Shown here: one piece after another, positions 1-64,000 of the stretch
Layout: each line of letters opens with the position of its first letter
How positions within the stretch are numbered: the stretch's first letter is position 1
IMG/VR virus record: IMGVR_UViG_3300018080_000019
Span: 1-64,000 of that record
Strand: one strand, 5' to 3'
Source of the DNA: a virus
DNA length: 64,000 nt
Made by a program: the position numbers and the translations under genes
The notes under the pieces: model-generated
Told to the model about the DNA's origin: nothing
Database searches by the model: none
What the model saw: only the letters and a program-made list of their open reading frames with translations

Positions 1-61
1 GCGATAGAGCCCGTTGGAATCGACACGGACATCGCAACCACCGACTAACGCGAGGAGCAAA

Positions 62-406
62 ATGAAAGCGCGAAAGATTGACTTGCGAGACTACGTGCCG
101 CCCGGTGTGGACGGTCCAGTGGAGAAGATCAAGGTTCGGCAGACGTTGGCGAACCTGATTACCCACCCTGGACTCAAGTTACCACCGAAGGAATTGATTA
201 TCAGTGGCATCTTGGCAGACACGATTGAAAAGAGCGGGCAAGAAGTCCTGGTGGACAAAAGAGACTACGAGACAATCACCAAGGCTCTGGACAAGATCGT
301 GCCGGAACTTGGCCTTGGTCGCGCTCACTACCCGCTGATGGATCGTGTTTACAATGCACCAGAGGTTAACGTGGACGAGTCTAAGCCGGAACCGGAGAAG
401 AAATGA
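62..406 (+). CDS. hypothetical protein (structural block)
   Basis: In-frame ATG at 62 with GAGGAG at 51-56; the track ORF 14..406 starts at TTG. The stop overlaps the next start (ATGA at 403-406). Bases 1-48 look like the 3' end of an upstream ORF (TAA 46-48). No motif recognised. Confidence 0.5.
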   Translation: MKARKIDLRDYVPPGVDGPVEKIKVRQTLANLITHPGLKLPPKELIISGILADTIEKSGQEVLVDKRDYETITKALDKIVPELGLGRAHYPLMDRVYNAPEVNVDESKPEPEKK

Positions 407-741
407 CACAACTCTATTGGACAACGTTAACGGTCGAACAGTGGGAAAACATGACCGTTGAAGAGTGGGCGACGATGCTCATTGAGCCGCCCCCGGATGG
501 GGTTGCGACGGTCCTCTTTGTGGCTAGTGTCGATGGGACCTATGTGGAAGCTAATGTGGGGGTGATTGGAATGGCTGTTGCTTGTGTTATTGGGATCGAG
601 GGGACTTATGAAAAGGCACCTGAGACCTCCGTCGAAGGGTCTTACACGGTAGCCCCTCTAAGCATAGATCCAACTTATGTGGCCAAAGAGCCAGTAGACC
701 TAGACCCCACCTATGAACCCTCTACGACGGGAGTAGAATGA
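403..741 (+). CDS. hypothetical protein with short G/D-[TS]-Y repeats
   Basis: ATGA coupling to both neighbours. Repeated DGTY, EGTY, EGSY and DPTY peptides. Confidence 0.5.
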   Translation: MTQLYWTTLTVEQWENMTVEEWATMLIEPPPDGVATVLFVASVDGTYVEANVGVIGMAVACVIGIEGTYEKAPETSVEGSYTVAPLSIDPTYVAKEPVDLDPTYEPSTTGVE

Positions 742-1058
742 TGGGACTTGACTACTTACCTTATAAGAATTCGATTGACGTATTCGTAGAGGAGTTTCAA
801 GACGCTGCCACAGAAACGGAGATCACTGACGCGACCATGACCTTTTCCATCTACGATACTAATGGAACTGTCATTTCTGGTATTGAAGACATTTCCATGA
901 CTTACCAGGGGAGCAACGGTCACTATCGAGGATCAAAAGACCTTGGTACGCTCCTGACCGTGAACACTAGCTATGATGTGGTCATTACTTGCACTAACTA
1001 CCCCTTCCGTTCAGTGCAACGGTTCCTATGTGCAGAGCGTCCTTTCGTTGAGGATTGA
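738..1058 (+). CDS. hypothetical protein (head-tail block)
   Basis: ATGATG overlap with the upstream stop. Sits in a co-oriented operon. Confidence 0.5.
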   Translation: MMGLDYLPYKNSIDVFVEEFQDAATETEITDATMTFSIYDTNGTVISGIEDISMTYQGSNGHYRGSKDLGTLLTVNTSYDVVITCTNYPFRSVQRFLCAERPFVED

Positions 1059-1061
1059 AAA

Positions 1062-1484
1062 GTGGAAGTAGACAACCTGGAAAAAGTGATTAGTGCTTTG
1101 AAGCGTCAAGCGAAGATCCGTTTCTCTTCGCCGAATGGGAACCATGAGAGTGTCATTGTTGGCTATACCGCAAGCTATGCCGTCTACGTGCATGAGAACC
1201 TGGAAATGAAACTGAAGGGCCAACCGAGAAAAGGTGCTGGACACGGGGGCAACTATTGGGATCCCCCCAACCGTGGGCAGAGCAAGTACCTCGAGGAACC
1301 AGCTAGGAACCTGTCCAACGACGGTACTTTGACCGAGCTGACTGCGAAAGCTATGCAGAAGGGGGCCACCGTACAAGAGGCTTTGTATGTAGCTGGTCTT
1401 CGTATACTCAGAGACAGTCAAAAGGTCGTCCCAGTAGATACGGGTAACTTGAAAGCAAGTGGTTTCTGTAGGAAAGAAGTATGA
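1062..1484 (+). CDS. HK97 gp10-like head-tail joining protein
   Basis: GTG start with GAGGA 7 nt upstream. C-terminal VPVDTGNLKASGF matches the DTGNL motif I associate with the HK97 gp10 family. Confidence 0.55.
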   Translation: MEVDNLEKVISALKRQAKIRFSSPNGNHESVIVGYTASYAVYVHENLEMKLKGQPRKGAGHGGNYWDPPNRGQSKYLEEPARNLSNDGTLTELTAKAMQKGATVQEALYVAGLRILRDSQKVVPVDTGNLKASGFCRKEV

Positions 1485-1924
1485 GTGGTTCTTTAGACCA
1501 TAGCCCTGACCAGATCCTGCGTGAACTCCTAATCAACTTAGGAGGGGGTACTGACCCTGATGATAGTGGGAGTTGGCCAATCTATGCCGTTAGAGAACCA
1601 GAGACACCCGACAATGTGATTACGATAACTGGAACCACGGGCTACTTGAAGGCCCGAGTGATGAGCGGTTATGTGTATGAACACCCTGGAGCCCAGATCA
1701 GAATCAGAGCGTATGATCAATCAGCCGCTTACGTAAAGGCGAATGCACTCGCAGTCCTCATAGATGCTATAGCGTTGAAAACGGTTACATTGGACTCTTC
1801 CACTTACGTTGTATTCAACGTAAAGCGGACGGGGCCAATTCTCAATGTCGGAAAGGAAGTACCTCAAAGTAAGAGGCACGTTTACACTATCAACGTCGTT
1901 GTAAATCTACGACAAACTTCTTAG
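1481..1924 (+). CDS. hypothetical protein, possible tail completion or terminator
   Basis: ATGA overlap at 1481. Lies between the gp10-like gene and the tail tube candidate. Function inferred from position only. Confidence 0.4.
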   Translation: MSGSLDHSPDQILRELLINLGGGTDPDDSGSWPIYAVREPETPDNVITITGTTGYLKARVMSGYVYEHPGAQIRIRAYDQSAAYVKANALAVLIDAIALKTVTLDSSTYVVFNVKRTGPILNVGKEVPQSKRHVYTINVVVNLRQTS

Positions 1925-1938
1925 TAGGAGAGAAACTT

Positions 1939-2415
1939 ATGGCAAATCCCTCAACAACTGCCCGGTCAAGTCCTGGTGGGATCCCCCTACATGACGGCTA
2001 CTCTTGTCTCATTGCGTTTTCAAGAGATGCGGACGTCTCCTTTTGGGAAAAGACAGTCCAACCCCCTGGCTACGACGGTGGAGACAAGATCGACTTCACC
2101 ACGATGCACAACGACAGTTGGAGAACGTTCGCTCCCAGGGCCCTCATTACCCTGACGGACTCCCCAATCACGGTGCTGTACGATCCGAACTTCTACTCTC
2201 AGATCCTGTCCCTGATCAACATGGAAGGGTCTGTTACCGTTCACTTCCCCGACGGGAGTACGCTCGACTTTTGGGGCTTCCTCAAAAGCTTCGAACCGTC
2301 TCCCCTGGTTGAAGGTGAACCGCCGGAAGCCACGGTCAACATCGTTTGCACGAACTGGGATCCAACAAACAACGTCGAGGCTGGACCAGTCTTCACAAAC
2401 GTTTCCGGAACCTAA
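1939..2415 (+). CDS. putative major tail (tube) protein
   Basis: 158 aa ORF immediately upstream of the chaperone pair and tape measure, with GGAGAG upstream. Assignment is by synteny. Confidence 0.45.
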   Translation: MANPSTTARSSPGGIPLHDGYSCLIAFSRDADVSFWEKTVQPPGYDGGDKIDFTTMHNDSWRTFAPRALITLTDSPITVLYDPNFYSQILSLINMEGSVTVHFPDGSTLDFWGFLKSFEPSPLVEGEPPEATVNIVCTNWDPTNNVEAGPVFTNVSGT

Positions 2416-2498
2416 ATCGTTTTCTTCTCCACTGTGTTGGGGTGGGCTTCGCACACCCACCCTGACACGGTAGGACCACACTTTCAAAGGAGCAAGTT

Positions 2499-2930
2499 AT
2501 GGATCAAAACCAAGACCTAACCCCCATCGACTTCTCAACACTCAAATGGATTACAATCCCTGTCACAGTCTGTGACCAGAAGTATATCCTGCGTGAAGCC
2601 GACGAAGCTGCCGCTCAGAACTTCAGAAACGCCCGAATGAAGGGCATGAAGATCAACCAAGATGGCAAGGTGGTTGGACTCCCAGAAAATCCGGCTGGCC
2701 TTCAAAAGTTGCTTGTCTCTCTGTGCTTGTTCACAGAAGGAGAGGACGGCAAACCTGACAAACAGGTACACATCAACTCCCTGGATAAGTGGCCAGCTCG
2801 CGTGATCAAAACCCTCTTCGAACGTGCTAAGCGAATAAGCGGCCTCGAGGAGAAGGAAGACACGGTCGAGGAGCTCGAGAAGAAGTTGGAAGAAGCCAAG
2901 AAGCGTGAGGAAGCAGCAAAAAACTCCTGA
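2499..2930 (+). CDS. tail assembly chaperone (G-like, zero-frame product)
   Basis: 143 aa with an acidic, K/E-rich C-terminus. Lies directly upstream of the tape measure. Ends 4 nt after the slippery heptamer. Confidence 0.6.
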   Translation: MDQNQDLTPIDFSTLKWITIPVTVCDQKYILREADEAAAQNFRNARMKGMKINQDGKVVGLPENPAGLQKLLVSLCLFTEGEDGKPDKQVHINSLDKWPARVIKTLFERAKRISGLEEKEDTVEELEKKLEEAKKREEAAKNS

Positions 2931-3349
2931 ACCGGCATGAGGGGTGGCTGATCTTCGCAGATCACTACAACGTTAAGGAACCCCTCTGGGACGTGATGTG
3001 CGAGATCAGCCACCGTGAAATGTCGGTAAGGCTAGCCTGGATTGAGCAACAGTCAGAAAAGGAATGGACCAATCCAACTCCAACGCAATACTACCTCATG
3101 AGAGTAGCTCAACGCACAATCCAGGCACGATGTGCTCGAGCGGCTGACGCTCGCAAGGTGACTCTCGAGCAGCAGAAAGTCGTTTTCCGCAAACCAACTT
3201 CTAAGACCAAAACTCCTAAACCCCCTGTAGAGAACGTAAATCCTAAGATGTTTACTGCCTTCAGCAAGCAAGTGTGGCTGGCCAGAACCAGTCTTGCAGC
3301 TTCAAGGAAGGCAAGAATAGAAGGGACGATGCACAATCATGGCAGCTGA
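2499..3349 (+). CDS. tail assembly chaperone GT-like fusion (-1 frameshift product)
   Basis: The -1 frame is open from 2909 to 3349 and overlaps the tape measure start at 3339. The shift would occur at A_AAA_AAC (2918-2924). Confidence 0.55.
2918..2924 (+). other. -1 programmed ribosomal frameshift slippery heptamer A AAA AAC
   Basis: Zero-frame codons are GCA AAA AAC TCC TGA. The heptamer fits X XXY YYZ, and the -1 frame continues ..AAA AAA CTC CTG AAC.. to 3349. Confidence 0.6.
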
Positions 3350-5885
3350 AACTGAACTAGAACGGATGGTGATCCGCCTCGTTGGTGAGTCTTCGCAGTA
3401 CATACAAGAACTACAGAAGGCTCAGCAAGAGAGTAAACGGTTCGTCAACCGTATCGGTGGCCTCATGCAACGGACTGCTCTCCAGATGAGGAGCATCGGC
3501 CTCCGCTTGGGGCTAGCAGTCACGGCCCCTCTTACTGCTCTGGCTTACAAAGCCCGAAGTGAGTTTTCAAACTTCCAGGCTTCACTGAGTACAATGGAAG
3601 GGCTTGTCGGCCTATCTGCTGAGACCGTGGAAGGTTTCAAGGAAGAGATCCTAGCTCTAGCTCCAGCCGTGGGTAAAGCCCCCGCTGAACTGTCAGAAGC
3701 TATGTTCTTCATCACCTCAGCGGGCCTCCGTGGGGAACGTGCCTTAGAAGCCTTAGAAGTCTCAGCAAAAGCGGCCGCCTCCGGCATGGGTTCCACCAAA
3801 AGTGTCGCTGATGCAGCAACCTCTGCGATGAACGCCTATGGCCATGAGAATCTAAGTGCTACTCGCTCTGTCGAAATTCTAACTGCTGCTGTTCGTGCTG
3901 GTAAGGCCGATGCTGCTAGTTTCGCACCCCAATTCGGCCAACTCCTACCGTTAGCTAAGTCCCTTGGCATCAGTTTTGAATCAGTCGCAGGTAGTCTCGC
4001 CTTCCTCACTAAGACCACGGGTAACGCTAGTCTCGCATCAACAGGATTCAAGGGCGTCTTGCGAGCCGTGAACAAGCCTGCCAAGGAAGTGGAAAAGCTT
4101 TTGGAAGAGCAGGGAGTTTCTCTAGCGAAGTTGCAAGAGAACTTCAGCAATATGTCGTTTGATCAGGCTCTCTTCCAACTCAAGGATGCCCTTGATGAAG
4201 CTGGTATTCCACTCAAACGGTTCTTTACTGACAGTGAAGGCTTAACTGCTGCACTCCAGTTCACGGGTGAAGCTAGTAGCGACCTGTCTGCAGTCATCGG
4301 TGACGTAACTGACAGCATAGACATTGTGGATGATGCTTTTGGTAAAACCGCCAAGACGGCAAAGCACCAGTGGAACGCTGCGATGGCAGAGATGAGAACC
4401 CTTATGATCGAACTTGGCGGCATGATTGCCCCGTTCATGGGGGAACTGATTGACTGGGGCGAGTATGCGATGCAGATTTGGAAGGGCCTAAGCGACGGTA
4501 CGAAGGAGTTCGTCGTGGCAGTAGGTGCTGTCGTTGCAGGGGTGAGTCCAGCCCTGCTCATGGTAAGCACACTTATCACTTCCATTGGGACAACCCTGCC
4601 AATCGCTATTATGGCTGCTAATGCTGCTTTCACGGTACTGAGTGCCAGTATGACTCTCATCGCAGCCCATCCTTTCGTTGCTACCCTTGCCGTGCTGACT
4701 ACTGCTTACGTTGCCTACCGTCACGTGGTAAACTCCGCCAACAGAGAGATGGAAGCGTTCAGTGAATCTACTAAGAAAGTAACACACACCGGACAGGCTC
4801 TTATACAACACAACAACCAGATCGCTTTGGAGTTGCAAGACCTTGCCCAGAAGAACGAACTTAACACTCAGGAAATGACCAGGGCAAAAGCAATCATTGT
4901 GGAACTTGAAAAGAGTTACGGTGATCTAGGTATTAGTGTGGATCAAACAACGGGTCAAATAACTGGTTTGACCAGTGGCTTCAAAGAAATGGAAGAAGCA
5001 CAGAGACGGCAACAGAAGGTTCTCCTAGAAGCAAAAATCCGGGATCTGACTGAGGAGTTCAAGGCCCAAGAAAAGGAGTTGAGGAAGTACACCGAGGCCT
5101 GGAGCATCAACGCCTATCGTGCTTACAAGAGCTATTTCACAGATGCAGAAAGTGATATTACTGACAGCATGTCCAGCATCCAATTGAAGCTCATGGACGC
5201 TCAAAATGCTCTTAAGGCACTGACCAAAGGCCCGGAAGATGCCGTGAAAGAAGTCAAGTTAGACATTGTTCAAAAACAGTACACGAACACAGACTACCCC
5301 ATAGCCCGCTTTTGGAGTAAGGCTATGAAGACCCTCAGTGACGGTGCCGCACAAGGTAAAGCGGCCTTAGAGGAAGTACAAGACGGCATCCGCGAAGCCA
5401 GTGAAGAGATGGAACAGTGGAATGAGTACGTGCGACGGGGCAACCAGATCACAAAGCAGTATATGACTCCCCAAGAAAAGTATGCCGCTTCGATGAAAGA
5501 ACTCGACACGCTCTTGGAAACAGGGGCTATTGGACAAGACACCTATAAGCGTGCCGTGAAGGGTGCTAAGGAAGAGCTACAATCTTTAAGCCGAACTGTC
5601 CGTGGTGAAGTGTTGGATGCTCTAGGGGCTGGCACGATGGAAACTGCTGTAGCTTTGGAAAAGTACCGTGCTGGATTGAAACAAGAAGCCCTACCAGAAC
5701 TTCCTGGTCTACCTACTGCCGGACACGAAGAGTGGACTGCCACTACCACCAATCAGACCACTGTCTCTACTGCCCCAAATACTGCTGAGGAGCGTATCGC
5801 TGCCGGAGTGGAAGCCCTGGTAGAAATGTCCCAAGACGCTGGTAATTCCTGGATCATAAAACCTCTTGGACTGAAAGGTCTCTAA
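3339..5885 (+). CDS. tail tape measure protein
   Basis: 848 aa. Follows the G/GT pair. Ala/Leu/Gln-rich helical sequence with a central hydrophobic stretch (VVAGVSPALLMVSTLITSIGTTLPIAIMAANAAF) and coiled-coil-like halves. Confidence 0.85.
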   Translation: MAAETELERMVIRLVGESSQYIQELQKAQQESKRFVNRIGGLMQRTALQMRSIGLRLGLAVTAPLTALAYKARSEFSNFQASLSTMEGLVGLSAETVEGFKEEILALAPAVGKAPAELSEAMFFITSAGLRGERALEALEVSAKAAASGMGSTKSVADAATSAMNAYGHENLSATRSVEILTAAVRAGKADAASFAPQFGQLLPLAKSLGISFESVAGSLAFLTKTTGNASLASTGFKGVLRAVNKPAKEVEKLLEEQGVSLAKLQENFSNMSFDQALFQLKDALDEAGIPLKRFFTDSEGLTAALQFTGEASSDLSAVIGDVTDSIDIVDDAFGKTAKTAKHQWNAAMAEMRTLMIELGGMIAPFMGELIDWGEYAMQIWKGLSDGTKEFVVAVGAVVAGVSPALLMVSTLITSIGTTLPIAIMAANAAFTVLSASMTLIAAHPFVATLAVLTTAYVAYRHVVNSANREMEAFSESTKKVTHTGQALIQHNNQIALELQDLAQKNELNTQEMTRAKAIIVELEKSYGDLGISVDQTTGQITGLTSGFKEMEEAQRRQQKVLLEAKIRDLTEEFKAQEKELRKYTEAWSINAYRAYKSYFTDAESDITDSMSSIQLKLMDAQNALKALTKGPEDAVKEVKLDIVQKQYTNTDYPIARFWSKAMKTLSDGAAQGKAALEEVQDGIREASEEMEQWNEYVRRGNQITKQYMTPQEKYAASMKELDTLLETGAIGQDTYKRAVKGAKEELQSLSRTVRGEVLDALGAGTMETAVALEKYRAGLKQEALPELPGLPTAGHEEWTATTTNQTTVSTAPNTAEERIAAGVEALVEMSQDAGNSWIIKPLGLKGL

Positions 5886-6820
5886 TGTCTGCTACTGTTC
5901 AAGGACTACGAGCAACGTGGGGTGGGGACCGTGACCAAGAAGGTCATCGCACCTATCATGTCGTCCATATCGTAAGGGCCTTGAGGTCTGATGGGCCTTA
6001 TGTCGTTATGCAAGCAAGTGGCCTCCCAGTTGTAGGTAGTTCATGGGCCTTCGGCAACGACTTTGACCCGTGGGCTTTCTGCACGCCTGAGATGCGTGTG
6101 TCAATCCATAAGGAGAAAGAAGGGGACTTTTCTTCTCGAACAAACAGTCTGCAATACTGGAGGGTCCGTCAGACCTTCACAACGAAACCCTTGAACCGTT
6201 GCCAGGATGAGAGCATTGAAGACCCCTTGTTAGAACCACCAAGATACGGTGGATCCTTTGTCAAGTATGTTAAGGAAGTGCAGAAGGACAAAGATGGTAA
6301 TGCGATCCTTACCAGTTCCCGTGAGTTAGTCAAAGGTTCCCTGGTAGAGTTCGATCACAACCGTCCAACTGTTTGGGTAGAAATGAATAGTGCCTCCTTG
6401 GGCCTCTCTACGTTCGCAGCTATGGTTGACAACGTCAACGACGGTGCAATGTGGGGTTTGAGTGCTCGTTGCGTCAAACTCAGCAACGTAACCTGGGAAC
6501 GCAAAATCTACGGTACTTGCGACTTCTACTACACACGACGGTTCGACTTCGACATCCGTTACGATACTTTCGATACCAGTCCCATCGATTCAGGTGTGAA
6601 AGCCTTTGGCCACTGGGACCCAGAAGACAAGGACACTTGGACTACGACTGACCATCTACTAGCTTACAAAGACAAACAGGGGAACTACGGTCGCGTGATG
6701 CTGAACGGTGCTGGAATTCCTATCGCAGACGATGCCGACCCAGTCAACATCCCCGGTGCCCCCGTCGAGTACTATCCAGAAACTAACTTCTTTATCCTTG
6801 GCATCCCAGCCAGTTTCTAA
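5885..6820 (+). CDS. minor tail protein (possible distal tail protein)
   Basis: TAATG overlap with the tape measure stop. First gene after the tape measure. No motif recognised. Confidence 0.4.
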   Translation: MSATVQGLRATWGGDRDQEGHRTYHVVHIVRALRSDGPYVVMQASGLPVVGSSWAFGNDFDPWAFCTPEMRVSIHKEKEGDFSSRTNSLQYWRVRQTFTTKPLNRCQDESIEDPLLEPPRYGGSFVKYVKEVQKDKDGNAILTSSRELVKGSLVEFDHNRPTVWVEMNSASLGLSTFAAMVDNVNDGAMWGLSARCVKLSNVTWERKIYGTCDFYYTRRFDFDIRYDTFDTSPIDSGVKAFGHWDPEDKDTWTTTDHLLAYKDKQGNYGRVMLNGAGIPIADDADPVNIPGAPVEYYPETNFFILGIPASF

Positions 6821-6831
6821 GGAGATAACCT

Positions 6832-7278
6832 ATGAGTGACGAAATTGAATTCCGTGGTGGATTTCATATCCGTAAAGATTCCGGGCAGGATATCCAATTC
6901 GAGCACACAACAAAACCCACTACCTTCAAGGCTGACTTGACGGCCAGTGTACCGAAAGGCCCTACCCCTGGCTCCATCACAGCAACGGTTGCAGGGGTCA
7001 ACGTAGACTTGAGTCAGCTAACTACTCCAGGGTTCTGTTGGATTATGAACCACGACCCTACTAACTATGTAGAGTACGGTATCTGGGACCCTGAAGGGTC
7101 TAAGTTCTATCCCCTCGGCGAATTAGGCCCCATGGAGTTTGTACCTCTCAAACTCTCAAGAAACATCCAACGAGAATACATGACCGGTACCGGGACCACG
7201 GGTGCCGACACTAATCGTCTTCGCATAAAAGCTAATACAGCCTCTTGCGAAGTGAGCGTCAACGCCTTCGAACGATAA
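6832..7278 (+). CDS. hypothetical tail-block protein
   Basis: GGAG upstream. Co-oriented in the tail operon. Confidence 0.45.
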   Translation: MSDEIEFRGGFHIRKDSGQDIQFEHTTKPTTFKADLTASVPKGPTPGSITATVAGVNVDLSQLTTPGFCWIMNHDPTNYVEYGIWDPEGSKFYPLGELGPMEFVPLKLSRNIQREYMTGTGTTGADTNRLRIKANTASCEVSVNAFER

Positions 7279-7291
7279 GGAGCAACTTCAA

Positions 7292-7858
7292 ATGTCAGGA
7301 CCACACTTTGAACCAGAAGACAACGATCCTCTTTTCGAAAAACCCCACGAACCGAAAGATCTCCCAGTAGGTTATGGTCCTCCGCCGGAAGGGTTCGATG
7401 GTGATCCAGCCCTTCTAGGACCACCCCCTTCAACCAACTTAACAGATCGCCTCACGGTAATAGACATCGTCTATTATCAACTAGTTGGTGAAGGCGTCGA
7501 AGAAGACGAATGCCGTTTTGAACGGAGCTTACCCTGCATTGAAGAACAGCCCTACAAGAGACGGTTGAAGGCCACAGAAGAAGCTGCCCCCATCGACCCG
7601 AAGTGGGTAGAAAATCCAAGCATGGTTCGCATCGTAAATCTCGAGGGTAAGTTCTTGCAAAGGCACCCTACGCCCGAACAGTTAGAAGAGGCAGAAGGGA
7701 AGGTTTTAGAACTAGGGTTGTTAGAACTCACGGAGCCCTTGTTCCTAATCCCCCCAGGAGAGTGTCAACGATTCACCCCCAACTTGCCTGTAAACCAGTT
7801 CACAATTCGCAGTCAATGTGGGATTGCCCGTTACATCCTCCAAGTCTATCCGGGATAA
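7292..7858 (+). CDS. hypothetical tail-block protein
   Basis: AAGGAG upstream. Pro/Glu-rich N-terminus. Confidence 0.45.
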   Translation: MSGPHFEPEDNDPLFEKPHEPKDLPVGYGPPPEGFDGDPALLGPPPSTNLTDRLTVIDIVYYQLVGEGVEEDECRFERSLPCIEEQPYKRRLKATEEAAPIDPKWVENPSMVRIVNLEGKFLQRHPTPEQLEEAEGKVLELGLLELTEPLFLIPPGECQRFTPNLPVNQFTIRSQCGIARYILQVYPG

Positions 7859-7864
7859 CTCACT

Positions 7865-8527
7865 ATGCCTCCTGAATTTTATCTACCGAACGCTGACGAC
7901 GTTAAGATTCTACAGGACTTGATCCGTAGGGAAGCTGCTCGTAGGCTCAACGCCTCTATCTCAAGCGAGAATCTCGACCTATGGTATCCCTCAGAAGTCT
8001 TCGTAGCATACACTCCTCTAGGCGGTATACCTGTCATGGAGGTAGTCGACGGTGAATTCGTTCCTGGACAAGCCCTCTGTCGAATTTACCGTATCCTGCG
8101 AGGATCGTCAGAGGCTGAACTTAAACGGGTCTACGCTTTCAACGAACTGGTCTATAATATAAGCTGTGCCGTGGCTATCCCCGCAAGCGTTTTCATTGTT
8201 ATAATGAAAACTAAGTGGGGGGAGTGGGTGGGCTTCTGTCCAGGAGGAGACTCGTGTGCAACTTGTGGAGAAACCGGGACTGGTACTGGGACTGGGACAG
8301 AGAGCGAAACGGGGACTGGCACGGGTACGTGCGAAACCCTCGGAGACTCTTTCGACATCCACGATGTTCCAGAAGTAACAACCCCTTCCCTAAACGATTG
8401 GGTTCTACTAGTAGGTGCTGACGGTTGCGTGAGTAAGATTTCTGCTGAGAACTTCTCTGACTGGGTGTGTAACCGTTGTGATGAAACTGGGACAGGTACA
8501 GGCTCTGACGAAACAGGTACAGGATAA
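7865..8527 (+). CDS. hypothetical tail-block protein with CxxC-(E/D)TGTG repeats
   Basis: Contains CATCGETGTGTGTGTESETGTGTGTC (8270-8329) and a C-terminal CNRCDETGTGTGSDETGTG (8477-8524). Confidence 0.5.
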   Translation: MPPEFYLPNADDVKILQDLIRREAARRLNASISSENLDLWYPSEVFVAYTPLGGIPVMEVVDGEFVPGQALCRIYRILRGSSEAELKRVYAFNELVYNISCAVAIPASVFIVIMKTKWGEWVGFCPGGDSCATCGETGTGTGTGTESETGTGTGTCETLGDSFDIHDVPEVTTPSLNDWVLLVGADGCVSKISAENFSDWVCNRCDETGTGTGSDETGTG

Positions 8528-8793
8528 TGGCTGGTCCAGGCACAGAACTCAGCACACTCCTACACCGTATGGGCATCAATGCCAAAGATGGTCAGTGCCG
8601 ATGCAAAGCCCACATCCGTGAGATGGATAAGAAGGGGTGTCACTGGTGCTCGAACAACATTGGAACAATCATAGACTGGCTGAAGACGGAAGCCACCCGT
8701 CGCAAGCTGGTATTCAATCGTATAATAGCTAGAAACCTTGTGAGGCTAGCTATTTGGAGGAGCCGGAAGAAAGCGGCTCAAGAACACCCTTAG
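8527..8793 (+). CDS. hypothetical Cys-rich small protein
   Basis: TAATG overlap. Contains CRCK..H....C..C residues. Confidence 0.4.
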   Translation: MAGPGTELSTLLHRMGINAKDGQCRCKAHIREMDKKGCHWCSNNIGTIIDWLKTEATRRKLVFNRIIARNLVRLAIWRSRKKAAQEHP

Positions 8794-8809
8794 TCCATTG
8801 GAGCAAGTT

Positions 8810-11218
8810 ATGACTAAGCATGGAAAAGTCGTTTGGCAGTATGGTGTCACCACGGTCCCAGAGCGGTTGGAAACTCTCCTACCCGACACCCTCAAATCCT
8901 TAGAAGTTGCTGGCTTCCCAGAACCTCGACTCTTTGTCGACGGTCCTTATTCTTCTACAGCAAAAGCCCTTGGCCTGCCCACTACTTACCGTGACCCAAA
9001 AGTGCGAGCGTTCGGTAATTGGGTTCTAGCCCTTTGGGAACTCTACTTACGCAACCCCCATGCAGACCGTTATGCTATTTTCCAGGATGACCTAGTAGCT
9101 TACCCCCACCTGCGAGAATACCTCGAGCGGTCTGTCTATCCCCATCAGCATAACAATATGCAACCGGGCTATTGGAACCTATACACCTTTCCAATCAATC
9201 TGACCCTCTGCCCGAAAGACTATATCGGCTGGTATCCTAGCGATCAGTGTGGCAAAGGAGCCGTTGGACTTGTGTTCTGTAAGGATGCTGTGACTACCCT
9301 CCTTAGCCAGTCTCACACAGTAGGTCGCCCTCAAAATATCAAACGGGGTCATCGGGCTATAGACGGGGGTATCGTTACTGCTATGCGAAATGCACGGTGG
9401 CGAGAGTACGTACATAACCCCTCCCTAGTTCAACACACTGGCACAGAAAGCACCTTAGACAATCGTCAGCATGACCTTGCTGACAGCTTCCGCGGTGTCG
9501 ACTTTGATGCACGTAAACTTATTGAAGAAGCCAACGATCCACGGCAAGTCAACCCCAAACGAGGTAAGGTAAAGACCAATCCCCGCTGGGACCGCTTCTT
9601 TTTCAAGGAGGCCCTTGACCTACTCAAGAACGTAGACAATCCCACTATCCTAGAAATAGGTGCTATCCGCGACGCTAGACCAATCGCTGCTCGGGCAGAT
9701 GGCCATGCCACGGTAAAGTGGGCTGAAAGCGGTTATCGTACAATTACGCTTGACACAAGTGCTAAGGCCCTAGATATTACTCGCCGTTTGATTAACGATG
9801 CTCCTAACGTAGAGCTAATCCACGGTGATGGTCTTGCTTACCTTGAAACCTTCCAAGGGCAAATCAACCTACTCTACTTAGACGGCCCTCACCCTGCCAA
9901 GGAAGACGGTGTTAGGTTCAGCCTACTGGCCTATACTAAGGCTCTCCCCAAGATGCCGAAGGGCAGTTTGATCCTAATCGACGACTGCGATATTACCCCT
10001 GGCAAGGGCGATCAAATGGTTCCCAAAGCTGTTCGCGACGGTTGGAAGATTCTGAAGAAGGACCGCCAAGTCTTACTCCAACGTACCACGGCTCCCCAAG
10101 AAGAACCACTACTTGAACCACAAGAACCTGAGAAAGATGCTGACACCCCAACCATTCCCTACACTACTAGCGGTCAGGAAATTGTCGACTTCTTGCGAGA
10201 TGAAGCTAAGGTAACGAGCCGACCTAAGTCCAAACCGAAGGCTAACAAGGAGATCACCCTGATCGGGTATAGTTGTGCGAACGGCCTCGGCGAACTCAAC
10301 CGTCAAATCGCCAAGTACGTAGGTATCGACTACTGGCGAGTCATCCGTCATAAAGTTCTTGGCAAGCAACCCATCCCTAAAAGCATCAAACCAGCAACAG
10401 AAGTAGACCTCCCCAACGGTATCCTACTCTTCACAGAAACACCCTTCCTAAAACCCCAACAGTTGAAGGCTATCAAGGACCGTGGGGGACGTATCGTTAG
10501 CGTCCCCATGCTAGAGTGGACTCCAAAACCTGCCACAGAACCGTGGACAGACTACGTTGACTTGTGGATTTGTCCAACCCGCCAATGTTACGTTACCCTC
10601 TCAGAAGAGGGATACCCCTGCGTGATGTTCCCTTGGCCTATTGACCTCGAGCGGTACACCTTTATCCCTCGAGACACCTTGGAATCCTACCTCTTCATAA
10701 ACGGATTCAGTGGTGGCTTCAGGGGACGCAAAGGGGCAGCTACCGTCAGGCAAGCCTTCTCAGAAGTCGGCTCTAGTCCACTTGTAGTCAGTTCCCAAGA
10801 GCGTGACCTAAACCAAAGGGAACAGTGGAAGAAGTATGGTACTCTCCTAGACCCAATCCAAAGTAATCGCTACCTCTACACCGTGGGAAGCGTATTGCTT
10901 GCTCCTCATCACTGCGATGGTCTCGGCCTAGAACCTATGGAAGCGATGGCTTGTGGTATGCCAGTAATAACCCCTGACGCTCCACCGTGGAATGAGTTTC
11001 CAGCCCTTGCAAGACTCCCGGTTCAACAAGAACGTAAGCGTATCCGCCGACCCTTACCGTGGGTAAGTGTGGACCCCCTTACTTTGCGCGAACGCTGTGA
11101 GGAACTTCTAGGCTCCTCTATCAAGGAACATAGCCGTGAAGTGCGAGCGTGGGCTGAATCACGCGATTGGACTAAGTGTGCTAAAACCTTCCAACGATTA
11201 GTGCAAGGAGAGACCTGA
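8810..11218 (+). CDS. three-domain glycosyltransferase / SAM-methyltransferase / glycosyltransferase fusion
   Basis: ATG 8810 with GGAG 8 nt upstream; the track start 8798 is TTG. N-terminus is GT-A-like (AIFQDDLVAY). The centre is class I methyltransferase-like (ILEIGA..., LYLDGPH, LILIDDCD). The C-terminus is GT-B/GT4-like (GLGLEPMEAMACGMPVITPD). Confidence 0.65.
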   Translation: MTKHGKVVWQYGVTTVPERLETLLPDTLKSLEVAGFPEPRLFVDGPYSSTAKALGLPTTYRDPKVRAFGNWVLALWELYLRNPHADRYAIFQDDLVAYPHLREYLERSVYPHQHNNMQPGYWNLYTFPINLTLCPKDYIGWYPSDQCGKGAVGLVFCKDAVTTLLSQSHTVGRPQNIKRGHRAIDGGIVTAMRNARWREYVHNPSLVQHTGTESTLDNRQHDLADSFRGVDFDARKLIEEANDPRQVNPKRGKVKTNPRWDRFFFKEALDLLKNVDNPTILEIGAIRDARPIAARADGHATVKWAESGYRTITLDTSAKALDITRRLINDAPNVELIHGDGLAYLETFQGQINLLYLDGPHPAKEDGVRFSLLAYTKALPKMPKGSLILIDDCDITPGKGDQMVPKAVRDGWKILKKDRQVLLQRTTAPQEEPLLEPQEPEKDADTPTIPYTTSGQEIVDFLRDEAKVTSRPKSKPKANKEITLIGYSCANGLGELNRQIAKYVGIDYWRVIRHKVLGKQPIPKSIKPATEVDLPNGILLFTETPFLKPQQLKAIKDRGGRIVSVPMLEWTPKPATEPWTDYVDLWICPTRQCYVTLSEEGYPCVMFPWPIDLERYTFIPRDTLESYLFINGFSGGFRGRKGAATVRQAFSEVGSSPLVVSSQERDLNQREQWKKYGTLLDPIQSNRYLYTVGSVLLAPHHCDGLGLEPMEAMACGMPVITPDAPPWNEFPALARLPVQQERKRIRRPLPWVSVDPLTLRERCEELLGSSIKEHSREVRAWAESRDWTKCAKTFQRLVQGET

Positions 11219-12570
11219 TGCACAAGGCACAACGGTTCCGCTCGAGACGGATGAGCAAGGTAGCTCTAAAAGAGCAGCTTCGGCGGCCGCGACCTCAGCT
11301 TAGAGAACACTTCCGCCGAGACAAGAAGTTCAAGGTGATAGCCGTTACCCCAATCCACGAACCTGACGCTCGCAGGTTCCTACCCCAACTCCTGTCTGAA
11401 TTCTTACGGTTGGACTGGGGTGTCGTTTGGCACATCAACAACATTTGGAACCCTGACCTGCTCGATCAAATTCAAGGCTTTAGAAACACCGTGGGCTGGA
11501 CTGAAACCAATCAAACCAACTATCGCAAGTCTGACGGGTGGCGAGCCTTGGAGTTAGCACAGCTTGCAGAACCTGAGTGGGTAGTCCCCCACGACGCAGA
11601 TGAAACGTGGGAGCCGAACGCTCCAAAACTCCTCGAGAAGCTTCTGAACCACCGTGCCCTTTATGTCGTTCCCTGGTATAACATCTGGGCACAGACCGAT
11701 GGAGAGCTACTTATCCGCATGGACAAGCCTTACCTCGGCGTTCGCCCACGGCTCTACCCAGTCGGCCCCTGGCGATGGGAATACCGTAACACGCTCACAG
11801 CTTCCCCTTATTGCTGCCAGTGTAACAACTCCCTCCAAACCTTATCCACGGGGAGCGTTCGTGTACTTCACTGGGGGTTCTCCACCCAAGACTTGCGAGA
11901 ATACCATCATGCCCTATGGAATAACAATAAGGCGGAAGATAGTGACTACTGGTCTTGGATGATGGAAAAGCCCCCACTCCTAAAACCCTTTGACCCCGAT
12001 TGCATCCATGAAAACTTCCACCACACAGACCACGAAGAGATCCGCCTTATTCTCAGGAAAACCCCTGGGACGGGGTGGCTTAACTTCGACGAGGCGTGGC
12101 TTCTGTACCGAACGGCTGAGCAGACACGAGGTCCAATTTTAGAAGTGGGTTCCTACCACGGTAAATCTACTGTCCTACTCGCCCACCTGGGACGTCCTAT
12201 CTACAGTGTAGACCCCTTCCTAGGTTTCGACAAGGGTGACCCAACTGGAGACAAGACCGCTCGAGCCTTCTACAGGAACATTCGTCCCTACCACCGTCTC
12301 ATAGAACACTCTAGGAAACGTGTGGAAGATTGGACTCCTCAACCTTGTGGGTATGCTTACCTCGACGGGGATCATAGCTACGAAGGCACCGTGGCACAAA
12401 TCAAAACGGCCCTGGAGTGTGGAGTTTCTCGCATAGCTGTCCATGACTACAACGACCACGGTGGGGGACTCAAGGTGAAACAGGCTTGTGTAGAGTTGCT
12501 TGGAAAACCCTACGATCGTCGTAGTAAGATGGCCGTGTTCATTGTCCCCCCTAAAGAAGAGGAAGCTTGA
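11218..12570 (+). CDS. GT-A-like glycosyltransferase fused to a class I SAM-methyltransferase-like domain
   Basis: TGATG coupling. N-terminal VVPHDADETW is DxD-like. C-terminal ILEVGSYHGKSTVLLA ... YLDGDHSYEGT resembles the sugar O-methyltransferase type. Confidence 0.55.
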   Translation: MHKAQRFRSRRMSKVALKEQLRRPRPQLREHFRRDKKFKVIAVTPIHEPDARRFLPQLLSEFLRLDWGVVWHINNIWNPDLLDQIQGFRNTVGWTETNQTNYRKSDGWRALELAQLAEPEWVVPHDADETWEPNAPKLLEKLLNHRALYVVPWYNIWAQTDGELLIRMDKPYLGVRPRLYPVGPWRWEYRNTLTASPYCCQCNNSLQTLSTGSVRVLHWGFSTQDLREYHHALWNNNKAEDSDYWSWMMEKPPLLKPFDPDCIHENFHHTDHEEIRLILRKTPGTGWLNFDEAWLLYRTAEQTRGPILEVGSYHGKSTVLLAHLGRPIYSVDPFLGFDKGDPTGDKTARAFYRNIRPYHRLIEHSRKRVEDWTPQPCGYAYLDGDHSYEGTVAQIKTALECGVSRIAVHDYNDHGGGLKVKQACVELLGKPYDRRSKMAVFIVPPKEEEA

Positions 12571-12571
12571 T

Positions 12572-13546
12572 ATGAAAACTGCTGTAGTTGCCGTACCCCA
12601 TAACGATTGTGAAAAGTCTCTACAGTCTATGTTGGAAGCAGTAGGCTATCAGGTGTTCAGACCAGGAGACGGTCTCTTACGAGCCTACAACAGATTCAAC
12701 CGACAGCCCCTTCTCCACAGACTTCCAGTACATAACACCGTGAACGGTATCGATCTGTTTGTCATAATCAAACACTTCTACAACTACCCTCTCCGTAAAC
12801 GGTTCCCCACCCTAAACGGGAAGGTACTCTGGTTCGACATCAACGGTGGCATCCCAGGATCCACTCTAAGTAAAGATCAGTATAAAGCCCTTCCACTCAG
12901 AACCCCTTGTCCCTACTTGGGTGCCAACAAACACTATCAGGATTCTAAGTGTAGTGGACCTCGATACGTGACTTACATTCCCATGGTTGACCGTGGTCGT
13001 TTTGAATGCTTGCGACACAAGCCAGAGCAGTCCCCAGTCTGTCTAGTTCACAACGTAAAGCATTGGGGGTACGGTAGTCTCGTCCAGCCCCTACGCAATA
13101 AAGTCCGGTTCTATGGTAGTCACGGTTCTCCAGCTGGACTTCTCCCTTCAACGAAAGTCCCGCAAACATTGCGAAAGGCCCTTTGCTACGTACACGTGAA
13201 GGGGCGGGACTGTCCTGGCTACAGTCTCTATCAAGCCCTGCTCGCTGCTTGTCCAGTCATAGTCCTAGACCGGTTCATAGAACGAACTGGCTATAGCGAT
13301 CTATACGAGCCTGGAGTGACCTGTCTAGCCGTGAAAGACCCTTGGAAACTGCCCCCGGAAAAACGCTTTCCAAAAATCGTAGCTGGGGTGGAAAAGGCGA
13401 TCGAGGCTCTAAAGGACCCAGAGTACAATCAAACTATCGGCCTTGCTGGCCGTCAACGTTTGAAAGAGTTGATGTGGAATCCACGCGAAGACGCGGAAAC
13501 CTTCAAACATTTCCTCGAGGAAAACTATGGCCCTGGTACTACCTAA
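12572..13546 (+). CDS. glycosyltransferase-like protein (GT-B C-terminal half)
   Basis: ATG 12572 lies just after the upstream stop; the track start 12500 is inside the previous gene. Motif YQALLAACPVIVLDRF...GVTCLAV...AGRQRLKELM resembles GT1-family C-termini. Confidence 0.4.
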   Translation: MKTAVVAVPHNDCEKSLQSMLEAVGYQVFRPGDGLLRAYNRFNRQPLLHRLPVHNTVNGIDLFVIIKHFYNYPLRKRFPTLNGKVLWFDINGGIPGSTLSKDQYKALPLRTPCPYLGANKHYQDSKCSGPRYVTYIPMVDRGRFECLRHKPEQSPVCLVHNVKHWGYGSLVQPLRNKVRFYGSHGSPAGLLPSTKVPQTLRKALCYVHVKGRDCPGYSLYQALLAACPVIVLDRFIERTGYSDLYEPGVTCLAVKDPWKLPPEKRFPKIVAGVEKAIEALKDPEYNQTIGLAGRQRLKELMWNPREDAETFKHFLEENYGPGTT

Positions 13547-14183
13547 CTCCGTGTTCGTCCATGTCCCACGAGCCGGGGGACAGTGGTTCAGAAAGACCGT
13601 AGCTGCTTCGCTGAGCCCTGGCTTGCGTAGGAGGCGTCGGGAAAGCGACCGTCACAATGCTATCGCAGTCTACCATTGTAGCTACTCCGAATTGCCCATC
13701 GACTTCCAGTTAAGACCTTGCTTCGGCTTTATCAGGCATCCCCTACCGTGGCTTCGTTCTCGATGGACCCACCAGAGACAGTTCGGCATCAGCAATCGTG
13801 CTACTGCTCCAATCCACAAGCAGTTCAACTCCTGTTGGAAGCCCACGTTCCCAGCCACGGTAGAATCGATCTTAGGCACTTGTCCGGGGTTAGTCACCAA
13901 GACCTTTGAATACATGCTCGACGGTTGCACGTTCATAGGTCGCGTGGAAGACTTCCCAAGAGCCCCCATCCTAATCCTTCGCATGTGCAACGAACGGTTC
14001 AACGTGAGACCGTTCTTAACGACAAAACCTGTAAACAGTACGGGCAGCCTTCCAGAAAACCAAAAGGACCTCCACTTACCACCGTCGCTACAGAAAGAGT
14101 TTTTGCATTCAGAGTCTGCCTTTATTTCCAAGTGGTACGGCCCTGACTGGTATTCTCCCGTTCGTATTCAGATCAGTTCATAG
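13527..14183 (+). CDS. sulfotransferase-like protein
   Basis: VFVHVPRAGGQWF resembles the PAPS 5'-phosphosulfate loop (h-h-H-h-P-K-x-G-G-T). FIRHPLPWLRSRW resembles the RxPxxRxxS 3'-phosphate motif of the sulfotransferase family. Confidence 0.45.
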   Translation: MALVLPNSVFVHVPRAGGQWFRKTVAASLSPGLRRRRRESDRHNAIAVYHCSYSELPIDFQLRPCFGFIRHPLPWLRSRWTHQRQFGISNRATAPIHKQFNSCWKPTFPATVESILGTCPGLVTKTFEYMLDGCTFIGRVEDFPRAPILILRMCNERFNVRPFLTTKPVNSTGSLPENQKDLHLPPSLQKEFLHSESAFISKWYGPDWYSPVRIQISS

Positions 14184-14192
14184 AGGAAAGCC

Positions 14193-15122
14193 ATGGACCA
14201 GCTTAGAATCTATTATATCGGCAAGTTCCAACTGGACTTTGCTACGGAGCGATATGTTCAGTGGGCTTTGGAAAACCGCCACGGGTGCAACGTGATGCGA
14301 TACAAGGGCCAATCTGTTGAGGACGTGAAAACCATCCTAAAAGAGTACCGTCCCCACGTAGTCCTCTTCAGTAAGGTAGAACCCAAGTATACGGCTAGAC
14401 TCCTAGAGTGGTGTCGTGAAAAGCGTATCCTCACGGTAGCTTGGATTTGGGATCTTTATTGGGGGTGTCGCAGCGAGCGTCCAAAACAGTTTAGGGCAGA
14501 CATGCTTTTCACTACGGATGCAGGTCACCAGAAAGAGTTCAATGCGTACCGCACCAATCACAAAGTCCTGCGTCAAGGCATCCACGAACCTCACCACCGT
14601 ATGTACCTTCCTCCTCAGTATAAGAACAGCGGTGGTCAGATAACTTCAGAGTATCTACACGACGTCGCCTTTGTTGGTGGTGCTACCGGTCATCCCAGCC
14701 GTACAAAGCTAGTCCGCTGGTTGAAGCGTACCTATGGTCCCAGGATGATCCACCATACGAACGTTCGGGGTCTTGATTTGAATAGAGCCCTGGCACGAGC
14801 AAAAGTGGTAGTGGGAGATACGTGGCCTAGTCGTCACTACTGGTCCAACCGTATCTATGAGATCTTGGGTCGTGGGGGGTTTCTATTACACCCAAGAACA
14901 GAAGGTCTCAGCCGGGAGTTTACAGACCGTGTTCACTACGTTGCCTATGAACGTGATGACTTTCCTAGGCTTCGCAGGACCATTGATCATTGGCTTTCCA
15001 ACGAAGCAGAACGGGAGGCAATCAGAAACCGTGGCTTCCAGCTAGTTGGTCGTCACTACACCTACACCGTGCGAACAGCAACTCTCTTAGATTGCATCCG
15101 CACCAGACTTGGGAAAACATGA
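14193..15122 (+). CDS. CgeB-like glycosyltransferase
   Basis: C-terminal YEILGRGGFLLHPRTEGLSREF...YERDDFPRLRRTIDHWLSNEAEREAIRNRGFQLV is typical of the CgeB / Glyco_trans_1_2-type family. Confidence 0.55.
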   Translation: MDQLRIYYIGKFQLDFATERYVQWALENRHGCNVMRYKGQSVEDVKTILKEYRPHVVLFSKVEPKYTARLLEWCREKRILTVAWIWDLYWGCRSERPKQFRADMLFTTDAGHQKEFNAYRTNHKVLRQGIHEPHHRMYLPPQYKNSGGQITSEYLHDVAFVGGATGHPSRTKLVRWLKRTYGPRMIHHTNVRGLDLNRALARAKVVVGDTWPSRHYWSNRIYEILGRGGFLLHPRTEGLSREFTDRVHYVAYERDDFPRLRRTIDHWLSNEAEREAIRNRGFQLVGRHYTYTVRTATLLDCIRTRLGKT

Positions 15123-15127
15123 ATGTA

Positions 15128-15221
15128 TGTGCGGCCCCCTGCCCGTGGTCTCACCTGCGAGAATCAGTAGGCAAGTATGCTCCAACTTGCTTATGCTGAG
15201 AGGGTGGGGCAGGGGCCGCAC
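15128..15221 (+). terminator. long inverted repeat after the last late gene (possible terminator or RNA structure)
   Basis: GTGCGGCCCC(C)TGCCC (15129-15144) pairs with GGGCAGGGGCCGCAC (15207-15221). About 15 bp of stem with one bulge and a loop of about 60 nt, followed by TCTTT. Confidence 0.35.
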
Positions 15222-15300
15222 TCTTTACCTACCTAGTAGCCCCTCATAGGTGTATAAACACTAGTAGGGGGGCTGTTACCCCTAGTTAGTGCAGCTTACG

Positions 15301-15337
15301 CCCCTGCCCTGCCCTTGCCCTACCCTACCCTACCCCC
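15301..15337 (-). repeat. G-quadruplex-type motif (seven G3-5 tracts on the minus strand)
   Basis: Plus strand reads CCCCTGCCCTGCCCTTGCCCTACCCTACCCTACCCCC. Minus strand reads GGGGGTAGGGTAGGGTAGGGCAAGGGCAGGGCAGGGG. Confidence 0.6.
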
Positions 15338-15485
15338 GTGCCAAGGCCCCTGGCTTGCTGTCTAAGCTAAGGCATGGGGGTGGCCAGTATGCCAAGCCCT
15401 ACCCCGGCACCGTGGCTGTATGGCACCCTATGTAATAGGTGCCCCTGTAGCCCCTATAAGTAGGGTATACCCCACTTATAGGCAC

Positions 15486-15521
15486 TAAAAAACCCCCCGC
15501 TACCCAAAGGGCAACGGGGGG
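15486..15521 (-). terminator. Rho-independent terminator of the leftward early block
   Basis: Minus strand has a CCCCCCG...CGGGGGG hairpin (7 bp outer stem plus inner CCC/GGG) followed by UUUUUU. It lies 36 nt past the stop of ORF 15557..15802. Confidence 0.75.
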
Positions 15522-15556
15522 CGACACCCTACTACCAGCCTATACCAGTATACAGG

Positions 15557-15802
15557 CTATACAGGCTTGATACGGATACCGTCGTATCCGTGAGTCTCAG
15601 CGTACTTCCGGGCGGTAGCCAAGTCTTTGCATGGCTTCCACTTCCTGCCCACTAGAATTTCTGTGCGGTTATTGATTCGCCACACATGACGGCGGACTTG
15701 GAGGTAGCGTTTACTTCTTGGTGGGACTTTTGGCACGAGCCTTCTTCCTTTCCTTGGCTTGCTTGCGAAGTTTAGTCCAGTCCTGTTGGGAGCGGGGAAC
15801 AA
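15557..15802 (-). CDS. hypothetical small basic protein (start uncertain)
   Basis: Track ORF. The basic N-terminal part competes with an alternative 35-aa frame starting at 15818. Only the C-terminal part looks globular. Confidence 0.35.
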   Translation of the reverse strand: MFPAPNRTGLNFASKPRKGRRLVPKVPPRSKRYLQVRRHVWRINNRTEILVGRKWKPCKDLATARKYAETHGYDGIRIKPV

Positions 15803-15855
15803 GTCCGTGGGCTTCCATCAGGGCACAATAGCTTGCGTACTCGACCTTTTCAGCC

Positions 15856-16260
15856 TTAGTCGGCTTGATTGCTTTTGGGGCCATCGGTGCCTCCGGTGGT
15901 TGGGGTTGATGTTGTTGGAAAAACGTCGATCGGAGCGAAGGAGATTCTAACGGTGTTGGGGTCTACTTCTAGAACCCTGCGAAGTATGGGGCTATCACTC
16001 GGCCACGTAACTTCGAACAGGATGGGCATACCTTCGTATCTGACTACAAATTGAAAGCCAGGACGAATCTTGGCCCCAAAGTGGGCAGCAACAGCCCTGA
16101 GAAAGTCCTTGCGATTGCTCTCCAAGATGATACGGGCTCTGTCGCAAGCCTTGCTATGCCTTTCCAGGAATGCTTGCTTTTCGTCAGCGAGTTGCTTTGG
16201 CTTTTCTACGGAAGCCAGAAACCGCCCTGCGAGGTTAGTGATCTTCAAACGTGCATCCAT
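15856..16260 (-). CDS. hypothetical protein
   Basis: Internal ATG (MDARLKITN) with GGAG upstream, starting right after the stop of ORF 16272..16568. The longer track ORF to 16419 overlaps that gene. Confidence 0.5.
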   Translation of the reverse strand: MDARLKITNLAGRFLASVEKPKQLADEKQAFLERHSKACDRARIILESNRKDFLRAVAAHFGAKIRPGFQFVVRYEGMPILFEVTWPSDSPILRRVLEVDPNTVRISFAPIDVFPTTSTPTTGGTDGPKSNQAD

Positions 16261-16271
16261 GTGGTTGCTCC

Positions 16272-16568
16272 TCAGTTCTTGGGATGGATGTGGATTTTGT
16301 TGTAGGTACGACCGGTCTTTTCGTCGGTCTCCTTGGTCATGGTGACCTTGCAAAGGCCACGCATCGCCACAGCGACGATGTTCTTTCGCACGGTGCCTTG
16401 AGCCTGTCGTGGATTGCACCGTACAGCAAGGTTGATAAGATGCCCTAAAGCGACGGCTACTTCAGGCTCTTTATTTGTTGGAATAGGGACCGTCACCCTG
16501 TTGATCAGGTCTAGGAAAGCCCTGACTCTTTCACCCAAACTCTCTGCTGTCTCTAAGTAACGTGACAT
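16272..16568 (-). CDS. hypothetical protein
   Basis: AAGGAG lies 6 nt upstream of the ATG, preceded by the (CTACAACCAA)x4 leader. Confidence 0.5.
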   Translation of the reverse strand: MSRYLETAESLGERVRAFLDLINRVTVPIPTNKEPEVAVALGHLINLAVRCNPRQAQGTVRKNIVAVAMRGLCKVTMTKETDEKTGRTYNKIHIHPKN

Positions 16569-16580
16569 TTCAAACTCCTT

Positions 16581-16620
16581 GTGGTTGTAGTTGGTTGTAG
16601 TTGGTTGTAGTTGGTGGTAG
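16581..16620 (-). repeat. tandem 10-bp repeat (CTACAACCAA)x4 in a 5' leader
   Basis: Plus strand reads gtggttgtag ttggttgtag ttggttgtag ttggtggtag. It lies directly 5' of the SD of gene 16272..16568 and 3' of the helicase stop. Confidence 0.8.
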
Positions 16621-16668
16621 AACCCCCGACCAGCCGTGAAGGGACTGGCCGAGGGGGACGCAAGTAAA

Positions 16669-18498
16669 CTAAGCCACCCAGATCAAGCTTTCGATCGCTC
16701 GAGTCACGGCAACGTATTTGAGATGATACTCCTGCCCTTTCGACCAGTGGCTTTTCGCCATTGGATGGGGGAGTGGTGCATCTTTGAGGATTATGAAGAC
16801 CCTTTCGGATTCCAACCCCTTTGCCTTGTGGATGCTGCTGAAGAGGATGCCCTTTGGGGTGAGTAGCTTTGGACCACGGGGTTTTCCACCAGGGCCTAAC
16901 TCGGTCTTACAAGATTTCTTGGGGCAACGGTCCAGTTCCTCTGAGAAGTGGTTCTGGCACTTAGGACACACCTTGCCGGAGAAGATGAGGTTGATATTTT
17001 CTACCACATCCTCGACCGTTTTGGCTCCTTCCGTAAAGGCAATGACACAAGCCCTACGGTCGTCGAGTGTGACTAGTCGCGTTTCGCTAGGTGGCTTCTT
17101 ACGCAACTCCCTGGAGACTTCGTCACCGTGCCACTCCTCGACCCTGTCGATCAGCTTTTCGACGGTAGGAGCCTTCAACTTTTTCTGGATAAAGTTGATT
17201 AGGTTCTTACCAAAGTCTCTTCCGCGGATGATAGCCCTACGACCGTCCTGGAGAAACCGTAGGGCCTGTGAGACAAGTGGGGCGTTCACGCGGCACAGGA
17301 CCATATCCCCGTCTTGGACCAGGGTGGGATACTTTTCCACGGTGGAGAAGTTTTCGCTGCCTTTCAAGTTGTCCTTGTGGGCAGTGAATGGGACATAGGG
17401 TGTTCCGTGGTGAGCAGCGATTGTCCTGAGAATCTTGTTAGCTACCTTGACTACAGCGTGACTACACCGTCGAGTTTCTGTGAGTCTCAGGGACTCGATG
17501 GGAGTGTTTGGATCAGGTGAAAGCAGTAGCTTCATGCGTGGAATGCTGTCTACGTCTGCTCCAGCAAAACCATAGATAGCCTGATTGACATCCCCTACCA
17601 GAACGATCCTGCGTCCCAGCAACCTACTGAACTCCTGCTTGCACCGTGGCAAGTCTTGGCCTTCGTCGATCAGTAGCAAGTCGACTTTCGGGACGGGTAG
17701 ATTCAGGACAACCGGGAGCCAGTTCTGGTCGTTGAAATCGAAAGCCCCCTGGTAGTCTGGAGACAAGCACCGTTCCAACACTCGTGGCACGAGATCGAAT
17801 ACCCTCTTCCGTCTGATATCCAATTCCACTCCATAGTGTCGAACCAACTGCCCGAGAACATCTGGGGTAACAGCTTCAACGTTGAAACCATCCTCTTCGG
17901 TCCAGCCGGTCAGGGTCAGCTTGCACAGATCCACAAGACTGGTCACTGCCTTGAGAAAGACCGTGGAGTTGCGTCGCAAGTCCCACAAGTCACGGCCAGT
18001 AACAGAGGCTATTACCTTTTGGACGTTGTCACGGTCCAGCCTCAGGTAGTTGAAGGAACCCATGACTGCTCGATGCCCCAAACCATTCACCGTGGAAAAG
18101 TTTAGGGTAATGCCTTCCCCAGACAGGATCTCTGCCAGCCAGCCCCAATCCTCTTGAAACTCTTCAACGATGCTACGGTTGAAGGCCGAGTATTGGATGG
18201 TCTCCACTTTGCCTACACTTTCGGCAAAAGCAGACCAGACCTTTTCCTGTTCGGCGGAGGGGGTGATGCGGAACGTCTTGGGGTTCTTCTTTTTCTGGAT
18301 AGCGATCCTGCGTTGGATCTCTTCCCAACGGTGGTTCGCAAAGGCCCATCCAACCCCCACGATTTCCGTGAAGGTTTTGCCTGTCCCTGCGAAGGCTTCT
18401 ACAACCAGATGGTTAGAAGCTACGGTTGACTGTTTGGCAATGTCAGCCACAAAGGAACTCTTCTTTTTGATTTTCTTTTTCTTGGTTCGTGTCTTCAC
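16669..18498 (-). CDS. SF1 (UvrD/PcrA-like) DNA helicase
   Basis: Walker A AFAGTGKTFT, LLLIDEGQDL, VLVGDVNQAIYGFAGAD, ETRRCS, SSIHKAKGLESERVFI and YVAVTRAIESL. Carries a CxxC..CxxxxC insertion. Confidence 0.85.
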   Translation of the reverse strand: MKTRTKKKKIKKKSSFVADIAKQSTVASNHLVVEAFAGTGKTFTEIVGVGWAFANHRWEEIQRRIAIQKKKNPKTFRITPSAEQEKVWSAFAESVGKVETIQYSAFNRSIVEEFQEDWGWLAEILSGEGITLNFSTVNGLGHRAVMGSFNYLRLDRDNVQKVIASVTGRDLWDLRRNSTVFLKAVTSLVDLCKLTLTGWTEEDGFNVEAVTPDVLGQLVRHYGVELDIRRKRVFDLVPRVLERCLSPDYQGAFDFNDQNWLPVVLNLPVPKVDLLLIDEGQDLPRCKQEFSRLLGRRIVLVGDVNQAIYGFAGADVDSIPRMKLLLSPDPNTPIESLRLTETRRCSHAVVKVANKILRTIAAHHGTPYVPFTAHKDNLKGSENFSTVEKYPTLVQDGDMVLCRVNAPLVSQALRFLQDGRRAIIRGRDFGKNLINFIQKKLKAPTVEKLIDRVEEWHGDEVSRELRKKPPSETRLVTLDDRRACVIAFTEGAKTVEDVVENINLIFSGKVCPKCQNHFSEELDRCPKKSCKTELGPGGKPRGPKLLTPKGILFSSIHKAKGLESERVFIILKDAPLPHPMAKSHWSKGQEYHLKYVAVTRAIESLIWVA

Positions 18499-18574
18499 GT
18501 GATTGCTCCATACTAGAGGTGAAGTGTAGTAAAGCCCCCACGATCTTGGACCGTGGGGGATTGGTGGGAATTCA

Positions 18575-18820
18575 CTAGTGGTTGGACGGTTCCCTGTCCA
18601 AGCGATCTACAATGTACTGAAGCCCCTTGACTACCCAAGTCAAGACGGTAAGGCAGAGTCCAACCCCTTCTGCGCATCTGGTGAAGAGTGCGAGACGGTA
18701 AGTCCCTCTGACCAGATTGGGGTAGTCTCCGCCTCCCACGAGGGTGCTTGCGGTATGGATCAGACTGTGTGCTTGCTTGAAGCGATCGATAGCCAGTTCC
18801 AGTCGTTCTTTGTCCGTCAT
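18575..18820 (-). CDS. hypothetical protein
   Basis: ATG with AAGGAG upstream, preceded by the conserved 16-mer TTTTGACACCCTACAC. Preferred over the overlapping ORF 18513..18848. Confidence 0.5.
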   Translation of the reverse strand: MTDKERLELAIDRFKQAHSLIHTASTLVGGGDYPNLVRGTYRLALFTRCAEGVGLCLTVLTWVVKGLQYIVDRLDREPSNH

Positions 18821-18870
18821 GGTAAATCTCCTTTGTGTAGGGTGTCAAAAGGTAGTGTCGAAAACGTTGA

Positions 18871-19290
18871 TTATCCCCAGAGGGAAATGAGTTTGTCTTG
18901 CCAATCTCTTAGGATAGACCAGACACGGTGGTATGCATCCATGCGATCGTCCACGGAGGTTGCAGGGAGTTCTCCACCTAGAACCCCTTGCTTGTCCACC
19001 CGTTCAACTTCTGCCTTGAAGTTTGGGTAATTAAGGTCGGTAACATACTTCTTCAAGTATGCTTGGAGAAGCTTTCGAGGAACACGGGCTCGAAAAAGGT
19101 AATCCCTACCGTAAGTCATTTCGTAGTTGATGACTTTTCCATCGTTGAACTCCTCCAGGTGGCATAGCAGCCGATGGAGGTCTTCCTCCTTCCTGGCACG
19201 AACTACCAGGACTCGAGTCTTGGCCCCTTTCACACTGTTGGGACTGACTATACTAAAGAAACCGTCGGTTGTGAATATCCACATAGGCAC
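18871..19290 (-). CDS. hypothetical protein
   Basis: Track ORF with a GTG start; an alternative ATG lies at 19284. AAAGGA upstream. Confidence 0.5.
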   Translation of the reverse strand: MPMWIFTTDGFFSIVSPNSVKGAKTRVLVVRARKEEDLHRLLCHLEEFNDGKVINYEMTYGRDYLFRARVPRKLLQAYLKKYVTDLNYPNFKAEVERVDKQGVLGGELPATSVDDRMDAYHRVWSILRDWQDKLISLWG

Positions 19291-19308
19291 TTTCCTTTCA
19301 GTTAGGAT

Positions 19309-19767
19309 TTAGGATTGGTCCGGCTGTTCGCCGGTTTCAAAGTCGTTGAGCTCCCGCACTTCGCCGAACGGGTTCTTGTAACCCGCAAGATACACGATGG
19401 TCCGGCTCCCATCGGGCAGGTCTACCGCCCAAACACCTTCCACGGCTGAGTCTGGAACCACCGTAGCATCTTCCAGGTCCAGGCTGGAATCGGTTTTGAG
19501 GTACTCCAAGACCCCTTCCTTTGTGTCGGGGTAAACACCATTCGGAAACTCCGGATCGTACCATTCCCCAGCGTTCGACTGGTCAATGTAGAAGCAGTCA
19601 CGTAGACCGTGCTTGACTGGGAGACGAAACTCGTTGGGGCGAGTCTTCCACGTTTTGCACTTACCGTTGACACGGCACCGGACAGGGGTGTTATCCGCGT
19701 TCTTGAGAGAAACGTGGTGAAACTCTTGACGGTAGTAGGAATGAACCACTTGATGTTTAGTAATCAC
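19309..19767 (-). CDS. hypothetical protein
   Basis: GTG at 19767 with GGGAGG 8 nt upstream and a GTGA overlap with the upstream stop. The track start 19842 lies inside the previous gene. Confidence 0.5.
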   Translation of the reverse strand: MITKHQVVHSYYRQEFHHVSLKNADNTPVRCRVNGKCKTWKTRPNEFRLPVKHGLRDCFYIDQSNAGEWYDPEFPNGVYPDTKEGVLEYLKTDSSLDLEDATVVPDSAVEGVWAVDLPDGSRTIVYLAGYKNPFGEVRELNDFETGEQPDQS

Positions 19768-20111
19768 AGTCCGTACCTCCCTTCTGGAAAGGCTTCGGCG
19801 AGTACGGCATCCTGGACAGCCGTTGACTGTTCTTCCAACCACTCGATCGCTTGCTTGTCGTCACCGTACATGTCGGGGTAGCCTGAAGCAAATCCACACG
19901 CGGAAACCGACTCTCGAACGTCGACCTCGTTCAGCACAACAGAAGCAGCCGCTTCCATGTCCGGTTCGCTGGTAGGGTAGCCAGCAGCCTCAGCAGCAAA
20001 GCCCGACATCACATCGTAGCCGATTGCTTGCCATGTTTTCTGTAGAGCGGTGATAGCCCTTGCCCGGATGGGTCCAGTGAGTTTTGACCGCCTGGATAAT
20101 TTCGCACACAT
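19764..20111 (-). CDS. hypothetical protein
   Basis: ATG preceded by CAACTACAGGAG. Confidence 0.5.
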   Translation of the reverse strand: MCAKLSRRSKLTGPIRARAITALQKTWQAIGYDVMSGFAAEAAGYPTSEPDMEAAASVVLNEVDVRESVSACGFASGYPDMYGDDKQAIEWLEEQSTAVQDAVLAEAFPEGRYGL

Positions 20112-20224
20112 GATCGTTCTCCTGTAGTTGAGTGTAGATGAAAAAACGCGGGGGAGCCTATATGGTTAGGATTACGAGGCCATCCCCCGCTTACTCTTAG
20201 GTTCCTAACCTACCTTTGATGCGG

Positions 20225-20587
20225 CTAGTTAGCACCTTCTGCGAAGTTGCATCCCTGTCGCATGTAGCCGACATAGTCAGGGTTGTCGAGGGGGTCTTCC
20301 TCTTCCTCGTCTTCGTCCGGGTCTGCAAAGCCTTCTCTCTGTAAGGTTGCGTAGTCCTGGATTTGCTTGGAAACGATTTCGTCCGCGTCGGCCATCAGTT
20401 CCAACGGTTCGTGGACTGGTGGCTTCACGGTTTCCAAGTAAGCCTCGAGGTTCCCCACCAGTTGAGGAATGTAGGCATCCCCGAACTGGAGGTAGTTCGC
20501 CAGAGAGAACAGAAGCTGACGTGTCTCCATGTCGTCCTCGGCCGTGGCTTTCGCAGCGTTGTGAAGGTGTTTGAGAAACTTGTTCAT
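20225..20587 (-). CDS. hypothetical acidic protein
   Basis: Track ORF with an AC-rich leader and an acidic C-terminal region (DPDEDEEEEDPLDNPD). Confidence 0.5.
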   Translation of the reverse strand: MNKFLKHLHNAAKATAEDDMETRQLLFSLANYLQFGDAYIPQLVGNLEAYLETVKPPVHEPLELMADADEIVSKQIQDYATLQREGFADPDEDEEEEDPLDNPDYVGYMRQGCNFAEGAN

Positions 20588-20648
20588 TGTAGGGGTCCTT
20601 TGGTAGTAGTTAGTAGTGAGTAGTTAGTGAGCGATTAGTTGCAGGCCA

Positions 20649-21146
20649 CTAGAATTCGGTCTGACCCCATCCGCGGATACGGAACGGGACCTCTATGACA
20701 GACAGGTATTCTCGCTTATCAAAAGGCGTGTTCTGTTCGCAGGTAGCTTGACTGACCGCCCCAACAGAATCCTCTGCGAGTACATAGCAGGGAGGTCTAC
20801 TATGTGACTTGAAGTAAACTACAAACAGGTGATAGGTTTTGCCGTTCCCTTTCTGCCTGAGTTTACATCCATCAGTGATGATGTACGTGTCGATGTTGTC
20901 ATGTCTTGCCTTCTCCAATCCATCAACATTGAAGCCTTGCTGCACGAGGTACTCCTTGACCATACAGTAAGTTGGACCACAATCAACGTACTTAAAGAAC
21001 ACACGCAATTCTTCCATGGACAGCTTGCCCACTTCGGCATCTCCTGCTGCCCGCCTCGCGCTTTCGTTCTTTTCGGGGTTCGGCCAGTAAGCCTGAGACA
21101 GACGCTTCGAAACTTGGTTAGCCAACCTTTCTTTCGGGGTAGACAT
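20649..21146 (-). CDS. hypothetical protein
   Basis: Internal ATG (MSTPKERL) with ACAGGAG upstream, preceded by the 16-mer TTTTGACACCCTACAC. The track start 21197 has no SD. Confidence 0.5.
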   Translation of the reverse strand: MSTPKERLANQVSKRLSQAYWPNPEKNESARRAAGDAEVGKLSMEELRVFFKYVDCGPTYCMVKEYLVQQGFNVDGLEKARHDNIDTYIITDGCKLRQKGNGKTYHLFVVYFKSHSRPPCYVLAEDSVGAVSQATCEQNTPFDKREYLSVIEVPFRIRGWGQTEF

Positions 21147-21212
21147 AATCGCATCTCCTGTAGTGTAGGGTGTCAAAAAATCTGGTAGAAAATGCACGGC
21201 TACCTATGTAGG

Positions 21213-21262
21213 CAGCCGCAAAACGCAAAACGGTTTGCACCTTATATATAAGGTACAACCGC
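21213..21262 (-). terminator. terminator-like imperfect palindrome with U-rich tail (minus strand)
   Basis: Arms 21231-21244 and 21249-21261 flank the ACCTTATATATAAGGT core. On the minus strand it is followed by UUUUGCGUUUUGCGG. Confidence 0.45.
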
Positions 21263-21265
21263 AAG

Positions 21266-21342
21266 CCCGACCGGCCGGAATCGAACCAGCCCAAACAGAA
21301 ACCCCACGGTATACCGTGGGGCTTGTCTAGCCCACTAGTCGG
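21266..21342 (-). ncRNA. tRNA-like element with a tetraloop in place of the anticodon loop
   Basis: Minus strand has a T arm GCUGG-UUCGAUU-CCGGC (consensus T loop). The acceptor is CCGACUA/CGGUCGG, 6 of 7 pairs. The D arm is GGGC-UAGACAA-GCCC. The would-be anticodon arm is CACGG-UAUA-CCGUG. No encoded CCA. Confidence 0.4.
21291..21321 (-). terminator. hairpin plus U-tract (alternative reading of the same sequence as a terminator)
   Basis: Minus strand reads CCCCACGG-UAUA-CCGUGGGG (8 bp) followed by UUUCUGUUU. Confidence 0.5.
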
Positions 21343-21449
21343 GGTCCTTGCCGTTACTAGAGTGTATAACCTCCCACGGTCTCCGCATAGGTATTAGCTA
21401 TGCTTCTCAGACTGGTGGTCCGCCAGTAACTTCCGGCTACCCTTACAGG

Positions 21450-21626
21450 TCAATTCCTGGCCTTACCCTTGGCCTTGTGTACCGTGGGGCGTCCCCTGTG
21501 ACCCATCACGCTCTCAACGCTCATGGGGTGGGGGCCGAGCAGCCTTACCTTCTGGGGTGCTACCGAACATACCATACTTGATATGGGGTTGCCAATCAGC
21601 GGTATGGTAGGGGTTTTGGGTAGCAT
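21450..21626 (-). CDS. possible 58-aa ORF inside the promoter-terminator unit (or non-coding RNA)
   Basis: AGGAG lies 6 nt upstream of ATG 21626, with stop TGA at 21452-21450. The ORF is below the 60-aa track threshold. The peptide is Pro/Gly-rich and unconvincing. Confidence 0.3.
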   Translation of the reverse strand: MLPKTPTIPLIGNPISSMVCSVAPQKVRLLGPHPMSVESVMGHRGRPTVHKAKGKARN

Positions 21627-21650
21627 TTCTTACTCCTAGCAAGTGCCCCT

Positions 21651-21679
21651 ATTATACGTATTAGTAAGGGGTAAAGCAA
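21651..21679 (-). promoter_or_regulatory. sigma70-type promoter firing leftward
   Basis: Minus strand reads TTGCTT (21679-21674), a 17-nt spacer, then TATAAT (21656-21651), then AGGGGCA. Confidence 0.6.
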
Positions 21680-21815
21680 CCCCAAAACAGCAATTTTCCC
21701 TAAGTGGTGTCTGTGCAAGGGGTTACGACAATAAAAAGGGGGCAGGGGGCGAGTTACGGCATAGGTGCAACCCCCTGCCCCTGGCTAACCTACACTCTGA
21801 CTAGCCAACAGTACA

Positions 21816-23432
21816 CTAGGCAGCTTCGGCACTTGGGTCTTCCAGGGTAAGGTTCCCCGTGGGCTCTTCAAATACCCCCTCGCTGCACTTTACCATCACC
21901 AGTGGACCAACAGCGGATTCCCACGGGTCAGTTGTCACCGTGGCAAAGTAAGGTTCACTACCCCCGCTGGGATCACTGACCCAGCAAGTGTCTCCAGGCC
22001 CCCACTCGTCACCCTGCATAGAACCTACTTGCTTACGGTATTGTGACTTGCGGGACGCCTTCTTTTTACGGAGGGCTTCCTTACGTTCTTCGATCTCCTC
22101 GAGGGTAGGGTCATCTTCGTCAATGTCTTCCTCATCCTGATCAAACAGGTCAATACCTCCTACCGTGGGGTAGTCTAGTAGCTTCTTGTGACCATATTCG
22201 TCAGTAACGTACTCCAATGACAGGTCCTTGCTTGCCACGGGCAGTTCAGAAGCGTAGGGAAGCCACGCTCGAACAAGAATAGCTAGCTTGACAGCCCTAG
22301 GAATGTTCCCTGCTTCAGGATCGTTGTAAATGCGTTTGAACACAGACCGGACGGGGGCAAGACTCGGCTTGTCTTGCGTTAGCTCTGTCCAAAAGCTACA
22401 AGCCTTATCCCACAACTCCCAGTCTAAAAACGACTCGTTGGGGCTGATGGCCTCCTGGTAATCACCAGGATCGGTAGCGGCACTACCCATCAGGTAGAAT
22501 AGTCCAGCGGCATAGCCTCCCGTAATGAAGAACTTGACAGGGGTCTTGGCTCCCTGCTCCAACTCATAAATGACCTTACAGCATTCCAAAAGCTTGGGGT
22601 GACGCTCAATAAAGCTTAGACTCTCAGAATGTGTACGTCGGGGGGCATAAGCATCAAGAACTGCCCCCGTTCGTTCCCACAAAAGTCGGACAGCGTTTTC
22701 GCAGTACCGTGACACAGCTTTACGTCCACGCAATGGTATGTCTGCAAACATATCACTACGGCAAATCGCCTCCCAAAGCGAACGGGGCTTGGCGGTGTCC
22801 ATAGTGTTAACGACCTTGTCCTTCTCGCTAACACCGAAAGCTACCAACTTCTCTAATGCTGGCATGTCCAATGTCCAAGAAGGCCACCGTGCTGGATGTT
22901 TCTCTACCTCCTGGCAAGCAAGCACCAAAGCAATCATCTGGTGTTGACCGTTCAGTACTTGCCCCGTATTGCCGATGATGACGGTTTCACCGTTATACTC
23001 CCAGTTACCCCGGAGTATCTCTTGTTTCAGAGTAAGAATAACTCCAGCGTTTAGTGGACGGTTGATGATGTCATTGTTGCAACGGATCTTTTTACCGTGG
23101 GCATCCTTGATTAGGTAGTCCTGGCCAAATTTGATTTTACCAGACTCCTCTTCCCACCCCAAAAGCTTTTTAGCTAGCTCTTGGGTAAACATACCGCAAG
23201 ACTCTTCAGCAGCGTAAAGCTTCGCACTTTTCTTGGGGTAAACCACGGTACGTTCGTCGTCACGCAATGGTGAAATTGCTGCTACTCCTACCTTCTTTTT
23301 CCTACCCTTCTTCGTAGTCTTCTTCTTAGTAGTCTTCTTTGCACTTGTCTTCTTGGTGGTTTTCTTCTTGGTGGTTTTCTTCTTGGCACTTGACTTCTTC
23401 TTCCCTTTGACGGCTCCATTCGACTTTGCCAT
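21816..23432 (-). CDS. ParB N-terminal-domain (ParB/Srx-like) protein with a Lys-rich tail
   Basis: NRPLNAGVILTLKQEILRGNWEYNGETVIIGNTGQVLNGQHQMIALV matches the ParB-like nuclease-domain pattern (NRP...G.W..NGE.I.....G.V.dGQH). The N-terminus holds KKKTTKKKTTKK repeats. Confidence 0.7.
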   Translation of the reverse strand: MAKSNGAVKGKKKSSAKKKTTKKKTTKKTSAKKTTKKKTTKKGRKKKVGVAAISPLRDDERTVVYPKKSAKLYAAEESCGMFTQELAKKLLGWEEESGKIKFGQDYLIKDAHGKKIRCNNDIINRPLNAGVILTLKQEILRGNWEYNGETVIIGNTGQVLNGQHQMIALVLACQEVEKHPARWPSWTLDMPALEKLVAFGVSEKDKVVNTMDTAKPRSLWEAICRSDMFADIPLRGRKAVSRYCENAVRLLWERTGAVLDAYAPRRTHSESLSFIERHPKLLECCKVIYELEQGAKTPVKFFITGGYAAGLFYLMGSAATDPGDYQEAISPNESFLDWELWDKACSFWTELTQDKPSLAPVRSVFKRIYNDPEAGNIPRAVKLAILVRAWLPYASELPVASKDLSLEYVTDEYGHKKLLDYPTVGGIDLFDQDEEDIDEDDPTLEEIEERKEALRKKKASRKSQYRKQVGSMQGDEWGPGDTCWVSDPSGGSEPYFATVTTDPWESAVGPLVMVKCSEGVFEEPTGNLTLEDPSAEAA

Positions 23433-23580
23433 GACTCACTCTCCTGTGAATAAGGTGTAGTTGGAACGTGCCCCTGTATTGTGTGCTTACTTATAACAAC
23501 TAAGGCCAAAAGAAGCAAGGCCAAACCGTTCTACAGTTTAGCCTTGTATTTATACTTACATAGTAAGTTTAGGGGCATAA

Positions 23581-23599
23581 CTTGCCGTGGGCTATTATA
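23581..23599 (+). promoter_or_regulatory. conserved 19-mer CTTGCCGTGGGCTATTATA (copy 1)
   Basis: Identical to 42283-42301. Both copies lie in intergenic DNA upstream of rightward genes. Confidence 0.5.
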
Positions 23600-23688
23600 C
23601 CAGCCCACCAACTACGATGCAAGCGTTTTTTGCTCGGCAATTTTAGGGCGTTTTGCTGGCTGTTTTTACCTTATATATAGTGGTTTAT

Positions 23689-23704
23689 ACTATGTATAAT
23701 GTAT
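23689..23704 (+). promoter_or_regulatory. conserved 16-mer ACTATGTATAATGTAT containing TATAAT (copy 1)
   Basis: Identical to 36939-36954. Lies 34 nt upstream of the ATG at 23738. Confidence 0.5.
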
Positions 23705-23737
23705 GCAGTAATTCGTTGACATAAAAAGAAAGGTTAA

Positions 23738-23938
23738 ATGATGAAAGCCCCACCTCTAATCCGTTATCCTTGGGACAAGTGGTTCCACAAGAAGTCTTTC
23801 AAGCTCGTAAGAGGGGAAGACTACTTCTGCCAACCGCACAGCATGGCCGTCCAAGTACGGGGAGCGGCCAGTAAGCGAGGTCTCTCCGTACACGTCAGCA
23901 TTAACGAAAAAGTGATCACCGTGGTTAGGAGGGATTAA
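23738..23938 (+). CDS. hypothetical small protein
   Basis: First gene of the rightward block, with AAAGG upstream. Confidence 0.45.
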   Translation: MMKAPPLIRYPWDKWFHKKSFKLVRGEDYFCQPHSMAVQVRGAASKRGLSVHVSINEKVITVVRRD

Positions 23939-23939
23939 C

Positions 23940-24440
23940 GTGCCAAAAATCCCAGCTAAAAGGGTCTTTATTGGGGTAGACCCTGGTCAAGCCGGAGGCA
24001 TAGCTGCTCTAGTAAGGGACCGTTCCCCTACTCTATTGCTGATGCCCGACACGCCTAAGGATATTCTTGAAGCGTTATCCTCTCTAATCCCTCTCCGCAA
24101 TCCGTTATCTCTCACAACTAGTATTAGGGCTGCTATTGAAGACGTTCACTCTATGCCTAAACAGGGGGTCGCTAGTTCATTCAAGTTCGGTGTAAATAAG
24201 GGTCTACTAATCATGGCCCTTACCGCTTGCAAAATACCGTTCATCGCGGTGAGTCCTCAGAGATGGCAGCGAGCCCTTTCTATACGCCCCCGTGGTAGGA
24301 AGAACAATGAGTCCAAAAACAGTTTCAAAAAACGGTTACGGCAGAAGGCTCAAGAACTCTACCCACAGGCAAAGATCTCCCTGAAAACAGCTGATGCTCT
24401 ACTCATAGCCCATTACCTCAAATACCACGCGAGATTCTAA
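23940..24440 (+). CDS. RuvC-like Holliday junction resolvase
   Basis: GTG start with AGGAGGG upstream. Motifs are FIGVDPGQAGGIA (first Asp), AIEDV (Glu) and TADALLIAHY (C-terminal Asp). Confidence 0.65.
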   Translation: MPKIPAKRVFIGVDPGQAGGIAALVRDRSPTLLLMPDTPKDILEALSSLIPLRNPLSLTTSIRAAIEDVHSMPKQGVASSFKFGVNKGLLIMALTACKIPFIAVSPQRWQRALSIRPRGRKNNESKNSFKKRLRQKAQELYPQAKISLKTADALLIAHYLKYHARF

Positions 24441-24979
24441 TGACACCATTCCAAAAACACTACCGACAGTGGAAGAACTGTGACCGATGCCTTCTCCACA
24501 CACAACGAACTCATGTAGTTATTGCTTCAGGGAATGTACCCTGTGAAATAGCTTTCATAGGGGAAGCCCCTGGTGCTTGTGAGGACGTCTTAGCCGAACC
24601 GTTCGTGGGTCCAGCGGGACACCTTCTGGACCGTATCATCAAAGAGAGCGTGCCGTTGGAAGCCACCATCGGCAAAGGCAACCTAGTAGGGTGTTTTCCC
24701 AGTGAAGTCAAGGGTGATCCTGATCGCAGCAATGAACCCCCAAAAGAAGCGATCAAAGCCTGTCGTCCACGGTTGGAAGAATTGCTAGAATTGTTTAGCC
24801 CTCGTGTGTTAGTAGCAGTTGGTGAACTAGCTGCGAAGAATCTAAAGTGGTACGACGGTGCAGAGCATAAAGTGAAGATCATTCACCCTGCTGCCATACT
24901 ACGGGCAGACGTCAGTCAACAGGGCTTGTTGATAAAGCGGTCGATCGTGACAATTTCTAATTGTTTCTTACCGTTTTAG
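24440..24979 (+). CDS. uracil-DNA glycosylase family 4-like protein
   Basis: CDRC..., IAFIGEAPGACEDVLAEPFVGPAGHLLDRII and HPAAILR are the family 4 motifs GEAPG..E and PFVG.AG. Confidence 0.75.
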   Translation: MTPFQKHYRQWKNCDRCLLHTQRTHVVIASGNVPCEIAFIGEAPGACEDVLAEPFVGPAGHLLDRIIKESVPLEATIGKGNLVGCFPSEVKGDPDRSNEPPKEAIKACRPRLEELLELFSPRVLVAVGELAAKNLKWYDGAEHKVKIIHPAAILRADVSQQGLLIKRSIVTISNCFLPF

Positions 24980-25017
24980 ACCGTGAGTAGCTTCTAAAAA
25001 ACGCCCCTTTACATGCT

Positions 25018-25030
25018 GTATAATAGGGGC
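25018..25030 (+). promoter_or_regulatory. GTATAATAGGGGC promoter-like element
   Basis: The same 13-mer occurs on the minus strand at 21645-21657 as the -10/+1 of the leftward promoter. Here it lies 32 nt upstream of the ATG at 25062. Confidence 0.5.
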
Positions 25031-25061
25031 TCCAACTACAACCCAACTACAGGAGCAAGTC

Positions 25062-26162
25062 ATGCCGAAAATCCCTACCCCCTCTTCCGTCTGGAAAGGC
25101 CCAGAACACGACGGTATCACCCAGTCCAAACTGAACCTTTTCCTGTTCTGCCGTGAACGCTTCCGCCTTAGGATGGTGGAGGGCCTCCAAAGTGCCGACG
25201 TATTCAAACGCCGGCTGGAGTACGGTAATATGTTCCACCTTTGTGAGGAGACCCTACGTACTAAAGATCAGGGTTCCTTAAAGAAGGGGTGTTGGCTTAC
25301 GGCTCTTACAAGCTATGCCAAGAAGCTATGTAAGCGATATCCACTGGAACAGACAGCCGTCGACAAGTGGTACAACGTCTGCAAAGTTCAATTCCCTATC
25401 TACGTCCGCTACTGGAAAAAGAACCAAGTCAAGGGTCTGAAGCCCATCAGCCGCGAGGAACAGTTCAGCGTCCTCTACACTCTTCCTTCAGGAAGAAAAG
25501 TGCGGCTGAGGGGAAAGGTTGACGGTGAAGATGCCATTGGAAAAGAGCATTACCTTGTAGAACACAAGACCAAAGGAGAAGTGGATGATGGGCTGATAAG
25601 ACAACAGCTCCAGTTCGATCTGCAAACAATGTTCTACCTTTGTGCGATGGAGCTCTTGGGTCGCAAACTCAACGGGGTTCGCTACAACATCATTCGTCGG
25701 CCGCTCAGTGGTGGTAAGGGTAGTATCAGGCCCTTAAAGAATGTTAACGCTGGTAAGAAGGGGCCAGATGGGAAGAAGCTACCCCCACGGCCAGAGTCTG
25801 ACAAAGAATACTACGCTCGTTTAGGTGGAATTATCGCTGAAGAGCCTGACCACTACTTCATGCGATTTCCGGTTGAGGTAACTCCTGCTGATGTGGAGCG
25901 ATTTAAGCGGGAGTTCCTCAACCCTATTCTCGAGCAACTGTGTGACTGGTGGGAATGGATACGCATTGTTGAGAACCCAGATTGCTATTTTCAATCAATT
26001 AGTGGCATTCATTGGCGGACGCCTTACGGTATTTGGAACCCCATCGCTAAGCGAGGGTTCACAGACCTAGATGAGTACCTTGCCAGTGGTAGTATGACTG
26101 GTCTTACCAAAACAGATAAGGTCTTCAAAGAATTGGAGGAAGACAATGCCGAAAGTGACTAA
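25062..26162 (+). CDS. PD-(D/E)XK nuclease family protein (RecB/Cas4-like exonuclease)
   Basis: GKVDGEDAIGKEHYLVEHKTKGE supplies the D...E-x-K motif. Lies in a replication/recombination module. Confidence 0.6.
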   Translation: MPKIPTPSSVWKGPEHDGITQSKLNLFLFCRERFRLRMVEGLQSADVFKRRLEYGNMFHLCEETLRTKDQGSLKKGCWLTALTSYAKKLCKRYPLEQTAVDKWYNVCKVQFPIYVRYWKKNQVKGLKPISREEQFSVLYTLPSGRKVRLRGKVDGEDAIGKEHYLVEHKTKGEVDDGLIRQQLQFDLQTMFYLCAMELLGRKLNGVRYNIIRRPLSGGKGSIRPLKNVNAGKKGPDGKKLPPRPESDKEYYARLGGIIAEEPDHYFMRFPVEVTPADVERFKREFLNPILEQLCDWWEWIRIVENPDCYFQSISGIHWRTPYGIWNPIAKRGFTDLDEYLASGSMTGLTKTDKVFKELEEDNAESD

Positions 26163-26982
26163 ACTCAAACCACGGTCCAAACGTGTCTCTAAGAAAAGTC
26201 TGAAGGGGATCGCTGGTAGGATCAGGTCTGTTAGCGATACGTTCGGGGGCATCAAGTTGTTGCTCTACGGTCAAAGCAAGACCGGGAAAACCCGACTGGC
26301 TTGTACCTTTCCAAAGCCCCTGCTCCTTATAGGGGTCGCCGGTTACGGTATAGAAAGGGGAACCAAGAGTGTCTCCAACGTGAAAGGGGTAGACTTTGTC
26401 GGCCTAGAACGTACGGAGGAACTGGAAACCCTTATCAAGCTAGACTACGCTTCCTTTGTCTTAGACACGGCTGGAGGCTTGCAAGAACGGGTGGTCAACG
26501 AGTACACCCAACACGAAGCCACCGTGCGAAAGGATTGGCGACATGTCAGTAAGTCTGACTGGGGGCCAATCAACAGTAAGACGATGGAGGTACTCCAACT
26601 CCTGCTGAACTTGGCAGACTCTGAGAAGAAGTCCATCATAATAATCGCCCACGAACGGGCGTTCAATACGGATAGCGAAAGCGACTTGCTGATCCCCCAT
26701 GTGGGAGCAGCGTTGACTCCTGGTGTTGCTTCATGGCTCGACGGAGCGTCTGACTATATCGGTCAGTGTTACAAAAGGGAAGAAACCAGGAAGGAAACAA
26801 TCACCGTGGGGGATGAGGAAGTCGTTCAACACGTTCCCACCGGCAAGATTCAGTATTGCTTGAGGGTGGGTGAAGATCCGGTTTACAAAACAGGTTTTCG
26901 CGTCCCTGTTGGAACCGTGCTGCCTGACGCGATTGTGAATCCTACGTTTTCCAAATTGAAAGAGTTGATGAAAGGAGCGTGA
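26146..26982 (+). CDS. AAA_24 / Sak4-like RecA-fold ATPase
   Basis: Walker A LLLYGQSKTGKTRLA and Walker B SFVLDTAG, with IIIAHE. Synteny with the nuclease and polymerase. Confidence 0.6.
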   Translation: MPKVTKLKPRSKRVSKKSLKGIAGRIRSVSDTFGGIKLLLYGQSKTGKTRLACTFPKPLLLIGVAGYGIERGTKSVSNVKGVDFVGLERTEELETLIKLDYASFVLDTAGGLQERVVNEYTQHEATVRKDWRHVSKSDWGPINSKTMEVLQLLLNLADSEKKSIIIIAHERAFNTDSESDLLIPHVGAALTPGVASWLDGASDYIGQCYKREETRKETITVGDEEVVQHVPTGKIQYCLRVGEDPVYKTGFRVPVGTVLPDAIVNPTFSKLKELMKGA

Positions 26983-26984
26983 CA

Positions 26985-28028
26985 ATGCCGTCTACCAAGA
27001 CCAAAAGCAAGTTCGCAGCGAGCATGGGAAAGGAAGGAGCTCAAGCGGTTGCAAAGCACCGTGGAGATGCCACGAACTACGGTAACGTGGATCTTCCTGC
27101 CGGGATCGAGGGGGGCGTAGCCCAACTCATCGACTGCCGCCTTTCCCAGATCAAACCTGGGAAGAAGAACGCTGGAATGTGGTTCTTCATCGCAGCGGGT
27201 TCGGTCATTTCCCCAGAGCAGTACAACGGTATTCCAACCAAAGGCCTCCGCACTCAGATCATGGAAGTGATTGGTAATACCCCCACTCGGTCCAGAAAGA
27301 CCGTCGATGAGCACATCGAGTGGGTGCTCAACGAAGTACGTAAGTTCGGGGTGGACACCAAGAAGATCACGATCAACGAGTTGGAGACCGTGCTTGCAGC
27401 CCTCAAAAAGAAGAAGCCGAAGTTCCGGTTTCGCACTTGGAAGGGGCAGAAGCAAACGGAAGGCCCTTACGCTGGTATGGAGCCTATGACCCAGCATTCC
27501 TGGAATGGGCTCTACACTGGCGAAACCGAAGCCCCTGCTCCCCCTGTTCAAGACGATTCAGGGCCTGAAGAGCCTGAAGAGCCTGACGTTGAAGACGTTG
27601 AGGAAGAGGAAGGTGAAGAAGTAAACTTCCTCGAGCTAGGTGAACAGGCAGACGCTGGTGACGAGGACGCACTCACCGCTCTTGTCGACGCCGCTAAGGA
27701 AGCGGGCATCGATCCTGAAGACGACGAGTACGATACTTGGATGAAACTGGCCGAAGCCCTTGACGGTGCTGAAGGGGAGGAAGAGGAGGGGGAAGAAGAG
27801 GAAGAGGAAGAGGAAGAGGAAGAGGAAGAAGAGTTCGAGCCGCCTCAAAAGGAAGAGGTCTTCCTCTACAAGCCCCCTCGAAAAAAGAAGGCCATCGAGG
27901 TCGAGGTTCTTGCCGTCAACAGTAAGAAGAAAACTGTTACGGTCAAGAACAGTGAGACCGGCAAGAAGTTGAAGGGTGTGATCCCTTGGGATAAGCTCCA
28001 GGAAATCACGGTCGACGACGACGAGTAA
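26985..28028 (+). CDS. acidic protein, possible ssDNA-binding or recombination accessory protein
   Basis: ATG 26985 with AAGGAG 7 nt upstream. Poly-Glu tract (EEEEGEEEEEEEEEEEEEEF) and an acidic C-terminus (VDDDE). Function inferred from position only. Confidence 0.4.
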   Translation: MPSTKTKSKFAASMGKEGAQAVAKHRGDATNYGNVDLPAGIEGGVAQLIDCRLSQIKPGKKNAGMWFFIAAGSVISPEQYNGIPTKGLRTQIMEVIGNTPTRSRKTVDEHIEWVLNEVRKFGVDTKKITINELETVLAALKKKKPKFRFRTWKGQKQTEGPYAGMEPMTQHSWNGLYTGETEAPAPPVQDDSGPEEPEEPDVEDVEEEEGEEVNFLELGEQADAGDEDALTALVDAAKEAGIDPEDDEYDTWMKLAEALDGAEGEEEEGEEEEEEEEEEEEEEFEPPQKEEVFLYKPPRKKKAIEVEVLAVNSKKKTVTVKNSETGKKLKGVIPWDKLQEITVDDDE

Positions 28029-28095
28029 CACGCCGACGGTAGCAGGGGAGGGGATAAAAGTCTGCCCCTTGGCTTCCCCTCTTCCTGCTACTACT

Positions 28096-28163
28096 GGTCC
28101 TGTGTGGTAGCAACCGAAAGGGTTGTGATAGGGCAATCGCAGGTTCGAGTCCTGCCAGGACCA
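28096..28163 (+). tRNA. tRNA-like element / degenerate tRNA (68 nt, non-canonical D and anticodon regions)
   Basis: Perfect 7-bp acceptor GGTCCTG/CAGGACC and discriminator A. T arm is GCAGG-TTCGAGT-CCTGC. Only 36 nt lie between. The single helix there is GCAAC-CGAAAGG-GTTGT, with no U33 and anticodon position AAA. No D stem. Confidence 0.4.
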
Positions 28164-28264
28164 TTCACAAGAAGCCCTGTAGTTGGTACCGTCACTGCTA
28201 GGGCAGGTAGACTATCCGCTACCCTAGTCCCTGCTCTAGCACACGGTACAGGAAGGAAGCCACT

Positions 28265-28408
28265 ATGCCGAAAATTCCTGCTAGACTAAAGAAACGCAAG
28301 AAACACAAGAAAGCTAAGAAGCGTGAGTGCATCGCTTGTCAAGGGACGGGAGTTAGTAGCAAGGGGCGTAGGTGTGTTCCTTGTCTAGGGACGGGGTGGG
28401 TAAAGTGA
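28265..28408 (+). CDS. 47-aa DnaJ-type zinc-finger mini-protein
   Basis: MPKIPARLKKRKKHKKAKKRECIACQGTGVSSKGRRCVPCLGTGWVK has two CxxCxGxG motifs. GTGA overlap with the next gene. Below the track threshold. Confidence 0.4.
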   Translation: MPKIPARLKKRKKHKKAKKRECIACQGTGVSSKGRRCVPCLGTGWVK

Positions 28409-28989
28409 GTGACTTTACTGACTACGTTCAGAAGTCGTTGAAGGAGACACGGGCTAGGAGGCCTCGACAAAAGAAGATAGTTACTCGGCCCGAACTACTC
28501 TTACACCCAAACATCCCTGCCCCTCTCCATGGTCTAGCACCTAGAACCATTATGGGCAGCAAGTGGTGGGAGGCTACTAGAGAAGCAGCCTACCGTAAGG
28601 CTCACTACTGTTGTTTGGCTTGCGGTGTCCACAAAAGCAAAGCTAAGTTCCGTCAATGGTTGGAAGCCCACGAAACCTACCAGATCGACTGGCATAAAGG
28701 TCGTTCTGAGTACATAGAAACCGTGGCCCTTTGCCATTGTTGTCATAACTACATTCACAGTGGACGGTTGGAAGCTTTGCTCGAGGAAGGGCGGATTTCC
28801 CACGCGAAGTTCGCAGCAATCCATAGGCACGGTGACGAGATTCTTGCAAAGGCTGGACTAGCAAAGAAGGTGACTCTTGTTTCCAACGAGGCTCCTTGGG
28901 GGAAGTGGAGACTAGTGTTCAACGGTAAGCTTTACAAGCCAAAGTACAAGACCAAGAAGGCTTGGGAAAGGGCTTATGGGAATGATTAG
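28405..28989 (+). CDS. HNH endonuclease-like protein
   Basis: In-frame GTG at 28405 overlapping the upstream stop. Contains CLACGVHK...LEAHETY...CHCCHNYIH. Confidence 0.55.
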   Translation: MSDFTDYVQKSLKETRARRPRQKKIVTRPELLLHPNIPAPLHGLAPRTIMGSKWWEATREAAYRKAHYCCLACGVHKSKAKFRQWLEAHETYQIDWHKGRSEYIETVALCHCCHNYIHSGRLEALLEEGRISHAKFAAIHRHGDEILAKAGLAKKVTLVSNEAPWGKWRLVFNGKLYKPKYKTKKAWERAYGND

Positions 28990-31150
28990 CTTAGACACGG
29001 AGACTACCGGACTTGACTTGAGGCACGGTGCGAAGCCTTACCTTGTAACTACTTGCAACGAAGACATGGAGAACATCTACTGGGAGTGGGACGTTGACCC
29101 TTACACTCGAGAACCCAAGATCCCACGGAGGGACTTGAACCACGTTAAGCGGTTAATCAAAAAGGCCGACCTCCTGGTCTTGCAGAACCCTAAATTCGAT
29201 GTCTGTGCCCTTGCTCAGATTGGCATCAATGACTGGCCGTGGCACAAGACACGGGATACACTCATGGCGGGTCACTTGCTTGCCAGCAATCAGCCACATG
29301 ATCTGGCTACGATGGCCTTGATCTACGCAGACATAAACATCCAACCGTTGGAAGACACTATGAAGGGGGCTGTTGACGCGGCACGTTCCTACATACGTAG
29401 AGAGTTCAAAAAGCGACCGTGGCGACTAGCCCAAAGCGGCTTGCCAGAAATGCCGAGTGTGAAGGGGAGTAACAAGAAGCGAAAGGCTCGAGGGGGTGAA
29501 GAGTGTGGACCGTGGAAGCACGATGCTTGGGTGCCTAGAACACTCGCTTCGCAGTTGGACTACCCTAAGGATCATAGTTGGTGGGGAGTCACCAGTGACT
29601 ACGCTAACGGTGACAGTTCAAGTACCCTATTAGTCTATCTAAAGCAAGAGAAGCTTTTGAAGGAGAGGGGCTTGTGGAAAATCTACCTCGAAAGCCTCAA
29701 GCTCTTGCCTGTCATCTACGCTATGGAATCTCACGGTGTAACTCTAAACGTTGACCGTTGCGTAGAACTGATTGGCATCTACGAGAAGGACACTCAACGG
29801 CGGAAACGCATCTGTCTCCGGGCTGCTGGCGGTCAGCTCAAGGACCTACCGAAGGGCAGTAGGAGCAAGGCACTGACGAACGTTTTGCTGGGAACCCCCT
29901 GCGAGGACTGTAACGGTGAAGGGTACTTGTGGAACGAGACGGGTGGAGGCAAGAAGTCTTGTACTACTTGTTTTGGTAAGGGTCGCCACGGTGGATTTGG
30001 ACTTGTAAGCAATAAGACGACTCCAAAGGGGGCTCCCTGCTTGGACAAGGAAGTGTTGGAACACTGGTCTACTACTCTCAATCCACGGTCAAAAGCCTGT
30101 TTGTTTGTCCGTAACCTCAGGGAGTATCGCAAGCGGGCGACGGCCCTTAGCTACTTGCGGAGCTACGAAAAGTTCTGCCTCCCAACCGAAGCCGGAGAGT
30201 CGTGGCAGGTACTCCACCCCTCCCTGAATCCCACGGGTACTAGTACCCTTCGCTGTAGTAGCAACAATCCAAATGAACAGAACATTAGTAAGAAAGAAGG
30301 GTTCAACCTCCGCTACGTGTTTGGCCCTCTTCCTGGCCGTGAGTGGTGGAGCCTAGATGCTAAGAATATCGAGCTGAGAATACCTGCCTACGAGTGTGGA
30401 GAGCCGGAAGTTATAGAGTTGTTTGAGCATCCAAACATCCCGCCCTACTATGGTAGTGCCCACCTCCTAAACTTCAGCACCATCTACCCAGAAATCTGGG
30501 AGAAGGAGTTGGACGCTGTAGGGTTTGAAAAAGTGGGACCACACTGTAAGAAAAAGTATGAGTCGACGTGGTATCAGTGGTGCAAGAACTTCGACTTTGC
30601 CGTGCAGTATGGGGCGGTCCTAAAAGTAGATTCTGTCGGTACGGCTGACCGAGCGGCTCACAAGGAAGGGGCTCACGCTCTTGTCAAGGCACGGTTCGGC
30701 AAGCTGGATAGCCACAATCAGGCTTGCATAGACTTTGCCAAGAAGCACGGGTATATTGAGACTATACCTGATAAGAACGTAGATAAGGAGCGGGGGTATC
30801 CCCTGCTTTGCACAAGGAATCGGTGGGGAGGGGTAAAGCCTACGATCCCCCTCAACTACCGTACTCAGGGAACGGCAATGTGGTGGATGAGGAAAGGTAT
30901 GGTTCGATGTCACGCCTACTTGCAAACCTTGCCAGACCATCACATGGTGATGCAGGTCCACGACGAACTCGTGTTCGACATGCCCAAACGAAGACTCCGT
31001 GGTCGGAAGCCCTGGGAAGGCAACCGTACGATCGCTGCCGAACTGAAACGTCTTATGGAATTGGGTGGTGAAGACATTGGACTTCCAACACCCGTCAGCG
31101 TAACATACCACGAACACAACTGGAGTGAAGGGCTAGTCCTCTCAATATAA
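28976..31150 (+). CDS. family A DNA polymerase with 3'-5' exonuclease domain
   Basis: Exo I LDTETTGL and Exo II LQNPKFDV. Motif A SLDAKNIELRIPAY, motif B KNFDFAVQYGA, motif C MQVHDELVFD. Carries a CxxCxGxG...CxxCxGxG insertion at 29900-29993. Confidence 0.9.
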   Translation: MGMISLDTETTGLDLRHGAKPYLVTTCNEDMENIYWEWDVDPYTREPKIPRRDLNHVKRLIKKADLLVLQNPKFDVCALAQIGINDWPWHKTRDTLMAGHLLASNQPHDLATMALIYADINIQPLEDTMKGAVDAARSYIRREFKKRPWRLAQSGLPEMPSVKGSNKKRKARGGEECGPWKHDAWVPRTLASQLDYPKDHSWWGVTSDYANGDSSSTLLVYLKQEKLLKERGLWKIYLESLKLLPVIYAMESHGVTLNVDRCVELIGIYEKDTQRRKRICLRAAGGQLKDLPKGSRSKALTNVLLGTPCEDCNGEGYLWNETGGGKKSCTTCFGKGRHGGFGLVSNKTTPKGAPCLDKEVLEHWSTTLNPRSKACLFVRNLREYRKRATALSYLRSYEKFCLPTEAGESWQVLHPSLNPTGTSTLRCSSNNPNEQNISKKEGFNLRYVFGPLPGREWWSLDAKNIELRIPAYECGEPEVIELFEHPNIPPYYGSAHLLNFSTIYPEIWEKELDAVGFEKVGPHCKKKYESTWYQWCKNFDFAVQYGAVLKVDSVGTADRAAHKEGAHALVKARFGKLDSHNQACIDFAKKHGYIETIPDKNVDKERGYPLLCTRNRWGGVKPTIPLNYRTQGTAMWWMRKGMVRCHAYLQTLPDHHMVMQVHDELVFDMPKRRLRGRKPWEGNRTIAAELKRLMELGGEDIGLPTPVSVTYHEHNWSEGLVLSI

Positions 31151-31161
31151 GGAGACTTACT

Positions 31162-31389
31162 ATGGAATTCACTAAGACCTGTATCACCTGTTTGTACTGT
31201 CAGAAACACCCACGGGAAGTTGGACAGGGCTTCTGTCAAAGGTTCCCTCCAACAGTCTCTGCAGTAACCGTCCCTGGTCCCACAAGGAACAGTCTACAGA
31301 TCCAAACGATTACGTCATACCCAAAAGTAACTCTAAAAGAGCATACCTGTGCTGAATACGTGCGAAAGGAGCCTACTAATGGAGGTTGA
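31162..31389 (+). CDS. hypothetical Cys-rich small protein
   Basis: GGAGA upstream. Contains CITCLYC..C residues. Confidence 0.4.
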   Translation: MEFTKTCITCLYCQKHPREVGQGFCQRFPPTVSAVTVPGPTRNSLQIQTITSYPKVTLKEHTCAEYVRKEPTNGG

Positions 31390-32335
31390 AAAGGTGCGGG
31401 AGCATAAGAAGCCATTCACAAGGTTCTGGTATTGGATCAAAGAACGGCATAAGATTTACCTCAAGAAGCAAGCAGCAATGCCGAAGCCCTGGACCGACGA
31501 CGAGATCTTACAGAACTACTTCTTCACAAATCCTTACCGTGAACTAGACAAGACTACGCAATGGCTTCGCCGGCACGTTAGGGAACCCTTTGCAGATGAT
31601 CCAGCGATTTTCGTGGCCACGGTGATTTTCCGCTGGTTCAATCGTATTTCTACAGGGCACTTGTTGAGGTATGGTCGTCCCATAAACCACGGGTGTTCCG
31701 GGAGCCCTTGGAAGGTTAAGAAAGAGTATTGCTACCTCTACACTTGGAACGAGAAGGATGTTGTTACCGTGCTGGAAAAGGCACGGAAACATGGACCAGT
31801 GTTTACGGGGGCGTATATGATCAAAGCTGGTAACGGTCCTAAAGGTTGTAAGATCGCGAGCGTCTGTAAGGCAATCAGTTCTGTGTGGGAGGACCGTGAA
31901 GAACTGGTCGATCTCTGCCTCGAGTCTTCCAGCCTTGAAAAAGTATGGCAACGGTTGCTCAAGTTCGACTACCTTGGGAAGTTCATGGCTTATGAAATAG
32001 TGTGTGACCTTCGCTACACCTATCTTCTCAGGGATGCCGTGGATGTGCTTACGTGGGCCAATCCTGGTCCTGGAGCGAAGCGGGGACTTGCCAGAATGGA
32101 GGGGCGTATTCCAATTAGTCCAACGGGGCGTACGAGGCGGTTTGTGAAGGTAGACCATCCTATTGAGAAGATGCGTGGACTGCTTGCCAGGGTTTCTGGT
32201 AAGCTAGCTCTTTTAGATATGCCCCCCTTCGAGCTCCGTGAGATAGAGCACTCTCTGTGTGAGTGGGACAAGTACGAACGGGCTCTGTGGGGCAAGGGTG
32301 GCAAAATGAAAAGGAGGTATGATGGCTCTGCCTAG
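31379..32335 (+). CDS. putative DNA base hypermodification protein (aGPT-pyrophosphorylase / amino-acid:DNA transferase-like)
   Basis: ATG 31379 with AAGGAG 7 nt upstream. The N-terminus FWYWIKERHKIYLKKQAAMPKPWTDDEILQNYFFTNPYRELDKTTQW matches my recollection of that family (W..ER..I......PWT.D.IL....F.N.YRE.D..T). This was not verified by search. Confidence 0.45.
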   Translation: MEVEKVREHKKPFTRFWYWIKERHKIYLKKQAAMPKPWTDDEILQNYFFTNPYRELDKTTQWLRRHVREPFADDPAIFVATVIFRWFNRISTGHLLRYGRPINHGCSGSPWKVKKEYCYLYTWNEKDVVTVLEKARKHGPVFTGAYMIKAGNGPKGCKIASVCKAISSVWEDREELVDLCLESSSLEKVWQRLLKFDYLGKFMAYEIVCDLRYTYLLRDAVDVLTWANPGPGAKRGLARMEGRIPISPTGRTRRFVKVDHPIEKMRGLLARVSGKLALLDMPPFELREIEHSLCEWDKYERALWGKGGKMKRRYDGSA

Positions 32336-32534
32336 CTTTATAGAATTGTTGGAGTGGTGGGGTGATCTTACCGACGGGGACCGTAGGAACTTTATTACAC
32401 TCATCGAGTTGGAAAACCTCAATATTATCGACAGGATACCAGACAATAAATATAGGGAGATGGCATTGACTGCCTACATTATCAATTCCAGTACGAAACC
32501 ACTCTCTGAGTATGAGTTGGAGGAGGAAATATGA
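32319..32534 (+). CDS. hypothetical protein
   Basis: AGGAGG upstream. Coupled to its neighbours. Confidence 0.4.
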   Translation: MMALPSFIELLEWWGDLTDGDRRNFITLIELENLNIIDRIPDNKYREMALTAYIINSSTKPLSEYELEEEI

Positions 32535-32731
32535 TGTGTGCTGAAGGTTGTATTATTAAGCAGAACCAGACCTTCAACCAGGATGAGGCTAATCACCTAG
32601 TTGATTGTCTCCACTGTTCAGCGGTACTAGAACGGCTGGAACTGGCGGCTAACAGGAATGGTGGAGACACTGGATTCCTTGCAGCCGTGATCCGTGCCCT
32701 ATTGTTAGAAAGGATGTGCGATGATTTTTGA
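32531..32731 (+). CDS. hypothetical protein
   Basis: GGAGGAGG upstream, with ATGATG. Confidence 0.4.
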   Translation: MMCAEGCIIKQNQTFNQDEANHLVDCLHCSAVLERLELAANRNGGDTGFLAAVIRALLLERMCDDF

Positions 32732-33260
32732 CATACGTGGAACACATGGTAGCGGTAAGAGTTGGATCGTGCATCAGTTGTTGAAAAAGTTCGACTTTGA
32801 ACCAGTTGAACAACTCGGTATCCACCTTGGCTACTACAGTCAGCAACTAGACACTGGGATTCTCGGCAAGTATCGTAACATCTGCGGGGGTTGCGACGGT
32901 ATTAAGAGTGCCGACGAAGTGTGCCGGAGGGTGCGATTGTTCAAGGAGAAGTACCACCACACCATCCTTGAGGGTATTCTTGTCTCCCACACGTTCAAGC
33001 GGTACCACGAGTTAGCCGAAGAGCTAGGGGACTACACGTTTCTATTCCTAGACACGCCTGAGGAAGTGTGTATCGCCCGTGTGAGGAAACGACGGTTCCA
33101 CGCTGGTAGGACCAAACCATTCAACCCCTTTCATCTCAAGAATGACTACAGGCAGATTTGGACAAACGTCAGGGTTAAGATGGGAGAAGCTGGTCATAAT
33201 ATAGTCGTCTTGAATCACCGCGACCCTATGCCACAAGTCTTGGAGCTCCTCAATGCCTAA
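32721..33260 (+). CDS. P-loop kinase (candidate 5-hmdU DNA kinase type)
   Basis: N-terminal Walker A IRGTHGSGKSW. Small size (179 aa). Lies next to the hypermodification-like gene. Confidence 0.5.
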   Translation: MIFDIRGTHGSGKSWIVHQLLKKFDFEPVEQLGIHLGYYSQQLDTGILGKYRNICGGCDGIKSADEVCRRVRLFKEKYHHTILEGILVSHTFKRYHELAEELGDYTFLFLDTPEEVCIARVRKRRFHAGRTKPFNPFHLKNDYRQIWTNVRVKMGEAGHNIVVLNHRDPMPQVLELLNA

Positions 33261-34215
33261 ACTTATTCCCAATCAAAAACTCCTTGCAGATTTAGCGAAT
33301 ATGACCCACAAAGCGATGGAGACGGGGGACTTTGACCCTATGTATCCTATGCTGGATTGGTTATGTAAAGACATGGAAAAGGAAGACTCGATCTGGTATG
33401 CGATGTGTTATGTGGGTCATTACAATATCGCAAGTGGGGTGTGGTGCTTTCATGATCATCCCAAACAAGTGCGAAAGCTGAAGCGGAAGTATCCGTTGCG
33501 ATTCCAGCGTAGGAACTTAAATCCCGGCAACGAGTATGAACGGCATTGGGAATCGCTTTGGTCTCTGAAGAAAAAGTACGGTAGTCTCACTAAATGGATT
33601 GAACGGGGTATGACTGGGGACGGTAGGCATGACTTCTACTGGATTGATCAAGTAGTTCGTGAAGTTCGCGGCAATAACCGATGGGCTGGGATGAAACTGG
33701 GAGAAGTGCTGAAGTACACGACTTGGAGTCATGTTACCCCGTGTGATATGTGCCACCGTGCTAGTGCTAGTCCACGAAAAGGGCTCGGCCTATTCTTCAA
33801 GGACCCTGGTGGCAATTCGGATAAAGTAATTGCACAACTTGACAGATGGGGCGAGATTGTAACAAGGTCAGTCGCTAATAAGATAGGAAATACACGGTGG
33901 CCACTCGGTATCGCTGAGATGGAAAGTTGTTTGTGTGATTTCAAAGGAATGTATAACGGTAAGTTCTACAGTGGAAACTGTGCCGACGTTGTACTCGCCA
34001 CACTCACCAGTTCAAAGGCTCCTAACAAGCTATTAGAGCCGGTCTATGCTTCTCGAGCAGAGATATTCGATCATCGCGTGCTAGGTGAGTTTAGTGGCTG
34101 GAATGGTGTGGATAAACGTAGAAAGATCCTATACAAGAAATATGGAGCAATACCATGGAGATGGGAAACCTTGGAGAGTTTAGACCTGGAAACTTCTCGG
34201 TCGGAAATAGGGTAG
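33253..34215 (+). CDS. hypothetical protein (possibly a second base-modification transferase)
   Basis: Coupled start. No motif recognised with confidence; assignment is by context only. Confidence 0.45.
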   Translation: MPKLIPNQKLLADLANMTHKAMETGDFDPMYPMLDWLCKDMEKEDSIWYAMCYVGHYNIASGVWCFHDHPKQVRKLKRKYPLRFQRRNLNPGNEYERHWESLWSLKKKYGSLTKWIERGMTGDGRHDFYWIDQVVREVRGNNRWAGMKLGEVLKYTTWSHVTPCDMCHRASASPRKGLGLFFKDPGGNSDKVIAQLDRWGEIVTRSVANKIGNTRWPLGIAEMESCLCDFKGMYNGKFYSGNCADVVLATLTSSKAPNKLLEPVYASRAEIFDHRVLGEFSGWNGVDKRRKILYKKYGAIPWRWETLESLDLETSRSEIG

Positions 34216-34934
34216 TTTCAGTGACCGAAGTGTTTAGGTCTGTCAGCAAATGTTGGCAGGGACCTAGCATACAACCGCCGAAGGTGTTCGGCTCCGTGTT
34301 CGTAACACAATCGGTACGAACCCGCTGCTCATTCGAACGAGCAGCGATCGATCTGGGTATGGGTGTAATTACGGTCACTGAGCGTCGCGATAATGAACCG
34401 TTGCGGGACTTTGGCTTCGCAGTAGCCCAATCCTGTGATCTGTGTGTTGTTAGGTTATGGGGCAACGATTTTGAGGAGTTTGTGTCTGACATAGACATCC
34501 CAGTTATTGATGGTGGGCAGGGTACTAAGAGTCATCCAACGCAAGCCCTTGTCGACCTATACACACTAGTCGATAATGGCATTTTGCCTCCTGCTAGAAT
34601 CGGTCTATTCGGTCCCCCTGAAAACCGAACGATGCACAGCTTCCGTCAGCTAGCTAGTCAGTCAGGGTACCGTTGCTTTGAGTTTATGGATCAAGACCTT
34701 TTTAGTTGTAGGAAGGAGTACGACGTTATTTATGGAGTAACTTTTGGTAACTGGTACGGGGTGGAACGTTCTATCCCTAAAGGACTTACAGCAAAAATCA
34801 TGCACCCATTCCCTCGAGGGAAGGTGGTTCCATCCACCTACGATTTTACGGATCAAGACCTTTACCATCAGCAAATGAAAAACGCGATTAGAGTTAGGAG
34901 GGCTTTATGTGCGGTATTGTTGGATTCAATGTAG
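34155..34934 (+). CDS. aspartate/ornithine carbamoyltransferase-superfamily protein
   Basis: SVRTRCSFERAAIDLG is the S-x-R-T-R carbamoyl-phosphate motif. SHPTQALVDLYTL is HPTQ. IMHPFPRG is the ATCase-type HPxPR. At 259 aa it is shorter than canonical enzymes. Confidence 0.65.
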   Translation: MEMGNLGEFRPGNFSVGNRVVSVTEVFRSVSKCWQGPSIQPPKVFGSVFVTQSVRTRCSFERAAIDLGMGVITVTERRDNEPLRDFGFAVAQSCDLCVVRLWGNDFEEFVSDIDIPVIDGGQGTKSHPTQALVDLYTLVDNGILPPARIGLFGPPENRTMHSFRQLASQSGYRCFEFMDQDLFSCRKEYDVIYGVTFGNWYGVERSIPKGLTAKIMHPFPRGKVVPSTYDFTDQDLYHQQMKNAIRVRRALCAVLLDSM

Positions 34935-36487
34935 GAAAGGCTGGGAAAGTCAGCTCCTTACTCAAAATGTTAGATGCAGTCAAGCACCGTGGCCCTGATC
35001 AGGGTGGTTATCTAGTGTTTGGAGACACTTATCTTGGACACGCACGGTTGAAAGTTCGCGGCGGTGATAACCTGACTCAACCGTTCCTTTCAAACCATCA
35101 CTACTTAGATAGTTCTACACGGTGGGCATATTCCGTAAACGGTGAGCTCTATAATGAGAGAGCGTGGAGGGATACTGATTGCGAACTTGTAGCTCAGTAT
35201 GATGCTAGACAGTTAATCGGTGAGTTTGCCTATGCTGCTTGTAATTGTGCTTCAGATGAAACGGTACTATGCCGTGATCGATTCGGTATAAATCCAATGT
35301 ACTATTACTGGAAACCGGGGATGTATGTGTTTGCTAGTGAGATTGGAGCTATCAAAGCTTCTAACCTCGTTCCCTGGTCAGTTGATCCTAGAGCTCCTTG
35401 CCGTCAGTTCGTAAATATGATAGTCCCTAATCTTACAGACATCAAGGGTATTAAGGCGGTACCACCCGGATGCATAGTCACTCTAACAAGGGATAGGCCC
35501 CCAGTTGTTACGGAGTATTGGGACGTTCCTGTTGGTGAGGGGTGGCTTAGTGCTGAAGAAGCTGTGGATTCTGTTGTAGAGCAACTTACTACTGCCGTGA
35601 AGAACCGGACTAAAGATACAAAAGTTTTGGCCTATGTTAGCAGCGGTATGGATGGACAAATCATACGTAAACTAGGCAACCTTCCAAGTATTACATGCGA
35701 CTTTGGTGATGGGGACAACTACAGGGAAGCAACCCACACGATAACCGACTTATCCTACCGAGACGCGGAAGGGTACCATTCCTTAGAGGACTTGATGAGG
35801 GAATGTGCCCTTCGATCGGATCGAACTATCTACAATCCAATCGGGGTCGCGAAGTGGAAGTTGTCTCAACAGGCTCGAGAATTAGGGTACCGTGTGATAG
35901 TTAGTGGGCAAGGTGCTGATGAATTATTCTGCGGATACCAGTTTCTGCAAGAAAAACCGTGGGCTAGTTTATCCTCCAATAACAAAACGATCAGTCACCC
36001 TGCTTTTGAAGATTGCTTCGGTTTTACGCCTCAGATGTTTCATCCTTGGATACAACTGTGGGAAGCCAGCATATTTCATTCGGAGTATGATCCGTTCGCT
36101 GAAGTTGCCGAACTACTTGCTCCTAAGGTAAAGTCCCTTGATCGTATTACTCTTCAACAATACGTTTGGATCAAAACTCACTTCGAGTCCCAGATTTTGA
36201 CTTGGGGTGGAGACCGTCCAGAAATGACTAACAGTATAGAAGGGAGAGTACCGTTCCTTGACTTGGTGGATATAGCGTTTAGTATTAGAGCAGAAGAGCG
36301 GTTGAATAAGAAGGTGCTTCGACTGGCTTTTGATCAACACACACCAAAACGATCGTTCATGTTCCCATACTACAATATGGTTGAGCCGTATAAGTGTCCG
36401 TTACTACGTGAATCAGTCCACGGAGCCCTTGCTAATGTGGCTTACTGGCAATGGATCACTTGGAAAGCAATGTTTGGGGGGCAATAG
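34907..36487 (+). CDS. asparagine synthetase (glutamine-hydrolysing)-like amidotransferase
   Basis: MCGIVGF gives the Ntn class II glutaminase Cys2. The PP-loop-like motif is AYVSSGMDGQ. Length 526 aa. Confidence 0.75.
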   Translation: MCGIVGFNVGKAGKVSSLLKMLDAVKHRGPDQGGYLVFGDTYLGHARLKVRGGDNLTQPFLSNHHYLDSSTRWAYSVNGELYNERAWRDTDCELVAQYDARQLIGEFAYAACNCASDETVLCRDRFGINPMYYYWKPGMYVFASEIGAIKASNLVPWSVDPRAPCRQFVNMIVPNLTDIKGIKAVPPGCIVTLTRDRPPVVTEYWDVPVGEGWLSAEEAVDSVVEQLTTAVKNRTKDTKVLAYVSSGMDGQIIRKLGNLPSITCDFGDGDNYREATHTITDLSYRDAEGYHSLEDLMRECALRSDRTIYNPIGVAKWKLSQQARELGYRVIVSGQGADELFCGYQFLQEKPWASLSSNNKTISHPAFEDCFGFTPQMFHPWIQLWEASIFHSEYDPFAEVAELLAPKVKSLDRITLQQYVWIKTHFESQILTWGGDRPEMTNSIEGRVPFLDLVDIAFSIRAEERLNKKVLRLAFDQHTPKRSFMFPYYNMVEPYKCPLLRESVHGALANVAYWQWITWKAMFGGQ

Positions 36488-36496
36488 TATGCGCAT

Positions 36497-36525
36497 AAAA
36501 AAAGCCCCCGGCAATGCCAGGGGCT
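36497..36525 (-). terminator. Rho-independent terminator of the leftward gene 36543..36884
   Basis: Minus strand has an AGCCCCTGGCATTGCCGGGGGCT hairpin followed by TTTTTTT. It also sits right after the asnB-like stop. Confidence 0.65.
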
Positions 36526-36542
36526 CAGGGCTGCGATGGCTA

Positions 36543-36884
36543 CTACAGCTTCTTGGCCACCTTACGACCAGTGGAGGTCACCTTGAAATACTTTGCTCGG
36601 CTCCCCTCGTAGGTAGCTTCCTCTGCGTACCCCAACTCAATCAGCTTGGGGTAGCCAGTCGTGGTTCTGCCTACGGCCGCTTGCAGGTCTGCCCTTGTCA
36701 AGCCGTCCCCCTTCACGGGCTCCCCTGCCAGAACTTTGAGGGTCTCTGCTTGTCCTTGGGTCAGGCCAGCATCTTTGGCAGGGTTCTTGTCGGTGGCCTT
36801 GCCCTTGCCCTTGGCCTTGCCCTTGGTGGCTTTGGTGGCCTTGCTCTTGGCGGTAGCTTTCTTCTTCGCAGGTACTTTCGGCAT
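36543..36884 (-). CDS. winged-helix DNA-binding protein with histone H1-like K/A-rich N-terminal tail
   Basis: KKKATAKSKATKATKGKAKGKGKA tail followed by LTQGQAETLKVLAGEP...LTRADLQAAVG...GYPKLIELGYAE...YFKVTSTG. It has its own promoter and terminator. It is the lone minus-strand gene in a plus block. Confidence 0.6.
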   Translation of the reverse strand: MPKVPAKKKATAKSKATKATKGKAKGKGKATDKNPAKDAGLTQGQAETLKVLAGEPVKGDGLTRADLQAAVGRTTTGYPKLIELGYAEEATYEGSRAKYFKVTSTGRKVAKKL

Positions 36885-36938
36885 GATAATGCTCCTGTGT
36901 GTGAGAGTGTGAAATATGGCCGCCCGTGGCGGGTGGCT

Positions 36939-36954
36939 ACTATGTATAATGTAT
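36939..36954 (+). promoter_or_regulatory. conserved 16-mer ACTATGTATAATGTAT (copy 2), rightward -10 candidate
   Basis: Identical to 23689-23704. TATAAT at 36945-36950 overlaps the leftward -10. Confidence 0.45.
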
Positions 36955-36976
36955 ACAATGGTCGGGGGTTTTGCAA
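36948..36976 (-). promoter_or_regulatory. leftward promoter for 36543..36884
   Basis: Minus strand reads TTGCAA (36976-36971), a 17-nt spacer, then TACATT (36953-36948). Its upstream region is shared with the 21651-21697 promoter. Confidence 0.45.
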
Positions 36977-37036
36977 CCCCAAAATAGCAAATTTAGCAAA
37001 ATAGTCGTAAGTTGTTTCTACATAAAGGGTTACGAC

Positions 37037-37630
37037 ATGATAAAAAAGCCTATCAAAGGCGTATTGCTGGACCTCGACGAGGTACTAGCCGACTTTGCTG
37101 GTGGTGCTTGTAGGGTACACGGTAAGCGGTTGGAAAACCTGGAACCGGGCGAGCCGCGAGACTTGCAGGTAAAGCTGGGACTGAGAAGCAAAGAGGCGTT
37201 CTGGAAACCAATCAATTCCCGGGGGATAAGCTTTTGGGAGTACTTGGAACCGCTACCTTGGATAGAAGAACTCCTCATAATAGCCAGGGCCCTCAGTGAA
37301 GAACCCATCAGAATTATCACTACACCACCGTCAGGTCCAGGTGCTCATCTGGCAATTCTAGGAAAGCACAGATGGCTAGTTAAGATCCTTGGATGGACTG
37401 ACAGGAACCGATACATATTCACGCGGGATAAAAAGATCTACTCCTTGCCTGGATACGTTCTTATAGATGACAGCCGAAAGAACGTAGTGCGGTTCAGTGA
37501 AGGGAGAGGTCTCGGAATCTTGTTCCCTGCCTACTTCAACCAGTATTACGAAGAGCGGAACAATCCTTTGCCTCGAGTTACAAATGCCCTATTACAAATT
37601 GGAGAACACAATGCACTTCACTTTCCGTAA
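37037..37630 (+). CDS. HAD-superfamily 5'(3')-deoxyribonucleotidase-like phosphatase
   Basis: ATG 37037. GVLLDLDEVLADFAGG matches the NT5C-type motif I (DxDxVLADF). Also YVLIDD. Confidence 0.6.
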   Translation: MIKKPIKGVLLDLDEVLADFAGGACRVHGKRLENLEPGEPRDLQVKLGLRSKEAFWKPINSRGISFWEYLEPLPWIEELLIIARALSEEPIRIITTPPSGPGAHLAILGKHRWLVKILGWTDRNRYIFTRDKKIYSLPGYVLIDDSRKNVVRFSEGRGLGILFPAYFNQYYEERNNPLPRVTNALLQIGEHNALHFP

Positions 37631-38882
37631 CGTCAACGAAGCGTTCCCTAAGCTGGTTTCTTTCATGTGTGACCCTTCCTCCGTGGGAAGCCCCCCTAGT
37701 GCGGTTCGTAAGGAGGATAGTCGCAACGGTCCTGTCTTGCGTGTAGCAGAACCTGTGACTGTGACCTATACCAATCCACGGGAAAGAGTACTGTTCAACT
37801 ACGGTAGGGATTGCAACCCCTTCTTCCACCTGTTCGAAGCACTATGGATGCTGGCAGGTCGCAACGATGTGAAGCCCCTGGTTTACTACAACCCGCGGAT
37901 GGCGGAGTATAGTGATGACGGGCAAATATTCCATGGGGCTTACGGTCATCGTTGGCGGAATCAGACAATCTCCGTGTGGAATTCTAATAGTCCTAGGACA
38001 GAGTCCTGCCCCCATTGTGGGATGTCGGAAGAACCGTTTGACCAGATAGAGGCAATTATTGCCCATCTGAATAGTGATCCTAACTCTCGCCGCGAAGTAC
38101 TCCAGGTATGGGAGTATCAGGCAGACTTGTGGGCACGTCCAAAAGGGGCGAAGGATCTACCGTGCAATACTCAAGCATACTTCTCCTTACGGGAGTTGCC
38201 TGATAGAGGGCCTATTGCAGAAGATGGGTCTTTCCAATCCCACGTTGTGAAACACGCCTTGGATATGACCGTGTGCAATCGTTCCAACGATCTTGTCTGG
38301 GGTATGCTCGGTGCGAACGTAGTGCATTGGAGTATGCTCCAGGAGTACCTAGCAAATTGTCTAGCAAATTGTCTTGAAGTAGAGGTTGGTCACTACCATC
38401 AGTTCACAAACAATCTACACGTTTACACAGAACGGTTCACTCCTGAAAAGTGGTTTCCGTTGACCCACCCGAAGACGATGCACGACCCTGTTGAGTTAGA
38501 CTACGGTCCACCATCAGGGGCTCAGGCGATCAACCAGATACTAGGGAAGTTTGACGGGACGAAGGCCCCTTACGAGATTCTCCCGTACCGCTTGTCCCTG
38601 GTTCACGATAAAGCCACGTTCGACGAGGAGGTAAATATCTTCATCGACTATATTGATGATTACCGGTTGAACGGGGCAGACGGTTTTTACCAGGAGCCGT
38701 TCTTGCGGGATGTTGCTCAACCGATGATGGCAGCCTTCCGGGCACACAAGAATCGACGGTATCGTGGGGACAATAATGCTTTCACACTGATAGAACGTGT
38801 TCACGCTGACGATTGGAGAGCCGTCGGTAAACAGTGGCTTCGCCGACGGTGTGAAGCTTGGGATAAGAAGGGAGAGAAGTGA
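37611..38882 (+). CDS. thymidylate synthase-family pyrimidine C5 transferase (candidate dUMP hydroxymethylase)
   Basis: ATG 37611 with GGAGA upstream. Motifs are RDCNPFFHLFEALWMLAGRND, YGHRWR, FDQIEAIIAHLNSDPNSRR, LPCNTQAYF (catalytic Cys), CNRSNDLVWGMLGANVVH and NNLHVY. About 100 aa longer than ThyA. Confidence 0.7.
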   Translation: MHFTFRNVNEAFPKLVSFMCDPSSVGSPPSAVRKEDSRNGPVLRVAEPVTVTYTNPRERVLFNYGRDCNPFFHLFEALWMLAGRNDVKPLVYYNPRMAEYSDDGQIFHGAYGHRWRNQTISVWNSNSPRTESCPHCGMSEEPFDQIEAIIAHLNSDPNSRREVLQVWEYQADLWARPKGAKDLPCNTQAYFSLRELPDRGPIAEDGSFQSHVVKHALDMTVCNRSNDLVWGMLGANVVHWSMLQEYLANCLANCLEVEVGHYHQFTNNLHVYTERFTPEKWFPLTHPKTMHDPVELDYGPPSGAQAINQILGKFDGTKAPYEILPYRLSLVHDKATFDEEVNIFIDYIDDYRLNGADGFYQEPFLRDVAQPMMAAFRAHKNRRYRGDNNAFTLIERVHADDWRAVGKQWLRRRCEAWDKKGEK

Positions 38883-39127
38883 TGGCCGTCTACAGACGCA
38901 TTGATAACTGCAAGTCTCGTGCAGAGGCTATTGAACGGTCTGGGTTTTACATAGGCCAACTAGCTAAGGTCGTAGACCTGATGGTAACTGGTAACACTGA
39001 CGGGGTGTGGACTGTTCACCCCATAATGGAGTTCATACAAACGGAGGATGTCAATGGGAAGATTTATTCCACTGTCGAAGCCCGCAGAAGAGGCCCATGT
39101 TCCCTCACCGGTCCTGACGAAGACTGA
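38879..39127 (+). CDS. hypothetical protein
   Basis: GTGATG overlap with the upstream gene. Confidence 0.4.
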   Translation: MMAVYRRIDNCKSRAEAIERSGFYIGQLAKVVDLMVTGNTDGVWTVHPIMEFIQTEDVNGKIYSTVEARRRGPCSLTGPDED

Positions 39128-39656
39128 TTTTGTACGTAGGTATGAGGCGGGAGAGTTCGGCAATCACGCCCCGACTTGGGGCACCCTGCAAGAATGGTTA
39201 GACCGGGATTGGGGAACCCCCGATCAGCTTTACCATATCCGCAACCGTGTCAAGGGTGGACTTACGTGGTACGATGTTCCTATCCGTAGAGTAGTATCTG
39301 CTTGGAGTAAGGCCAGCAAGATCTACGGAGCTTACAACCTCTATATCAGTGCAATGGCTCCCACAGAGAAGACCTTGTTCCAGGGTGAAGTTCAAAGAGG
39401 TCTGCACGGATTAGACCTTTACTACAGTACGGTCGTTGCGACGATGCGTGAAGCACTCTCTAAACAAGCCCACTCCTGCTACGGTATAATAGCACTAACT
39501 CTACTGAGACGGTTCCTCTGCCCAAACAGTTTGGATTGGTTGATGTGCTTGTTGGAGACCTATCCGGATCACGTCGTCGAGTTTTCTACCTATTCTTGTC
39601 AGTGGGGTACGCTCCCCGGATTCAACACGGTCTTTTGGGAAGTTAGGAAATACTAG
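39048..39656 (+). CDS. hypothetical protein (start uncertain)
   Basis: Track ORF. Overlaps the upstream gene by 80 nt, so the true start may lie further downstream. Confidence 0.4.
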   Translation: MSMGRFIPLSKPAEEAHVPSPVLTKTDFVRRYEAGEFGNHAPTWGTLQEWLDRDWGTPDQLYHIRNRVKGGLTWYDVPIRRVVSAWSKASKIYGAYNLYISAMAPTEKTLFQGEVQRGLHGLDLYYSTVVATMREALSKQAHSCYGIIALTLLRRFLCPNSLDWLMCLLETYPDHVVEFSTYSCQWGTLPGFNTVFWEVRKY

Positions 39657-39668
39657 GATAAGGAGTTA

Positions 39669-40055
39669 GTGGTGAGTGAAGAAGATATTGGGGATATTGT
39701 TCCTGGCACGATTCTCTATACCTTAGATGTTGACCCCCTAGAGCCTGATGTAGTAGCAAGAGACTTAACACTGGCTGACTTTAGTCGTTGGGTAGTGGTA
39801 GAATTCAGTTACGGTGGTCTTGGAGTAGCTTCTTTAATGGTTGATTCTGATGGGGCAATCTCAGTCCGGAATGACTATACTCCTGGGGAACGTTGTCACT
39901 ATTTTGAGACTCTTCGAGAAGCTTTAGTTGAGGAATTGGAGTTCCATAGGAGGATCCGCGACAGCTACGCTAAATCAGTAGTTTGGCTTGAACAACAACT
40001 AAAGCTGATGGACCAACGAAAGGAATCTGATGCCCCAGATAAACAAGACACCTAA
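39669..40055 (+). CDS. hypothetical protein
   Basis: AGGAG upstream, with a GTG start at 39669 or 39672. Confidence 0.45.
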   Translation: MVSEEDIGDIVPGTILYTLDVDPLEPDVVARDLTLADFSRWVVVEFSYGGLGVASLMVDSDGAISVRNDYTPGERCHYFETLREALVEELEFHRRIRDSYAKSVVWLEQQLKLMDQRKESDAPDKQDT

Positions 40056-40908
40056 ATCACTCCAGCCTTACGAGTTCCACGGTGTGGACTTAATGTGGGA
40101 TGAGTCGACAGAAAACGCTCCGGCCCTTTGCCCCTTCTGTGGCAACGACAACAGGAAGTTTTCTGTGGAAGTAGCGACCGGTCAGTTCCATTGTTGGACT
40201 TGTGGGGCTGGAGGAAACGCAACCACCTTCCTAAGGAAGCTATGGGACGAGTACGATCGTGAGACGGTGGACTATACCCCACTCGCACGGGAGAGGGGTC
40301 TGCTCTACCCAGATACTTTGATGTTGTGGCAGGTCGTATATTCTTGGCGGTTGGAAAGCTGGCTGATTCCAGGCTACGGTATCAACGGTAAGATGTCTCA
40401 GCTCTACAAGTACAGTAACCGCCTCTATCCAACTCCCACACTTGGACACAAGCTTCACGGTATGAACTTGTATAATCCCAACCATGACTACGTTTTCTTG
40501 TGCGAAGGGCCGTGGGACGGTATGTCTCTGTGGGAAGTTCTGCGGTACGCTGAGGGGGATCTTGAAGAGGTCAACGTAACCGCTAACAAGCAGAACAACC
40601 TGTTGGAAACCTGTAGTGTACTAGCTGTCCCAGGGGCGATGGTGTTCTTCGAACAGTGGTGCTCCCTATTCTCTGGGAAGAACGTGTATCTAGTTTACGA
40701 TAATGACCACCCTCGTAAACACCCTAGGACCGGGAAAACGTTGCCCCCTGCTGGCCTAGTAGGAATGAAAAGGACCGCTGAGATACTGAGTGGAGCAAAG
40801 GAACCACCGGCAGAAATCCACTACCTATGCTGGGGAGAAGGCGGATTTATGTCTGACCTGCCGAACGGTTATGACATTAGAGATACTCTATCCACTTGGA
40901 GGAAGTAA
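40030..40908 (+). CDS. DnaG-type DNA primase (CHC2 zinc finger + TOPRIM)
   Basis: Zinc finger is CPFCGNDNRKFSVEVATGQFHCWTCG. TOPRIM is FLCEGPWDGMSLW (Glu) plus VYLVYDNDHP (DxD). Confidence 0.75.
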   Translation: MPQINKTPKSLQPYEFHGVDLMWDESTENAPALCPFCGNDNRKFSVEVATGQFHCWTCGAGGNATTFLRKLWDEYDRETVDYTPLARERGLLYPDTLMLWQVVYSWRLESWLIPGYGINGKMSQLYKYSNRLYPTPTLGHKLHGMNLYNPNHDYVFLCEGPWDGMSLWEVLRYAEGDLEEVNVTANKQNNLLETCSVLAVPGAMVFFEQWCSLFSGKNVYLVYDNDHPRKHPRTGKTLPPAGLVGMKRTAEILSGAKEPPAEIHYLCWGEGGFMSDLPNGYDIRDTLSTWRK

Positions 40909-40911
40909 CAC

Positions 40912-42249
40912 ATGCCGAAACTGACGAATAGTCTCGAGAAACGCATAGAGGCTTTGAACTTCTTGTTCAGCTTACTAAAACCCGTTCCCAAGGAGTGGCT
41001 GTCGGGGGAAAATTCTGGCGAAAAATCCAAGGCAAAGGGTATGCAACCCCTTCCGTGTAACAATTATAGGGAGCTCTGTGCAGCCTGGAAGGGGGCTCTA
41101 AAGTGGACTGACGGCTTGGACCGTGCATTATGCGTGATGCTCGCTGCAATCGCCAGCGTGGAGACTCTGGGTGAGCAGCTATGGGTGAAGATCATTGGAC
41201 CTGCATCGTGTGGCAAAAGCACCCTCTGTGAAGCGGTAAGTGTGAACCGTAGATACGTCCTAGCTAAAAGCACTATTCGAGGGTTTCATAGCGGTTATCA
41301 GACCGACGATAAAGCTGAAGAGGATCACAGTCTTGTGGCCCTATTGTCCGGAAAAGCCCTGGTAACAAAGGACGGTGATACGCTTCTACAAGCCCCCAAC
41401 GTAAAGCAAATCCTGGCTGAGGGGCGTGACCTGTATGACCGTGTCTCTAGGACGCACTACCGGAACAAGACTAGCCGTGACTATGTAGGGGTTCGTATGG
41501 TCTGGCTGTTATGTGGTACTAGTAGCTTGCGAAGCATCGACCAAAGTGAACTGGGAGAACGGTTCTTGGATTGCGTAATCATGGAAGGTATTGACGATGC
41601 CATGGAGGACGAGGTAGGATGGCTAGTTGCCAACCGTACTCAGCGGAACTTGGGGCTACCTACTGACGGTCGCGTAGAAACACAGTACCCCCCGGAACTA
41701 CGGAAGGCGATGCAACTCACCGGGGGATATATCGACTACTTACGGGAAAACACTAATGAGTTGCTGAACGGTGTTCGCCACTCCCCAGAGGCCCTCAAGA
41801 TGTGCCAACGATTAGCGAAGTTTATAGCAATCATGCGAGCACGGCCGAGCATTATGCAAGGAGAGTCTGCGGAGAGGGAGTTCAGTGCTAGGTTGATACA
41901 ACAGCTAATCCGTTTGGCCAACTGCCTCGCAATCGTAATGAACCGTGGGGAGCTTGATGAAGAGGTCTTACATAGGGTGTGGCAAGTAGCTATGGACACC
42001 GCTCGAGGGAGCACTTTGAAGCTAGCCAAGTCCATGTATGAAGAGGGTGATAACGGATGTGCGATACGGTCACTGGCTTCTGATATTAGTCAGAGTGATT
42101 ACACTACCAGGAACCTGATGCGGTTCTTAAGGAAGATAGGTGGTGTCCAATGTTTCAGTGCTGAGATAGGCAAGGGCCTTAGAGCAGAACGTTGGAGACT
42201 AACCCCTGGTTTGAAAAAGCTTTGTGAGGAGGTCAAGGCTTTTCCCTAG
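40912..42249 (+). CDS. P-loop NTPase, putative replicative helicase
   Basis: Walker A IIGPASCGKSTL. Lies directly after the primase. The helicase superfamily was not resolved. Confidence 0.45.
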   Translation: MPKLTNSLEKRIEALNFLFSLLKPVPKEWLSGENSGEKSKAKGMQPLPCNNYRELCAAWKGALKWTDGLDRALCVMLAAIASVETLGEQLWVKIIGPASCGKSTLCEAVSVNRRYVLAKSTIRGFHSGYQTDDKAEEDHSLVALLSGKALVTKDGDTLLQAPNVKQILAEGRDLYDRVSRTHYRNKTSRDYVGVRMVWLLCGTSSLRSIDQSELGERFLDCVIMEGIDDAMEDEVGWLVANRTQRNLGLPTDGRVETQYPPELRKAMQLTGGYIDYLRENTNELLNGVRHSPEALKMCQRLAKFIAIMRARPSIMQGESAEREFSARLIQQLIRLANCLAIVMNRGELDEEVLHRVWQVAMDTARGSTLKLAKSMYEEGDNGCAIRSLASDISQSDYTTRNLMRFLRKIGGVQCFSAEIGKGLRAERWRLTPGLKKLCEEVKAFP

Positions 42250-42282
42250 TATAATAGTATTACATACTATATACGAACATAC

Positions 42283-42301
42283 CTTGCCGTGGGCTATTAT
42301 A
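42283..42301 (+). promoter_or_regulatory. conserved 19-mer CTTGCCGTGGGCTATTATA (copy 2)
   Basis: Identical to 23581-23599. TATAAT at 42298-42303, and a second TATAAT at 42250-42255. Confidence 0.5.
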
Positions 42302-42367
42302 ATGGTTTTTGGGGGGCGTATTTTAGGACAGCCCCCACCCCTACACCGCTTTAGAAAGGGATGCACT

Positions 42368-42679
42368 ATGTACGTTCTAGTAGAGACTGATGCAGACGGC
42401 CTTATCAAATCCCTAACCTACCGTCCAGAAAGAAGGGCCGACCATTTGACCCTCTCCGTGTTCGTTAACGGGTTCATAAGCGGCCACGAGTTTTTCGTTA
42501 GCTGCGACGAAAAGCCTATCGCGAAGTTTGTTATGCAGGGGTGCCTAGAAATAGAGTCGTCTCACTCTCCAACACCTGACGAACCGCCCCCCTGCTTCAA
42601 GGAGCATAAGTCCTTGGCCGAACTATACGATCTCTTCGACAAGAGCCTGGGAAAGTACCGTGACAAGTGGGATAAGTGA
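42368..42679 (+). CDS. hypothetical protein
   Basis: Internal ATG (MYVLVETD) downstream of the promoter-like region. The track start 42224 lies inside the previous gene. Confidence 0.45.
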   Translation: MYVLVETDADGLIKSLTYRPERRADHLTLSVFVNGFISGHEFFVSCDEKPIAKFVMQGCLEIESSHSPTPDEPPPCFKEHKSLAELYDLFDKSLGKYRDKWDK

Positions 42680-42807
42680 AGTCCGCCAATCGCTAGTGCC
42701 TCACCAAATAGGCTTCACCCTAGAAGAGCGGATGATTCTATTAGAAGCCACGAGAAGGCAACTCAAAATTCCACCGATCACATATAAGGTGGGAAGAGGG
42801 AGTAAAA

Positions 42808-43509
42808 ATGCTCAGTAAACTTCGTACTAATGGAGCGAACCTCGATCGGCGAGTGTCTACGGATAAGATGCGGAGGTTTGCCTACGAGTATGTGGTCGAT
42901 CATAATGCTACGCAAGCAGCCATACGAGCGGGGTACAGCCGGAAGAGTGCTCGCTCCACCGGGCAGAAGCTGATTAAGAACCCCGCAATCCTCGCCTTCA
43001 TAGGTAAGATCGAACGTGAAGCTGTCGAACGCTCTGAACTCTCTACGGACCTAGTACTGCAACGACTTTACGAAGCACTTAACTGGGAAGCCAGAGACCT
43101 CACAGATGAGAACGGAATCCTCCTCCCACCCCATGAATTGCCAGACCACGTTCAGTGCCAAGTAGACACCATCACCCAGCGGGTTTTGAAGGTGACTAGT
43201 TACGAGGATGGGACTACAGAAACACTCGTGGAGACTCGTTACCGTATGGTTCCTCACGGACAGGCTCGCGATCAGGCCCTCCGGCACTTAGGCCTCATGG
43301 AACCGGAGCAACATCTACACTTGCACGAAAGCGGCCCCATCCTAGGCCGAGACTTCTATGATAAATTGTCTGAACCGCCCGAGCAAGACGGCGTCGAGTT
43401 GATCGAAGGTAAGTTCCTAGAACTCGACGAGTCTCTAAATAAACCGCCGAAGAAAAAGAAAAAGAAGCGTAGGAAGCGAGCAAAACCTAAAAGGAGGAGT
43501 GATGACTAG
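42808..43509 (+). CDS. terS: terminase small subunit
   Basis: FAYEYVVDHNATQAAIRAGYSRKSARSTGQKLIKNPAILAFI is the typical Terminase_2-type N-terminal HTH. Basic C-terminus. Confidence 0.75.
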   Translation: MLSKLRTNGANLDRRVSTDKMRRFAYEYVVDHNATQAAIRAGYSRKSARSTGQKLIKNPAILAFIGKIEREAVERSELSTDLVLQRLYEALNWEARDLTDENGILLPPHELPDHVQCQVDTITQRVLKVTSYEDGTTETLVETRYRMVPHGQARDQALRHLGLMEPEQHLHLHESGPILGRDFYDKLSEPPEQDGVELIEGKFLELDESLNKPPKKKKKKRRKRAKPKRRSDD

Positions 43510-43663
43510 AAACAAGCACACCCCAAACGCTAAAGCCCATCGTCGTAAGGACAAGGCTCGCAAGCTGGCAGAACAGCTAGGTGAGGAAACAGACAAGCTG
43601 CGAAAAGCTGCCCTGAGAAAACGCATCAAGCGACTACGAACACTCAATCTCATACGCAGATAA
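43502..43663 (+). CDS. 53-aa basic protein (tentative)
   Basis: ATGA overlap with the terS stop. MTRNKHTPNAKAHRRKDKARKLAEQ... Below the track threshold. Confidence 0.3.
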   Translation: MTRNKHTPNAKAHRRKDKARKLAEQLGEETDKLRKAALRKRIKRLRTLNLIRR

Positions 43664-43675
43664 AGGAGCGAACAA

Positions 43676-44158
43676 ATGAACCGTCACAACCGTCGTAGTA
43701 TTCTGGGGATGCTCTGTTCAATTGCCTTATCCCCTTTTCTCGTAAAACCAAAGACACAGGAGCCGAAGAAGCCTGAACACTATTCACCTGTGGAATTTTT
43801 CACTTGGGTTGATAATTATAAACCCTGGACAACTTCTTCCAAGTTCAATTGTCTTGAGTACGGTGGCCCTCCCAAGAACATGATCTTCCTGGATGGTGTT
43901 GACATTTCTAGCTATGCCATCCATCGAATGATTACGGGACAGTACGGCTGGGTTGAAGTCACTATTGGAGAGGATGGTTGGCCCTTAGAATACCACAACA
44001 ACGTAAGCAGGAAAAAGCCGAAGATTAAGAACGGTCTTCCCGAAACCAAGAGGCTTTATGGCCGCGTCGATTACGTTCGTGGTCCTTGCCATTCTTCTAA
44101 GCAACCCCGCGATAAATACGGCAGGTTCGTTTCTCGGGTATACGTTATTAGAAGCTAA
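43676..44158 (+). CDS. hypothetical exported protein (Tat/Sec-like signal)
   Basis: AAGGAG upstream. The N-terminus MNRHNRRSILGMLCSIALSPFLV resembles a twin-arginine or lipoprotein-type signal. Confidence 0.45.
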   Translation: MNRHNRRSILGMLCSIALSPFLVKPKTQEPKKPEHYSPVEFFTWVDNYKPWTTSSKFNCLEYGGPPKNMIFLDGVDISSYAIHRMITGQYGWVEVTIGEDGWPLEYHNNVSRKKPKIKNGLPETKRLYGRVDYVRGPCHSSKQPRDKYGRFVSRVYVIRS

Positions 44159-44355
44159 AGGTGCTGTTCGTTTACTGTTTGATCCAGTCCTTAACATGTT
44201 GTAAAGGAGGTCCTCGCCAGTGAAACGAAAACGAGGTGTAGAAAAGGCTATAGAATAGCCCCCACTAATTCGAGTTCCGCCCTCTAACAGTTTGGCGAGC
44301 TAGTAGGGCGGGGCTCTTATACCATCCCACACATATCTGAGTAGGAAGTGCCTGG

Positions 44356-45960
44356 ATGAACAACGTCTGTGACCCGCTACGACTCCGCGACCTGCTTTGG
44401 CCTGATGTGGTCTTCTACGACAAGCAAGTCGATATCATCTACAGCGTTTGGAACGACGATGAGACGGTAGTCCCCGCTGGAAATATGTTAGGCAAGGACT
44501 TCGTGGGAGCGTTCATCATCCTGGCCGTTTTCCTAACACGTAACCCTTGCCGTATCATTACGACCAGCGTGAAGGATGCCCACCTTGACGTTCTATGGGG
44601 CGAGATGAACCGCTTCATCCAAGAGGCCGCGAGTCCCCTCCGCGTAGAAGAAGGCGGCCCCCTCATAGTCAACCAAAAGTTCATCCGCAAGATTTACGAA
44701 GGCGAAGTTGAGCCGCTGAGCTACATACGTGGGATGGTAGCTGGTCCCGACACGGTCCAATCATTCCAGGGACATCACATTGCCAAGACCGGCGACAGGG
44801 TTCCTAGAACGATGCTAGTCGGCGACGAAGCTAGTGCCCTCAGTCCAGTCATCGTGGATACGATGGCCCGTCCATGGGCGAACCGTATTTTCCAAATAGG
44901 CAACTGCTGGGACTGTCCCCCAGACAACTCTTTCCGTTCCGCCGTTGAAGGTGTTCCCGGAGGGCAAGCTGGTGGAGACATCCCTGACCCTGACAATCCT
45001 GGACGCTACTACCGACGCGTGATCAAAATCCGTGCCGAGGATAGCCCGAACGTTCAATATGGTCTACACCAGAAGCGTATGGGATTGACTCCTACGGACG
45101 AGATGCTCATCCCCGGTGTGCTCAGCTACAGCGATTATATAAAGCGACGCAGAACGTGGGACCCCATCAAGCAGACGGTCTCCTTGGATGCCGAGTTCTA
45201 CAAGGGTCCACAGATCGTAATGTACCCCGAGGAGTGGCTGGAAGAAGCAGTCGCTCGAGCCGCAAAACTCTCCAGCCTCCGTACGGGTCTGGCGATGGGT
45301 GTAGATAGTGCGATGGGTGGAGACAATACGTCGTTCGCCGTTACTGATACCCGAGGGCTTATCTACCTTGAAGGGCTTAAGACGGTAGACACTACCCTGG
45401 TCGTAGACAAGGTTCTCGAGCTGAAGCATCGCTTCCAAATACCTGCGGAGAACATCCTGTTCGACTACGGTGGTGGAGGCAAGCCTCACGTAGACAGAAT
45501 GCGACGTATGGGACACGCTGTTAGAGCCGTCCAGTTTGGAGCAAGTGCAACTCCGTTCAAGCGACGCGGCGTTACTACTCTTCAGGAAAGAATCCGGGCG
45601 GATGAGATTCGCCTTGGATTCAAAAACCGAAGGGCCGAAATGTACTGGCTGCTACGTGAGGTTCTAAATCCCAACTATCCAAGTCCCTTCGCCCTCCCCT
45701 CGAAGCTGCTCTATGCAAAGCGGCTCGACGGTGGACCCAGTCTGTATCACCAGCTTCTGGCCGTTCCGCTTCGCTACGACGAGGAAGGCAGAGTGTACTT
45801 ACCACCGAAACGTGCTAGGACAGACGACCCTCGAGCCGCTGACAAGGAGACTATGACTAGCCGAACGGGTTGTAGCCCTGACGAAGCTGATGCCCTGGTG
45901 CTAGGCGTATTCGCCTTTGCGAAGCAAATTTACCGTGCAACAGCGGGAGTAATTAGCTGA
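44356..45960 (+). CDS. terL: terminase large subunit
   Basis: Walker A-like VPAGNMLGKDF and Walker B MLVGDEAS. Nuclease acidic residues in AMGVDSAMGGDNTSF and CSPDEADALV. Confidence 0.8.
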   Translation: MNNVCDPLRLRDLLWPDVVFYDKQVDIIYSVWNDDETVVPAGNMLGKDFVGAFIILAVFLTRNPCRIITTSVKDAHLDVLWGEMNRFIQEAASPLRVEEGGPLIVNQKFIRKIYEGEVEPLSYIRGMVAGPDTVQSFQGHHIAKTGDRVPRTMLVGDEASALSPVIVDTMARPWANRIFQIGNCWDCPPDNSFRSAVEGVPGGQAGGDIPDPDNPGRYYRRVIKIRAEDSPNVQYGLHQKRMGLTPTDEMLIPGVLSYSDYIKRRRTWDPIKQTVSLDAEFYKGPQIVMYPEEWLEEAVARAAKLSSLRTGLAMGVDSAMGGDNTSFAVTDTRGLIYLEGLKTVDTTLVVDKVLELKHRFQIPAENILFDYGGGGKPHVDRMRRMGHAVRAVQFGASATPFKRRGVTTLQERIRADEIRLGFKNRRAEMYWLLREVLNPNYPSPFALPSKLLYAKRLDGGPSLYHQLLAVPLRYDEEGRVYLPPKRARTDDPRAADKETMTSRTGCSPDEADALVLGVFAFAKQIYRATAGVIS

Positions 45961-46014
45961 AAAATCCCTGCCCTAAAACCCTGCTATAATGAGCAGTCAG
46001 AGGAGAATTGTGCT

Positions 46015-46563
46015 ATGCCCACCCCCGGCATTATCGGCACTCGTGCAAAAGTGCCTCCGGAAAGACAGCCCCTCCAAATAGCTTTGGACTGGGAAAAGTA
46101 TTTCCAGGAGTTTCTCAGGCACCACGGCGGAAACCCGATCCTACTCATGGACGAGGCCTTGGAAGCCCCTGCTCGGTGGCTGTTCCAGGACGGTTGGACG
46201 TACAATGCCAACGACTACGCTGGACCGGAGTGGCCCCCTCCCAAGGACCCCGATGCTCTAAATGCTTTGATCCGGCATTACTGGCTAAGCCGGTTGGAGA
46301 TCGTTGCAAGGGAGCTACGGTGGATCCATGAACGGATTGAAAAACTTGAAATGCTCCAGGAAGTAAGGAGTGTTCCACTACAAGCAAAATACAGCATCCT
46401 TTCAAGTATGCGAAATGAAGACGGTAGGGAATCCTTTCGAATGACCACCGAACGAGGCCCCGTCGATTTTGAGCTACTCAACGCTCGCAAGAAGGAGCTT
46501 GAGTGGGATGTTCAGAATTGTGAAAACCACTTGGAGGAGCAAGAAGGAGTGTCAAATGTTTAG
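46015..46563 (+). CDS. hypothetical protein
   Basis: GAGGAG upstream. Lies between terL and the portal. Confidence 0.5.
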   Translation: MPTPGIIGTRAKVPPERQPLQIALDWEKYFQEFLRHHGGNPILLMDEALEAPARWLFQDGWTYNANDYAGPEWPPPKDPDALNALIRHYWLSRLEIVARELRWIHERIEKLEMLQEVRSVPLQAKYSILSSMRNEDGRESFRMTTERGPVDFELLNARKKELEWDVQNCENHLEEQEGVSNV

Positions 46564-49108
46564 AAGCATTCCAGGGTCAGGGTTCAGCATCTACGGTGGT
46601 TTCCAAGACTACGCGATGAATCAGGAGAACAGAGCCCTACTACAGAACTCCATGACTTCGAGGTCTAGGCTGCTTAGCACGGTGCTGGATCCCCGCCGAG
46701 ACATTGACAAAGAATGTGGCTACCCTGAAACGGGTTCCTTGGACGTTTACAAGTTCAAGGAGTTATACACTCGAGAACCCATCGCTGCTCGAGTGGTCAA
46801 GGTCTTGCCTGAAGAGTGTTGGGCGACTACGCCTGAAGTCTTCGAGACGGAGGACCCAGAAGAGAGTACGGCCTTTGAAAAATCCTTCGACGAGCTAATT
46901 GCTTCGTTGCGTGGGGAGCATAGCTGGTATCAGGGGGAAGAGGGGAACCCGCTTTGGGAAGCACTAAAACGAGCCGACCAACTATCGGGCATCGGTTACT
47001 TCGGCGTATTGCTGATTGGGCTCGACGACGGCCAGCCGCTCAGCAGTCCAGTGAAGGGCCTCACTGAAAAGAACTCGATGCCTCAGGCAGAAAAGCCAAA
47101 GGCAGAAAAGCCGGAGGAGCCGGAGGAGTCGAAAAAGAACGGTAAACCTCTGCCAAAATCACTCCCTAAGGAAAAAACCAAGAACGCCTCCTACGAGAAG
47201 TACGAGTTGGTTTGCAACCAGGAGAAAACGTCTAACCGCAAGGTCCTGTTCTTACGGTCGTTCGACGAAGCCCTGGTCCACATTTCCCTTTACGAAACCA
47301 ATCCCACTTCGCCGAGATATGGAATGCCGGTCCAGTATAACATCATGTTCAACGACCCACAAGAGCGAAGCACCGTGGGGATGGGAGCACCCCTGCGGAC
47401 GCAGATCGTCCACTGGACTAGGATCGTCCATATAGCGGACAACCTCGACAGTAGTGAGATATTCGGCGTTCCCAGAATGCGTCCAGTTTACAACCGACTC
47501 TACGACTTGCGGAAGTTGTATAGTGGTGATGCCGAAATGTTCTGGCAAGGAGCCTTACCAGGACTCTCATTTGAAACGCATCCCCAGCTAGGTGGCGACG
47601 TCAACATCAGTGCCGAAGATACGCGTGATGCGGTTGAACGATATTACAACGGCCTCCAAAGGTTCTTCCTCACCAGTGGTCTTTCAATCAAGTCCCTCTC
47701 TCCACAAGTCTCAGACCCTACACCCCACATCAACGCTCAGATCGAAGCGATCTGCATTGAGCTAGGCATCCCCAAACGGATTTTCATGGGTTCAGAGCGA
47801 GGGGAACTGGCAAGCGGTCAAGACAGTGGTACATGGAACGACCGGCTCCGGGCAAGGCAGAACAAGTACCTCACTCCTCGAGTCATCGTACCCCTGATCG
47901 ATCGCCTGATCCTTGTAGGTGTTCTAACTCCACCCCAAGAAGGCTATTCTGTACGGTGGCCCGATTTGGATTCCATGAGCGATATGGAGCAAGCACAAGT
48001 CGCAGGAGCAACTACGGAAGCCGTTGCCAAGTATATCCAGGGACAGGTAGAGACGCTAATCCCACCTGAGTACTTCCTCGGGGACATTCTGGGCTTCGAT
48101 AAGTCTCAAGTCGAGGAAATCCTAGAGGCTGCTTTACAAGTCCAGGAAGAACAGCAAGCCGAAGAGGAAGCTGAACGTGAAGAGGCTCTAAAGCAACTTG
48201 AGCAACTGCCTCCAGGGCAGCAGCCTCCACCTCCAGGGCAGCAACCACCTGGACAACAGCCTCCTCCAGGCAAGCAGCCCCCTGGTCAACCTCCAGTACA
48301 ACAGCAACCTCCAGGCGTTCCGCCCCCTGGCTTGCCACCGAAGGGTAAGAAGCCACCGAAGATCATTCCTAAGGAAGATAAGGTGGCAAAGAACTACGAC
48401 ACGTTCCAACAGGACGTTGACGATGTGGCTAACAAGTTGGGGTTGACCCCCGAAGAGCGGGAGGAAATGGTCGAACGGTACACAAAGGAATATAGGATTG
48501 AAAACTACAGTCCCAATCAGCCTCGTGATTCAGATGGAAAATTTGGTTCAGGTGGAGGAGGGGGTGGTGGAAAGCTGACTAAGAAACAGCAAAAACGAGT
48601 CAAGTCCCTTATGGAGGATCTAGGCTTCAGCCGGGAGGACGCTGAAGAGATTGCCCTTATGCCAGATGAAGATGAACCGGGCGACAGGGGTGGTTCTCTC
48701 GAGGATAAGGACGAGGCCATCAACGAGGGGATCGAGGAATATAAATTTCCAACCACTCTATACCACGTAGTTGAAAGCCGTAAAATCGCCGACTCAATAA
48801 AGAAGGGTGGGATCAAGGCAAAGAAGGGGGGTAAGACTGGCACTTCCCGAGGAGCATACCTCAGCGACGATCCAACTGGGGTAATACAGGCAGGTGACTT
48901 TGATCTTGGTGATCTACACATTGTAGCAGTTGATACTAGAAAACTGAAGATGCGACTGGACCCGGAGTACTATCTTGACTATACAGATGGTAGCTCAGTT
49001 CAAAGAGCTCTAAAAGCCAAAGACGAATCGCACTATGTCTACAGTCCCAAAACTATCCCAGCTTCTGCTATCAAGTCTGTGAAGAAATTCAAACCACGAG
49101 GCAACTAG
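46556..49108 (+). CDS. portal protein (DUF1073-like) with PQ-rich linker, delimiter motif and extra C-terminal domain
   Basis: ATG 46556 (MFRSIPG) with GGAG upstream. ECGYPE...YKFKELYTREPIAARVVKVLPEECW is typical of this portal family. PPGQQPP repeats at 48207-48357, the motif at 48503-48571, then a 178-aa domain. Confidence 0.7.
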   Translation: MFRSIPGSGFSIYGGFQDYAMNQENRALLQNSMTSRSRLLSTVLDPRRDIDKECGYPETGSLDVYKFKELYTREPIAARVVKVLPEECWATTPEVFETEDPEESTAFEKSFDELIASLRGEHSWYQGEEGNPLWEALKRADQLSGIGYFGVLLIGLDDGQPLSSPVKGLTEKNSMPQAEKPKAEKPEEPEESKKNGKPLPKSLPKEKTKNASYEKYELVCNQEKTSNRKVLFLRSFDEALVHISLYETNPTSPRYGMPVQYNIMFNDPQERSTVGMGAPLRTQIVHWTRIVHIADNLDSSEIFGVPRMRPVYNRLYDLRKLYSGDAEMFWQGALPGLSFETHPQLGGDVNISAEDTRDAVERYYNGLQRFFLTSGLSIKSLSPQVSDPTPHINAQIEAICIELGIPKRIFMGSERGELASGQDSGTWNDRLRARQNKYLTPRVIVPLIDRLILVGVLTPPQEGYSVRWPDLDSMSDMEQAQVAGATTEAVAKYIQGQVETLIPPEYFLGDILGFDKSQVEEILEAALQVQEEQQAEEEAEREEALKQLEQLPPGQQPPPPGQQPPGQQPPPGKQPPGQPPVQQQPPGVPPPGLPPKGKKPPKIIPKEDKVAKNYDTFQQDVDDVANKLGLTPEEREEMVERYTKEYRIENYSPNQPRDSDGKFGSGGGGGGGKLTKKQQKRVKSLMEDLGFSREDAEEIALMPDEDEPGDRGGSLEDKDEAINEGIEEYKFPTTLYHVVESRKIADSIKKGGIKAKKGGKTGTSRGAYLSDDPTGVIQAGDFDLGDLHIVAVDTRKLKMRLDPEYYLDYTDGSSVQRALKAKDESHYVYSPKTIPASAIKSVKKFKPRGN
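48503..48571 (+). repeat. delimiter peptide motif copy 1 (portal)
   Basis: NYSPNQPRDSDGKFGSGGGGGGG. Confidence 0.85.
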
Positions 49109-49109
49109 A

Positions 49110-52100
49110 ATGCCTGATCTCCTTGAACAAATCGGCTTGCGGATCCTTCGCCGTAGGTACCTTTACTCTACAGGTCTCCGGGTGATCGCGGAGAACTACC
49201 ACCCCAATCAGCCTAGGGATAGTAGAGGCCGCTTCGGTAGTGGAGGAGGAGATGGAGGTGGAAAAAGGGGGGACCAACTGGAGGTGATGAACCCAGATCT
49301 ATTTTGGGAAGAACTGCCTCCGGCTCTCGATAAGAATAGGAAACAGGTTGAAGGGATGGTAGGTAAGAACCCGGAAATCAGAAGCACGATCGAAGTCTAT
49401 ACCAGTGATGGCTATGAAGTCTTTAACGCTCAACTCCGTGAGGGCAAACCCGACCCCAAGAAAGTTAAGGAAGTGGCAAGCGCTTTCCACATTTCCGAAA
49501 GTGAAATGCAAGGGATGGTTGATGAAGGCATACCTGCCTTAGACAAGATAACCAGTCTAGACCTCGACAAACCAATCACCACTTATCGCGGTGTAGATGA
49601 GCATACAACTAATGAAATTCTCAAAGCGGCTAAGAAGGGCAAGGGTGTGACTATTTCAGACGAAGCCTTTCAGTCTACGTCAATCAACCCTGAAGTGGCT
49701 GCGACTTTTGCTGCGAGAGGGGGATCAAATGTGATTATGGAGATCACAGCAAAGCGGGGAGCTTATCTTGAAACGATTTCATACACACCTGGAGATGGTG
49801 AATTTCTATTGCCTCGGAACAGTAAACTTCGTATCGATAGCGTCCATGAGGGTGTAAAGATGAAAATCCCCGAAGGTGTGGACGTTGAAAACCCGAATGC
49901 ACCTTGGTTCAAGAAAGACATTACTGTAATTAGAGCTACACAAGTTCCGGGCAAGAAAAAGGAGGTGGTTCCAAAGAAAAAGAAGTACAAGACGGTAAAG
50001 AAGAGGTCCACCAAAAACGTAGAGAGGAAGGACACTCGCCATAAGAGATTTGTTATTGACTACTTCATTCTTGAAGAGGGGGTCGAGAACTACAATCCCA
50101 ACCAGCCCAGAGATGCACGAGGCCGCTTCGGCTCGGGCGGTGGAGGCGGAGGTGGTTCTATGTCCCCCATGAATCACAAGCGTATGAGACGCTGGACCAA
50201 GGAGGACTATGAGCAGTATCCAGGGTGGGATGGAAGCACCGGACATGAGGCCAGCTACGGTGGAGCAATCTTCAATGACGAAGGCAAAATCCTCCTACGT
50301 GAGCCTAGTCACCATTTCGACGGCTATGTATGGACCCTTCCAAAAGGTCGTTGCAACGGTCCAGACGATAATCCCGTAGATACTGCTTTACGCGAAGTCG
50401 CAGAGGAGACTGGTCACAAGGGGCAAATCACCGGCCTTGTTCCTGGTAGGTTCGAGGGTGGCACTAGTCACATGAATCTGTTCGTTATGCAGAGCCGTGG
50501 CTACAATTCCAAGCTGCGAGACAAGGAAACGCACTCCACGAAGTGGGCTACCTACGAAGAGGCGATCGACTTGGTTGGGAAGACGAAGAACCCAATCGGT
50601 CGCCGTCGAGACTTGCAAGCCGTTCACGCCGCGTTCAAAGCACGTGACTCCCTAGTTAAGAACTACCACCCCAACCAACCGCGTGATAGTCGAGGTAGGT
50701 TTGGAAGTGGTGGTTCTGGTGGGGGCGGAGGGTTGGCAAGCATCGATGTAGACAAGCCCGAGCCTATCAACGCTACACTTCTTCATGGTGGCACAGACAA
50801 AGAGGGAGACCTAGTTACTTACTACACCGACGATCGTAGTGTGGCTGAAAGCTACGTCCAAATGTCAAACGATCGGTTTGGCGAAGGGGGTGCCGTCCAT
50901 GAAAAGCAAGTCTCCATAAAGAGCCCTGCTCCTAGAGAGGAAGTGCTCAAAGAGGCAAATCGTATTGGGATTGATGTGGAAAGCGACGGTTATACCCCTG
51001 CAAGTGTCTTCGACACTGAGCTATACGATCGAACAGATGTTAAGCGGTTAGTCGCAGGACTCAGGGATAAAGGCTATGATGGGGCCGTCTTACAAGACGT
51101 TCCTTATGGTGGAGAGGGAAGCCCCGTCAACGTTGCCATTGCTTTTTCAGGGAAGGTCAAGTCCAAGTACGATCTTCCCCCCTGGCTACGGAACGTTAGG
51201 AACTGGCACCCCTCCCAACCACGTGACTACCGTGGACGTTTTGGGAGTGGAGGGGGTGCCGGAGCGGGTTTCGTCTTACCCAATCCTAACGAAGTTGAAT
51301 TCGTTAAGAACCTTCCTGGCAGTACCCACCCAAAACTCGTGCGAGACAAGGACGGTAAGTTGTGGGTAATGAAGGAAGCCCTGACTGCTGAGAAAGTGAA
51401 GCGGCTTGAGAATGAGATCGATGCTGACAATGCTTACAGGGCACTCGGCGTAGACGTTCCTCCTAGTGGGGTAGTGCTGAACCCAGAACGAAGTGACAGG
51501 GCTCACAAGTTCAGCGAATACATAGACGGCGGTCAAACCTTAGATGATTGGAAGCATGGGAAAGACAAGGCCCAGATACAAGAGATGCACGACAAGATCG
51601 GGGAACACTTCGTAGCTGATGCAACCCTAGCCAACTGGGATGTCATTGGTTTGGAAAACGACAACATCCTAATCAAGGATGGTAAGCCCTACCGTATCGA
51701 CAACGGCGGAGCCCTGCTTTATCGGGCTCAAGGTGCTCCCAAGGGTTCCAAGTTTTCAGATCAGGTCATCGAGCTAGATACCCTTCGAGACAAGGGGAAG
51801 AACTACTCCTCCGGTACAGTGTTTGGAAATCTACCCCCAGACAAAATCAACCAACAGATCGTTGATATCTCGAAGAAGAGAGCGGCGGTCCTGGAGGCTG
51901 TTAGCAACCCTAAGACCCGTGAGAAGTTGAAGGCTCGCTTCAACGACTTGAAGAGCAAGGCAAAGGTGATCAAAAAAGAGCTGGCTCCAAAGGTCAAGGG
52001 TAAGATCACAAAGCAACCGACCAGTGGGAAGCCTATAAAGTCTTCTGGTGCCAAGAAGAAAGTCACTGCTGCTACGAAAGAGAAAGCCACGGGTGAAGGG

Positions 52101-53096
52101 GTTGTGTCTGGAGCGGCCTTCGGTACGGCAGTCGGTGTCGCTAGTTATCTCCAACAGAACAAAGGTAACTCCAACTTTACAAAGGTTCAGCTCGCTAAGG
52201 TCCAGGTTTACAATCCTAACGGTATTAGCGACGGGGTGCTGAACGTGCCGAAAGCGATGATGGCTAATCCCGCAAACCTCAAGCACCTACAGAAGATCCT
52301 TCCGGCTGGAACTGTTATCAAGCTCAGTGGGAAGAAAACGAGCAAATCTAAGCTTCCTTCAGCGGTTGCCAAACGCTACGGCATCACTGTTGACTATTCA
52401 ACCATCCAGTCAGGCACAAAGTCGGCCAAGGCAAAAGCTGCGAAGAAGAGCAAGACCCTACCGTCCCACTTCGTACAGGGTGTCCATACGGGAGGATACT
52501 ACAGTACTCCAAACAAAAGCGGGAAGGTGATTGGTGGCAGTCAGGCTGAGGTTAAGTTCAAGCACTCCCTCACTTATGATGAAAAGCACGCTATAGGGAG
52601 TTGGAAGGGTTCGGCCCGTAGCATCCGTAAGAACTACGTGGAAGCCAAGAAGGGTAAGGCTACTATGAGTCCTAAGACTAAGAATATTGTAAGTGCGATA
52701 GAAAAGGCCCCCGCCCACGAAGGGATTGCTTACCGTGGGATCCATAGTAGTGGCGGTCCTAAGCATAAGGATTATGCTCACAAGCAGATGGCAGCAATTG
52801 AGAAAGCTGGGATCGGGGGGACTTGGGTAGACGATGCTCCAACAGGGTTCAGTAAGAACGCTCAAACGGGTGCTTCCTTTTCCCATGGAGACTTGCTACT
52901 CAAAGTCAAAACCAGGGGTAAGAATATGCGGAGTATTGCTAACGTTGAGAACTTTGGTGGTGAAGCTGAAATGCTCGCTCGTCCAGGCACTAAGTTCCGC
53001 ATTGTCGGTATCCAAAAAGATGTTACCGTCAAGATCCAAGGAGCAGGTCATAAGAAGAAGCATGTCAAAATGCTCGTTGAAATGGAGGAAACGTAA
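49110..53096 (+). CDS. polyvalent virion protein: ART - Nudix - unknown - kinase-like - K-rich - ART
   Basis: 1328 aa. Four delimiter motifs. See the domain features and findings below. Confidence 0.8.
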   Translation: MPDLLEQIGLRILRRRYLYSTGLRVIAENYHPNQPRDSRGRFGSGGGDGGGKRGDQLEVMNPDLFWEELPPALDKNRKQVEGMVGKNPEIRSTIEVYTSDGYEVFNAQLREGKPDPKKVKEVASAFHISESEMQGMVDEGIPALDKITSLDLDKPITTYRGVDEHTTNEILKAAKKGKGVTISDEAFQSTSINPEVAATFAARGGSNVIMEITAKRGAYLETISYTPGDGEFLLPRNSKLRIDSVHEGVKMKIPEGVDVENPNAPWFKKDITVIRATQVPGKKKEVVPKKKKYKTVKKRSTKNVERKDTRHKRFVIDYFILEEGVENYNPNQPRDARGRFGSGGGGGGGSMSPMNHKRMRRWTKEDYEQYPGWDGSTGHEASYGGAIFNDEGKILLREPSHHFDGYVWTLPKGRCNGPDDNPVDTALREVAEETGHKGQITGLVPGRFEGGTSHMNLFVMQSRGYNSKLRDKETHSTKWATYEEAIDLVGKTKNPIGRRRDLQAVHAAFKARDSLVKNYHPNQPRDSRGRFGSGGSGGGGGLASIDVDKPEPINATLLHGGTDKEGDLVTYYTDDRSVAESYVQMSNDRFGEGGAVHEKQVSIKSPAPREEVLKEANRIGIDVESDGYTPASVFDTELYDRTDVKRLVAGLRDKGYDGAVLQDVPYGGEGSPVNVAIAFSGKVKSKYDLPPWLRNVRNWHPSQPRDYRGRFGSGGGAGAGFVLPNPNEVEFVKNLPGSTHPKLVRDKDGKLWVMKEALTAEKVKRLENEIDADNAYRALGVDVPPSGVVLNPERSDRAHKFSEYIDGGQTLDDWKHGKDKAQIQEMHDKIGEHFVADATLANWDVIGLENDNILIKDGKPYRIDNGGALLYRAQGAPKGSKFSDQVIELDTLRDKGKNYSSGTVFGNLPPDKINQQIVDISKKRAAVLEAVSNPKTREKLKARFNDLKSKAKVIKKELAPKVKGKITKQPTSGKPIKSSGAKKKVTAATKEKATGEGVVSGAAFGTAVGVASYLQQNKGNSNFTKVQLAKVQVYNPNGISDGVLNVPKAMMANPANLKHLQKILPAGTVIKLSGKKTSKSKLPSAVAKRYGITVDYSTIQSGTKSAKAKAAKKSKTLPSHFVQGVHTGGYYSTPNKSGKVIGGSQAEVKFKHSLTYDEKHAIGSWKGSARSIRKNYVEAKKGKATMSPKTKNIVSAIEKAPAHEGIAYRGIHSSGGPKHKDYAHKQMAAIEKAGIGGTWVDDAPTGFSKNAQTGASFSHGDLLLKVKTRGKNMRSIANVENFGGEAEMLARPGTKFRIVGIQKDVTVKIQGAGHKKKHVKMLVEMEET
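49194..49262 (+). repeat. delimiter peptide motif copy 2
   Basis: NYHPNQPRDSRGRFGSGGGDGGG. Confidence 0.85.
49368..49850 (+). other. ADP-ribosyltransferase domain 1 (R-S-E type)
   Basis: YTSDGYEVFNAQLREG, TYRGV (49584-49592), AFQSTS (49671-49682) and GDGEFLLPR (Glu at 49800). Confidence 0.65.
50088..50156 (+). repeat. delimiter peptide motif copy 3
   Basis: NYNPNQPRDARGRFGSGGGGGGG. Confidence 0.85.
50157..50660 (+). other. Nudix hydrolase domain
   Basis: The Nudix box is GRCNGPDDNPVDTALREVAEETGH (about 50345-50416), fitting G-x5-E-x7-REUxEExGU. Confidence 0.75.
50661..50732 (+). repeat. delimiter peptide motif copy 4
   Basis: NYHPNQPRDSRGRFGSGGSGGGGG. Confidence 0.85.
51201..51269 (+). 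repeat. delimiter peptide motif copy 5
   Basis: NWHPSQPRDYRGRFGSGGGAGAG. Confidence 0.8.
51270..51810 (+). other. atypical kinase-like domain
   Basis: KLWVMKE is a candidate ATP-binding Lys. LANWDVIGLENDNILIKDGKPYRIDNGG is a D-x4-N catalytic-loop plus IDxG pattern, resembling PI3/4-kinase-like or atypical protein kinases. Confidence 0.4.
52570..53093 (+). other. ADP-ribosyltransferase domain 2 (R-S-E type)
   Basis: IAYRGI, TGFSKN and FGGEAEMLARPGTKFRIVG (ExE). Confidence 0.6.
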
Positions 53097-54439
53097 TGGG
53101 CAGACCTAACTACAGCGAAGGGCACATGCGAGAGGCTACCTTTGAGGAGCAGATGCAATATGCTACACTCACTGATGCTGAAGGCAATGTGATCCGCCCA
53201 GAGGACATCTCCTATGGAGAATTGTTAGACTGGCTTGATGAGAACGACCTGTTGGATATGACGGGCGTTCCTAAGGAAGTTGTAGCTACAGGTGAGCTCT
53301 ACAGGGGCACAGAAAATTATCACCCCAATCAGCCTAGAGATAGCCGTGGACGTTTTGGGTCTGGTGGGGGAGGGGGTGGAGGTTCCTTGAGTACGAAGGA
53401 GGGGCTCGCCGATTATGTATCTAAGAACAAAGGCAAAGCTAAGTTCACAGATTTACAACTCGCTAAGCTCGAAGTCTATAATCCTAACGGACTTAAAGGG
53501 GGTGTGGTCAATGTGCCAAAAGCGATGTTGAAGAACCCCAAGAACCGTAAGCAGTTAGAAGCTATTTTGCCAGAAGGAACCAAAATCAAGCTGAGTGGTA
53601 AGAAGGTCAGTAAGTCACAGATGTCCCCGGAGTTACGTAAGAAATACAACCTCGAGGGAAAGCCCGACGTGCCAAAAGTAGTTCAACCGAAGAAGGTGTC
53701 AAAGAAAGGGGGTGTAGATAAAGGAGCATCAACGAAGGGTGGGGTGGGTGACAACCGTACTTTGAGTAGACAAACCAAGGATACTCCAGTCAGCCCAGCT
53801 ATGATGGATAGTGCCGAGAATACGGAGTGGGCTTGTGATAACGAACCAGGAATGGCAGAGGCTGTTGGGTTCTATACAGAAGCTGGATATGACATAGTCA
53901 ACGATGGTTTGAGGACTGGAGACTGGGATCTAAGTGTGTACGGCTCTGATACAATAGAAGACATTGAGATGATGTACGACGCACCCCACGGTAAAGTGAA
54001 GTCTTGGATAAAGAAAGAAGTTGTTCATAAGCTAGATGATCTAACCTCCACAGACCTGGAGGGAGAGGGAGCCACAGTCTACCGTGGATTGGGGTCTCAT
54101 ACTGGTAAGAAGATCCTGGCTCAAGCAGAAGCTGGTGGTCACCCGGTTATAGTTGACAAAGCCTTCCAATCGACTTCTACTGATCCTGATACAGCAGCAG
54201 CGTTTTCAACTGGGACAAATATCGTGATGCAGATCACAGCAAAGCGAGGAGCATATCTCGAAGAAGTAAGTAGTAGTTCGGGCGAGTACGAATTTCTCAT
54301 GCCCCGAAAAACGAAACTCCGTGTTGACGGTGTTGATCACAATGTAACGTTGAAGACCCAAAAGTATAAGGCCGAAGACGATACGTACGAGACCGGATAT
54401 AAGAAACTGACCGTCATAAGGGCTACCCAAGTAATCTAG
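53096..54439 (+). CDS. virion-module protein: leader - delimiter motif - K-rich module - ADP-ribosyltransferase
   Basis: TAATG overlap. The ART (about 53851-54436) has FYTEAGYDIVNDGLRTG, VYRGLG, AFQSTS and GEYEFLMPR. It is a paralogue of ART domain 1. Confidence 0.75.
   Translation: MGRPNYSEGHMREATFEEQMQYATLTDAEGNVIRPEDISYGELLDWLDENDLLDMTGVPKEVVATGELYRGTENYHPNQPRDSRGRFGSGGGGGGGSLSTKEGLADYVSKNKGKAKFTDLQLAKLEVYNPNGLKGGVVNVPKAMLKNPKNRKQLEAILPEGTKIKLSGKKVSKSQMSPELRKKYNLEGKPDVPKVVQPKKVSKKGGVDKGASTKGGVGDNRTLSRQTKDTPVSPAMMDSAENTEWACDNEPGMAEAVGFYTEAGYDIVNDGLRTGDWDLSVYGSDTIEDIEMMYDAPHGKVKSWIKKEVVHKLDDLTSTDLEGEGATVYRGLGSHTGKKILAQAEAGGHPVIVDKAFQSTSTDPDTAAAFSTGTNIVMQITAKRGAYLEEVSSSSGEYEFLMPRKTKLRVDGVDHNVTLKTQKYKAEDDTYETGYKKLTVIRATQVI
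53315..53383 (+). repeat. delimiter peptide motif copy 6
   Basis: NYHPNQPRDSRGRFGSGGGGGGG. Confidence 0.85.
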
Positions 54440-54450
54440 GAGGACCTGCT

Positions 54451-54657
54451 ATGGCCCAAGATAAGTTCAGCGGTGAGTATGAAATTCTCCCAGACGACTA
54501 CGTAGAACGGGATGAGGACGGGTCAGTAGTGTGGGCAGGTCCGGCCGCTGACGTTACTGACCCAGACGTAGCTGACTGGATGGAAGAAGCGGGCTACTTC
54601 GACGAAGACGAGCTGGAAGAGACTGTAGCCACGGGCGAACTCTACGAAGAGGAATAG
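54451..54657 (+). CDS. small acidic protein, paralogue of the N-terminal leader of ORF 53096
   Basis: AGGAGG upstream. Ends ...ETVATGELYEEE, compare ...EVVATGELYRGTE at the same position of ORF 53096. Confidence 0.45.
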   Translation: MAQDKFSGEYEILPDDYVERDEDGSVVWAGPAADVTDPDVADWMEEAGYFDEDELEETVATGELYEEE

Positions 54658-54658
54658 C

Positions 54659-54970
54659 ATGAACCACATCCACCTTTGCCAAAAGATACGGTTCGACTAC
54701 GAACGTGGGGCTACCCTTGCTGACTTGTGTAAGAAGTACGGCCTCCCTTACAAGAAGCTTCGGCTGATGATCATAGAAGCAGGGGGCTCTATCCGCACTA
54801 AGCAAGAAATCGGTGATATGCAAGCCGCACCCATCCCACCACCGGAGGAGTATGAACGTCGCAAGGAAGAGGTCAGAAAAGCTGCCCTTCGGGCGAAGCG
54901 AAATCAAAGCGGTGTTCCATCACGAGGACCAGGAGTTACGGCAACTCGCGTCGTCACGTTCCCATTCTAG
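54659..54970 (+). CDS. putative HTH DNA-binding protein
   Basis: ERGATLADLCKKYGLPYKKLRLMI is HTH-like. Confidence 0.4.
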   Translation: MNHIHLCQKIRFDYERGATLADLCKKYGLPYKKLRLMIIEAGGSIRTKQEIGDMQAAPIPPPEEYERRKEEVRKAALRAKRNQSGVPSRGPGVTATRVVTFPF

Positions 54971-54981
54971 GAGGTTTGGGC

Positions 54982-55311
54982 ATGGACTTGAAAGACAGGA
55001 TAGTCTATCTGTACCAGATTGGTCGTAGCTTGGAGAAGGTCGCAGAACTGGTTGGACGTTCTGACGTTACCGTGCGAGCCGTTCTACGTAAGAGGAAAAT
55101 CCCTCTAAGAAAGCTGCCCGAATTCGTTGCTTTCTACTGTCCTACCCCTTGGGAGATTGAACGGCAGAAGGCTCTTATCAAAAAGAAGAAGCTACGTCTC
55201 AAGAAGGCCAGTGAAGGTGGACGGCCTCGCAAGTACGGTGCGATCCTAGACAACATCGTTTCCACCCATAACGTTTCAGAGTGCTTACCAGAACTTCTAG
55301 GGGAATACTGA
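54982..55311 (+). CDS. putative HTH DNA-binding protein
   Basis: ATG 54982 with AGGAGG 7 nt upstream; the track start 54976 is TTG. GRSLEKVAELVGRSDVTVRAVLRK is HTH-like. Confidence 0.45.
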   Translation: MDLKDRIVYLYQIGRSLEKVAELVGRSDVTVRAVLRKRKIPLRKLPEFVAFYCPTPWEIERQKALIKKKKLRLKKASEGGRPRKYGAILDNIVSTHNVSECLPELLGEY

Positions 55312-56552
55312 TGCCGACAGTAAAGCCCGGTGAATCTCAGAGCGACTATATGAGCCGTTGCGTTCCCTACGTAATGGCAGAAGCTGGGACCAAGAGCAAG
55401 TCACACGCTGTCGCTAAGTGTTTGGGTATGTACCGACAGGCTACCCAGAACGCTAGACGTCAACGTCCAAGTCCCTTACGACTCGATCCCAGTCGCACGA
55501 CCAGTCTGCGTCGGGCCTTTATGACGGAGATCAGTAAACGGTTGACCCTTGTCAAACGTGCCTTGCGAAAGCTGGTGGCTGAAGAGGACGTTTTCGGTTT
55601 GGCCCTTACTACCCTAAGAAACTCGAGCGTGAGAAATACACGGTGGGCCTTCCACACAACTCCCCAGCAAGTCCAACTCTTCGAAGCATGGATAAAGAAG
55701 CTACTAGCTGCGAAGCTGCTCAACGGTCACACGTTGCTCGAGGAGTTGGGTGAGGGGAAGTCTCTACCAGAGATGCTCCTCAGCGACCTTTACTGGGAAA
55801 AGTATGCTGCTTTGGGGTATGCTCAAGGGGCTGGACGCGTCTTTGATGAGACGAAGGCAAAAGCTTATGCAGGGGTGAAGTGGACTAAAGAGCAGCAAGC
55901 CTTTTACCGTGGAACAAAACAACAATTCCTTCAAAGTGCCTTCGGCCAGCCAGTAGCAAAGGAGAAACTCCAACTACTGGCGGGTCGTGTCTTCACAGAA
56001 CTCAAGGGCATCACTGACCGCATGGCACAGGTGATTACCCGAGAACTCGTAGAAGGGATGGCTCGAGGTGAAGGTCCTCATGCGATGGCCCGTCGTATGG
56101 TGAAGCAGGGTATCGGTACGAAGAAGCGGGGCATCCAGTCCAGGGCCTTGACTATCGCCCGGACCGAAATCATTCGAGCCCACGCAGAGGGGCAGTTGGA
56201 TGCCTTCGAGCAGATGGGCGTTGAGGAAATAGGGGTAGCCGTCGAATGGAGCACTAGTGGCTTTGAAGTATGCCCTGCTTGTCGAGCGATGGAAGGAGTT
56301 GTGCTTACCACGAAAGAAGCTAGGGGCCTCATCCCAAGGCACCCGAACTGTCGTTGTGCCTTTACCCCTGCTAACGTGGGAGAATCCACTAAGGGGCAGA
56401 TTCGCTCGAAGGCCAAAATCCAGGAGGCTATCGAACGGTCCATCGCTAGAGTGGGGGCCAAGAAGGACAGTCTCGCCCAAAAGAAAAAGAAGACTACTTG
56501 GGTAGGGGCTGACCGTGTAGTAAAGAAGAACCGGCCGAAGGGCATAGTCTGA
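55311..56552 (+). CDS. MuF / SPP1 gp7-like minor head (head morphogenesis) protein
   Basis: TGATG coupling at 55309-55313. ALTIARTEIIRAHAEGQLDAF...VCPACRAMEGVVL...IPRHPNCRCAF is the MuF signature. Confidence 0.8.
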   Translation: MPTVKPGESQSDYMSRCVPYVMAEAGTKSKSHAVAKCLGMYRQATQNARRQRPSPLRLDPSRTTSLRRAFMTEISKRLTLVKRALRKLVAEEDVFGLALTTLRNSSVRNTRWAFHTTPQQVQLFEAWIKKLLAAKLLNGHTLLEELGEGKSLPEMLLSDLYWEKYAALGYAQGAGRVFDETKAKAYAGVKWTKEQQAFYRGTKQQFLQSAFGQPVAKEKLQLLAGRVFTELKGITDRMAQVITRELVEGMARGEGPHAMARRMVKQGIGTKKRGIQSRALTIARTEIIRAHAEGQLDAFEQMGVEEIGVAVEWSTSGFEVCPACRAMEGVVLTTKEARGLIPRHPNCRCAFTPANVGESTKGQIRSKAKIQEAIERSIARVGAKKDSLAQKKKKTTWVGADRVVKKNRPKGIV

Positions 56553-56812
56553 TGAAGCGTAAGGGAAGCCCTACGGAAGAGTCCATTCTGAACGTCTTGT
56601 CTGACGGTGAATTCCATTCCCGCGAAGAGTTGTATACCTGTCTGCCCGACACTATATATTTAGATGATGCAGCCAGATGCAACGCTCTCAAACAACACAT
56701 CTACCGCCTCCGCAAAGGGCTGGAACCAAAGGGTCACACGATCGAGACACGGTTCTTCGGTAAACAATACAGCTACAGATGGGTAAGGTTGCTAGTAAAC
56801 CCCTGTAAATAG
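56552..56812 (+). CDS. stand-alone OmpR/PhoB-type winged-helix (Trans_reg_C-like) protein
   Basis: ILNVLSDGEFHSREELYTCL...ALKQHIYRLRKGLEPKGHTIETRFFGKQYSYRW follows the effector-domain pattern (hIsrLRkKL....I.Tv.g.GY.h). Confidence 0.5.
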   Translation: MKRKGSPTEESILNVLSDGEFHSREELYTCLPDTIYLDDAARCNALKQHIYRLRKGLEPKGHTIETRFFGKQYSYRWVRLLVNPCK

Positions 56813-56833
56813 GGTAAACCCCTGTAAATAGGG
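56796..56833 (+). repeat. perfect tandem 19-bp direct repeat TAAACCCCTGTAAATAGGG x2
   Basis: Copies at 56796-56814 and 56815-56833. They overlap the stop codon of the winged-helix gene. Confidence 0.85.
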
Positions 56834-56850
56834 CACAAACGGCCCCTGGT

Positions 56851-56893
56851 GGCTTGTTTGGGCCTTGTTTGGCCCTTGTTTGGCCCTTGTTGC
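56851..56893 (+). repeat. about 4 tandem copies of GGCC(C)TTGTTT (period 10-11)
   Basis: ggcttgtttg ggccttgtttg gcccttgtttg gcccttgttg. Lies upstream of the ATG at 56955. Confidence 0.75.
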
Positions 56894-56954
56894 CCCCTGT
56901 AACACCTTGCAAAAAACTACCCCCCTTTGCCCCCGTTTGCCGTAAGCTGGGGGC

Positions 56955-59900
56955 ATGGAACGCATCCCGCTTACGCTCAACTACTCAACAGGGCACGTCC
57001 GCCGCGAACAGCTAAACGGGCGGGAGTATCTGGTGGCCCCTGTGACTCTCATTGTTCCAGGTGTTCTCAACGGTAGTCGCGGGCCGCTGCTTTATCCTCA
57101 GGAAGAAGTGGCCCGGAACCCCGAAGACTGGAACAAGATTCCGCTCTTGGTCTACCATCCAAAACACCCCCATCGCACGGGTAGTGATGCGTTTGATGAT
57201 CAGGGGGTGGGGTTCCTTAAGAACGCAAGGGCTAACGGTAAGCTGACCGCCGATGCCTGGTTCGACCTCGAACGGGTTCGTAACATTGATGCTCGTGTGC
57301 TTCTAGCTTTGGAAAACGAGCGGCCGATGGAAATCAGTACGGGGCTTGAAGTGTCTGACGAGCCCGCTGCTAACGGTGCTCACTTCAACGGTACCCCTTA
57401 TATAAGTATCGCCCGTAACTACCGACCTGACCATCTTGCGATCCTGCCTGATCAGGTTGGTGCTTGCTCTCTAACCGATGGGTGTGGTCTTATGCTCAAC
57501 AAACGATCTAAACGATCTACCCGTAACTATTCCTCCTCACAACCAAGAGATGCTCAAGGAAGATTTGGTTCTGGTGGGAGTGGTGGTAGCGGTGGGAGTG
57601 GGGGTGGTGGGGGTGGACCAAAAGCAGAGGCGGAGAAAGCGATTGCTACCCTGGAAGCAAAAGTTGGGGAACTCAAACAGTCCTTTAGTGAAGCAAAAGC
57701 GTATCGCTTAGTGGGGGAAAGAGCATCAGAGAAGGCTTGGAAGTCTCAGAGTATAACAGACCATAAAGCAGCTGCGGAAATTCACAGGCAAGGAGCTAAC
57801 AAAGCCAGCTTTGAAATCTATGAGACCAAATCAAAGAAGAAGCTTGCAGCGTTACACGGGGCTGTTGGTGAACATACACGGAAAATGAAGGCCCATGAAC
57901 GGGAAGTTAGGGAGGGAATAAAGGACAGCAAGAACAAGAGTGACTACACTGGTGACTTTTGGAGGGAATCTAGTGTCGTTAACTACTCTCCAAATCAGCC
58001 TCGAGACGCAAGGGGTAGGTTCGGTTCCGGAGGAGGCGGCGGAGGAGGGGGAGCTGCTGGTTTGGACCGTCTTCGAAAGAAGAAAGGTTTGGGGACTACT
58101 TCTAGCTACAGAGACGGGCTCAAAAAGTCTCGTACTGCTTGGATTCTATCTGGTAAGACTGGCAGTTCAAAAGAGGCTAAGGCTGCTATGAAAGCGGCTA
58201 AGGATGGTCAGCACGCTAAAGCGGCGGAACTCCACAAGAAAATAGCAGCGTCACATGAAAAAGCTGCCAGTAAATCACAACCCGGTCCTCTTCTTGGGAG
58301 TGAACTGAAAGCTGCTGAGGCCCATCGTGCCGCTGCTAGTGCTCAGAAACACTTAGCTGAACTTGCAGAGAACTACTCTCCAAGTCAACCACGCGACAGC
58401 CGTGGAAGGTTTGGTTCTGGGGGTGGTGGAGGGGGTGGTGGTTCAAGCAAGTCCATCTCCAAGCCTAAAGCTCTTCCAGCTACGGCTGATGCGGTTGCTC
58501 TACTGGTGGGTGGTACCGTGGAGAGTACGAAGCGAACTAGGTGGAAGGACAAGAAGGGTACGGTAAGCAGTACCTTCCACAAGATCAAAGTTCCTGCCAG
58601 CAAGTCAGGCTCTGCTGCAATACAGGCCCATGCTAGACTCGCCGAGCGGAAGGACATTTCCGTCACTAGCCCCCGACCTGTAGGGAGGAGCGATTGGCGG
58701 GTGAGCGTTCGCTCGAAGGATGCTTCTAAGCATATCCACTTCACATTCGGGGGTAAGCAGGCCCTCAACCGTAAGAAGACCAAGAACTACAATCCAGGAC
58801 AGCCGAGAGATTCTCGAGGTAGATTCGGGTCTGGGGGTGGTGCTGGAGGTTCAATGGCACCGCATACGGGCGATAGTGGAAGTGGTGCAAGCGGTGGAGG
58901 TACTTCAAAGAAGAGTAAGGGTAAGGACACTTCTTATAAGCCCCCTGAGATTCCCAAAGGTAGCTGGAGTGGTCCTGCCAAGACTAAGGATCTTCGCAGC
59001 AGTATCCTGAAAAAAGTTGGGGCTTCTGGTCGAAGTGCGGCTCAACACCGTGGCAAGCTGAAAATTGGCGGTGAGGAAGTGGATTCCCTTCCTTCTGAAG
59101 CGTTCAAAGGTGGGACCACCTTGATTGGTGGTCCAAATCTCAAAAAAGCCGTGAGTAAGTACGTTAGGAAGAGGGGATTCGAGTCTAAGGGGAAAGGTGT
59201 TTGGGAAGACAAGCACAAGAATCAGGTCAGAATTCACACTACGACTCTTGGGTGGGGGAAACGGAAAAGAAAAGAGACTTGGGTAGCCCTGCGTGGAGGG
59301 GCTACTAAGGGGGGCGACTTAACGAAGAACAAGTTCAATCACTCTCACGAACAGTACCACAACCACATAGGAGGTTTTAGTATGGAACTGTCCACAGAGG
59401 AAAGGGTTGAGATCATCGAGGATCTCATCGAAAATAGTTGCTGTTGGGAAGAAGAGGACCGAGCCACCCTGAACGGGTTGGAAGACAATTCCCTCGGTCG
59501 CTTAGCACAGCAACTCGACATCGATCGGGCAAACAACGCTACGATCGAACAGCAGGAAGCTGTCATCAACGCGATGCCTGAAGCCTTACGAAAGGCCAAA
59601 GGCGTCAAGGATGATGAAGAGGAAGAGGAGGAAGTAGCGGTTGACAACGAGTTGTCCGAGGAGGAGTGGCTCAGCAATGCTCCTCCGAGCATCCGCGAAG
59701 CGGTCACCTACGCTCGGAACGCTCAGGCGGCTCAGCGACAAGCCACCTTCAACAAGCTTTTGGAAGGGGCGTCCAAGGAGACCGTGAAAAAGGTCAGTCC
59801 AGCCTTGAACCGTCTCAGCCAAGAGCAGCTTGAAGCGATCGCTCTCCTGGTGGGCAACCGTAAGGCTACTCCTAAGCAGACCGACTCCCAACCGGGGGTC

Positions 59901-60026
59901 CTGGTCCCCGCACAGGGAGCCCCCGTGTACTACGGGAGCCCTGGTGGGGCAGCCACCGTGGACAACAGCGAGGACATGGAGGATCAGAACGAAATCCTCC
60001 CGCTGCCGACACCGTTGACCGCTTAA
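56955..60026 (+). CDS. prohead protease-like (DUF2213-type) N-domain - four delimited internal modules - scaffold-like C-domain
   Basis: N-terminus has LLYPQEEVARNPEDWNKIPLLVYHP...NYRPDHLAILP. Four delimiter motifs. The C-terminal 214 aa are acidic and helical, as in scaffolding proteins. Lies immediately upstream of the capsid genes. Confidence 0.6.
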   Translation: MERIPLTLNYSTGHVRREQLNGREYLVAPVTLIVPGVLNGSRGPLLYPQEEVARNPEDWNKIPLLVYHPKHPHRTGSDAFDDQGVGFLKNARANGKLTADAWFDLERVRNIDARVLLALENERPMEISTGLEVSDEPAANGAHFNGTPYISIARNYRPDHLAILPDQVGACSLTDGCGLMLNKRSKRSTRNYSSSQPRDAQGRFGSGGSGGSGGSGGGGGGPKAEAEKAIATLEAKVGELKQSFSEAKAYRLVGERASEKAWKSQSITDHKAAAEIHRQGANKASFEIYETKSKKKLAALHGAVGEHTRKMKAHEREVREGIKDSKNKSDYTGDFWRESSVVNYSPNQPRDARGRFGSGGGGGGGGAAGLDRLRKKKGLGTTSSYRDGLKKSRTAWILSGKTGSSKEAKAAMKAAKDGQHAKAAELHKKIAASHEKAASKSQPGPLLGSELKAAEAHRAAASAQKHLAELAENYSPSQPRDSRGRFGSGGGGGGGGSSKSISKPKALPATADAVALLVGGTVESTKRTRWKDKKGTVSSTFHKIKVPASKSGSAAIQAHARLAERKDISVTSPRPVGRSDWRVSVRSKDASKHIHFTFGGKQALNRKKTKNYNPGQPRDSRGRFGSGGGAGGSMAPHTGDSGSGASGGGTSKKSKGKDTSYKPPEIPKGSWSGPAKTKDLRSSILKKVGASGRSAAQHRGKLKIGGEEVDSLPSEAFKGGTTLIGGPNLKKAVSKYVRKRGFESKGKGVWEDKHKNQVRIHTTTLGWGKRKRKETWVALRGGATKGGDLTKNKFNHSHEQYHNHIGGFSMELSTEERVEIIEDLIENSCCWEEEDRATLNGLEDNSLGRLAQQLDIDRANNATIEQQEAVINAMPEALRKAKGVKDDEEEEEEVAVDNELSEEEWLSNAPPSIREAVTYARNAQAAQRQATFNKLLEGASKETVKKVSPALNRLSQEQLEAIALLVGNRKATPKQTDSQPGVLVPAQGAPVYYGSPGGAATVDNSEDMEDQNEILPLPTPLTA
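57525..57617 (+). repeat. delimiter peptide motif copy 7
   Basis: NYSSSQPRDAQGRFGSGGSGGSGGSGGGGGG. Confidence 0.8.
57981..58052 (+). repeat. delimiter peptide motif copy 8
   Basis: NYSPNQPRDARGRFGSGGGGGGGG. Confidence 0.85.
58371..58442 (+). repeat. delimiter peptide motif copy 9
   Basis: NYSPSQPRDSRGRFGSGGGGGGGG. Confidence 0.85.
58785..58850 (+). repeat. delimiter peptide motif copy 10
   Basis: NYNPGQPRDSRGRFGSGGGAGG. Confidence 0.8.
59382..60026 (+). CDS. possible nested in-frame scaffolding protein
   Basis: AGGAGG (59369-59374) lies 7 nt upstream of an in-frame ATG at 59382 (MELSTEERVEIIEDL...). Confidence 0.4.
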   Translation: MELSTEERVEIIEDLIENSCCWEEEDRATLNGLEDNSLGRLAQQLDIDRANNATIEQQEAVINAMPEALRKAKGVKDDEEEEEEVAVDNELSEEEWLSNAPPSIREAVTYARNAQAAQRQATFNKLLEGASKETVKKVSPALNRLSQEQLEAIALLVGNRKATPKQTDSQPGVLVPAQGAPVYYGSPGGAATVDNSEDMEDQNEILPLPTPLTA

Positions 60027-60087
60027 CGTCACCACCATCCTCTACTACCTTTACATACTCTAGCAATCACATTTTCGGAGAACCAAA

Positions 60088-60564
60088 ATGGCAAAAGGAA
60101 CCCAAATCATTGTCACCGCGGAACCTCGTGGTGTTCGTGAAGAAGGCTTCATCAGTGGTACTCCCAAGCCCGGGACAGTGGTCCAAATCAAGGAAGAGAC
60201 GGCTGACGTTGGTGGTCGATTCACGTGGGAAGTGTACGACGCCGACGCCGATGGCAATCAGCGGATGATTGCTGTTCTGCTCCCAAAGGACCTCGAAGGG
60301 GGCTTGGAAACTGCTGCCTACGTAAACGGAGATCGTTGCTTCGTTTACTTCCCGCTTCCAGGGGAAACCCTGAACATGCTCTACAAGGCTGTAGCGGGGA
60401 CGAGTGACAACTTCAAAATCGGCGACATTCTGATGGTTGACGATTCTTCGGGAAAGCTGATCCATACAACCGGCTCCCCCGAGAGCGAACCGTTCGTGTG
60501 TCTGGAAACGGTCTCTGCGATCAGTTCGGATACATTGACCTGGTCAATGTTCACCGGCTACTAG
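60088..60564 (+). CDS. hypothetical head protein (possible decoration or accessory protein)
   Basis: GGAGA upstream. Lies between the scaffold and the major capsid gene. Confidence 0.4.
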   Translation: MAKGTQIIVTAEPRGVREEGFISGTPKPGTVVQIKEETADVGGRFTWEVYDADADGNQRMIAVLLPKDLEGGLETAAYVNGDRCFVYFPLPGETLNMLYKAVAGTSDNFKIGDILMVDDSSGKLIHTTGSPESEPFVCLETVSAISSDTLTWSMFTGY

Positions 60565-60619
60565 TCCGCCGGTCACTAACAAGGAACCCTGTAACAAGGA
60601 ACCCTGGAGGAAATCAAAG

Positions 60620-61864
60620 ATGTTTGTTGATAACTATATTCCTGGGGAAGTGGAAGCTGGCGGGCCGAGCGTTATGAAGTTCGCAGGTAGAAGCTTCGAT
60701 CCAGGAATGCGTCGTCCTTACTTCGACAGTAAGGGCCGCGTCTGTGTGACCCTGAATACGGGTCGTACGGAAACAAGGAAAACCCGAGACGGTTCTCTCA
60801 TCTGCAATGCAGCGGGTGAACCGGTCCAGTTCCCCGTGTATCGGCGGGAGTTCGTCTCCAACCTGATGCAACGTGGGATCTGGTGCCCTGTCTGGAACGC
60901 AACCACACTCCGTAAGGACGACTGGTTGATGTTGGACAAGGCCGTTCTCAAAGCTGCTCGAGATCGCCTCAGAGCGTGGGATGATCTTGCGGCCTCCAAT
61001 ACGTTTGGAGGGTTCAACGGCATGGGTAAAATCATGCTGGAACACGAGATTATGACCGACGCTGGCGAAGCGATCATCGACATGGAGGGTACTACCCCCG
61101 GTCGCACGGATTCGGTCAAGTACCAGCTCGAAGGTCTGCCCCTGCCCATCACTCACAGCGATTTTACGTTCAGTGAACGTCGCCTCGCCGTGAGCCGGAA
61201 CGGGGGAACCCCCTTGGACGTAACGATGGGCGAACAGTGTGCTCGCCGCGTTGCCGAAAAGGTGGAAGACATGACCATCGGGGAGTTGGACTTGTCTTCG
61301 GTAAGCTTTGGCGGTACTGCCAGTGACTACGGGGACAACCCGTATATCTATGGCTACATTACCGCTCCCAACCGGATCACCAAGACGGATCTGACTGCCC
61401 CGACGGGTAGCAATCCCAACTCCACGTTGACCGACGTGTTGGCCATGATTGGTCTCGCAGAAGCCCAGAACTTCTACGGTCCTTACATGCTCTACCACTC
61501 GAAGGACTTCGGGGAATACATGGACAACGATTACGCCTATCAGGTTACAGCCGGGAGTAACTATGGTCTGGGCGTCAATCCTTCCATGACCCTCCGGGAC
61601 CGTCTCAAGAAGATCCCCAGGATCAGAGACGTTCGCCAGTTGGACCGTTGGGACGACACTACCTCCTTGCTCCTTATCCAAATGACCGGGGAAGTTGCCC
61701 GTGCCGTGAACGGCATGGAGATGACAACCGTTCAGTGGGAGGGCAAGGGTGGCCTTGAACTCATGTTCAAGATCATGTGTATCAAGGTGCCCCAGATCAG
61801 GTCCCAATATGTCGGTACAACCACGACCAAAAAAACCGGCATTGTCCACGCCTCCACTTCGTAA
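60620..61864 (+). CDS. major capsid protein, HK97 fold, encapsulin (Linocin M18)-like
   Basis: GGAGGA upstream. LRKDDWLMLDKAVLKAARDRLRAWDDL and LPLPITHSDFTFSERRLAVSRNGGTPLDVTMGEQCARRVAEKVEDMTIGE align by eye with encapsulin shell motifs (LPLIELRATFTL...EETVRKVAEFEDEVI). Confidence 0.8.
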   Translation: MFVDNYIPGEVEAGGPSVMKFAGRSFDPGMRRPYFDSKGRVCVTLNTGRTETRKTRDGSLICNAAGEPVQFPVYRREFVSNLMQRGIWCPVWNATTLRKDDWLMLDKAVLKAARDRLRAWDDLAASNTFGGFNGMGKIMLEHEIMTDAGEAIIDMEGTTPGRTDSVKYQLEGLPLPITHSDFTFSERRLAVSRNGGTPLDVTMGEQCARRVAEKVEDMTIGELDLSSVSFGGTASDYGDNPYIYGYITAPNRITKTDLTAPTGSNPNSTLTDVLAMIGLAEAQNFYGPYMLYHSKDFGEYMDNDYAYQVTAGSNYGLGVNPSMTLRDRLKKIPRIRDVRQLDRWDDTTSLLLIQMTGEVARAVNGMEMTTVQWEGKGGLELMFKIMCIKVPQIRSQYVGTTTTKKTGIVHASTS

Positions 61865-61879
61865 AAGTGTGAGATGTTC

Positions 61880-61920
61880 CTCCTGTCACAATCCAGTTAC
61901 TGATTGGATTGTGGCAGGGG
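61880..61920 (+). terminator. strong stem-loop after the capsid gene (attenuator or mRNA stabiliser)
   Basis: Up to 16 bp pair between 61880-61895 and 61905-61920, including the perfect CACAATCCA/TGGATTGTG, with a 9-nt loop. There is no clear U-tract. Confidence 0.5.
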
Positions 61921-61988
61921 GTTCAGTTATCCTCTGTAAAAAGTGTTTTCAGTCACTCAAAGAAAGACCACCACGCTAGGAGCAAATC

Positions 61989-62336
61989 ATGCCAACCTTC
62001 AGACTAATCCACGGTATCCATTGCGAAAAAGACCCCGAGACTGGCGAGGATAGGATTTACTATGCTGGCCAGGAGGGGAAGGATACAATAGAAACCGCTT
62101 GCGAACTGGACAAGAAGTTCAATCGTCCAGGAGCTCGGCGGTTTTATCGCATTAGCGACGAACCCTTACCTGAGTCGTTCCAACAAGATGGCCAGGAAGA
62201 TCCACCCGATGTTCTTGCTTCCCCGGACCTGCCCGAGGATACGTTCGTCGAAGACCCCGAAGAGGCTCCGGTTGAAAAGCCTAAGAGGAAAGTTCGTCGT
62301 AAGAAGAAAACGCCCCACGGTGCGAAGGCTAGCTGA
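61989..62336 (+). CDS. hypothetical protein
   Basis: AGGAG upstream. Acidic middle and basic C-terminus. Confidence 0.5.
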   Translation: MPTFRLIHGIHCEKDPETGEDRIYYAGQEGKDTIETACELDKKFNRPGARRFYRISDEPLPESFQQDGQEDPPDVLASPDLPEDTFVEDPEEAPVEKPKRKVRRKKKTPHGAKAS

Positions 62337-62355
62337 CTAGCCAAAGGAGGGCTAC

Positions 62356-62775
62356 ATGTCCCAGCGTGTAAAGAAGATCGAAGTTACTGCAAAGCTTCCC
62401 ACCTATGACACTGATATTGACATACAGCCGTTCATAGATGTGGCTACCCTCATTACCGATAAGGTAGAAGATGCTGACAGTGACAGCGAACTGACTTCCG
62501 CTGACCTACTCCAAATTGAGGCTTGTCTAGCAGCCCACTTCTATACTTGTATGGCGGACAAGCAGTACACGAGTAAGAGTACTCTTGGAGCCTCTGGCAG
62601 TTTTCAGGGGCAGTATAGCCGGAAGTTGGACTCTACTGACTACGGTCAAACTGCTCTGTTGTTAGACATTACCGGCTACTTGGAAGGGTTGCAAGAAGGG
62701 GGCCGTCCAAAAGCAAGTGTTCAGTGGTTGGGACGGCCTCCCAGTGAGCAAACAGACTTCGAAGACCGAGACTAA
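62356..62775 (+). CDS. putative head completion / head-tail connector protein
   Basis: AAGGAGG upstream. Assignment is by position after the capsid gene. The LLQIEACLAAHFYT region is reminiscent of connector families. Confidence 0.4.
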   Translation: MSQRVKKIEVTAKLPTYDTDIDIQPFIDVATLITDKVEDADSDSELTSADLLQIEACLAAHFYTCMADKQYTSKSTLGASGSFQGQYSRKLDSTDYGQTALLLDITGYLEGLQEGGRPKASVQWLGRPPSEQTDFEDRD

Positions 62776-62778
62776 CCC

Positions 62779-63150
62779 ATGTCCCACGAAACTAATGATC
62801 TGAAACAGAGAGCCCTCTTGTGGGCAGCGAATGGGTGTGACCGGGATGGCCAACCCACCGTGGATGCTGTTGATGAAATTGATGTGCGATGGGTGTACGA
62901 TACCGTCGAAGGCTTGGATGCTCAAGGGAATAAGGTTTCCTACAACGCTCAAGTCGCCGCTGCTCAAGACATCCCGCTCGAGAGCGTCATGTGGTTAGGT
63001 GAGGAAGTTGACTTCCCAACTAACTCCGCTAACTATAGCGACCTCTATCAAGTCAAGCAACGCAAGATTGGTCTGGACGTAAAAGGCCAGACCAACCGTT
63101 ACGAGTATCTGTTGATGCGGTTTGCTAATTCCTTGCCAACGATAGGTTGA
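62779..63150 (+). CDS. hypothetical head-tail block protein
   Basis: Track ORF, tightly packed with its neighbours. Confidence 0.45.
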   Translation: MSHETNDLKQRALLWAANGCDRDGQPTVDAVDEIDVRWVYDTVEGLDAQGNKVSYNAQVAAAQDIPLESVMWLGEEVDFPTNSANYSDLYQVKQRKIGLDVKGQTNRYEYLLMRFANSLPTIG

Positions 63151-63152
63151 TT

Positions 63153-63563
63153 ATGAGCGGTACAATTATCAATCCTGGTTTTGGTACTTGTGAGTTCAAG
63201 CTGTTGGACATGCCTTCTCCTAGGAGTTGGTTCAGCCCCTGGCGAGCCTACCTGGATCGTCGTGTGGAGTTGATCAAGGAACTGGTCTACACGAGGCCCG
63301 ATGGTACTCAGTGCGTCATCCCGGCAGGGTTCACATCAGATGGACCTAGCTTCCCTGTTCTGTGTGCCTGGTTTTTACCGTCGAGACTTCGGGTCTTAGA
63401 GTCTGGCATCTACCACGACTACTTGTGTCGCGTGCTGAAGCATAAGGTTAGTTGGTGCGATGCAGAATTCCGAGAGGCCCTTCATAGCCAAGGGATCGGC
63501 TACCGTGTCGCCCTGGAATGTTATCTGGGGCTCCGTGCTGCGAGTTACTTACACTTACGTTGA
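63153..63563 (+). CDS. DUF1353-like protein
   Basis: ATG 63153; the track start 63147 is TTG and overlaps the upstream stop. YTRPDGTQCVIPAGFTSDGPSFP matches the G..h.VP.GF.TDG.S.P pattern. Confidence 0.5.
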   Translation: MSGTIINPGFGTCEFKLLDMPSPRSWFSPWRAYLDRRVELIKELVYTRPDGTQCVIPAGFTSDGPSFPVLCAWFLPSRLRVLESGIYHDYLCRVLKHKVSWCDAEFREALHSQGIGYRVALECYLGLRAASYLHLR

Positions 63564-63584
63564 CCTTTTGAAAGGAGCAATGCG

Positions 63585-64000
63585 ATGAAAGGTTTTGGAA
63601 AAAGCTGCCTGTTGTGCCTCTGTGCAATTTCGATCCTAGTAGGAACCTTGTTCATCTCGAGTTCAGTGGTTCCTCCAACAACACAAGCCGCCGAAGTGAT
63701 CAAGGTGGACGACAAAGCGGAGCCCGCCACCGTGGACGTTACCACGTTTCGGGGTCGTATGGCCGTTCGCCTTGCAGCAAGAGTGAAACTGCGAAGCGGA
63801 GAACTGAGCCGGGAAGACTACAAGAAGATTTGCAAGGGCTTGCGTGACAATGATGTGGCCGAAGCAGTCTCGGAGGAGATCGGCTTTGCAATGGCCTGCG
63901 ATGGGGTCCAGCCTAAGAGTTTCCAGGACATCCTACAATGGTTGCTCGACAACTGGCAACGCATCCTGGAAATCATAATGAGCATCATTGCGTTACTCTG
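63585..64000 (+). CDS. partial CDS: exported or membrane protein (runs off the window)
   Basis: AAAGGAG lies 8 nt upstream of ATG 63585. The frame is open to the window end. The N-terminus MKGFGKSCLLCLCAISILVGTLFISSSVVPP is signal-peptide-like. Absent from the track because it has no stop. Confidence 0.55.
   Translation, partial: MKGFGKSCLLCLCAISILVGTLFISSSVVPPTTQAAEVIKVDDKAEPATVDVTTFRGRMAVRLAARVKLRSGELSREDYKKICKGLRDNDVAEAVSEEIGFAMACDGVQPKSFQDILQWLLDNWQRILEIIMSIIALL

Follow-up and report, generated by a model that had tools for sequence, protein, structure and literature searches.

What would a siphophage build with 6.3 kb of sugar-transferring enzymes placed where its tail operon ends? Five consecutive genes, here called g1-g5 (8810-15122), occupy this position in an uncultivated siphophage of ~70 kb, of which the window, meaning the whole stretch of DNA that was analysed, covers 64 kb. 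A preliminary description of the locus had offered three roles for them: glycosylation of the virion, remodelling of the host surface glycan, and sugar decoration of hydroxymethylated bases in DNA. To our knowledge, phage virion glycosylation has been demonstrated in just a few actinophages. It is this role that the context of the genes partly supports, and supports best of the three.

Organization of the gene cluster

The five genes lie on the plus strand downstream of the tape-measure gene and the tail-tip genes (Table 1), with which the cassette is contiguous and co-oriented, no strong hairpin lying in between. In public gene calls on an identical contig these five genes recur with the same protein lengths, which confirms the run of tight, co-oriented genes ending the tail operon, and the estimate that about 10 percent of the window is spent on them is likewise correct (6.3 of 64 kb). 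From one gene to the next there is, in turn, an overlap of 1 nt, a gap of 1 nt, an overlap of 20 nt, and a gap of 9 nt, a packing compatible with the translational coupling claimed earlier. Over positions 1-17000, promoter-like and terminator-like matches did not exceed their frequency in shuffled sequence. The sole strong hairpin belongs to the convergent minus-strand operon and marks the boundary between the operon of tail and glycan genes and a minus-strand helicase operon. No transmembrane segment is predicted in any of the six proteins g1-g5 and u88, the maximum 19-residue hydropathy being below 1.5 in each.

Table 1. Features of the tail-operon end and the glycan cassette, in window coordinates.
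Feature	Coordinates	Strand	Length, basis or remark
Tape-measure gene	3339-5885		Upstream of cassette
311-aa tail protein gene	5885-6820		Upstream; homologue used for synteny count
u220, fibre-like tail protein	7865-8527	+	Context gene
u88, Cys-rich protein (CxC...CxxC)	8527-8793	+	88 aa; just upstream of g1
g1, GT-MT-GT	8810-11218	+	802 aa
g1 N-domain (aa 1-250), GT-A fold	8810-9559	+	AF2 model and Foldseek
g1 middle domain, class I SAM methyltransferase, Methyltransf_24	9734-9988	+	Pfam PF13578
g1 C-domain, GT-B, GT4-type	10220-11218	+	Pfam and PHROG
g2, GT-like and MT	11218-12570	+	450 aa
g2 N-domain, possible GT-A/GT2-like	11218-12027	+	Weak GT2 match, HDADET
g2 C-domain, class I SAM methyltransferase, Methyltransf_24	12139-12417	+	Pfam PF13578
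g3, CgeB-like/GT1-like GT-B glycosyltransferase	12572-13546	+	324 aa; PF13524 via homologues
g4, PAPS-type sulfotransferase-fold protein	13527-14183	+	218 aa; family Pfam matches, motifs, AF2 model
g5, CgeB-like glycosyltransferase (Glyco_trans_1_2)	14193-15122	+	309 aa; PF13524; last operon gene
Strong hairpin, 14-bp stem, 10 GC pairs, then T-run	15492-15522	-	

The left edge of the cluster probably lies further out than g1. The small protein u88, which has no match in Pfam or PHROG, is assigned to the module because 9 of the 107 g1 homologues carry a u88-like domain joined to the N-terminus of the GT-A domain; the same fusion is found in loci L064 and L071. The preceding gene, u220, encodes a protein whose N-terminal ~125 aa are conserved in 32 loci while the C-termini vary (231-948 aa), and that it might serve as a glycan acceptor is speculative. 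Its C-terminus contains three (Thr-Gly)n tracts with varied codons (8273-8296, 8309-8326, and 8486-8503). Such tracts in tail-side proteins were considered as an acceptor motif and rejected on a wider test, which showed them to be a generic phage linker: they are present in more than 120 unrelated viral contigs, and when the Pfam families of 104 proteins encoded nearby are ranked, no glycosyltransferase family is in the 25 commonest.

Domain composition of the encoded proteins

The N-terminal 250 residues of g1 have no match in Pfam, NCBIfam, or PHROG, and the profile of their family finds no match among PDB sequences. Their AF2 model (pLDDT 91.3, pTM 0.90) returns 362 PDB matches in Foldseek at E <= 1e-3, the matches listed being GT-A glycosyltransferases and related nucleotidyltransferases and the best of them the GT13 enzymes POMGnT1 and GnT-I (5ggi, 1foa; E 1e-8, TMq 0.53-0.58), and the Rossmann-like alpha/beta/alpha GT-A fold predicted for this domain is well supported. 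The residues F91-Q92-D93-D94 (FQDD) are invariant across 30 diverse homologues and follow the strand at 87-92, the fourth, as a DxD-type metal and nucleotide-sugar motif does; H..PSL..H is a second invariant motif. Present in 105 of 107 g1 homologues at 39-60% identity, the domain is the conserved anchor of the cassette and represents an undescribed family that no named Pfam glycosyltransferase family fits.

The remainder of g1 consists of better-known parts. The C-terminal domain matches Glyco_trans_1_4 (PF13692; 27.6 bits against a cutoff of 27), Glycos_transf_1 (E 6e-5), and the glycosyltransferase family phrog_2170; PF00534 and PF13692 are annotated in nearly all of its best 75 homologues, and in many relatives its counterpart is a stand-alone gene of ~340 aa. 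Both of the class I SAM methyltransferase domains originally described, one in g1 and one in g2, match PF13578 above the Pfam cutoff of 26.3 bits (E 9e-7, 30.2 bits, and E 3.8e-8, 34.6 bits, respectively), and from their context these would be sugar O-methyltransferases. In g1 homologues this type of domain occurs in just 10 of 107, placed between the glycosyltransferase domains or C-terminally, and it reads as an insertion relative to the common architecture of GT-A plus GT-B.

At least five glycosyltransferase-like domains had been counted, and four of these, the two of g1 together with g3 and g5, are well supported. The cluster's one weak element is the N-terminal domain of g2, a possible GT-A/GT2-like domain, judging by a below-cutoff Pfam GT2 match (E 0.011-0.024) around the sequence HDADET, which is invariant in this domain and its homologues (D126, D128, E129, T130). 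Its three homologues have no Pfam match, its profile matches no PDB sequence, and comparison with the profile of the g1 GT-A family detected no relationship. For g3 and g5, assignment as predicted CgeB-like GT-B proteins is well supported: g5 matches PF13524 (E 1e-17) and the glycosyltransferase family phrog_28745 (E 6e-22), while the match of g3 to PF13524 is itself sub-threshold (E 2e-4, 21.8 bits) and is shared by all six of its homologues, three of them above the cutoff. The two families show no detectable relationship to each other. Homologues of g5 occur in 19 related loci, where they usually close the cassette.

The fusions GT-MT-GT and GT-MT had been called unusual, which holds only in part. 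The domains joined in g1 and g2 are adjacent but separate genes in relatives, as in locus L050, which has a stand-alone 245-aa homologue of the g2 N-domain and a gene 48% identical to g3 in the same order, and as for the g2 C-domain, whose homologues in L050 and L011 are separate genes of 167-173 aa (48-52% identical); the fusions are lineage-specific joins of neighbouring genes. They are not unprecedented, since a comparable chlorovirus protein has already been characterised. A064R of PBCV-1 combines a GT-A rhamnosyltransferase, a second rhamnosyltransferase, and a SAM O-methyltransferase in a soluble multidomain protein that builds and methylates the chlorovirus capsid glycan (PMC9614988). 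Like g1, it is a soluble viral protein with two glycosyltransferase domains and a class I methyltransferase, although in the order GT-GT-MT rather than GT-MT-GT, and its setting is an N-glycan on the capsid protein of a eukaryotic giant virus, without a sulfotransferase. Natural fusions of glycosyltransferases to methyltransferases point to enzymes that act in sequence.

The sulfotransferase-like identity given to g4 can be upheld as a prediction. The protein itself has no Pfam match, and the 50 Foldseek PDB matches listed for its AF2 model (pLDDT 91), although all of the sulfotransferase family, are weak (E 7e-3 to 0.2, TM 0.25-0.53). It belongs to a large, mostly unannotated family (566 cluster representatives) of which 14 of 60 members match Sulfotransfer_2 (PF03567; best E 7e-9), and the family profile aligns to the heparan-sulfate 6-O-sulfotransferase 5t03 across both PAPS-binding motifs. 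Across 60 sequences, H-x-P-[KR]-T-G-G-x-W (H12, P14, [K/R]15, G17, G18) and R-H-P..W..S.W (R70, P72, S78) are invariant or nearly so, corresponding to a putative 5'-phosphosulfate loop (PKxGxT-like) and a 3'-phosphate R...S motif; residue 15 of the window's protein is R where K is usual, as it is in 26 of the 60. The product of the cassette would probably be sulfated by g4; a limited literature search found no report of sulfation by a phage enzyme.

Distribution and variability in relatives

Marine, freshwater, and soil samples have yielded at least 123 IMG/VR contigs with the anchor GT-A domain. In a cellular set that represents each of 185,579 species by one genome, the domain occurs on only eight MAG contigs (3.8-74 kb), two of them identical with contigs of IMG/VR loci, and their taxonomic bins are inconsistent. 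The anchor is thereby nearly restricted to phage-like or phage-sized contigs. A homologue of the 311-aa tail protein lies upstream of the anchor on the same strand, at a median distance of 3.9 kb, in 58 of 80 IMG/VR loci, and where the end of the cassette is in range it is marked by a convergent gene for UvrD helicase, at a distance of 3.6-10.3 kb from the anchor.

Between these two borders the content is fluid. The cassette extends from 3.6 to more than 10 kb after the anchor and carries a variable set of sugar enzymes, which in the relatives includes methyltransferases, GT1/GT4, GT2, CgeB-like, GNAT, LicD, and radical SAM proteins, GDP-mannose dehydratase, UDP-glucose dehydrogenase, epimerases, and DegT aminotransferase. 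The window therefore holds one version of a hypervariable cassette found in a large clade of uncultivated siphophages (>100 relatives), which in its variability may be likened to an O-antigen locus attached to a tail module.

Proposed function

The explanation that we favour, with a confidence slightly short of even, is that u88 and g1-g5 decorate the phage's own virion proteins, probably those of the tail tip or fibre, with a glycan in the cytoplasm. The cluster would constitute a late-expressed cytoplasmic assembly line acting before or during virion assembly. The GT-A domain of g1, possibly guided by u88, would place the first sugar on the acceptor, presumably a protein, and the conserved GT4-type GT-B domain would add the second. 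The variable transferases (g2, g3, and g5) might then lengthen the chain, which could be capped with methyl groups by the two SAM O-methyltransferase domains and with sulfate by g4, the substrates being host nucleotide-sugars, SAM, and PAPS.

Four observations speak for the virion among the roles originally listed: the position at the tail-operon end across relatives, the solubility of the proteins, the near-restriction of the anchor to phages, and a structural match. Among viral models, gp87 of Mycobacterium phage Ardmore ranks second in structural similarity to the g1 GT-A domain; it is an orthologue (85% identical) of Che8 gp110, a glycosyltransferase reported to be essential for capsid glycosylation (PMC12363180, citing Freeman 2023). 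The likeness is of a generic GT-A level (TM about 0.57, 15% identity), and neither BLASTP nor a family HMM gave a significant match to Che8 gp108-110. In mycobacteriophages, capsid and tail-tube subunits bear glycans at their C-termini (PMC12619734). The systems of Che8 (gp108-110), Corndog (gp38), and Myrna (Freeman et al. 2023, as cited in PMC12363180 and PMC12619734) consist of phage-encoded soluble cytoplasmic glycosyltransferases modifying the phage's own structural proteins, as is proposed here. The present cassette is larger, with five transferase domains, two methyltransferase domains, and a sulfotransferase; it is hypervariable among relatives and is attached to the tail operon. In Che8 the glycosyltransferase genes are found at the right end of the genome, apart from those of the tail, and adjacency to tail genes therefore does not define the known system.

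Alternative explanations

Soluble GT4, GT2, and CgeB-like enzymes also make lipid-linked polysaccharides, and the sugar-nucleotide synthesis genes of the relatives suit bulk polysaccharide equally well, both of which tell against a virion target. A real, though rather doubtful, rival is that the soluble transferases act at the inner face of the membrane on lipid-linked intermediates of the host's O-antigen, capsule, or teichoic acid, changing the surface during infection in a way that could block superinfection or the re-adsorption of progeny to debris. The enzyme families and the relatives' sugar-nucleotide genes are typical of polysaccharide loci, and lipid-linked acceptors are compatible with the absence of transmembrane helices. 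There is also precedent in pelagimyophages, where the hypervariable tail-fibre region contains genes for glycosyltransferases and deoxy-sugars that have been read as serving host O-chain modification, and these phages, like cyanomyophages, resemble the present ones in having variable sets of glycosyltransferase and sugar-synthesis genes adjoining tail-fibre genes (PMC7029224). They are, however, SAR11 myoviruses with mostly GT8 enzymes, whereas the siphophages studied here have a conserved anchor pair of GT-A and GT-B. The window encodes no initiating phosphoglycosyltransferase, flippase, polymerase, or GtrA/B/C-type membrane protein, and such families, Wzx, Wzy, and Gtr included, are absent from the 25 commonest of the 50 Pfam families in 142 cassette proteins of the relatives. 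Temperate-phage O-antigen modification by GtrABC or Oac is likewise phage-encoded sugar transfer that alters a surface glycan, but Gtr systems consist of integral membrane proteins encoded beside an integrase and expressed in lysogens, none of which applies here; with six proteins free of transmembrane segments and no GtrA, GtrB, or GtrC among those 25 families, a Gtr-type system was rejected. The end of a late structural operon would, moreover, suit neither lysogenic conversion nor early exclusion, and a recruited host enzyme should have cellular relatives, which the anchor GT-A essentially lacks.

The decoration of DNA, in which the transferases would add sugars to hydroxymethylated pyrimidines and so evade restriction, is very improbable. 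The genome does encode a candidate ThyA-like hydroxymethylase (37497-38882), phage GT-A and GT-B enzymes can attach mono- to trisaccharides to 5hmC (Pyle et al., bioRxiv 10.1101/2023.12.21.572611), and the T4 alpha/beta-gt and the 5mYOX- or ThyS-linked glycosyltransferase clusters share with this phage both enzyme folds and a ThyA-like gene. Yet the hydroxymethyl-base pathway has its own enzymes at 31-39 kb, a 5-hmdU DNA kinase (E 2e-51) and an amino-acid:DNA transferase, and this thymidine-hypermodification module, located in the replication region 16-22 kb from the cassette and beyond a divergent operon, speaks against DNA as the target. The genes of known pathways for DNA glycosylation sit together (Pyle et al., bioRxiv 10.1101/2023.12.21.572611), as those for DNA hypermodification usually do, whereas the nearest base-modification gene here is 16 kb off, and HMUDK, ADDT, or ThyA-like genes lie within 10 kb of the cassette in none of 163 related loci. 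No reported DNA glycan calls for as much as five transferase domains plus O-methylation and sulfation, the cassette methyltransferases are not DNA methyltransferases, and enzymes expressed together with the tail proteins would appear late with respect to replication. There is also a slim chance that the product is a free or secreted methylated, sulfated oligosaccharide or glycoconjugate (a signal, decoy, or matrix), or that a non-virion protein is modified. The radical SAM, aminotransferase, and LicD genes of the relatives resemble natural-product tailoring sets; export and scaffold genes are absent, however, and the strict, clade-wide linkage to tail genes would be left unexplained.

Implications of the proposed virion glycosylation

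Should the cassette glycosylate virions, the trait would be modular, highly variable, and, from the number of IMG/VR contigs carrying the anchor, widespread in environmental siphophages, and a variable tail-tip glycan would affect adsorption, host range, protease stability, and recognition by host or grazer defences. A bolder version, which we regard as unlikely, is that the GT-A family with a u88 adaptor starts proteoglycan-like O-glycans on tail-tip proteins, which the hypervariable cassette then diversifies with methyl and sulfate groups. It would make this the first bacteriophage virion coated with a sulfated glycan, and would add a second layer of variation in host range or anti-defence, evolving like a bacterial O-antigen locus. 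For enzymology, the undescribed GT-A family, the large sulfotransferase family of g4, and the fusions of glycosyltransferases to methyltransferases are all attractive targets.

Genome context and layout of the cluster

The window spans most of the genome of an uncultivated siphophage, and identical genes are found on contigs of up to 70,232 bp. In addition to the proteins listed in the table, it encodes head-morphogenesis proteins and a family A DNA polymerase. No close cultured phage was found among 50,697 phage records, where portal identity does not exceed 28%, and the cluster itself returned neither a DNA nor a protein match from the same set. The five consecutive genes that the preliminary description places at the end of the tail operon are borne out by public gene calls, which contain the same genes on an identical contig. 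These genes, g1 to g5, directly follow the tail-tip genes on the same strand. Overlaps of 1 nt and 20 nt join g1 to g2 and g3 to g4, and spacers of 1 nt and 9 nt separate g2 from g3 and g4 from g5. Their GC content is that of the remaining genome, and the cluster is a real feature. Across positions 1–17000, promoter-like and terminator-like matches are no more frequent than in shuffled sequence, and the sole strong hairpin is found between the cluster and the convergent operon on the minus strand. This 430-nt intergenic region contains repetitive C/T-rich motifs (ccctgccctgcccttgccctaccctaccctaccc) together with the hairpin terminator, which has a 14-bp stem.

Coordinates of the cluster and of other features discussed in the window
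Feature	Position	Strand	Length	Family match
Tape-measure protein	3339–5885
148-aa protein	6832–7278		148 aa
Fibre-like protein	7865–8527
u88, Cys-rich	8527–8793		88 aa
g1	8810–11218	+	802 aa
g2	11218–12570	+	450 aa
g3	12572–13546	+	324 aa
g4	13527–14183	+	218 aa
g5	14193–15122	+	309 aa
Convergent intergenic region	15123–15556		430 nt
Hairpin terminator	15492–15522
UvrD helicase	16669–18498	−
tRNA-like gene	21265–21342	−
Thymidine-hypermodification module	31349–38882
5-hmdU DNA kinase	31349–32335			PF18723, E 2e-51
Amino-acid:DNA transferase	33253–34215			PF18724
ThyA-like protein	37497–38882		461 aa
Terminase	44356–45960
Portal	46469–49108
Head-module protein	53096–54439		447 aa

Domains of the five enzymes

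The first 250 residues of g1 match nothing in Pfam, NCBIfam or PHROG. An AlphaFold model of this region, built from a 30-sequence alignment, has a pLDDT of 91.3, and in this model the g1 N-terminus is a GT-A fold. Its top PDB matches are POMGnT1 and GnT-I (GT13), followed by chondroitin synthase, KfiA and COLGALT1, with E values of 1e-8 to 1e-5 and TMq of about 0.5–0.58. Two motifs are invariant in the same alignment, FQDD (residues 91–94) and H202..P204-S-L..H209. The middle of g1 is a Methyltransf_24 domain exceeding the Pfam cutoff, and its C-terminus is a GT4-type GT-B domain that barely passes its cutoff and is supported by 75 homologues. Sequence searches of the PDB gave nothing significant, whether with g1, g2, g4 and g5 or with family profiles of g3 and of the g1 and g2 N-terminal domains.

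A second Methyltransf_24 domain over the Pfam cutoff is found in g2, so that both of the methyltransferase domains proposed at the outset are supported. The N-terminal domain of g2 gives just a weak GT2 match around an invariant HDADET motif, which makes its assignment as glycosyltransferase-like doubtful, and profile–profile comparison found no relation to the GT-A domain of g1. The CgeB-like family PF13524 includes g5 as a clear member and matches g3 below threshold, though all six g3 homologues match it; compared profile to profile, g3 and g5 likewise show no relation. The earlier count of at least five glycosyltransferase-like domains thus holds for four, the further one being the doubtful domain of g2.

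A word-indexed homologue search returned almost nothing for g2 and g4, and homologues of g4, itself without a Pfam match, required an exhaustive HMMER search, which delivered a family of 566 representatives at 50% identity. Pfam Sulfotransfer_2 is matched by 14 of 60 aligned members, most scanned members having no Pfam match. The family profile aligns to heparan-sulfate 6-O-sulfotransferase across both PAPS-binding motifs, which are invariant or nearly so in the 60 aligned members, and the PDB matches listed for the g4 model (pLDDT 91) are weak and all sulfotransferases. Together, these family matches, motifs and model matches support g4 as the sulfotransferase-like protein noticed at the outset. 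Some family members are fused to proteins of about 570–590 aa, and others are repeated domains of very long proteins, one of 2662 aa containing 30 matched stretches. In a literature search, no phage-encoded sulfotransferase with an action on virions came to light.

Directly upstream of g1, u88 (CRCKAH...GCHWC) has no family match, but in nine g1 homologues a related domain extends the GT-A domain at its N-terminus. On the strength of this homology u88 probably belongs to the cassette, and because the two domains are fused in these proteins, it may serve the initiating transferase as an adaptor or as a partner that binds zinc.

A variable cassette around a conserved anchor

The GT-A domain of g1 is the conserved element of the cassette, being common to 105 of 107 protein homologues at 39–60% identity, and occurs on 123 IMG/VR contigs, mostly of 50–98 kb. 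Fusion of the GT-A and GT-B domains is the commonest architecture. Elsewhere a stand-alone GT-A gene of about 240 aa precedes a separate GT-B gene of about 340 aa, the order GT-A-GT-B-MT (MT, methyltransferase) is also found, and further fusions join the GT-A domain to GT2, epimerase, radical SAM or TylF-type methyltransferase domains. A search for fusions to tail domains gave none; the N-terminal partners are GT2, a u88-like domain or unknown. The preliminary description called the window's fusions unusual, which needs qualifying. The GT-A-MT-GT-B order of g1 is shared with TARA ocean relatives, and the GT-GT-MT fusion of chlorovirus A064R has been characterised (PMC9614988), although its domain order differs. 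The window's fusions also join neighbouring genes, since one related locus (L050) has the homologues of the two g2 domains, of g3 and of g5 as four individual genes, side by side and in unchanged order.

The remaining content varies. TARA relatives retain g1, g4 and g5 (37–43% identity), while an epimerase replaces g2 and g3. Among 142 cassette proteins of relatives, the commonest Pfam families are methyltransferases, GT1/GT4, CgeB-like, radical SAM, GT2, GDP-mannose dehydratase, DegT aminotransferase, epimerases, UDP-glucose dehydrogenase, GNAT, FkbM and LicD. In the 19 loci with the convergent helicase in range, it lies 3.6 to 10.3 kb from the anchor gene. Of 80 loci, 58 have a homologue of the window's 311-aa tail protein upstream and on the same strand, with a median distance of 3.9 kb. 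A soil relative of 75 kb (L005, 15846–19108) has its UvrD helicase, downstream of the cassette, in two parts with two ORFs between them; one ORF encodes a GIY-YIG nuclease, pointing to the insertion of a homing endonuclease.

A search of one genome per species, covering 185,579 bacterial and archaeal species, found the GT-A domain on only eight MAG contigs (3.8–74 kb). Two of the eight coincide with IMG/VR loci and the taxonomic bins disagree, so the family is almost confined to phage-like contigs. The bins (Opitutaceae, Dehalococcoidia, Saccharibacteria, Caulobacter and four Planctomycetota) provide no host assignment.

Self-glycosylation by phages and other viruses is a kind of system already known, as are variable regions beside tail fibres that are rich in glycosyltransferases. 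What is new is an undescribed anchor GT-A family, nearly restricted to phage contigs, that has a fixed GT-B partner and a candidate adaptor; a variable cassette, resembling an O-antigen locus, attached to the tail operon in a large clade of uncultivated siphophages; and a sulfotransferase among the tailoring enzymes.

Possible targets of the glycan

Three targets had been proposed: the virion, the host surface and phage DNA. The last is unlikely. A thymidine-hypermodification module in the replication region, which also encodes a protein with an OTCase-like carbamoyltransferase domain and an asparagine-synthase/GATase-like protein, predicts, from its gene content, an amino-acid-derived and possibly carbamoylated or amidated 5-hmdU modification of phage DNA. 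This module lies 16–22 kb from the cluster, no related locus carries genes of this kind within 10 kb of its cassette, and DNA-glycosylation pathways known so far cluster with base-modifying enzymes (Pyle et al., bioRxiv 10.1101/2023.12.21.572611), all of which argues against sugar decoration of DNA by these enzymes.

Glycosylation of virion (tail-tip) proteins is tentatively favoured, a function suggested by context: the cassette sits in the tail operon, none of its six proteins (u88 and g1–g5) has a membrane segment, its anchor is nearly restricted to phage contigs, and the best matches of the GT-A domain among viral structure models include Mycobacterium phage Ardmore gp87. The latter is an orthologue (85% identical) of Che8 gp110, a glycosyltransferase that capsid glycosylation reportedly requires (PMC12363180), although the likeness of gp87 to the g1 domain is at the level of fold, without sequence homology. 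Remodelling of the host surface glycan, the reading given for similar glycosyltransferase-rich tail-fibre regions of pelagimyophages (PMC7029224), appears a rather less probable use of the same enzymes; in relatives, the 25 most frequent of 50 Pfam families include no flippase, polymerase or Gtr-type family. A defence role was also considered and set aside, PADLOC having returned only methyltransferase-domain similarity to mad2.

(Thr-Gly)n tracts in adsorption proteins

The fibre-like protein upstream of the cassette contains three (Thr-Gly)n tracts with varied codons, which form inter-domain linkers. Over 83 loci, 74 such tracts occur in 228,519 aa on the tail side versus none in 212,867 aa elsewhere (chance expectation 0.06). 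Within the clade (loci L007–L086), homologues of the 148-aa protein carry a conserved GTGTGT loop. Six relatives without the GT-A gene have no tracts, the association giving p = 0.12 in a Fisher test with locus L134 counted as negative. As evidence for O-glycosylation acceptors, however, the tracts are ruled out by (TG)≥5 tracts on more than 120 unrelated viral contigs that lack both this GT-A domain and the tail protein, where 104 neighbouring proteins include no glycosyltransferase among their 25 commonest Pfam families. These contigs include filamentous and giant viruses. The tracts are best read as generic flexible linkers of adsorption proteins, which could, all the same, serve as acceptors in this clade.

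Other features of the window

A tRNA-like gene called by ARAGORN has an undetermined anticodon of two bases, '(at)'. The 447-aa head-module protein has a weak PHROG match to head maturation protease and, at residues 353–416, another to an ADP-ribosyltransferase exoenzyme toxin (E 6e-6); judged by this match, its C-terminal part could be a toxin domain that is ejected or carried in the virion.

Follow-up and report, generated by a model that had tools for sequence, protein, structure and literature searches.

A cluster of seven genes within 7.5 kb of a viral genome is supported by sequence comparison as a thymidine hypermodification locus of the order hydroxymethylase, kinase and transferase, with tailoring enzymes beyond those of the described pathways. 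A rare, cut-down ATCase relative and an AsnB-like enzyme probably build a previously undescribed thymine derivative together. The window, i.e. the whole stretch of DNA analysed, comprises 64,000 nucleotides (positions 1 to 64,000 of IMG/VR record IMGVR_UViG_3300018080_000019). All seven ORFs proposed in the initial annotation are present in it on the plus strand, and their boundaries are identical in independent gene calls on contigs from the same phage. The same gene block was found again in other contigs at 31–55% amino-acid identity. Seven pathway-related families in 7.5 kb cannot be explained by chance. The related contigs come from a single broad group of phages (PolA approximately 40% identical) and share ancestry, so that the conserved adjacency is partly inherited and does not represent independent evidence. 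The source phage is uncultured, and no close cultured relatives of its PolA and TerL were found. The features discussed are:

31379..32335, plus strand: PF18723 (HMUDK_hel) protein (Pfam E 1.7e-51)
32721..33260, plus strand: candidate P-loop 5-hmdU DNA kinase (5-HMUDK), by homology to PaMx11 gp49
33253..34215, plus strand: putative amino-acid:DNA transferase (AADT; Pfam ADDT, PF18724) of a divergent "LCD" type (Pfam 31.3 bits, cut-off 26.2)
34155..34934, plus strand: short transcarbamylase (259 aa) with the ATCase fold, from a rare family seen only in phages (OTCace_N E 5e-22)
34907..36487, plus strand: glutamine amidotransferase of the AsnB superfamily, its synthetase site altered (GATase_7 and Asn_synthase, E 2e-25)
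36502..36526, minus strand: terminator-like hairpin (11-bp stem with 8 G-C pairs, then a T-run), a consensus match only
36543..36884, minus strand: lysine-rich 113-aa protein, its position conserved in related phages
37037..37630, plus strand: NT5C/HAD-type 5'(3')-deoxyribonucleotidase (Pfam NT5C E 6e-11; phrog_2643)
37611..38882, plus strand: enlarged (423 aa) thymidylate-synthase-fold enzyme, predicted dUMP hydroxymethylase (Thymidylat_synt E 6e-16)
39048..39656, plus strand: conserved 202-aa protein, located 3' of the ThyA homologue in four of five related lineages compared

The ThyA homologue is predicted to be a dUMP hydroxymethylase. The Asn of its "LGAN" motif, proposed beforehand as the uracil-specifying residue, and the catalytic Cys ("LPCNTQ") are both present in the translation and align with PaMx11 gp51 (40% identity). 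It matches phrog_5131 (2e-94) and, at the DNA level, genes annotated as deoxyuridylate hydroxymethyltransferase, while the closest sequence with a solved structure is the CMP hydroxymethylase MilA. The protein also fails the thymidylate synthase equivalog (48 bits, cut-off 327). The nucleotidase, likewise assigned to the NT5C type from the outset, shows the HAD motifs DLDEV and LIDDS and is a candidate dTMP-depleting enzyme.

The kinase candidate scores below the cut-off of PF18748 (HMUDK_HMUD1; 21.4 bits, cut-off 27). This weak score is offset by its 29% full-length identity to PaMx11 gp49 (E 2e-23), by the GSGKS and CGGCD motifs common to both proteins and by the orthologues in the related contigs L001 and L009, which are recorded as PF18748 matches. 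PaMx11 gp49 is a biochemically demonstrated 5-hmdU DNA kinase (PMC8989533), and the assignment to this kinase type thus holds. A further match to phrog_800 (6.5e-20) is read as a mis-named gp49 family, because gp49 itself is annotated as "terminase small subunit".

The initial annotation placed the amino-acid:DNA transferase at 31379..32335 and left the product of 33253..34215 unassigned; both had to be revised. The former belongs to PF18723, which we take to be the family earlier named aGPT-Pplase clade 1, contains the motif ELREIEHSLCEWDKYER and shares 40% identity with PaMx11 gp50. The PF18723 protein is paralogous to the transferase rather than the transferase itself. Its counterpart in phage M6, on a reading by gene order, would be gp55, which is dispensable for glycinylation in lysates (PMC8989533). 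The product of 33253..34215 exceeds the PF18724 cut-off (this family was formerly called aGPT-Pplase2) and shares 29–32% identity with aGPT-Pplase2 genes of actinophages (lowest E 4e-36). Its catalytic motif AEMESCLCDFK could be aligned with the corresponding motif of PaMx11 and YuA, retaining E-x-E-S-x-L-C with catalytic Glu and Cys intact. Identity to the PaMx11 counterpart is only about 23%, and Asp is found where the glycine-binding Lys248 stands; in glycine-type transferases this Lys binds the carboxylate (PMC13458397). The donor-specifying positions (Asp, Phe, Cys) are neither of the glycine nor of the diamine type and so do not predict a substrate for the tailoring enzymes.

The initial assignment of the transcarbamylase as ATCase/OTCase-like is borne out: the closest solved structures are ATCases, and the ATCase fold was confirmed in an AF2 model (pLDDT 84.7; Foldseek TM 0.77–0.82 to ATCase-PALA complexes). 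Compared to the PyrB catalytic chain, the enzyme retains all carbamoyl-phosphate residues, Arg167 and the HPxPR motif, but is about 50 residues shorter. All eight family members keep S52, R54, T55, R56, R105, H134, Q137, R167 and the HP(F)PR motif unchanged, while R229 is replaced by T/S and Q231 by G/N in the same eight; Lys84 of ATCase is not conserved and E50 is also replaced. The stretch from R167 to H265 spans 48–59 residues versus 98 in E. coli, and the 240s loop is gone. With its lid loop lost and its second domain reduced, the enzyme may have an unusually open active site. The ATCase equivalog is failed too (94 bits, cut-off 237); the protein is plausibly catalytically competent but not an ATCase. 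The family is rare: only six cluster representatives with E < 1e-30 were found among 1.84 billion, followed by a score gap from 199 to 106 bits. In all eight distinct contexts recovered (window, L001, L009, L010, L012, L013, L014-16, L017-18), in three cassette layouts, the gene adjoins thymidine-hypermodification genes. The family is dedicated to this pathway.

The AsnB-like gene, the first 28 nt of which lie within the transcarbamylase gene, was also correctly classified from the beginning. The encoded protein, approximately 130 residues smaller than the cellular proteins closest to it (32% identity), shares the two-domain Ntn-glutaminase and PP-loop architecture of AsnB and the hydroxyamidotransferase TsnB9. 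Foldseek places TsnB9 (TM 0.72) and AsnB (TM 0.56) on top for its AF2 model (pLDDT 86.4). Cys2, HRGPD and NGExYN are retained, so that the glutaminase and glutamine-binding residues are intact. The synthetase site differs from that of AsnB and TsnB9, with Gln replacing the otherwise conserved Glu348 and a degenerate PP-loop (S[SNG]GMDG). The motif SGQGADELF is found in all four members of the clade, which occur within this module only, versus TGEG[SA]DE in 116 of 116 cellular matches, and the AsnB equivalog is failed (180 bits, cut-off 267). Glu348 of AsnB is reportedly required for acyl-adenylate formation according to mutagenesis literature. Its replacement together with the degenerate PP-loop makes chemistry other than carboxylate amidation possible, and the enzyme may perform something besides plain amidation.

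The description of both accessory enzymes as unprecedented stands for the transcarbamylase, as no published link between an ATCase-fold carbamoyltransferase family and phage DNA modification was found in the literature searched. For the AsnB-like enzyme it stands only in part, because earlier work mentions glutamine amidotransferases and amidoligases as uncharacterised neighbours of such genes (PMC8989533, PMC13229309).

Two plus-strand gene blocks are separated by the hairpin, which lies 3' of the reverse-strand ORF 36543..36884. The lysine-rich product of this ORF is matched in tblastn by L001, L009 and L010 at the equivalent position; family searches gave no significant match but faint winged-helix hints, and it is possibly DNA-binding. 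Copies of the 202-aa protein directly follow the ThyA homologue in L001, L014 and L017 (43–48% identity), while none was detected in L009. The protein had no match in Pfam, PHROG or NCBIfam, and its membership in the pathway is uncertain.

The core genes and their logic are homologous to the PaMx11 5-AcNmdU pathway (gp46 AADT, gp47 FAD lyase, gp48 acetyltransferase, gp49 5-HMUDK, gp50, gp51 ThyA homologue), the chemistry of which has been reconstituted (PMC8989533). The Glu/Cys motif of the transferase is identical in kind, and in both phages, the backbones of which are unrelated, the tailoring genes are located between the transferase and the remaining block. In place of the FAD lyase and the acetyltransferase, the window encodes the transcarbamylase and the AsnB-like amidotransferase. 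With the M6 5-NedU pathway (AADT, PLP decarboxylase, radical-SAM isomerase, 5-HMUDK) the window has the kinase-then-transferase chemistry in common, but it lacks a radical-SAM or PLP enzyme; the M6-type radical-SAM enzyme appears alongside the transcarbamylase in the sister cassettes L014 and L017. Among cultured phages, the nearest relatives of the transferase are encoded in the ParB/TET-JBP/aGPT-Pplase2/kinase clusters of actinophages (Gordonia phage Wooper, Rhodococcus phage Tonitrus), and they likewise have the LCD motif following the catalytic Cys. These clusters lack a transcarbamylase or AsnB-like gene and produce 5-hmU by oxidation of T in DNA (PMC11955845, PMC13229309), whereas the window phage has a ThyA homologue. 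The window ORFs that were compared with Pfam include no TET/JBP gene. Carbamoyl groups on phage pyrimidines reportedly have a precedent in the 5-carbamoyloxymethylcytosine pathway (MetaGPA), which is said to proceed by O-carbamoylation via a different carbamoyltransferase family and concerns cytosine, unlike the thymidine of this cluster.

To our knowledge, the known members of the ATCase/OTCase family all have small-molecule substrates, and one acting on DNA would be the first of its kind. It is therefore conceivable, though rather unlikely, that the transcarbamylase and the AsnB-like enzyme act on free metabolites and make an unusual donor before its attachment by the transferase or a ligase, for instance a ureido-diamino acid or its amide, or a second building block in L014-type cassettes. 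The small-molecule substrates of the characterised members (PMC3282769) speak for such a donor, as does the Asp that the transferase has instead of the carboxylate-binding Lys of glycine-type enzymes, since a non-standard donor may be needed. Amidoligase or ATP-grasp ligases adjoin the transcarbamylase in L012, L014 and L017 and could ligate an N-carbamoyl amino acid made beforehand. A carbamoylated amine, however, is no longer nucleophilic, so that the donor would require a second amine or hydroxyl. Moreover, LCD-motif actinophage transferases work in clusters without either gene, and the LCD-type donor is thus probably an ordinary host metabolite; an open active site as suggested above would also point away from a free metabolite. 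In L014 and L017, a glycine-type transferase (LCK...Y) goes together with a radical-SAM enzyme. Because the M6 isomerase, with which that enzyme shares 58.5% identity, works on DNA, these two cassettes need no special donor, and they argue for tailoring over donor supply.

It is very unlikely that the phage stops at a known base (5-hmdU or the bare transferase adduct), with the two enzymes being relics or serving an unrelated function such as protein or cell-wall precursor modification. The deviations from canonical enzymes at K84, R229 and Q231 and at E348 and the PP-loop might be taken as decay, but both proteins are 42–50% identical across lineages whose PolA is only about 40% identical, the remaining catalytic motifs are invariant and the altered ones are conserved as well, which is the pattern of functional, re-specialised enzymes. 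Coincidentally located auxiliary genes for host pyrimidine and asparagine supply, for which the position amid nucleotide-metabolism genes and a chlorovirus ATCase reportedly serving nucleotide supply could be cited, are barely credible given the absence of the aspartate ligands R229 and Q231, the replacement of Glu348 throughout the AsnB-like clade, both failed equivalogs and the confinement of the transcarbamylase family to hypermodification clusters.

Tailoring by the transcarbamylase and the AsnB-like enzyme after the transferase is likely to be the best explanation, and the hydroxymethylase, kinase and transferase logic proposed initially was supported by every computational test run. By homology, the ThyA-fold enzyme would convert dUMP to 5-hydroxymethyl-dUMP, with the nucleotidase probably assisting in the exclusion of dTMP from the pool, and the phage PolA would incorporate 5-hmdU instead of T. 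After replication, the P-loop kinase would phosphorylate the hydroxymethyl group, and the transferase, using its Cys/Glu site, would displace the phosphate and attach a small molecule bearing an amine or hydroxyl. Going by catalytic residues and gene context only, the ATCase-fold enzyme may then transfer a carbamoyl group from carbamoyl phosphate to a free amine on the attached molecule, while the AsnB-like enzyme may convert a carboxylate or other activated group to an amide with glutamine-derived ammonia; both reactions are consistent with the retained catalytic residues. In the version we prefer, the appended group would show an alpha-amino-acid head, the amine and carboxylate of which are capped by the enzyme pair. 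A transcarbamylase that has kept Arg167, the ligand of the alpha-carboxylate, but no longer has the lid loop or the ligands of the beta-carboxylate would be well matched to a substrate attached to DNA through its side chain. The expected product of the proposed pathway would be an uncharged thymidine carrying a ureido and/or carboxamide group, a base undescribed so far.

The cluster between 31379 and 38882 contains seven + strand ORFs, which were found exactly where the initial annotation had placed them, and the same boundaries were called on independent contigs from this phage. A 113-aa ORF on the reverse strand divides the cluster into two + strand units. The features are as follows (L001, L009 and L010 are related contigs bearing transcarbamylase relatives):

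31379-32335, + strand: PF18723 (HMUDK_hel) protein (Pfam E 1.7e-51, 175.7 bits, gathering cut-off 25)
32721-33260, + strand: P-loop protein, candidate 5-hmdU DNA kinase (PF18748, 21.4 bits, below the cut-off of 27)
33253-34215, + strand: amino-acid:DNA transferase (PF18724, 31.3 bits, above the cut-off of 26.2)
34155-34934, + strand: transcarbamylase (OTCace_N, Pfam E 5e-22)
34907-36487, + strand: AsnB-like enzyme (GATase_7 and Asn_synthase, Pfam E 2e-25)
36502-36526, - strand: hairpin, terminator of the 113-aa ORF as predicted from sequence
36543-36884, - strand: lysine-rich 113-aa ORF, position kept in L001, L009 and L010
37037-37630, + strand: NT5C nucleotidase (Pfam E 6e-11, 42.9 bits, gathering cut-off 24.8)
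37611-38882, + strand: ThyA homologue (Thymidylat_synt, Pfam E 6e-16)

The only family evidence for the 113-aa ORF consists of faint winged-helix hints; it could encode a regulator or a DNA-binding protein. Two assignments of the initial annotation are changed by the Pfam searches. The gene product of 31379-32335, assigned there as the transferase, belongs to the paralogous PF18723 family, and the ORF at 33253-34215, listed as an unknown protein, encodes the PF18724 transferase. Once the transferase and PF18723 identities are swapped, the reading of the locus as a thymidine-hypermodification cluster is supported.

The comparison set for the core genes was the region of Pseudomonas phage PaMx11 that encodes thymidine modification, a pathway already rebuilt from purified enzymes (PMC8989533). 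The kinase is 29% identical over its full length to PaMx11 gp49, a proven 5-hmdU DNA kinase (E 2e-23), both proteins contain the GSGKS (Walker A) and CGGCD motifs, and the kinase orthologues on L001 and L009 have recorded PF18748 matches. The best PHROG of the window kinase is phrog_800, named "terminase small subunit", a name we attribute to gp49 carrying the same annotation in GenBank. The PF18723 protein and the ThyA homologue are each 40% identical to their PaMx11 counterparts (gp50 and gp51, respectively). The ThyA homologue possesses the catalytic Cys (LPCNTQ) as well as the uracil-specifying Asn (LGAN) noted initially. It misses the NCBI thymidylate-synthase equivalog cut-off (best 48 bits vs 327), its top sequence match among solved structures is the CMP hydroxymethylase MilA, and its DNA-level relatives are exclusively M6/PaMx11-like and Bordetella phage genes, several of which bear the annotation deoxyuridylate hydroxymethyltransferase. 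With the Cys, the Asn and the kinship with enzymes of 5-hmdU phages, it is predicted to be a dUMP hydroxymethylase. Relative to PaMx11 gp51, the protein has private insertions, one of which holds a CPHC motif (…RTESCPHCGMSEEP…). The NT5C protein is a putative deoxyribonucleotidase with HAD motifs DLDEV (DxDxV) and LIDDS intact in the translation; for 5-hmU Bacillus phages, a phage-induced dTMP nucleotidase is established in the older literature. From sequence, the core of the cluster is read as the established hydroxymethylase, kinase and transferase pathway, and the cluster very probably hypermodifies thymidine. Upstream, a gene of the uracil-DNA-glycosylase superfamily (24440-24979; PF03167, E 3e-20) is located in this phage predicted to route dUMP into thymine replacement.

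Only a handful of close homologues of the transferase were found among 5.8 billion proteins. Its closest cultured relatives in tblastn searches were aGPT-Pplase2 genes of Gordonia, Rhodococcus, Mycobacterium and Microbacterium phages (27-32% identity in alignments covering at least 87% of the length, E down to 4e-36), which in Gordonia phage Wooper and Rhodococcus phage Tonitrus are part of a ParB / TET-JBP / transferase / kinase cluster. The gene following the actinophage kinase showed no similarity to the PaMx11 gp47-type FAD lyase, a kinship that would have narrowed down the donor of the LCD-type transferases. The active-site stretch AEMESCLCDFKGMYNGKFYSGNC of the window transferase aligns with the corresponding stretch of PaMx11 and YuA, where AEMESCLC stands opposite QEVETILC, with Glu and Cys unchanged and Ser in place of the Thr of the metal-binding Glu-Thr. 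In characterised enzymes, these Glu, Glu-Thr/Ser and Cys residues are essential (PMC8989533, PMC13458397), and the donor is determined by three positions, which are Lys248, Tyr257 and Asp262 in the glycine type; diamine-type enzymes have Gly, Asp and Asp (PMC13458397). The window transferase has Asp, Phe and Cys there and matches neither. It belongs to the family, but these residues do not reveal its donor; the Asp that replaces a carboxylate-binding Lys may point to a donor with a positively charged group. Among solved structures, the transferase-clade profile gave a weak match (E 0.1) to the amino-acid:DNA transferase entry 25qc, which was used for motif alignment only. Profile-profile comparison of this clade with the PF18723 proteins gave no match, the alignment being very shallow and including two unrelated actinophage proteins; paralogy of the two families is suggested by a common E-x-E-x-x-L-C motif seen by eye and by the literature (PMC8989533).

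In a sequence search of solved structures with the transcarbamylase, ATCases ranked top (1ml4, E 4.5e-20) and OTCases far behind. The AlphaFold2 model (pLDDT 84.7, pTM 0.87) superimposes on ATCase-PALA complexes with TM values of 0.77 to 0.82. Residues were mapped by aligning eight family members with the E. coli ATCase sequence as reference; the motif correspondences were borne out by HMMER alignments to solved ATCases. The carbamoyl-phosphate site (S52, R54, T55, R56, R105, H134, Q137 and H265-P-F-P-R269, E. coli numbering) is invariant in all eight, as is R167, the ligand of the aspartate alpha-carboxylate. These are the features shared with E. coli ATCase, whereas the beta-carboxylate ligands are absent (R229 is always T/S, Q231 always G/N) and K84, which is variable, and E50 are replaced. 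Furthermore, the span from R167 to H265 measures 48-59 residues vs 98 in E. coli, making the second domain about 40-50 residues shorter, so that the 240s lid loop is missing. The protein scored 94.3 bits against the ATCase equivalog TIGR00670 (cut-off 236.95) and fell far short of the equivalog cut-offs for OTCase and putrescine transcarbamylase. Since the carbamoyl-phosphate site is kept and the aspartate side-chain ligands and the lid are lost, the transcarbamylase is best described, as far as residues can tell, as an ATCase descendant that uses carbamoyl phosphate and has acquired a new second substrate. An ornithine or putrescine transcarbamylase was rejected on account of HPFP instead of HCLP, the lack of an SMG loop and scores far under the cut-offs. 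The sequence GNWYGV resembles the 230-loop signature of putrescine transcarbamylases but was discarded as a pointer to specificity, being an insertion private to the window sequence and absent from all other family members. Other short transcarbamylases obtained by exhaustive search (267-280 aa) keep YxTRxQxER and are ordinary mini-ATCases outside this family.

The AsnB-like enzyme has four close relatives, every one encoded in this hypermodification module. Beyond this clade the score drops from 509 to 212 bits, where 650-aa cellular asparagine-synthase paralogues with approximately 32% identity are found. The glutaminase half is intact, with Cys2 (MCGI), HRGPD, NGExYN and Asp91 invariant. 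The best structural match of the model (pLDDT 86.4) was the hydroxyamidotransferase TsnB9 (TM 0.72), followed by AsnB and beta-lactam synthetase. In the synthetase half, the motif around Glu348 of E. coli AsnB, SGEGSDE in the 1ct9 alignment, reads SGQGADELF in all four phage proteins and TGEG[SA]DE in all 116 cellular homologues inspected, and the PP-loop is S[SNG]GMDG in the clade vs SGGIDS in cellular proteins (canonical SGGxDS). Against the asparagine synthetase B equivalog TIGR01536, the enzyme reached 180.4 bits (cut-off 267.1). Because the altered motifs are conserved within the clade, the enzyme appears re-specialised rather than decaying, and it may depart from standard adenylation and amidation. 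Plain amidation of a carboxylate is our assumption. Alternatively, the enzyme could deliver ammonia to an already activated centre, giving an aminomethyl group which the transcarbamylase would convert to a ureidomethyl group; such a product would be a near-isostere of the acetylaminomethyl base of PaMx11.

The transcarbamylase family is rare. A word-indexed search of 5.8 billion proteins returned four members, and an exhaustive profile search of 1.84 billion cluster representatives six with E < 1e-30, after which the score falls from 199 to 106 bits. Pattern scans of IMG/VR and JGI metagenome contigs for further members or contexts confirmed none. Eight distinct genomic contexts were found in three layouts (L012 to L018 being further related contigs; the L009 transcarbamylase had been shortened by the gene caller, its full ORF being 9159-9983):

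Layout A (window, L001, L009, L010, L013): transferase, transcarbamylase, AsnB-like enzyme
Layout B (L014-16, L017-18; cassettes at L014:5109-11667 and L017:5164-11574; marine/environmental contigs of the same phage group): radical-SAM enzyme, transferase, PLP enzyme (PALP), Amidoligase_2-like protein, ATP-grasp protein, transcarbamylase, Cupin_8/JmjC protein
Layout C (L012, a 2.5-kb contig; cassette at 248-2512): Amidoligase_2 (27.3 bits, cut-off 22) in the place of the transferase, transcarbamylase, N-terminus of an AsnB-like enzyme

The layout-B cassette predicts a different and more elaborate thymine derivative, and the arrangement on L012 suggests that the transcarbamylase and the AsnB-like enzyme travel as a two-gene unit. 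On the sufficiently long contigs (window, L001, L009, L014 and L017), a scaffold of PolA, PF18723 protein, kinase, cassette, ThyA homologue, primase and helicase-like protein is conserved. Since PolA is also approximately 40% identical across them, these phages are considered one broad uncultured group, in which the transcarbamylase is retained at 42-50% identity while the cassette varies. For the window PolA (28976-31150), tblastn against 50,697 cultured-phage records gave nothing at E 1e-20, and the sole match of the putative large terminase (44356-45960) in these records was Actinoplanes phage phiAsp2 (24% identity); the window phage belongs to a lineage essentially without cultured relatives. 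In four of the five scaffold contigs (window, L001, L014 and L017), the ThyA gene is immediately followed by one for a 202-aa protein (39048-39656 in the window; 43-48% identity), which was not detected in L009. This protein had no Pfam, PHROG or NCBIfam match and may have a part in supplying nucleotides to the pathway. Several further features were recorded in the window and its relatives. A 349-aa, very acidic protein (26979-28028; pI 4.5, with a long poly-Glu run) without a family match is encoded between an AAA_24 gene and HNH/PolA genes and is conserved in L001 and L009. These two contigs carry a gene for an N6/N4 DNA methyltransferase downstream of the replication block (L001:19959-20753, L009:18794-19678), of which no counterpart was found among the window ORFs scanned. 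On the reverse strand, ARAGORN calls a tRNA-like gene (21265-21342) whose two-base anticodon it leaves undetermined; this may be either a spurious prediction or a tRNA that has degenerated.

The tailoring enzymes could act after transfer, on DNA, or possibly make a free precursor before transfer. The layout-B transferase has the glycine-type Lys and Tyr, and the radical-SAM enzyme encoded with it is 58.5% identical to the glycinyl-thymine isomerase of Pseudomonas phage M6, which acts on DNA (PMC8989533). With these two enzymes, layout-B phages would need no exotic donor, and therefore their extra enzymes, including the transcarbamylase, would most simply act post-transfer on DNA, or would modify a second building block added by a ligase. 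Furthermore, actinophage transferases sharing the LCD motif of the window transferase are encoded in clusters without a transcarbamylase or AsnB partner. Both lines of comparison favour post-transfer tailoring over a free precursor. Retention of R167 with loss of the side-chain ligands and the lid would suit a substrate with an alpha-amino-acid head group and a side chain anchored elsewhere. The isoelectric point was discarded as a proxy for action on DNA or on metabolites, as the tailoring enzymes PaMx11 gp46 and gp47 and ViI gp226 and gp247, which are proven to act on DNA, have pI values of 5.7-6.7; those of the transcarbamylase and the AsnB-like enzyme are 6.4 and 6.0, those of the kinase and the transferase approximately 9. 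That the transcarbamylase acts directly on a DNA-tethered substrate is given a chance slightly short of even. Equally tentative is the wider reading, in which it would be the first carbamoyl-phosphate-dependent transcarbamylase on a DNA-tethered group, making a ureido-bearing thymidine, and a tailoring enzyme common to at least three cassettes (transferase with AsnB-like enzyme; amidoligase with AsnB-like enzyme; radical-SAM, PLP, amidoligase-like, ATP-grasp and JmjC proteins) with different undescribed bases. It is likely that the final base receives a carbamoyl and/or an amide nitrogen from the transcarbamylase and the AsnB-like enzyme.

The accessory enzymes had been called unprecedented. 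For the transcarbamylase this holds in that no literature link was found, but amidoligases and glutamine amidotransferases have already been mentioned as uncharacterised neighbours of thymidine-hypermodification genes (PMC8989533, PMC13229309). The word "carbamoyl" is absent from PMC8989533, PMC13229309, PMC5889632 and PMC13458397. The only carbamoylated phage base found in the literature searched was 5-carbamoyloxymethylcytosine (PMC8670742), a cytosine modification. Full-text searches returned no ATCase/OTCase-family enzyme or asparagine synthase tied to phage DNA hypermodification. 5-Carbamoyloxymethylcytosine is reportedly produced by a different enzyme family.

Post-replicative hypermodification of thymidine is a known counter-defence of phages, and the tailoring enzymes described for it are decarboxylases, a radical-SAM isomerase, a flavin lyase and an acetyltransferase. 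The tailoring pair of this cluster is new, the transcarbamylase family in particular. The pair predicts a thymine derivative not yet described; the number of new DNA bases expected is at least one, and a small family is probable. If true, two reaction types, carbamoylation and glutamine-dependent amidation, would be added to thymidine tailoring, and the classic ATCase fold would have been recruited for the first time from small-molecule metabolism to a nucleic-acid-linked substrate. The family signature of the transcarbamylase eases the finding of further members, and such enzymes would be of practical interest for DNA with new major-groove chemistry and new nuclease resistance.

Follow-up and report, generated by a model that had tools for sequence, protein, structure and literature searches.

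Post-replicative thymidine hypermodification is a known phage anti-restriction strategy, but its tailoring chemistry has been elucidated in only a few cases. In the pathways of phages M6, PaMx11 and ViI, a phosphate is placed on 5-hmdU residues of the DNA and is then swapped for an amino acid by an amino acid:DNA transferase (ADDT; Lee et al., PMC8989533). The tailoring enzymes of M6 and PaMx11 occupy the slot beside the transferase and, in PaMx11, two genes in that slot give rise to 5-NmdU and then to its N-acetyl derivative (PMC8989533). ADDT takes foreign nucleophiles in vitro, the M6 enzyme links glycine through its amine, and many of the thymidine hypermodifications known so far carry a positive charge (PMC8989533). 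For metagenomic clusters, "amidoligase" and "glutaminotransferase" domains have also been mentioned without an explanation, but no carbamoyltransferase (PMC8989533).

Two enzymes acting on cytosine offer further precedents. CmoY, a phage AsnB homologue, ligates glycine to 5-carboxymethylcytosine in DNA, forming an amide on a DNA-borne carboxylate (PMC12783734), which shows that a carboxylate on a DNA base is within reach of the AsnB family. A 5-hydroxymethylcytosine carbamoyltransferase of the TobZ/NodU family uses carbamoyl phosphate to produce O-carbamoylated 5hmC in DNA (PMC8670742). This protein has an unrelated fold (PF02543/PF16861), is ATP-dependent and O-carbamoylates its substrate, whereas the ATCase-fold enzyme described below would be expected to N-carbamoylate the amine of a thymidine adduct. 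Unlike CmoY, whose context is cytosine, the AsnB-like gene of the present locus stands in a thymidine context, and no close relation to CmoY was detected, since no Synechococcus phage record appeared among the GenBank phage matches.

A gene pair within a thymidine-hypermodification cluster

The window, that is, the whole stretch of DNA analysed, comprises 64,000 nucleotides (positions 1 to 64,000 of IMG/VR virus record IMGVR_UViG_3300018080_000019) and resembles M6-like and PaMx11-like phages weakly at the DNA level, which points to a related phage type. The features of the cluster are the following:

31349–32335, + strand: HMUDK_hel (PF18723) protein (Pfam 1.9e-51), syntenic in L001, L005, L193 and L196
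32721–33260, + strand: P-loop 5-hmdU DNA kinase (weak PF18748 match, 21 bits; 50% identity to the PF18748-bearing L001 orthologue)
33253–34215, + strand: amino acid:DNA transferase (ADDT; clade 2 aGPT-Pplase; Pfam PF18724, 2e-7)
34155–34934, + strand: short ATCase-like carbamoyltransferase of 259 aa, with the carbamoyl phosphate (CP) site intact and the aspartate domain shortened
34895–34900, + strand: Shine-Dalgarno AGGAGG of the AsnB-like gene, within the 3' end of the ATCase-like gene (direct sequence reading)
34907–36487, + strand: AsnB-like glutamine amidotransferase of 526 aa, with an Ntn glutaminase domain and a PP-loop synthetase domain
36971–37630, + strand: NT5C-type deoxyribonucleotidase (Pfam PF06941, 9e-11), syntenic in L001 and L005; true start probably downstream of the TTG
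37497–38882, + strand: thymidylate-synthase-like protein (Pfam PF00303, 8e-16; PHROG 5131, 3e-94), start uncertain

The ATCase-like and AsnB-like genes directly follow those of the kinase and ADDT, and the order from the kinase to the thymidylate-synthase-like gene is the same in L001 and L005. The ADDT carries an invariant E..E..LC motif, whose Cys/Glu pair has been reported as essential (PMC8989533). The thymidylate-synthase-like gene has DNA similarity to genes of M6-like and PaMx11-like phages, of which some bear the annotation deoxyuridylate hydroxymethyltransferase, and its product is probably a dUMP hydroxymethylase. These homologies support the presence of a predicted hypermodification core—a dUMP-hydroxymethylase-like protein, a 5-hmdU DNA kinase and an ADDT with its Cys/Glu pair—in common with M6, PaMx11 and ViI, together with two candidate tailoring genes beside the transferase. 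However, the known pathways tailor with radical SAM, PLP, FAD or acetyltransferase enzymes, while the folds found here would be new to thymidine hypermodification: an ATCase without the pocket for aspartate, and an asparagine-synthetase-like amidotransferase that depends on glutamine. Homology of the ADDT gave no clue to the amino acid that is appended, as the closest ADDTs of phages are uncharacterised proteins from actinophages with only about 30% identity, and the search gave no match to the enzymes of M6, PaMx11, ViI or PhiW-14.

An earlier sequence-only reading had described both ORFs of the pair, with a length of 259 aa for the first, three carbamoyltransferase motifs, an MCGI start and a 28-nt overlap, all of which were found again in the sequence. 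The ATCase-like ORF contains SVRTR (residues 53–57), HPTQ (127–130) and HPFPR (217–221), and the AsnB-like ORF begins with MCGIVGF and holds SSGMDGQ at 245–251. The motifs of both proteins are invariant in relatives of only 46–54% identity, which excludes chance ORFs and argues for real genes under selection. ATG 34155 is preceded by a Shine-Dalgarno GGAG with a spacing of 7 nt (ATG 34161 being a possible alternative start), and ATG 34907 by AGGAGG with a spacing of 6 nt. The ATCase-like ORF overlaps the end of the upstream ADDT gene (34215) by 61 nt, and the start of the AsnB-like ORF by 28 nt (34907–34934). Coupled expression, which had been read from the latter overlap, is plausible, but the 28 nt themselves are not conserved, since the overlap in relatives amounts to 16 nt or none.

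Active-site residues of the two proteins

The ATCase-like ORF is recognised by Pfam OTCace_N (PF02729; 5e-22, 79 bits versus a cut-off of 29.9), and its C-terminal domain (PF00185) reaches only 17 bits versus a cut-off of 29.4. The best PDB match in a profile search is ATCase 1ML4 (3e-30), and ATCases are also on top (TM 0.72–0.79) when the AF2 model (pLDDT 78, pTM 0.81) is submitted to Foldseek. By this modelling, the protein is a member of the ATCase/OTCase superfamily, with a predicted two-domain transcarbamylase fold. The CP-site residues S52, R54, T55, R105, H134 and Q137 are invariant in all eight family members, and so are R167 and the HPxPR motif. The fold, the complete CP site, R167 and HPxPR are thus common to this protein and PyrB. 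Nevertheless, the ATCase-like protein is about 50 residues shorter than PyrB, lacks R229, Q231 and the 240s loop, and bears F in place of L267, and its gene is found without pyrI or any pyr context.

In ATCase, R167 binds the alpha-carboxylate of aspartate, while R229 and Q231 bind its side chain (the beta-carboxylate). The latter two are missing in 8/8 phage members (T/S and G in alignment A5), versus a presence of R229 in 53/64 and of Q231 in 52/64 ATCase representatives. The aspartate domain is short by about 45 residues, with a spacing from R167 to H265 of 47–58 residues in the phage family versus 97 in PyrB. Short ATCases of ~275 aa, retrieved in the representative search, were rejected as relatives because they keep R229 and Q231 and are ordinary ATCases. 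The position equivalent to R167 is occupied by R in 8/8 phage proteins and by N in 12/12 OTCases. The proposed "aspartate/ornithine" assignment therefore holds for the aspartate type, to which R167 and the 1ML4 match point, but not for the ornithine type. The mapping of K84 is alignment-dependent and was left out of the evidence, and isoelectric points were uninformative as a clue to DNA binding.

The AsnB-like ORF matches Asn_synthase (2e-25) and GATase_7 (4e-14), and the top Foldseek matches of its AF2 model (pLDDT 84, pTM 0.89) are TsnB9, AsnB, ASNS and beta-lactam synthetase. It resembles AsnB and the hydroxyamidotransferase TsnB9 (7YLZ) in its two-domain AsnB fold, its active-looking glutaminase site and its PP-loop ATP site. 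The glutaminase residues Cys1, R49, N74, E76 and D98 are retained in 4/4 phage AsnB-like proteins, and hence the amine used by this enzyme is probably ammonia. Also retained are the synthetase and ATP-site residues S234, G236, D238, D351, E352, K429 and K449. Judged by these residues, the protein is an AsnB-fold enzyme whose glutaminase and ATP sites look intact. On the other hand, the changes S239G and E348Q are shared by 4/4 phage AsnB-like proteins, versus the conservation of S239 in 80/80 and of E348 in 79/80 proteins elsewhere. In E. coli AsnB, E348 is required for acyl-adenylate formation, and its replacement suggests that the synthetase chemistry of the phage proteins may have changed. 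The PP-loop, previously called degenerate, rather has a conserved core (S-x-G-x-D) and a single clade-specific change, S239G. The aspartate-recognition residue R387 is not conserved, although the mapping of AsnB residues 376–387 is alignment-dependent and was left out of the evidence.

The divergence of both proteins from housekeeping forms, as first suspected, is borne out by the curated equivalog models. The ATCase-like protein scores 94.3 bits with PyrB TIGR00670 (cut-off 236.95) and 42.8 bits with OTCase TIGR00658 (cut-off 280.85), and the AsnB-like protein scores 180.4 bits with Asparagine synthetase B TIGR01536 (cut-off 267.1), all of them below the cut-off.

Phage and bacterial relatives

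The ATCase-like family has eight known members, six of which were recovered at E<=1e-30 among 1.84 billion (1.84e9) representatives, and 8/8 lie in phage thymidine-hypermodification clusters. Three cluster architectures are observed, in which the ATCase-like gene is accompanied by the AsnB-like gene, by amidoligase and AsnB-like genes, or by rSAM, PALP, amidoligase, ATP-grasp and JmjC genes. Rare yet present in three architectures, the family offers a clean test case for phage recombination of tailoring modules. The core of ADDT, ATCase-like and AsnB-like genes is also found in L004 and L006, two shorter contigs, with identities of only 46–54%. L193 and L196 have an ATCase-like but no AsnB-like gene, suggesting that coupling of the two steps is not obligatory. 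The embedding among DNA-modification genes pointed out by the sequence-only reading, with the ADDT/kinase pair on one side and the dUMP-hydroxymethylase-like gene on the other, is seen again in every related locus. Searches of GenBank phages (50,697 records; tblastn and blastn) yielded nothing close to either gene, the best matches being cellular-type pyrB and asnB of about 26% identity, mostly in contaminant records. Scans of IMG/VR and JGI metagenomes with the family alignment recovered ordinary ATCases only, with <=30% identity over the full length.

Among bacteria, an HMM of the phage AsnB-like proteins scores 242–300 bits on 21/21 members of a subfamily that is paired with a transcarbamylase, versus <=181 bits on 59 other AsnB-like proteins and 91 bits on E. 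coli AsnB. By profile score, the phage AsnB-like protein derives from this subfamily, its closest relative. An ATCase-like gene lies directly upstream in 17/21 of its members versus 0/59 of the other AsnB-likes, and the partner transcarbamylase is also without R229 and Q231. In Ectothiorhodospira lacustris, the pair is flanked by genes for an M20 peptidase and an isochorismatase-family hydrolase on one side and by an MscS channel gene on the other. A carbamoyl-glutamine-amide osmolyte was discovered in the genus Ectothiorhodospira (PMC1224877), and no genes for it are named in the papers searched. From their neighbours, the bacterial pairs look like parts of osmolyte-type loci, where they would presumably, in the simplest case, make a carbamoyl and an amide group.

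The phage and bacterial pairs have both folds and their gene order in common but exhibit clear differences. The bacterial proteins are full-length (355–381 aa and 638–714 aa, versus 240–266 aa and 526–558 aa in phages), their AsnB-like member keeps the E348 and S239 changed in the phage clade, and their genes have transporter, channel and hydrolase genes as neighbours instead of DNA-modification genes. The ATCase-like profile scores 73–85 bits on the bacterial partner, 79 on PyrB and 106 on the best ordinary ATCases, and the mean identity of the phage clade is 28% to the bacterial partner versus 29% to ordinary ATCases. In a neighbour-joining tree, the phage clade falls on the ATCase side but has no specific affinity. 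Scores, identities and tree show no specific link of the ATCase-like protein to the bacterial partner, and joint capture of the whole bacterial module finds no support in them.

Proposed tailoring scheme and its alternatives

It is well supported, from gene context and residue conservation, that both genes would modify bases in the DNA of the phage itself and not produce pyrimidine or asparagine, acting as tailoring enzymes of post-replicative thymidine hypermodification. The homologues of dUMP hydroxymethylase, 5-hmdU DNA kinase and ADDT would bring about the phosphorylation of 5-hmdU in DNA and the replacement of the phosphate by an amino acid. The ATCase-like enzyme would then bind carbamoyl phosphate and carbamoylate a primary amine left free on the added amino acid, the loss of the aspartate side-chain pocket and of the 240s lid opening the site so that the DNA base could take the place of the side chain. 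The AsnB-like enzyme would hydrolyse glutamine at Cys1 and activate the free carboxylate of the adduct with ATP, which would thereby become a carboxamide. This scheme predicts a neutral thymidine with an N-carbamoyl amino-acid amide or, if serine is O-linked as in ViI, 5-(N-carbamoyl-serinamide-O-methyl)-dU, which would shield phage DNA from host nucleases like other thymidine hypermodifications. This full scheme of amine carbamoylation and carboxylate amidation on 5-hmdU has about an even chance of being right; it would be weakened if ADDT linked glycine via its amine, as in M6, because only a secondary amine would be left. An adduct with ureido and carboxamide groups has not been described previously, and the ATCase-like enzyme would be the first ATCase/OTCase superfamily member proposed to act on DNA, as well as a candidate for a compact tool with which DNA could be carbamoylated in a site-directed manner.

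The auxiliary-metabolism alternative, in which the pair raises the host supply of pyrimidine (carbamoyl-aspartate) and asparagine during infection, could draw on the family-level homology to PyrB and AsnB and on the presence of asnB-like genes in some phages. It was rejected as highly improbable, given scores far under the equivalog cut-offs (94/237, 43/281 and 180/267 bits for ATCase, OTCase and AsnB), the missing R229, Q231 and 240s loop, the E348Q change, and the strict association of the pair with ADDT clusters and its absence from all GenBank phage records searched. The preference of the sequence-only reading for modified-base tailoring is upheld by the context, the sub-cut-off scores, the missing beta-carboxylate binders and the occurrence in phage clusters only, while its glycan-tailoring alternative found no support. 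A further possibility, with a small chance of being correct, is that the pair makes a free N-carbamoyl amino-acid amide that ADDT then attaches, or a free metabolite unrelated to DNA, as the closest cellular AsnB-likes appear to act on free metabolites in osmolyte-type loci. However, the family occurs only beside DNA-modification genes, the strong trimming of the phage proteins and the loss of the 240s lid fit a bulky substrate, a doubly capped amino acid would offer ADDT fewer nucleophiles, and the characterised tailoring steps of these pathways all take place on DNA (PMC8989533).

Slightly less probable is a route in which the AsnB-like enzyme only supplies glutamine-derived ammonia for ADDT to form 5-aminomethyl-dU, carbamoylated by the ATCase-like enzyme to 5-ureidomethyl-dU, the carbamoyl analogue of the 5-acetylaminomethyl-dU of PaMx11. 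To our knowledge, all characterised AsnB-family enzymes act on a carboxylate; in addition, the remaining ATP-site residues are invariant, suggesting that ATP is still used, the alpha-carboxylate binder R167 is kept in 8/8 proteins, and the transfer of ammonia between enzymes to a covalent DNA intermediate is without precedent. In its favour are the two-gene slot of PaMx11 with its 5-NmdU and N-acetyl products, the changed adenylation chemistry suggested by E348Q and S239G, the acceptance of foreign nucleophiles by ADDT in vitro, and the rSAM and PALP genes that accompany the ATCase-like gene in L193 and L196, like the makers of simple primary amines in M6. Less probable than either of these two routes, although likelier than auxiliary metabolism, would be the conversion of a ureido group, made by the ATCase-like enzyme, into a guanidinium on thymidine, with the AsnB-like PP-loop adenylating the ureido oxygen and aminating it with glutamine-derived ammonia, a chemistry resembling that of GMP synthetase or argininosuccinate synthetase. 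Amination of ureido-type carbonyls is known from other PP-loop enzymes, but we know of no AsnB-family member that acts on a ureido group. The adjacency and plausible translational coupling of the genes, the two otherwise invariant synthetase-site residues changed in the phage clade and the cationic nature of the product, as is often the case for known thymidine hypermodifications (PMC8989533), would fit this route, whereas the missing AsnB-like partner in L193 and L196, and an ancestral bacterial pair that most simply makes a carbamoyl and an amide group rather than a guanidine, argue against it. If true, the guanidinium would represent a new arginine-like DNA base, and its formation a reaction without precedent in the asparagine-synthetase family.

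The overlapping pair and its thymidine-hypermodification cluster

The overlapping genes described in the sequence-only reading are both present at the positions it gave them. The first (34155-34934, + strand, 259 aa), encoding the ATCase-like protein, holds the motifs SVRTR (53-57), HPTQ (127-130), and HPFPR (217-221), while the second (34907-36487, + strand, 526 aa), encoding the AsnB-like protein, starts with MCGIVGF and bears SSGMDGQ at 245-251. The claimed overlap of 28 nt also stands, and the ATCase-like ORF shares another 61 nt with the gene upstream. Both genes are preceded by a Shine-Dalgarno sequence: GGAG 7 nt 5' of the ATG at 34155, and AGGAGG 6 nt 5' of the ATG at 34907. Pfam detects OTCace_N in the ATCase-like ORF (5e-22), with the C-terminal OTCace domain under threshold (17 bits), and Asn_synthase (2e-25) and GATase_7 (4e-14) in the AsnB-like ORF. 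The genes around the pair constitute a thymidine-hypermodification cluster.

Genes of the cluster around the pair
28976-31150, DNA polymerase A
31349-32335, HMUDK_hel (PF18723, 2e-51)
32721-33260, P-loop kinase, 50% identical to an orthologue bearing PF18748
33253-34215, amino acid:DNA transferase, ADDT (PF18724), with an invariant E..E..LC motif
34155-36487, + strand, ATCase-like and AsnB-like genes
36971-37630, NT5C nucleotidase
37497-38882, thymidylate-synthase-like gene, resembling genes of M6-like and PaMx11-like phages, some of them annotated as deoxyuridylate hydroxymethyltransferase

In the known pathways of this type, characterized by Lee et al., 5-hmdU in phage DNA is phosphorylated, and a transferase then installs an amino acid, such as the N-linked glycine of M6 and PaMx11 or the O-linked serine of ViI, after which the adduct is tailored by enzymes encoded next to the transferase (PMC8989533). 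None of the known tailoring enzyme types (radical SAM, PLP, FAD, and acetyltransferase) has a homologue in the window, and ATP-grasp, amidoligase, and JmjC homologues are missing as well. The tailoring slot of the cluster is the position held by the ATCase-like and AsnB-like genes, and their products are very probably tailoring enzymes of the hypermodification pathway.

Just past the AsnB-like gene, the opposite strand encodes a small lysine/alanine-rich protein (36543-36884, - strand) with a histone H1-like N-terminal tail and no match in a Pfam search. Over its C-terminal half, it shares 46% identity with the product of a syntenic minus-strand gene in the related locus L001, and loci L005 and L006 also hold minus-strand ORFs at the equivalent position. 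The replication module of this phage, which is predicted to swap thymidine for 5-hmdU derivatives, carries a uracil-DNA glycosylase superfamily protein (24440-24979, + strand; PF03167, 3e-20).

Active sites of the two proteins

The family profile of the ATCase-like protein matches ATCases best (1ML4 at 3e-30) and OTCases more weakly, and its AF2 model (pLDDT 78, pTM 0.81) reaches a TM of 0.72-0.79 on ATCases. Residues were mapped by alignment to Salmonella PyrB and through a 102-sequence alignment. S52, R54, T55, R105, H134, Q137, and R167, the last of which is replaced by N in OTCases, are invariant in all eight phage proteins, where HPLPR has also become HPFPR. The binders of the aspartate beta-carboxylate in ATCases, R229 and Q231, are conserved in 53 and 52 of 64 representative ATCases, respectively, and are both missing in every phage protein (8/8). 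Furthermore, the segment between R167 and H265, which comprises 97 residues in PyrB, has 47-58 in the phage proteins, the shortest of all sequences compared, and the 240s loop is thereby removed. To judge from these residues, the protein would still bind carbamoyl phosphate and an amine bearing an alpha-carboxylate, or a similar one, having probably lost the aspartate side-chain pocket and the lid; such a loss would suit a large acceptor, for instance an adduct on a DNA base.

The AF2 model of the AsnB-like protein (pLDDT 84, pTM 0.89) matches the hydroxyamidotransferase TsnB9, AsnB, human ASNS, beta-lactam synthetase, and carbapenam synthetase. In an 84-sequence alignment, the four phage proteins all retain Cys1, R49, N74, E76, D98, S234, G236, D238, D351, E352, Y357, K429, and K449. 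With its glutaminase site intact, the protein looks like an amidotransferase fed with ammonia from glutamine; a lactam synthetase is disfavoured, since those enzymes have lost Cys1. Two substitutions are shared by the four phage proteins and found in no other sequence group, at positions that are otherwise invariant: S239G, affecting the PP-loop serine (residue 250 of the window protein; S in 80/80 others), and E348Q (residue 335; E in 79/80 others). Both point to an altered adenylation chemistry. The two phage proteins are trimmed with respect to their cellular relatives, which is consistent with opened active sites.

Phage and bacterial relatives

Three relatives of the ATCase-like protein came from searching 5.8 billion clusters with a word index. 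When 1.84 billion representatives were searched exhaustively with HMMER, six proteins scored E<=1e-30, and the next matches, ordinary ATCases, were set apart by a gap, at 1e-25. GenBank phages yielded no member, and neither did scanning IMG/VR and the JGI metagenomes with sequence patterns; one protein, P0173, was located on two JGI contigs by exact look-up. The eight known members, window included, lie in three architectures. An ADDT, ATCase-like, AsnB-like order is found in the window, L001/L002, L004, L005 (where the ATCase-like gene is intact yet overlooked by the gene caller), and L006. In L003, an amidoligase gene precedes the ATCase-like and AsnB-like genes, an arrangement that shows modular shuffling of tailoring genes. 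The marine contigs L193-L197 hold radical SAM, ADDT, PALP, amidoligase-like, ATP-grasp, ATCase-like, and JmjC/cupin genes, without an AsnB-like gene. This distribution indicates that the family is confined to thymidine-hypermodification clusters, where it is used combinatorially.

In the L003 cluster (248-2512), the Amidoligase_2 protein encoded directly upstream of the pair is 41% identical to the amidoligases of L193 and L196. The clusters of these two contigs (L193 5109-11667 and L196 5164-11574) are more elaborate, with a PLP enzyme (PALP), a GSH-S_ATP ATP-grasp protein, a JmjC/cupin hydroxylase, and a short ATCase-like protein; from their gene content, the expected thymidine adduct would be peptide-like and carbamoylated, and it may be hydroxylated as well.

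The AsnB-like protein has three close relatives (47-49% identity), all from the same phage clusters, followed by bacterial proteins of 645-670 aa, with identities down to 31-33%. The nearest of these cellular proteins (P0056, P0057, and P0061) are each encoded immediately downstream of an ATCase-like transcarbamylase gene (365-381 aa), and this pair is usually preceded by an SSF transporter gene and a 40-codon ORF. Scanning one genome per species, the transcarbamylase lies directly upstream in 17 of 21 loci of this AsnB-like subfamily and in none of 59 more distant ones. With the phage AsnB-like HMM, the paired subfamily reaches 242-300 bits, other AsnB-like proteins at most 181, and E. coli AsnB 91. 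The bacterial transcarbamylase likewise lacks R229 and Q231. The pair is present in Ectothiorhodospira, Thiorhodospira, Thioalkalivibrio, Thiohalobacter, Idiomarina, and other marine or haloalkaliphilic taxa. In E. lacustris, it is flanked on one side by genes for an M20 peptidase and an isochorismatase-family hydrolase and on the other by one for an MscS-type channel, with a sucrose synthase gene adjoining. We infer that the bacterial pair would make the carbamoyl-glutamine-amide osmolyte, which was discovered in this genus (PMC1224877), with one enzyme carbamoylating the alpha-amine and the other amidating the alpha-carboxylate; a literature search found no paper naming the biosynthetic genes of this compound. 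Gene order suggests that the bacterial module may have been captured as one unit. However, the phage ATCase-like clade shows no particular closeness to the bacterial partner over ordinary ATCases.

Bacterial pairs were observed in loci L106, L108, L111, L113-L126, L129, L131, L144, and L198, with transcarbamylases of 355-381 aa and AsnB-like amidotransferases of 638-714 aa.

Proposed tailoring chemistry and its alternatives

In the mechanism with the most support, ADDT would install an amino acid on 5-PmdU in DNA, the ATCase-like enzyme would N-carbamoylate the free amine of the adduct with carbamoyl phosphate as donor, and the AsnB-like enzyme would turn its free carboxylate into an amide. 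This two-cap chemistry on DNA (N-carbamoylation plus carboxylate amidation) stands at an even balance of probability. Both the O-linked serine of ViI and C-alpha-linked glycine, the product of the radical SAM isomerase, offer a free primary alpha-amine and alpha-carboxylate, as would glutamate if an amidoligase attached it through its gamma position, an option that fits the L003 and L193 architectures. The retention of R167 suggests that carbamoylation precedes amidation.

Several rivals have to be weighed against this mechanism. The caps might be placed on a free amino acid before its transfer. Two further rivals, in which ammonia leads to 5-ureidomethyl-dU or a ureido group is converted to a guanidino group, are kept alive by E348Q and S239G, the main unexplained feature. 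Plain auxiliary metabolism would dispense with a tailoring role altogether. The ATCase-like protein falls well short of the NCBIfam equivalog cut-offs, scoring 94 bits for ATCase (cut-off 237), 43 for OTCase (cut-off 281), and 35 for putrescine carbamoyltransferase (cut-off 500), and the AsnB-like protein, with 180 bits, is also under the cut-off of the AsnB equivalog (267).

Related chemistries have been described on cytosine. A phage homologue of AsnB, CmoY, couples glycine to the carboxylate that 5-carboxymethylcytosine carries in DNA, and a glutaminase-bearing sister cluster has been proposed to amidate this carboxylate (PMC12783734). Only one DNA carbamoyltransferase is known; it is a member of the TobZ family, which is unrelated to the ATCase-like protein, and O-carbamoylates 5hmC (PMC8670742). 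The type of pathway is already known; what is new, within the searchable literature, where no description of either was found, is the probable participation of ATCase-fold and glutamine-dependent AsnB-fold enzymes in thymidine tailoring.

Elsewhere in the window, the end of the tail-gene region (11218-15122, + strand) encodes a Methyltransf_24 methyltransferase-domain protein and two glycosyltransferase-like proteins (PF13524; 1e-17 for that at 14193-15122), which might serve virion-protein glycosylation or take part in further modification. A gene between the portal region and a Mu F-like head-morphogenesis gene (53096-54439, + strand) encodes 447 aa that include an ADP-ribosyltransferase exoenzyme domain (PF03496, 2e-11); its product may be an ejected effector.
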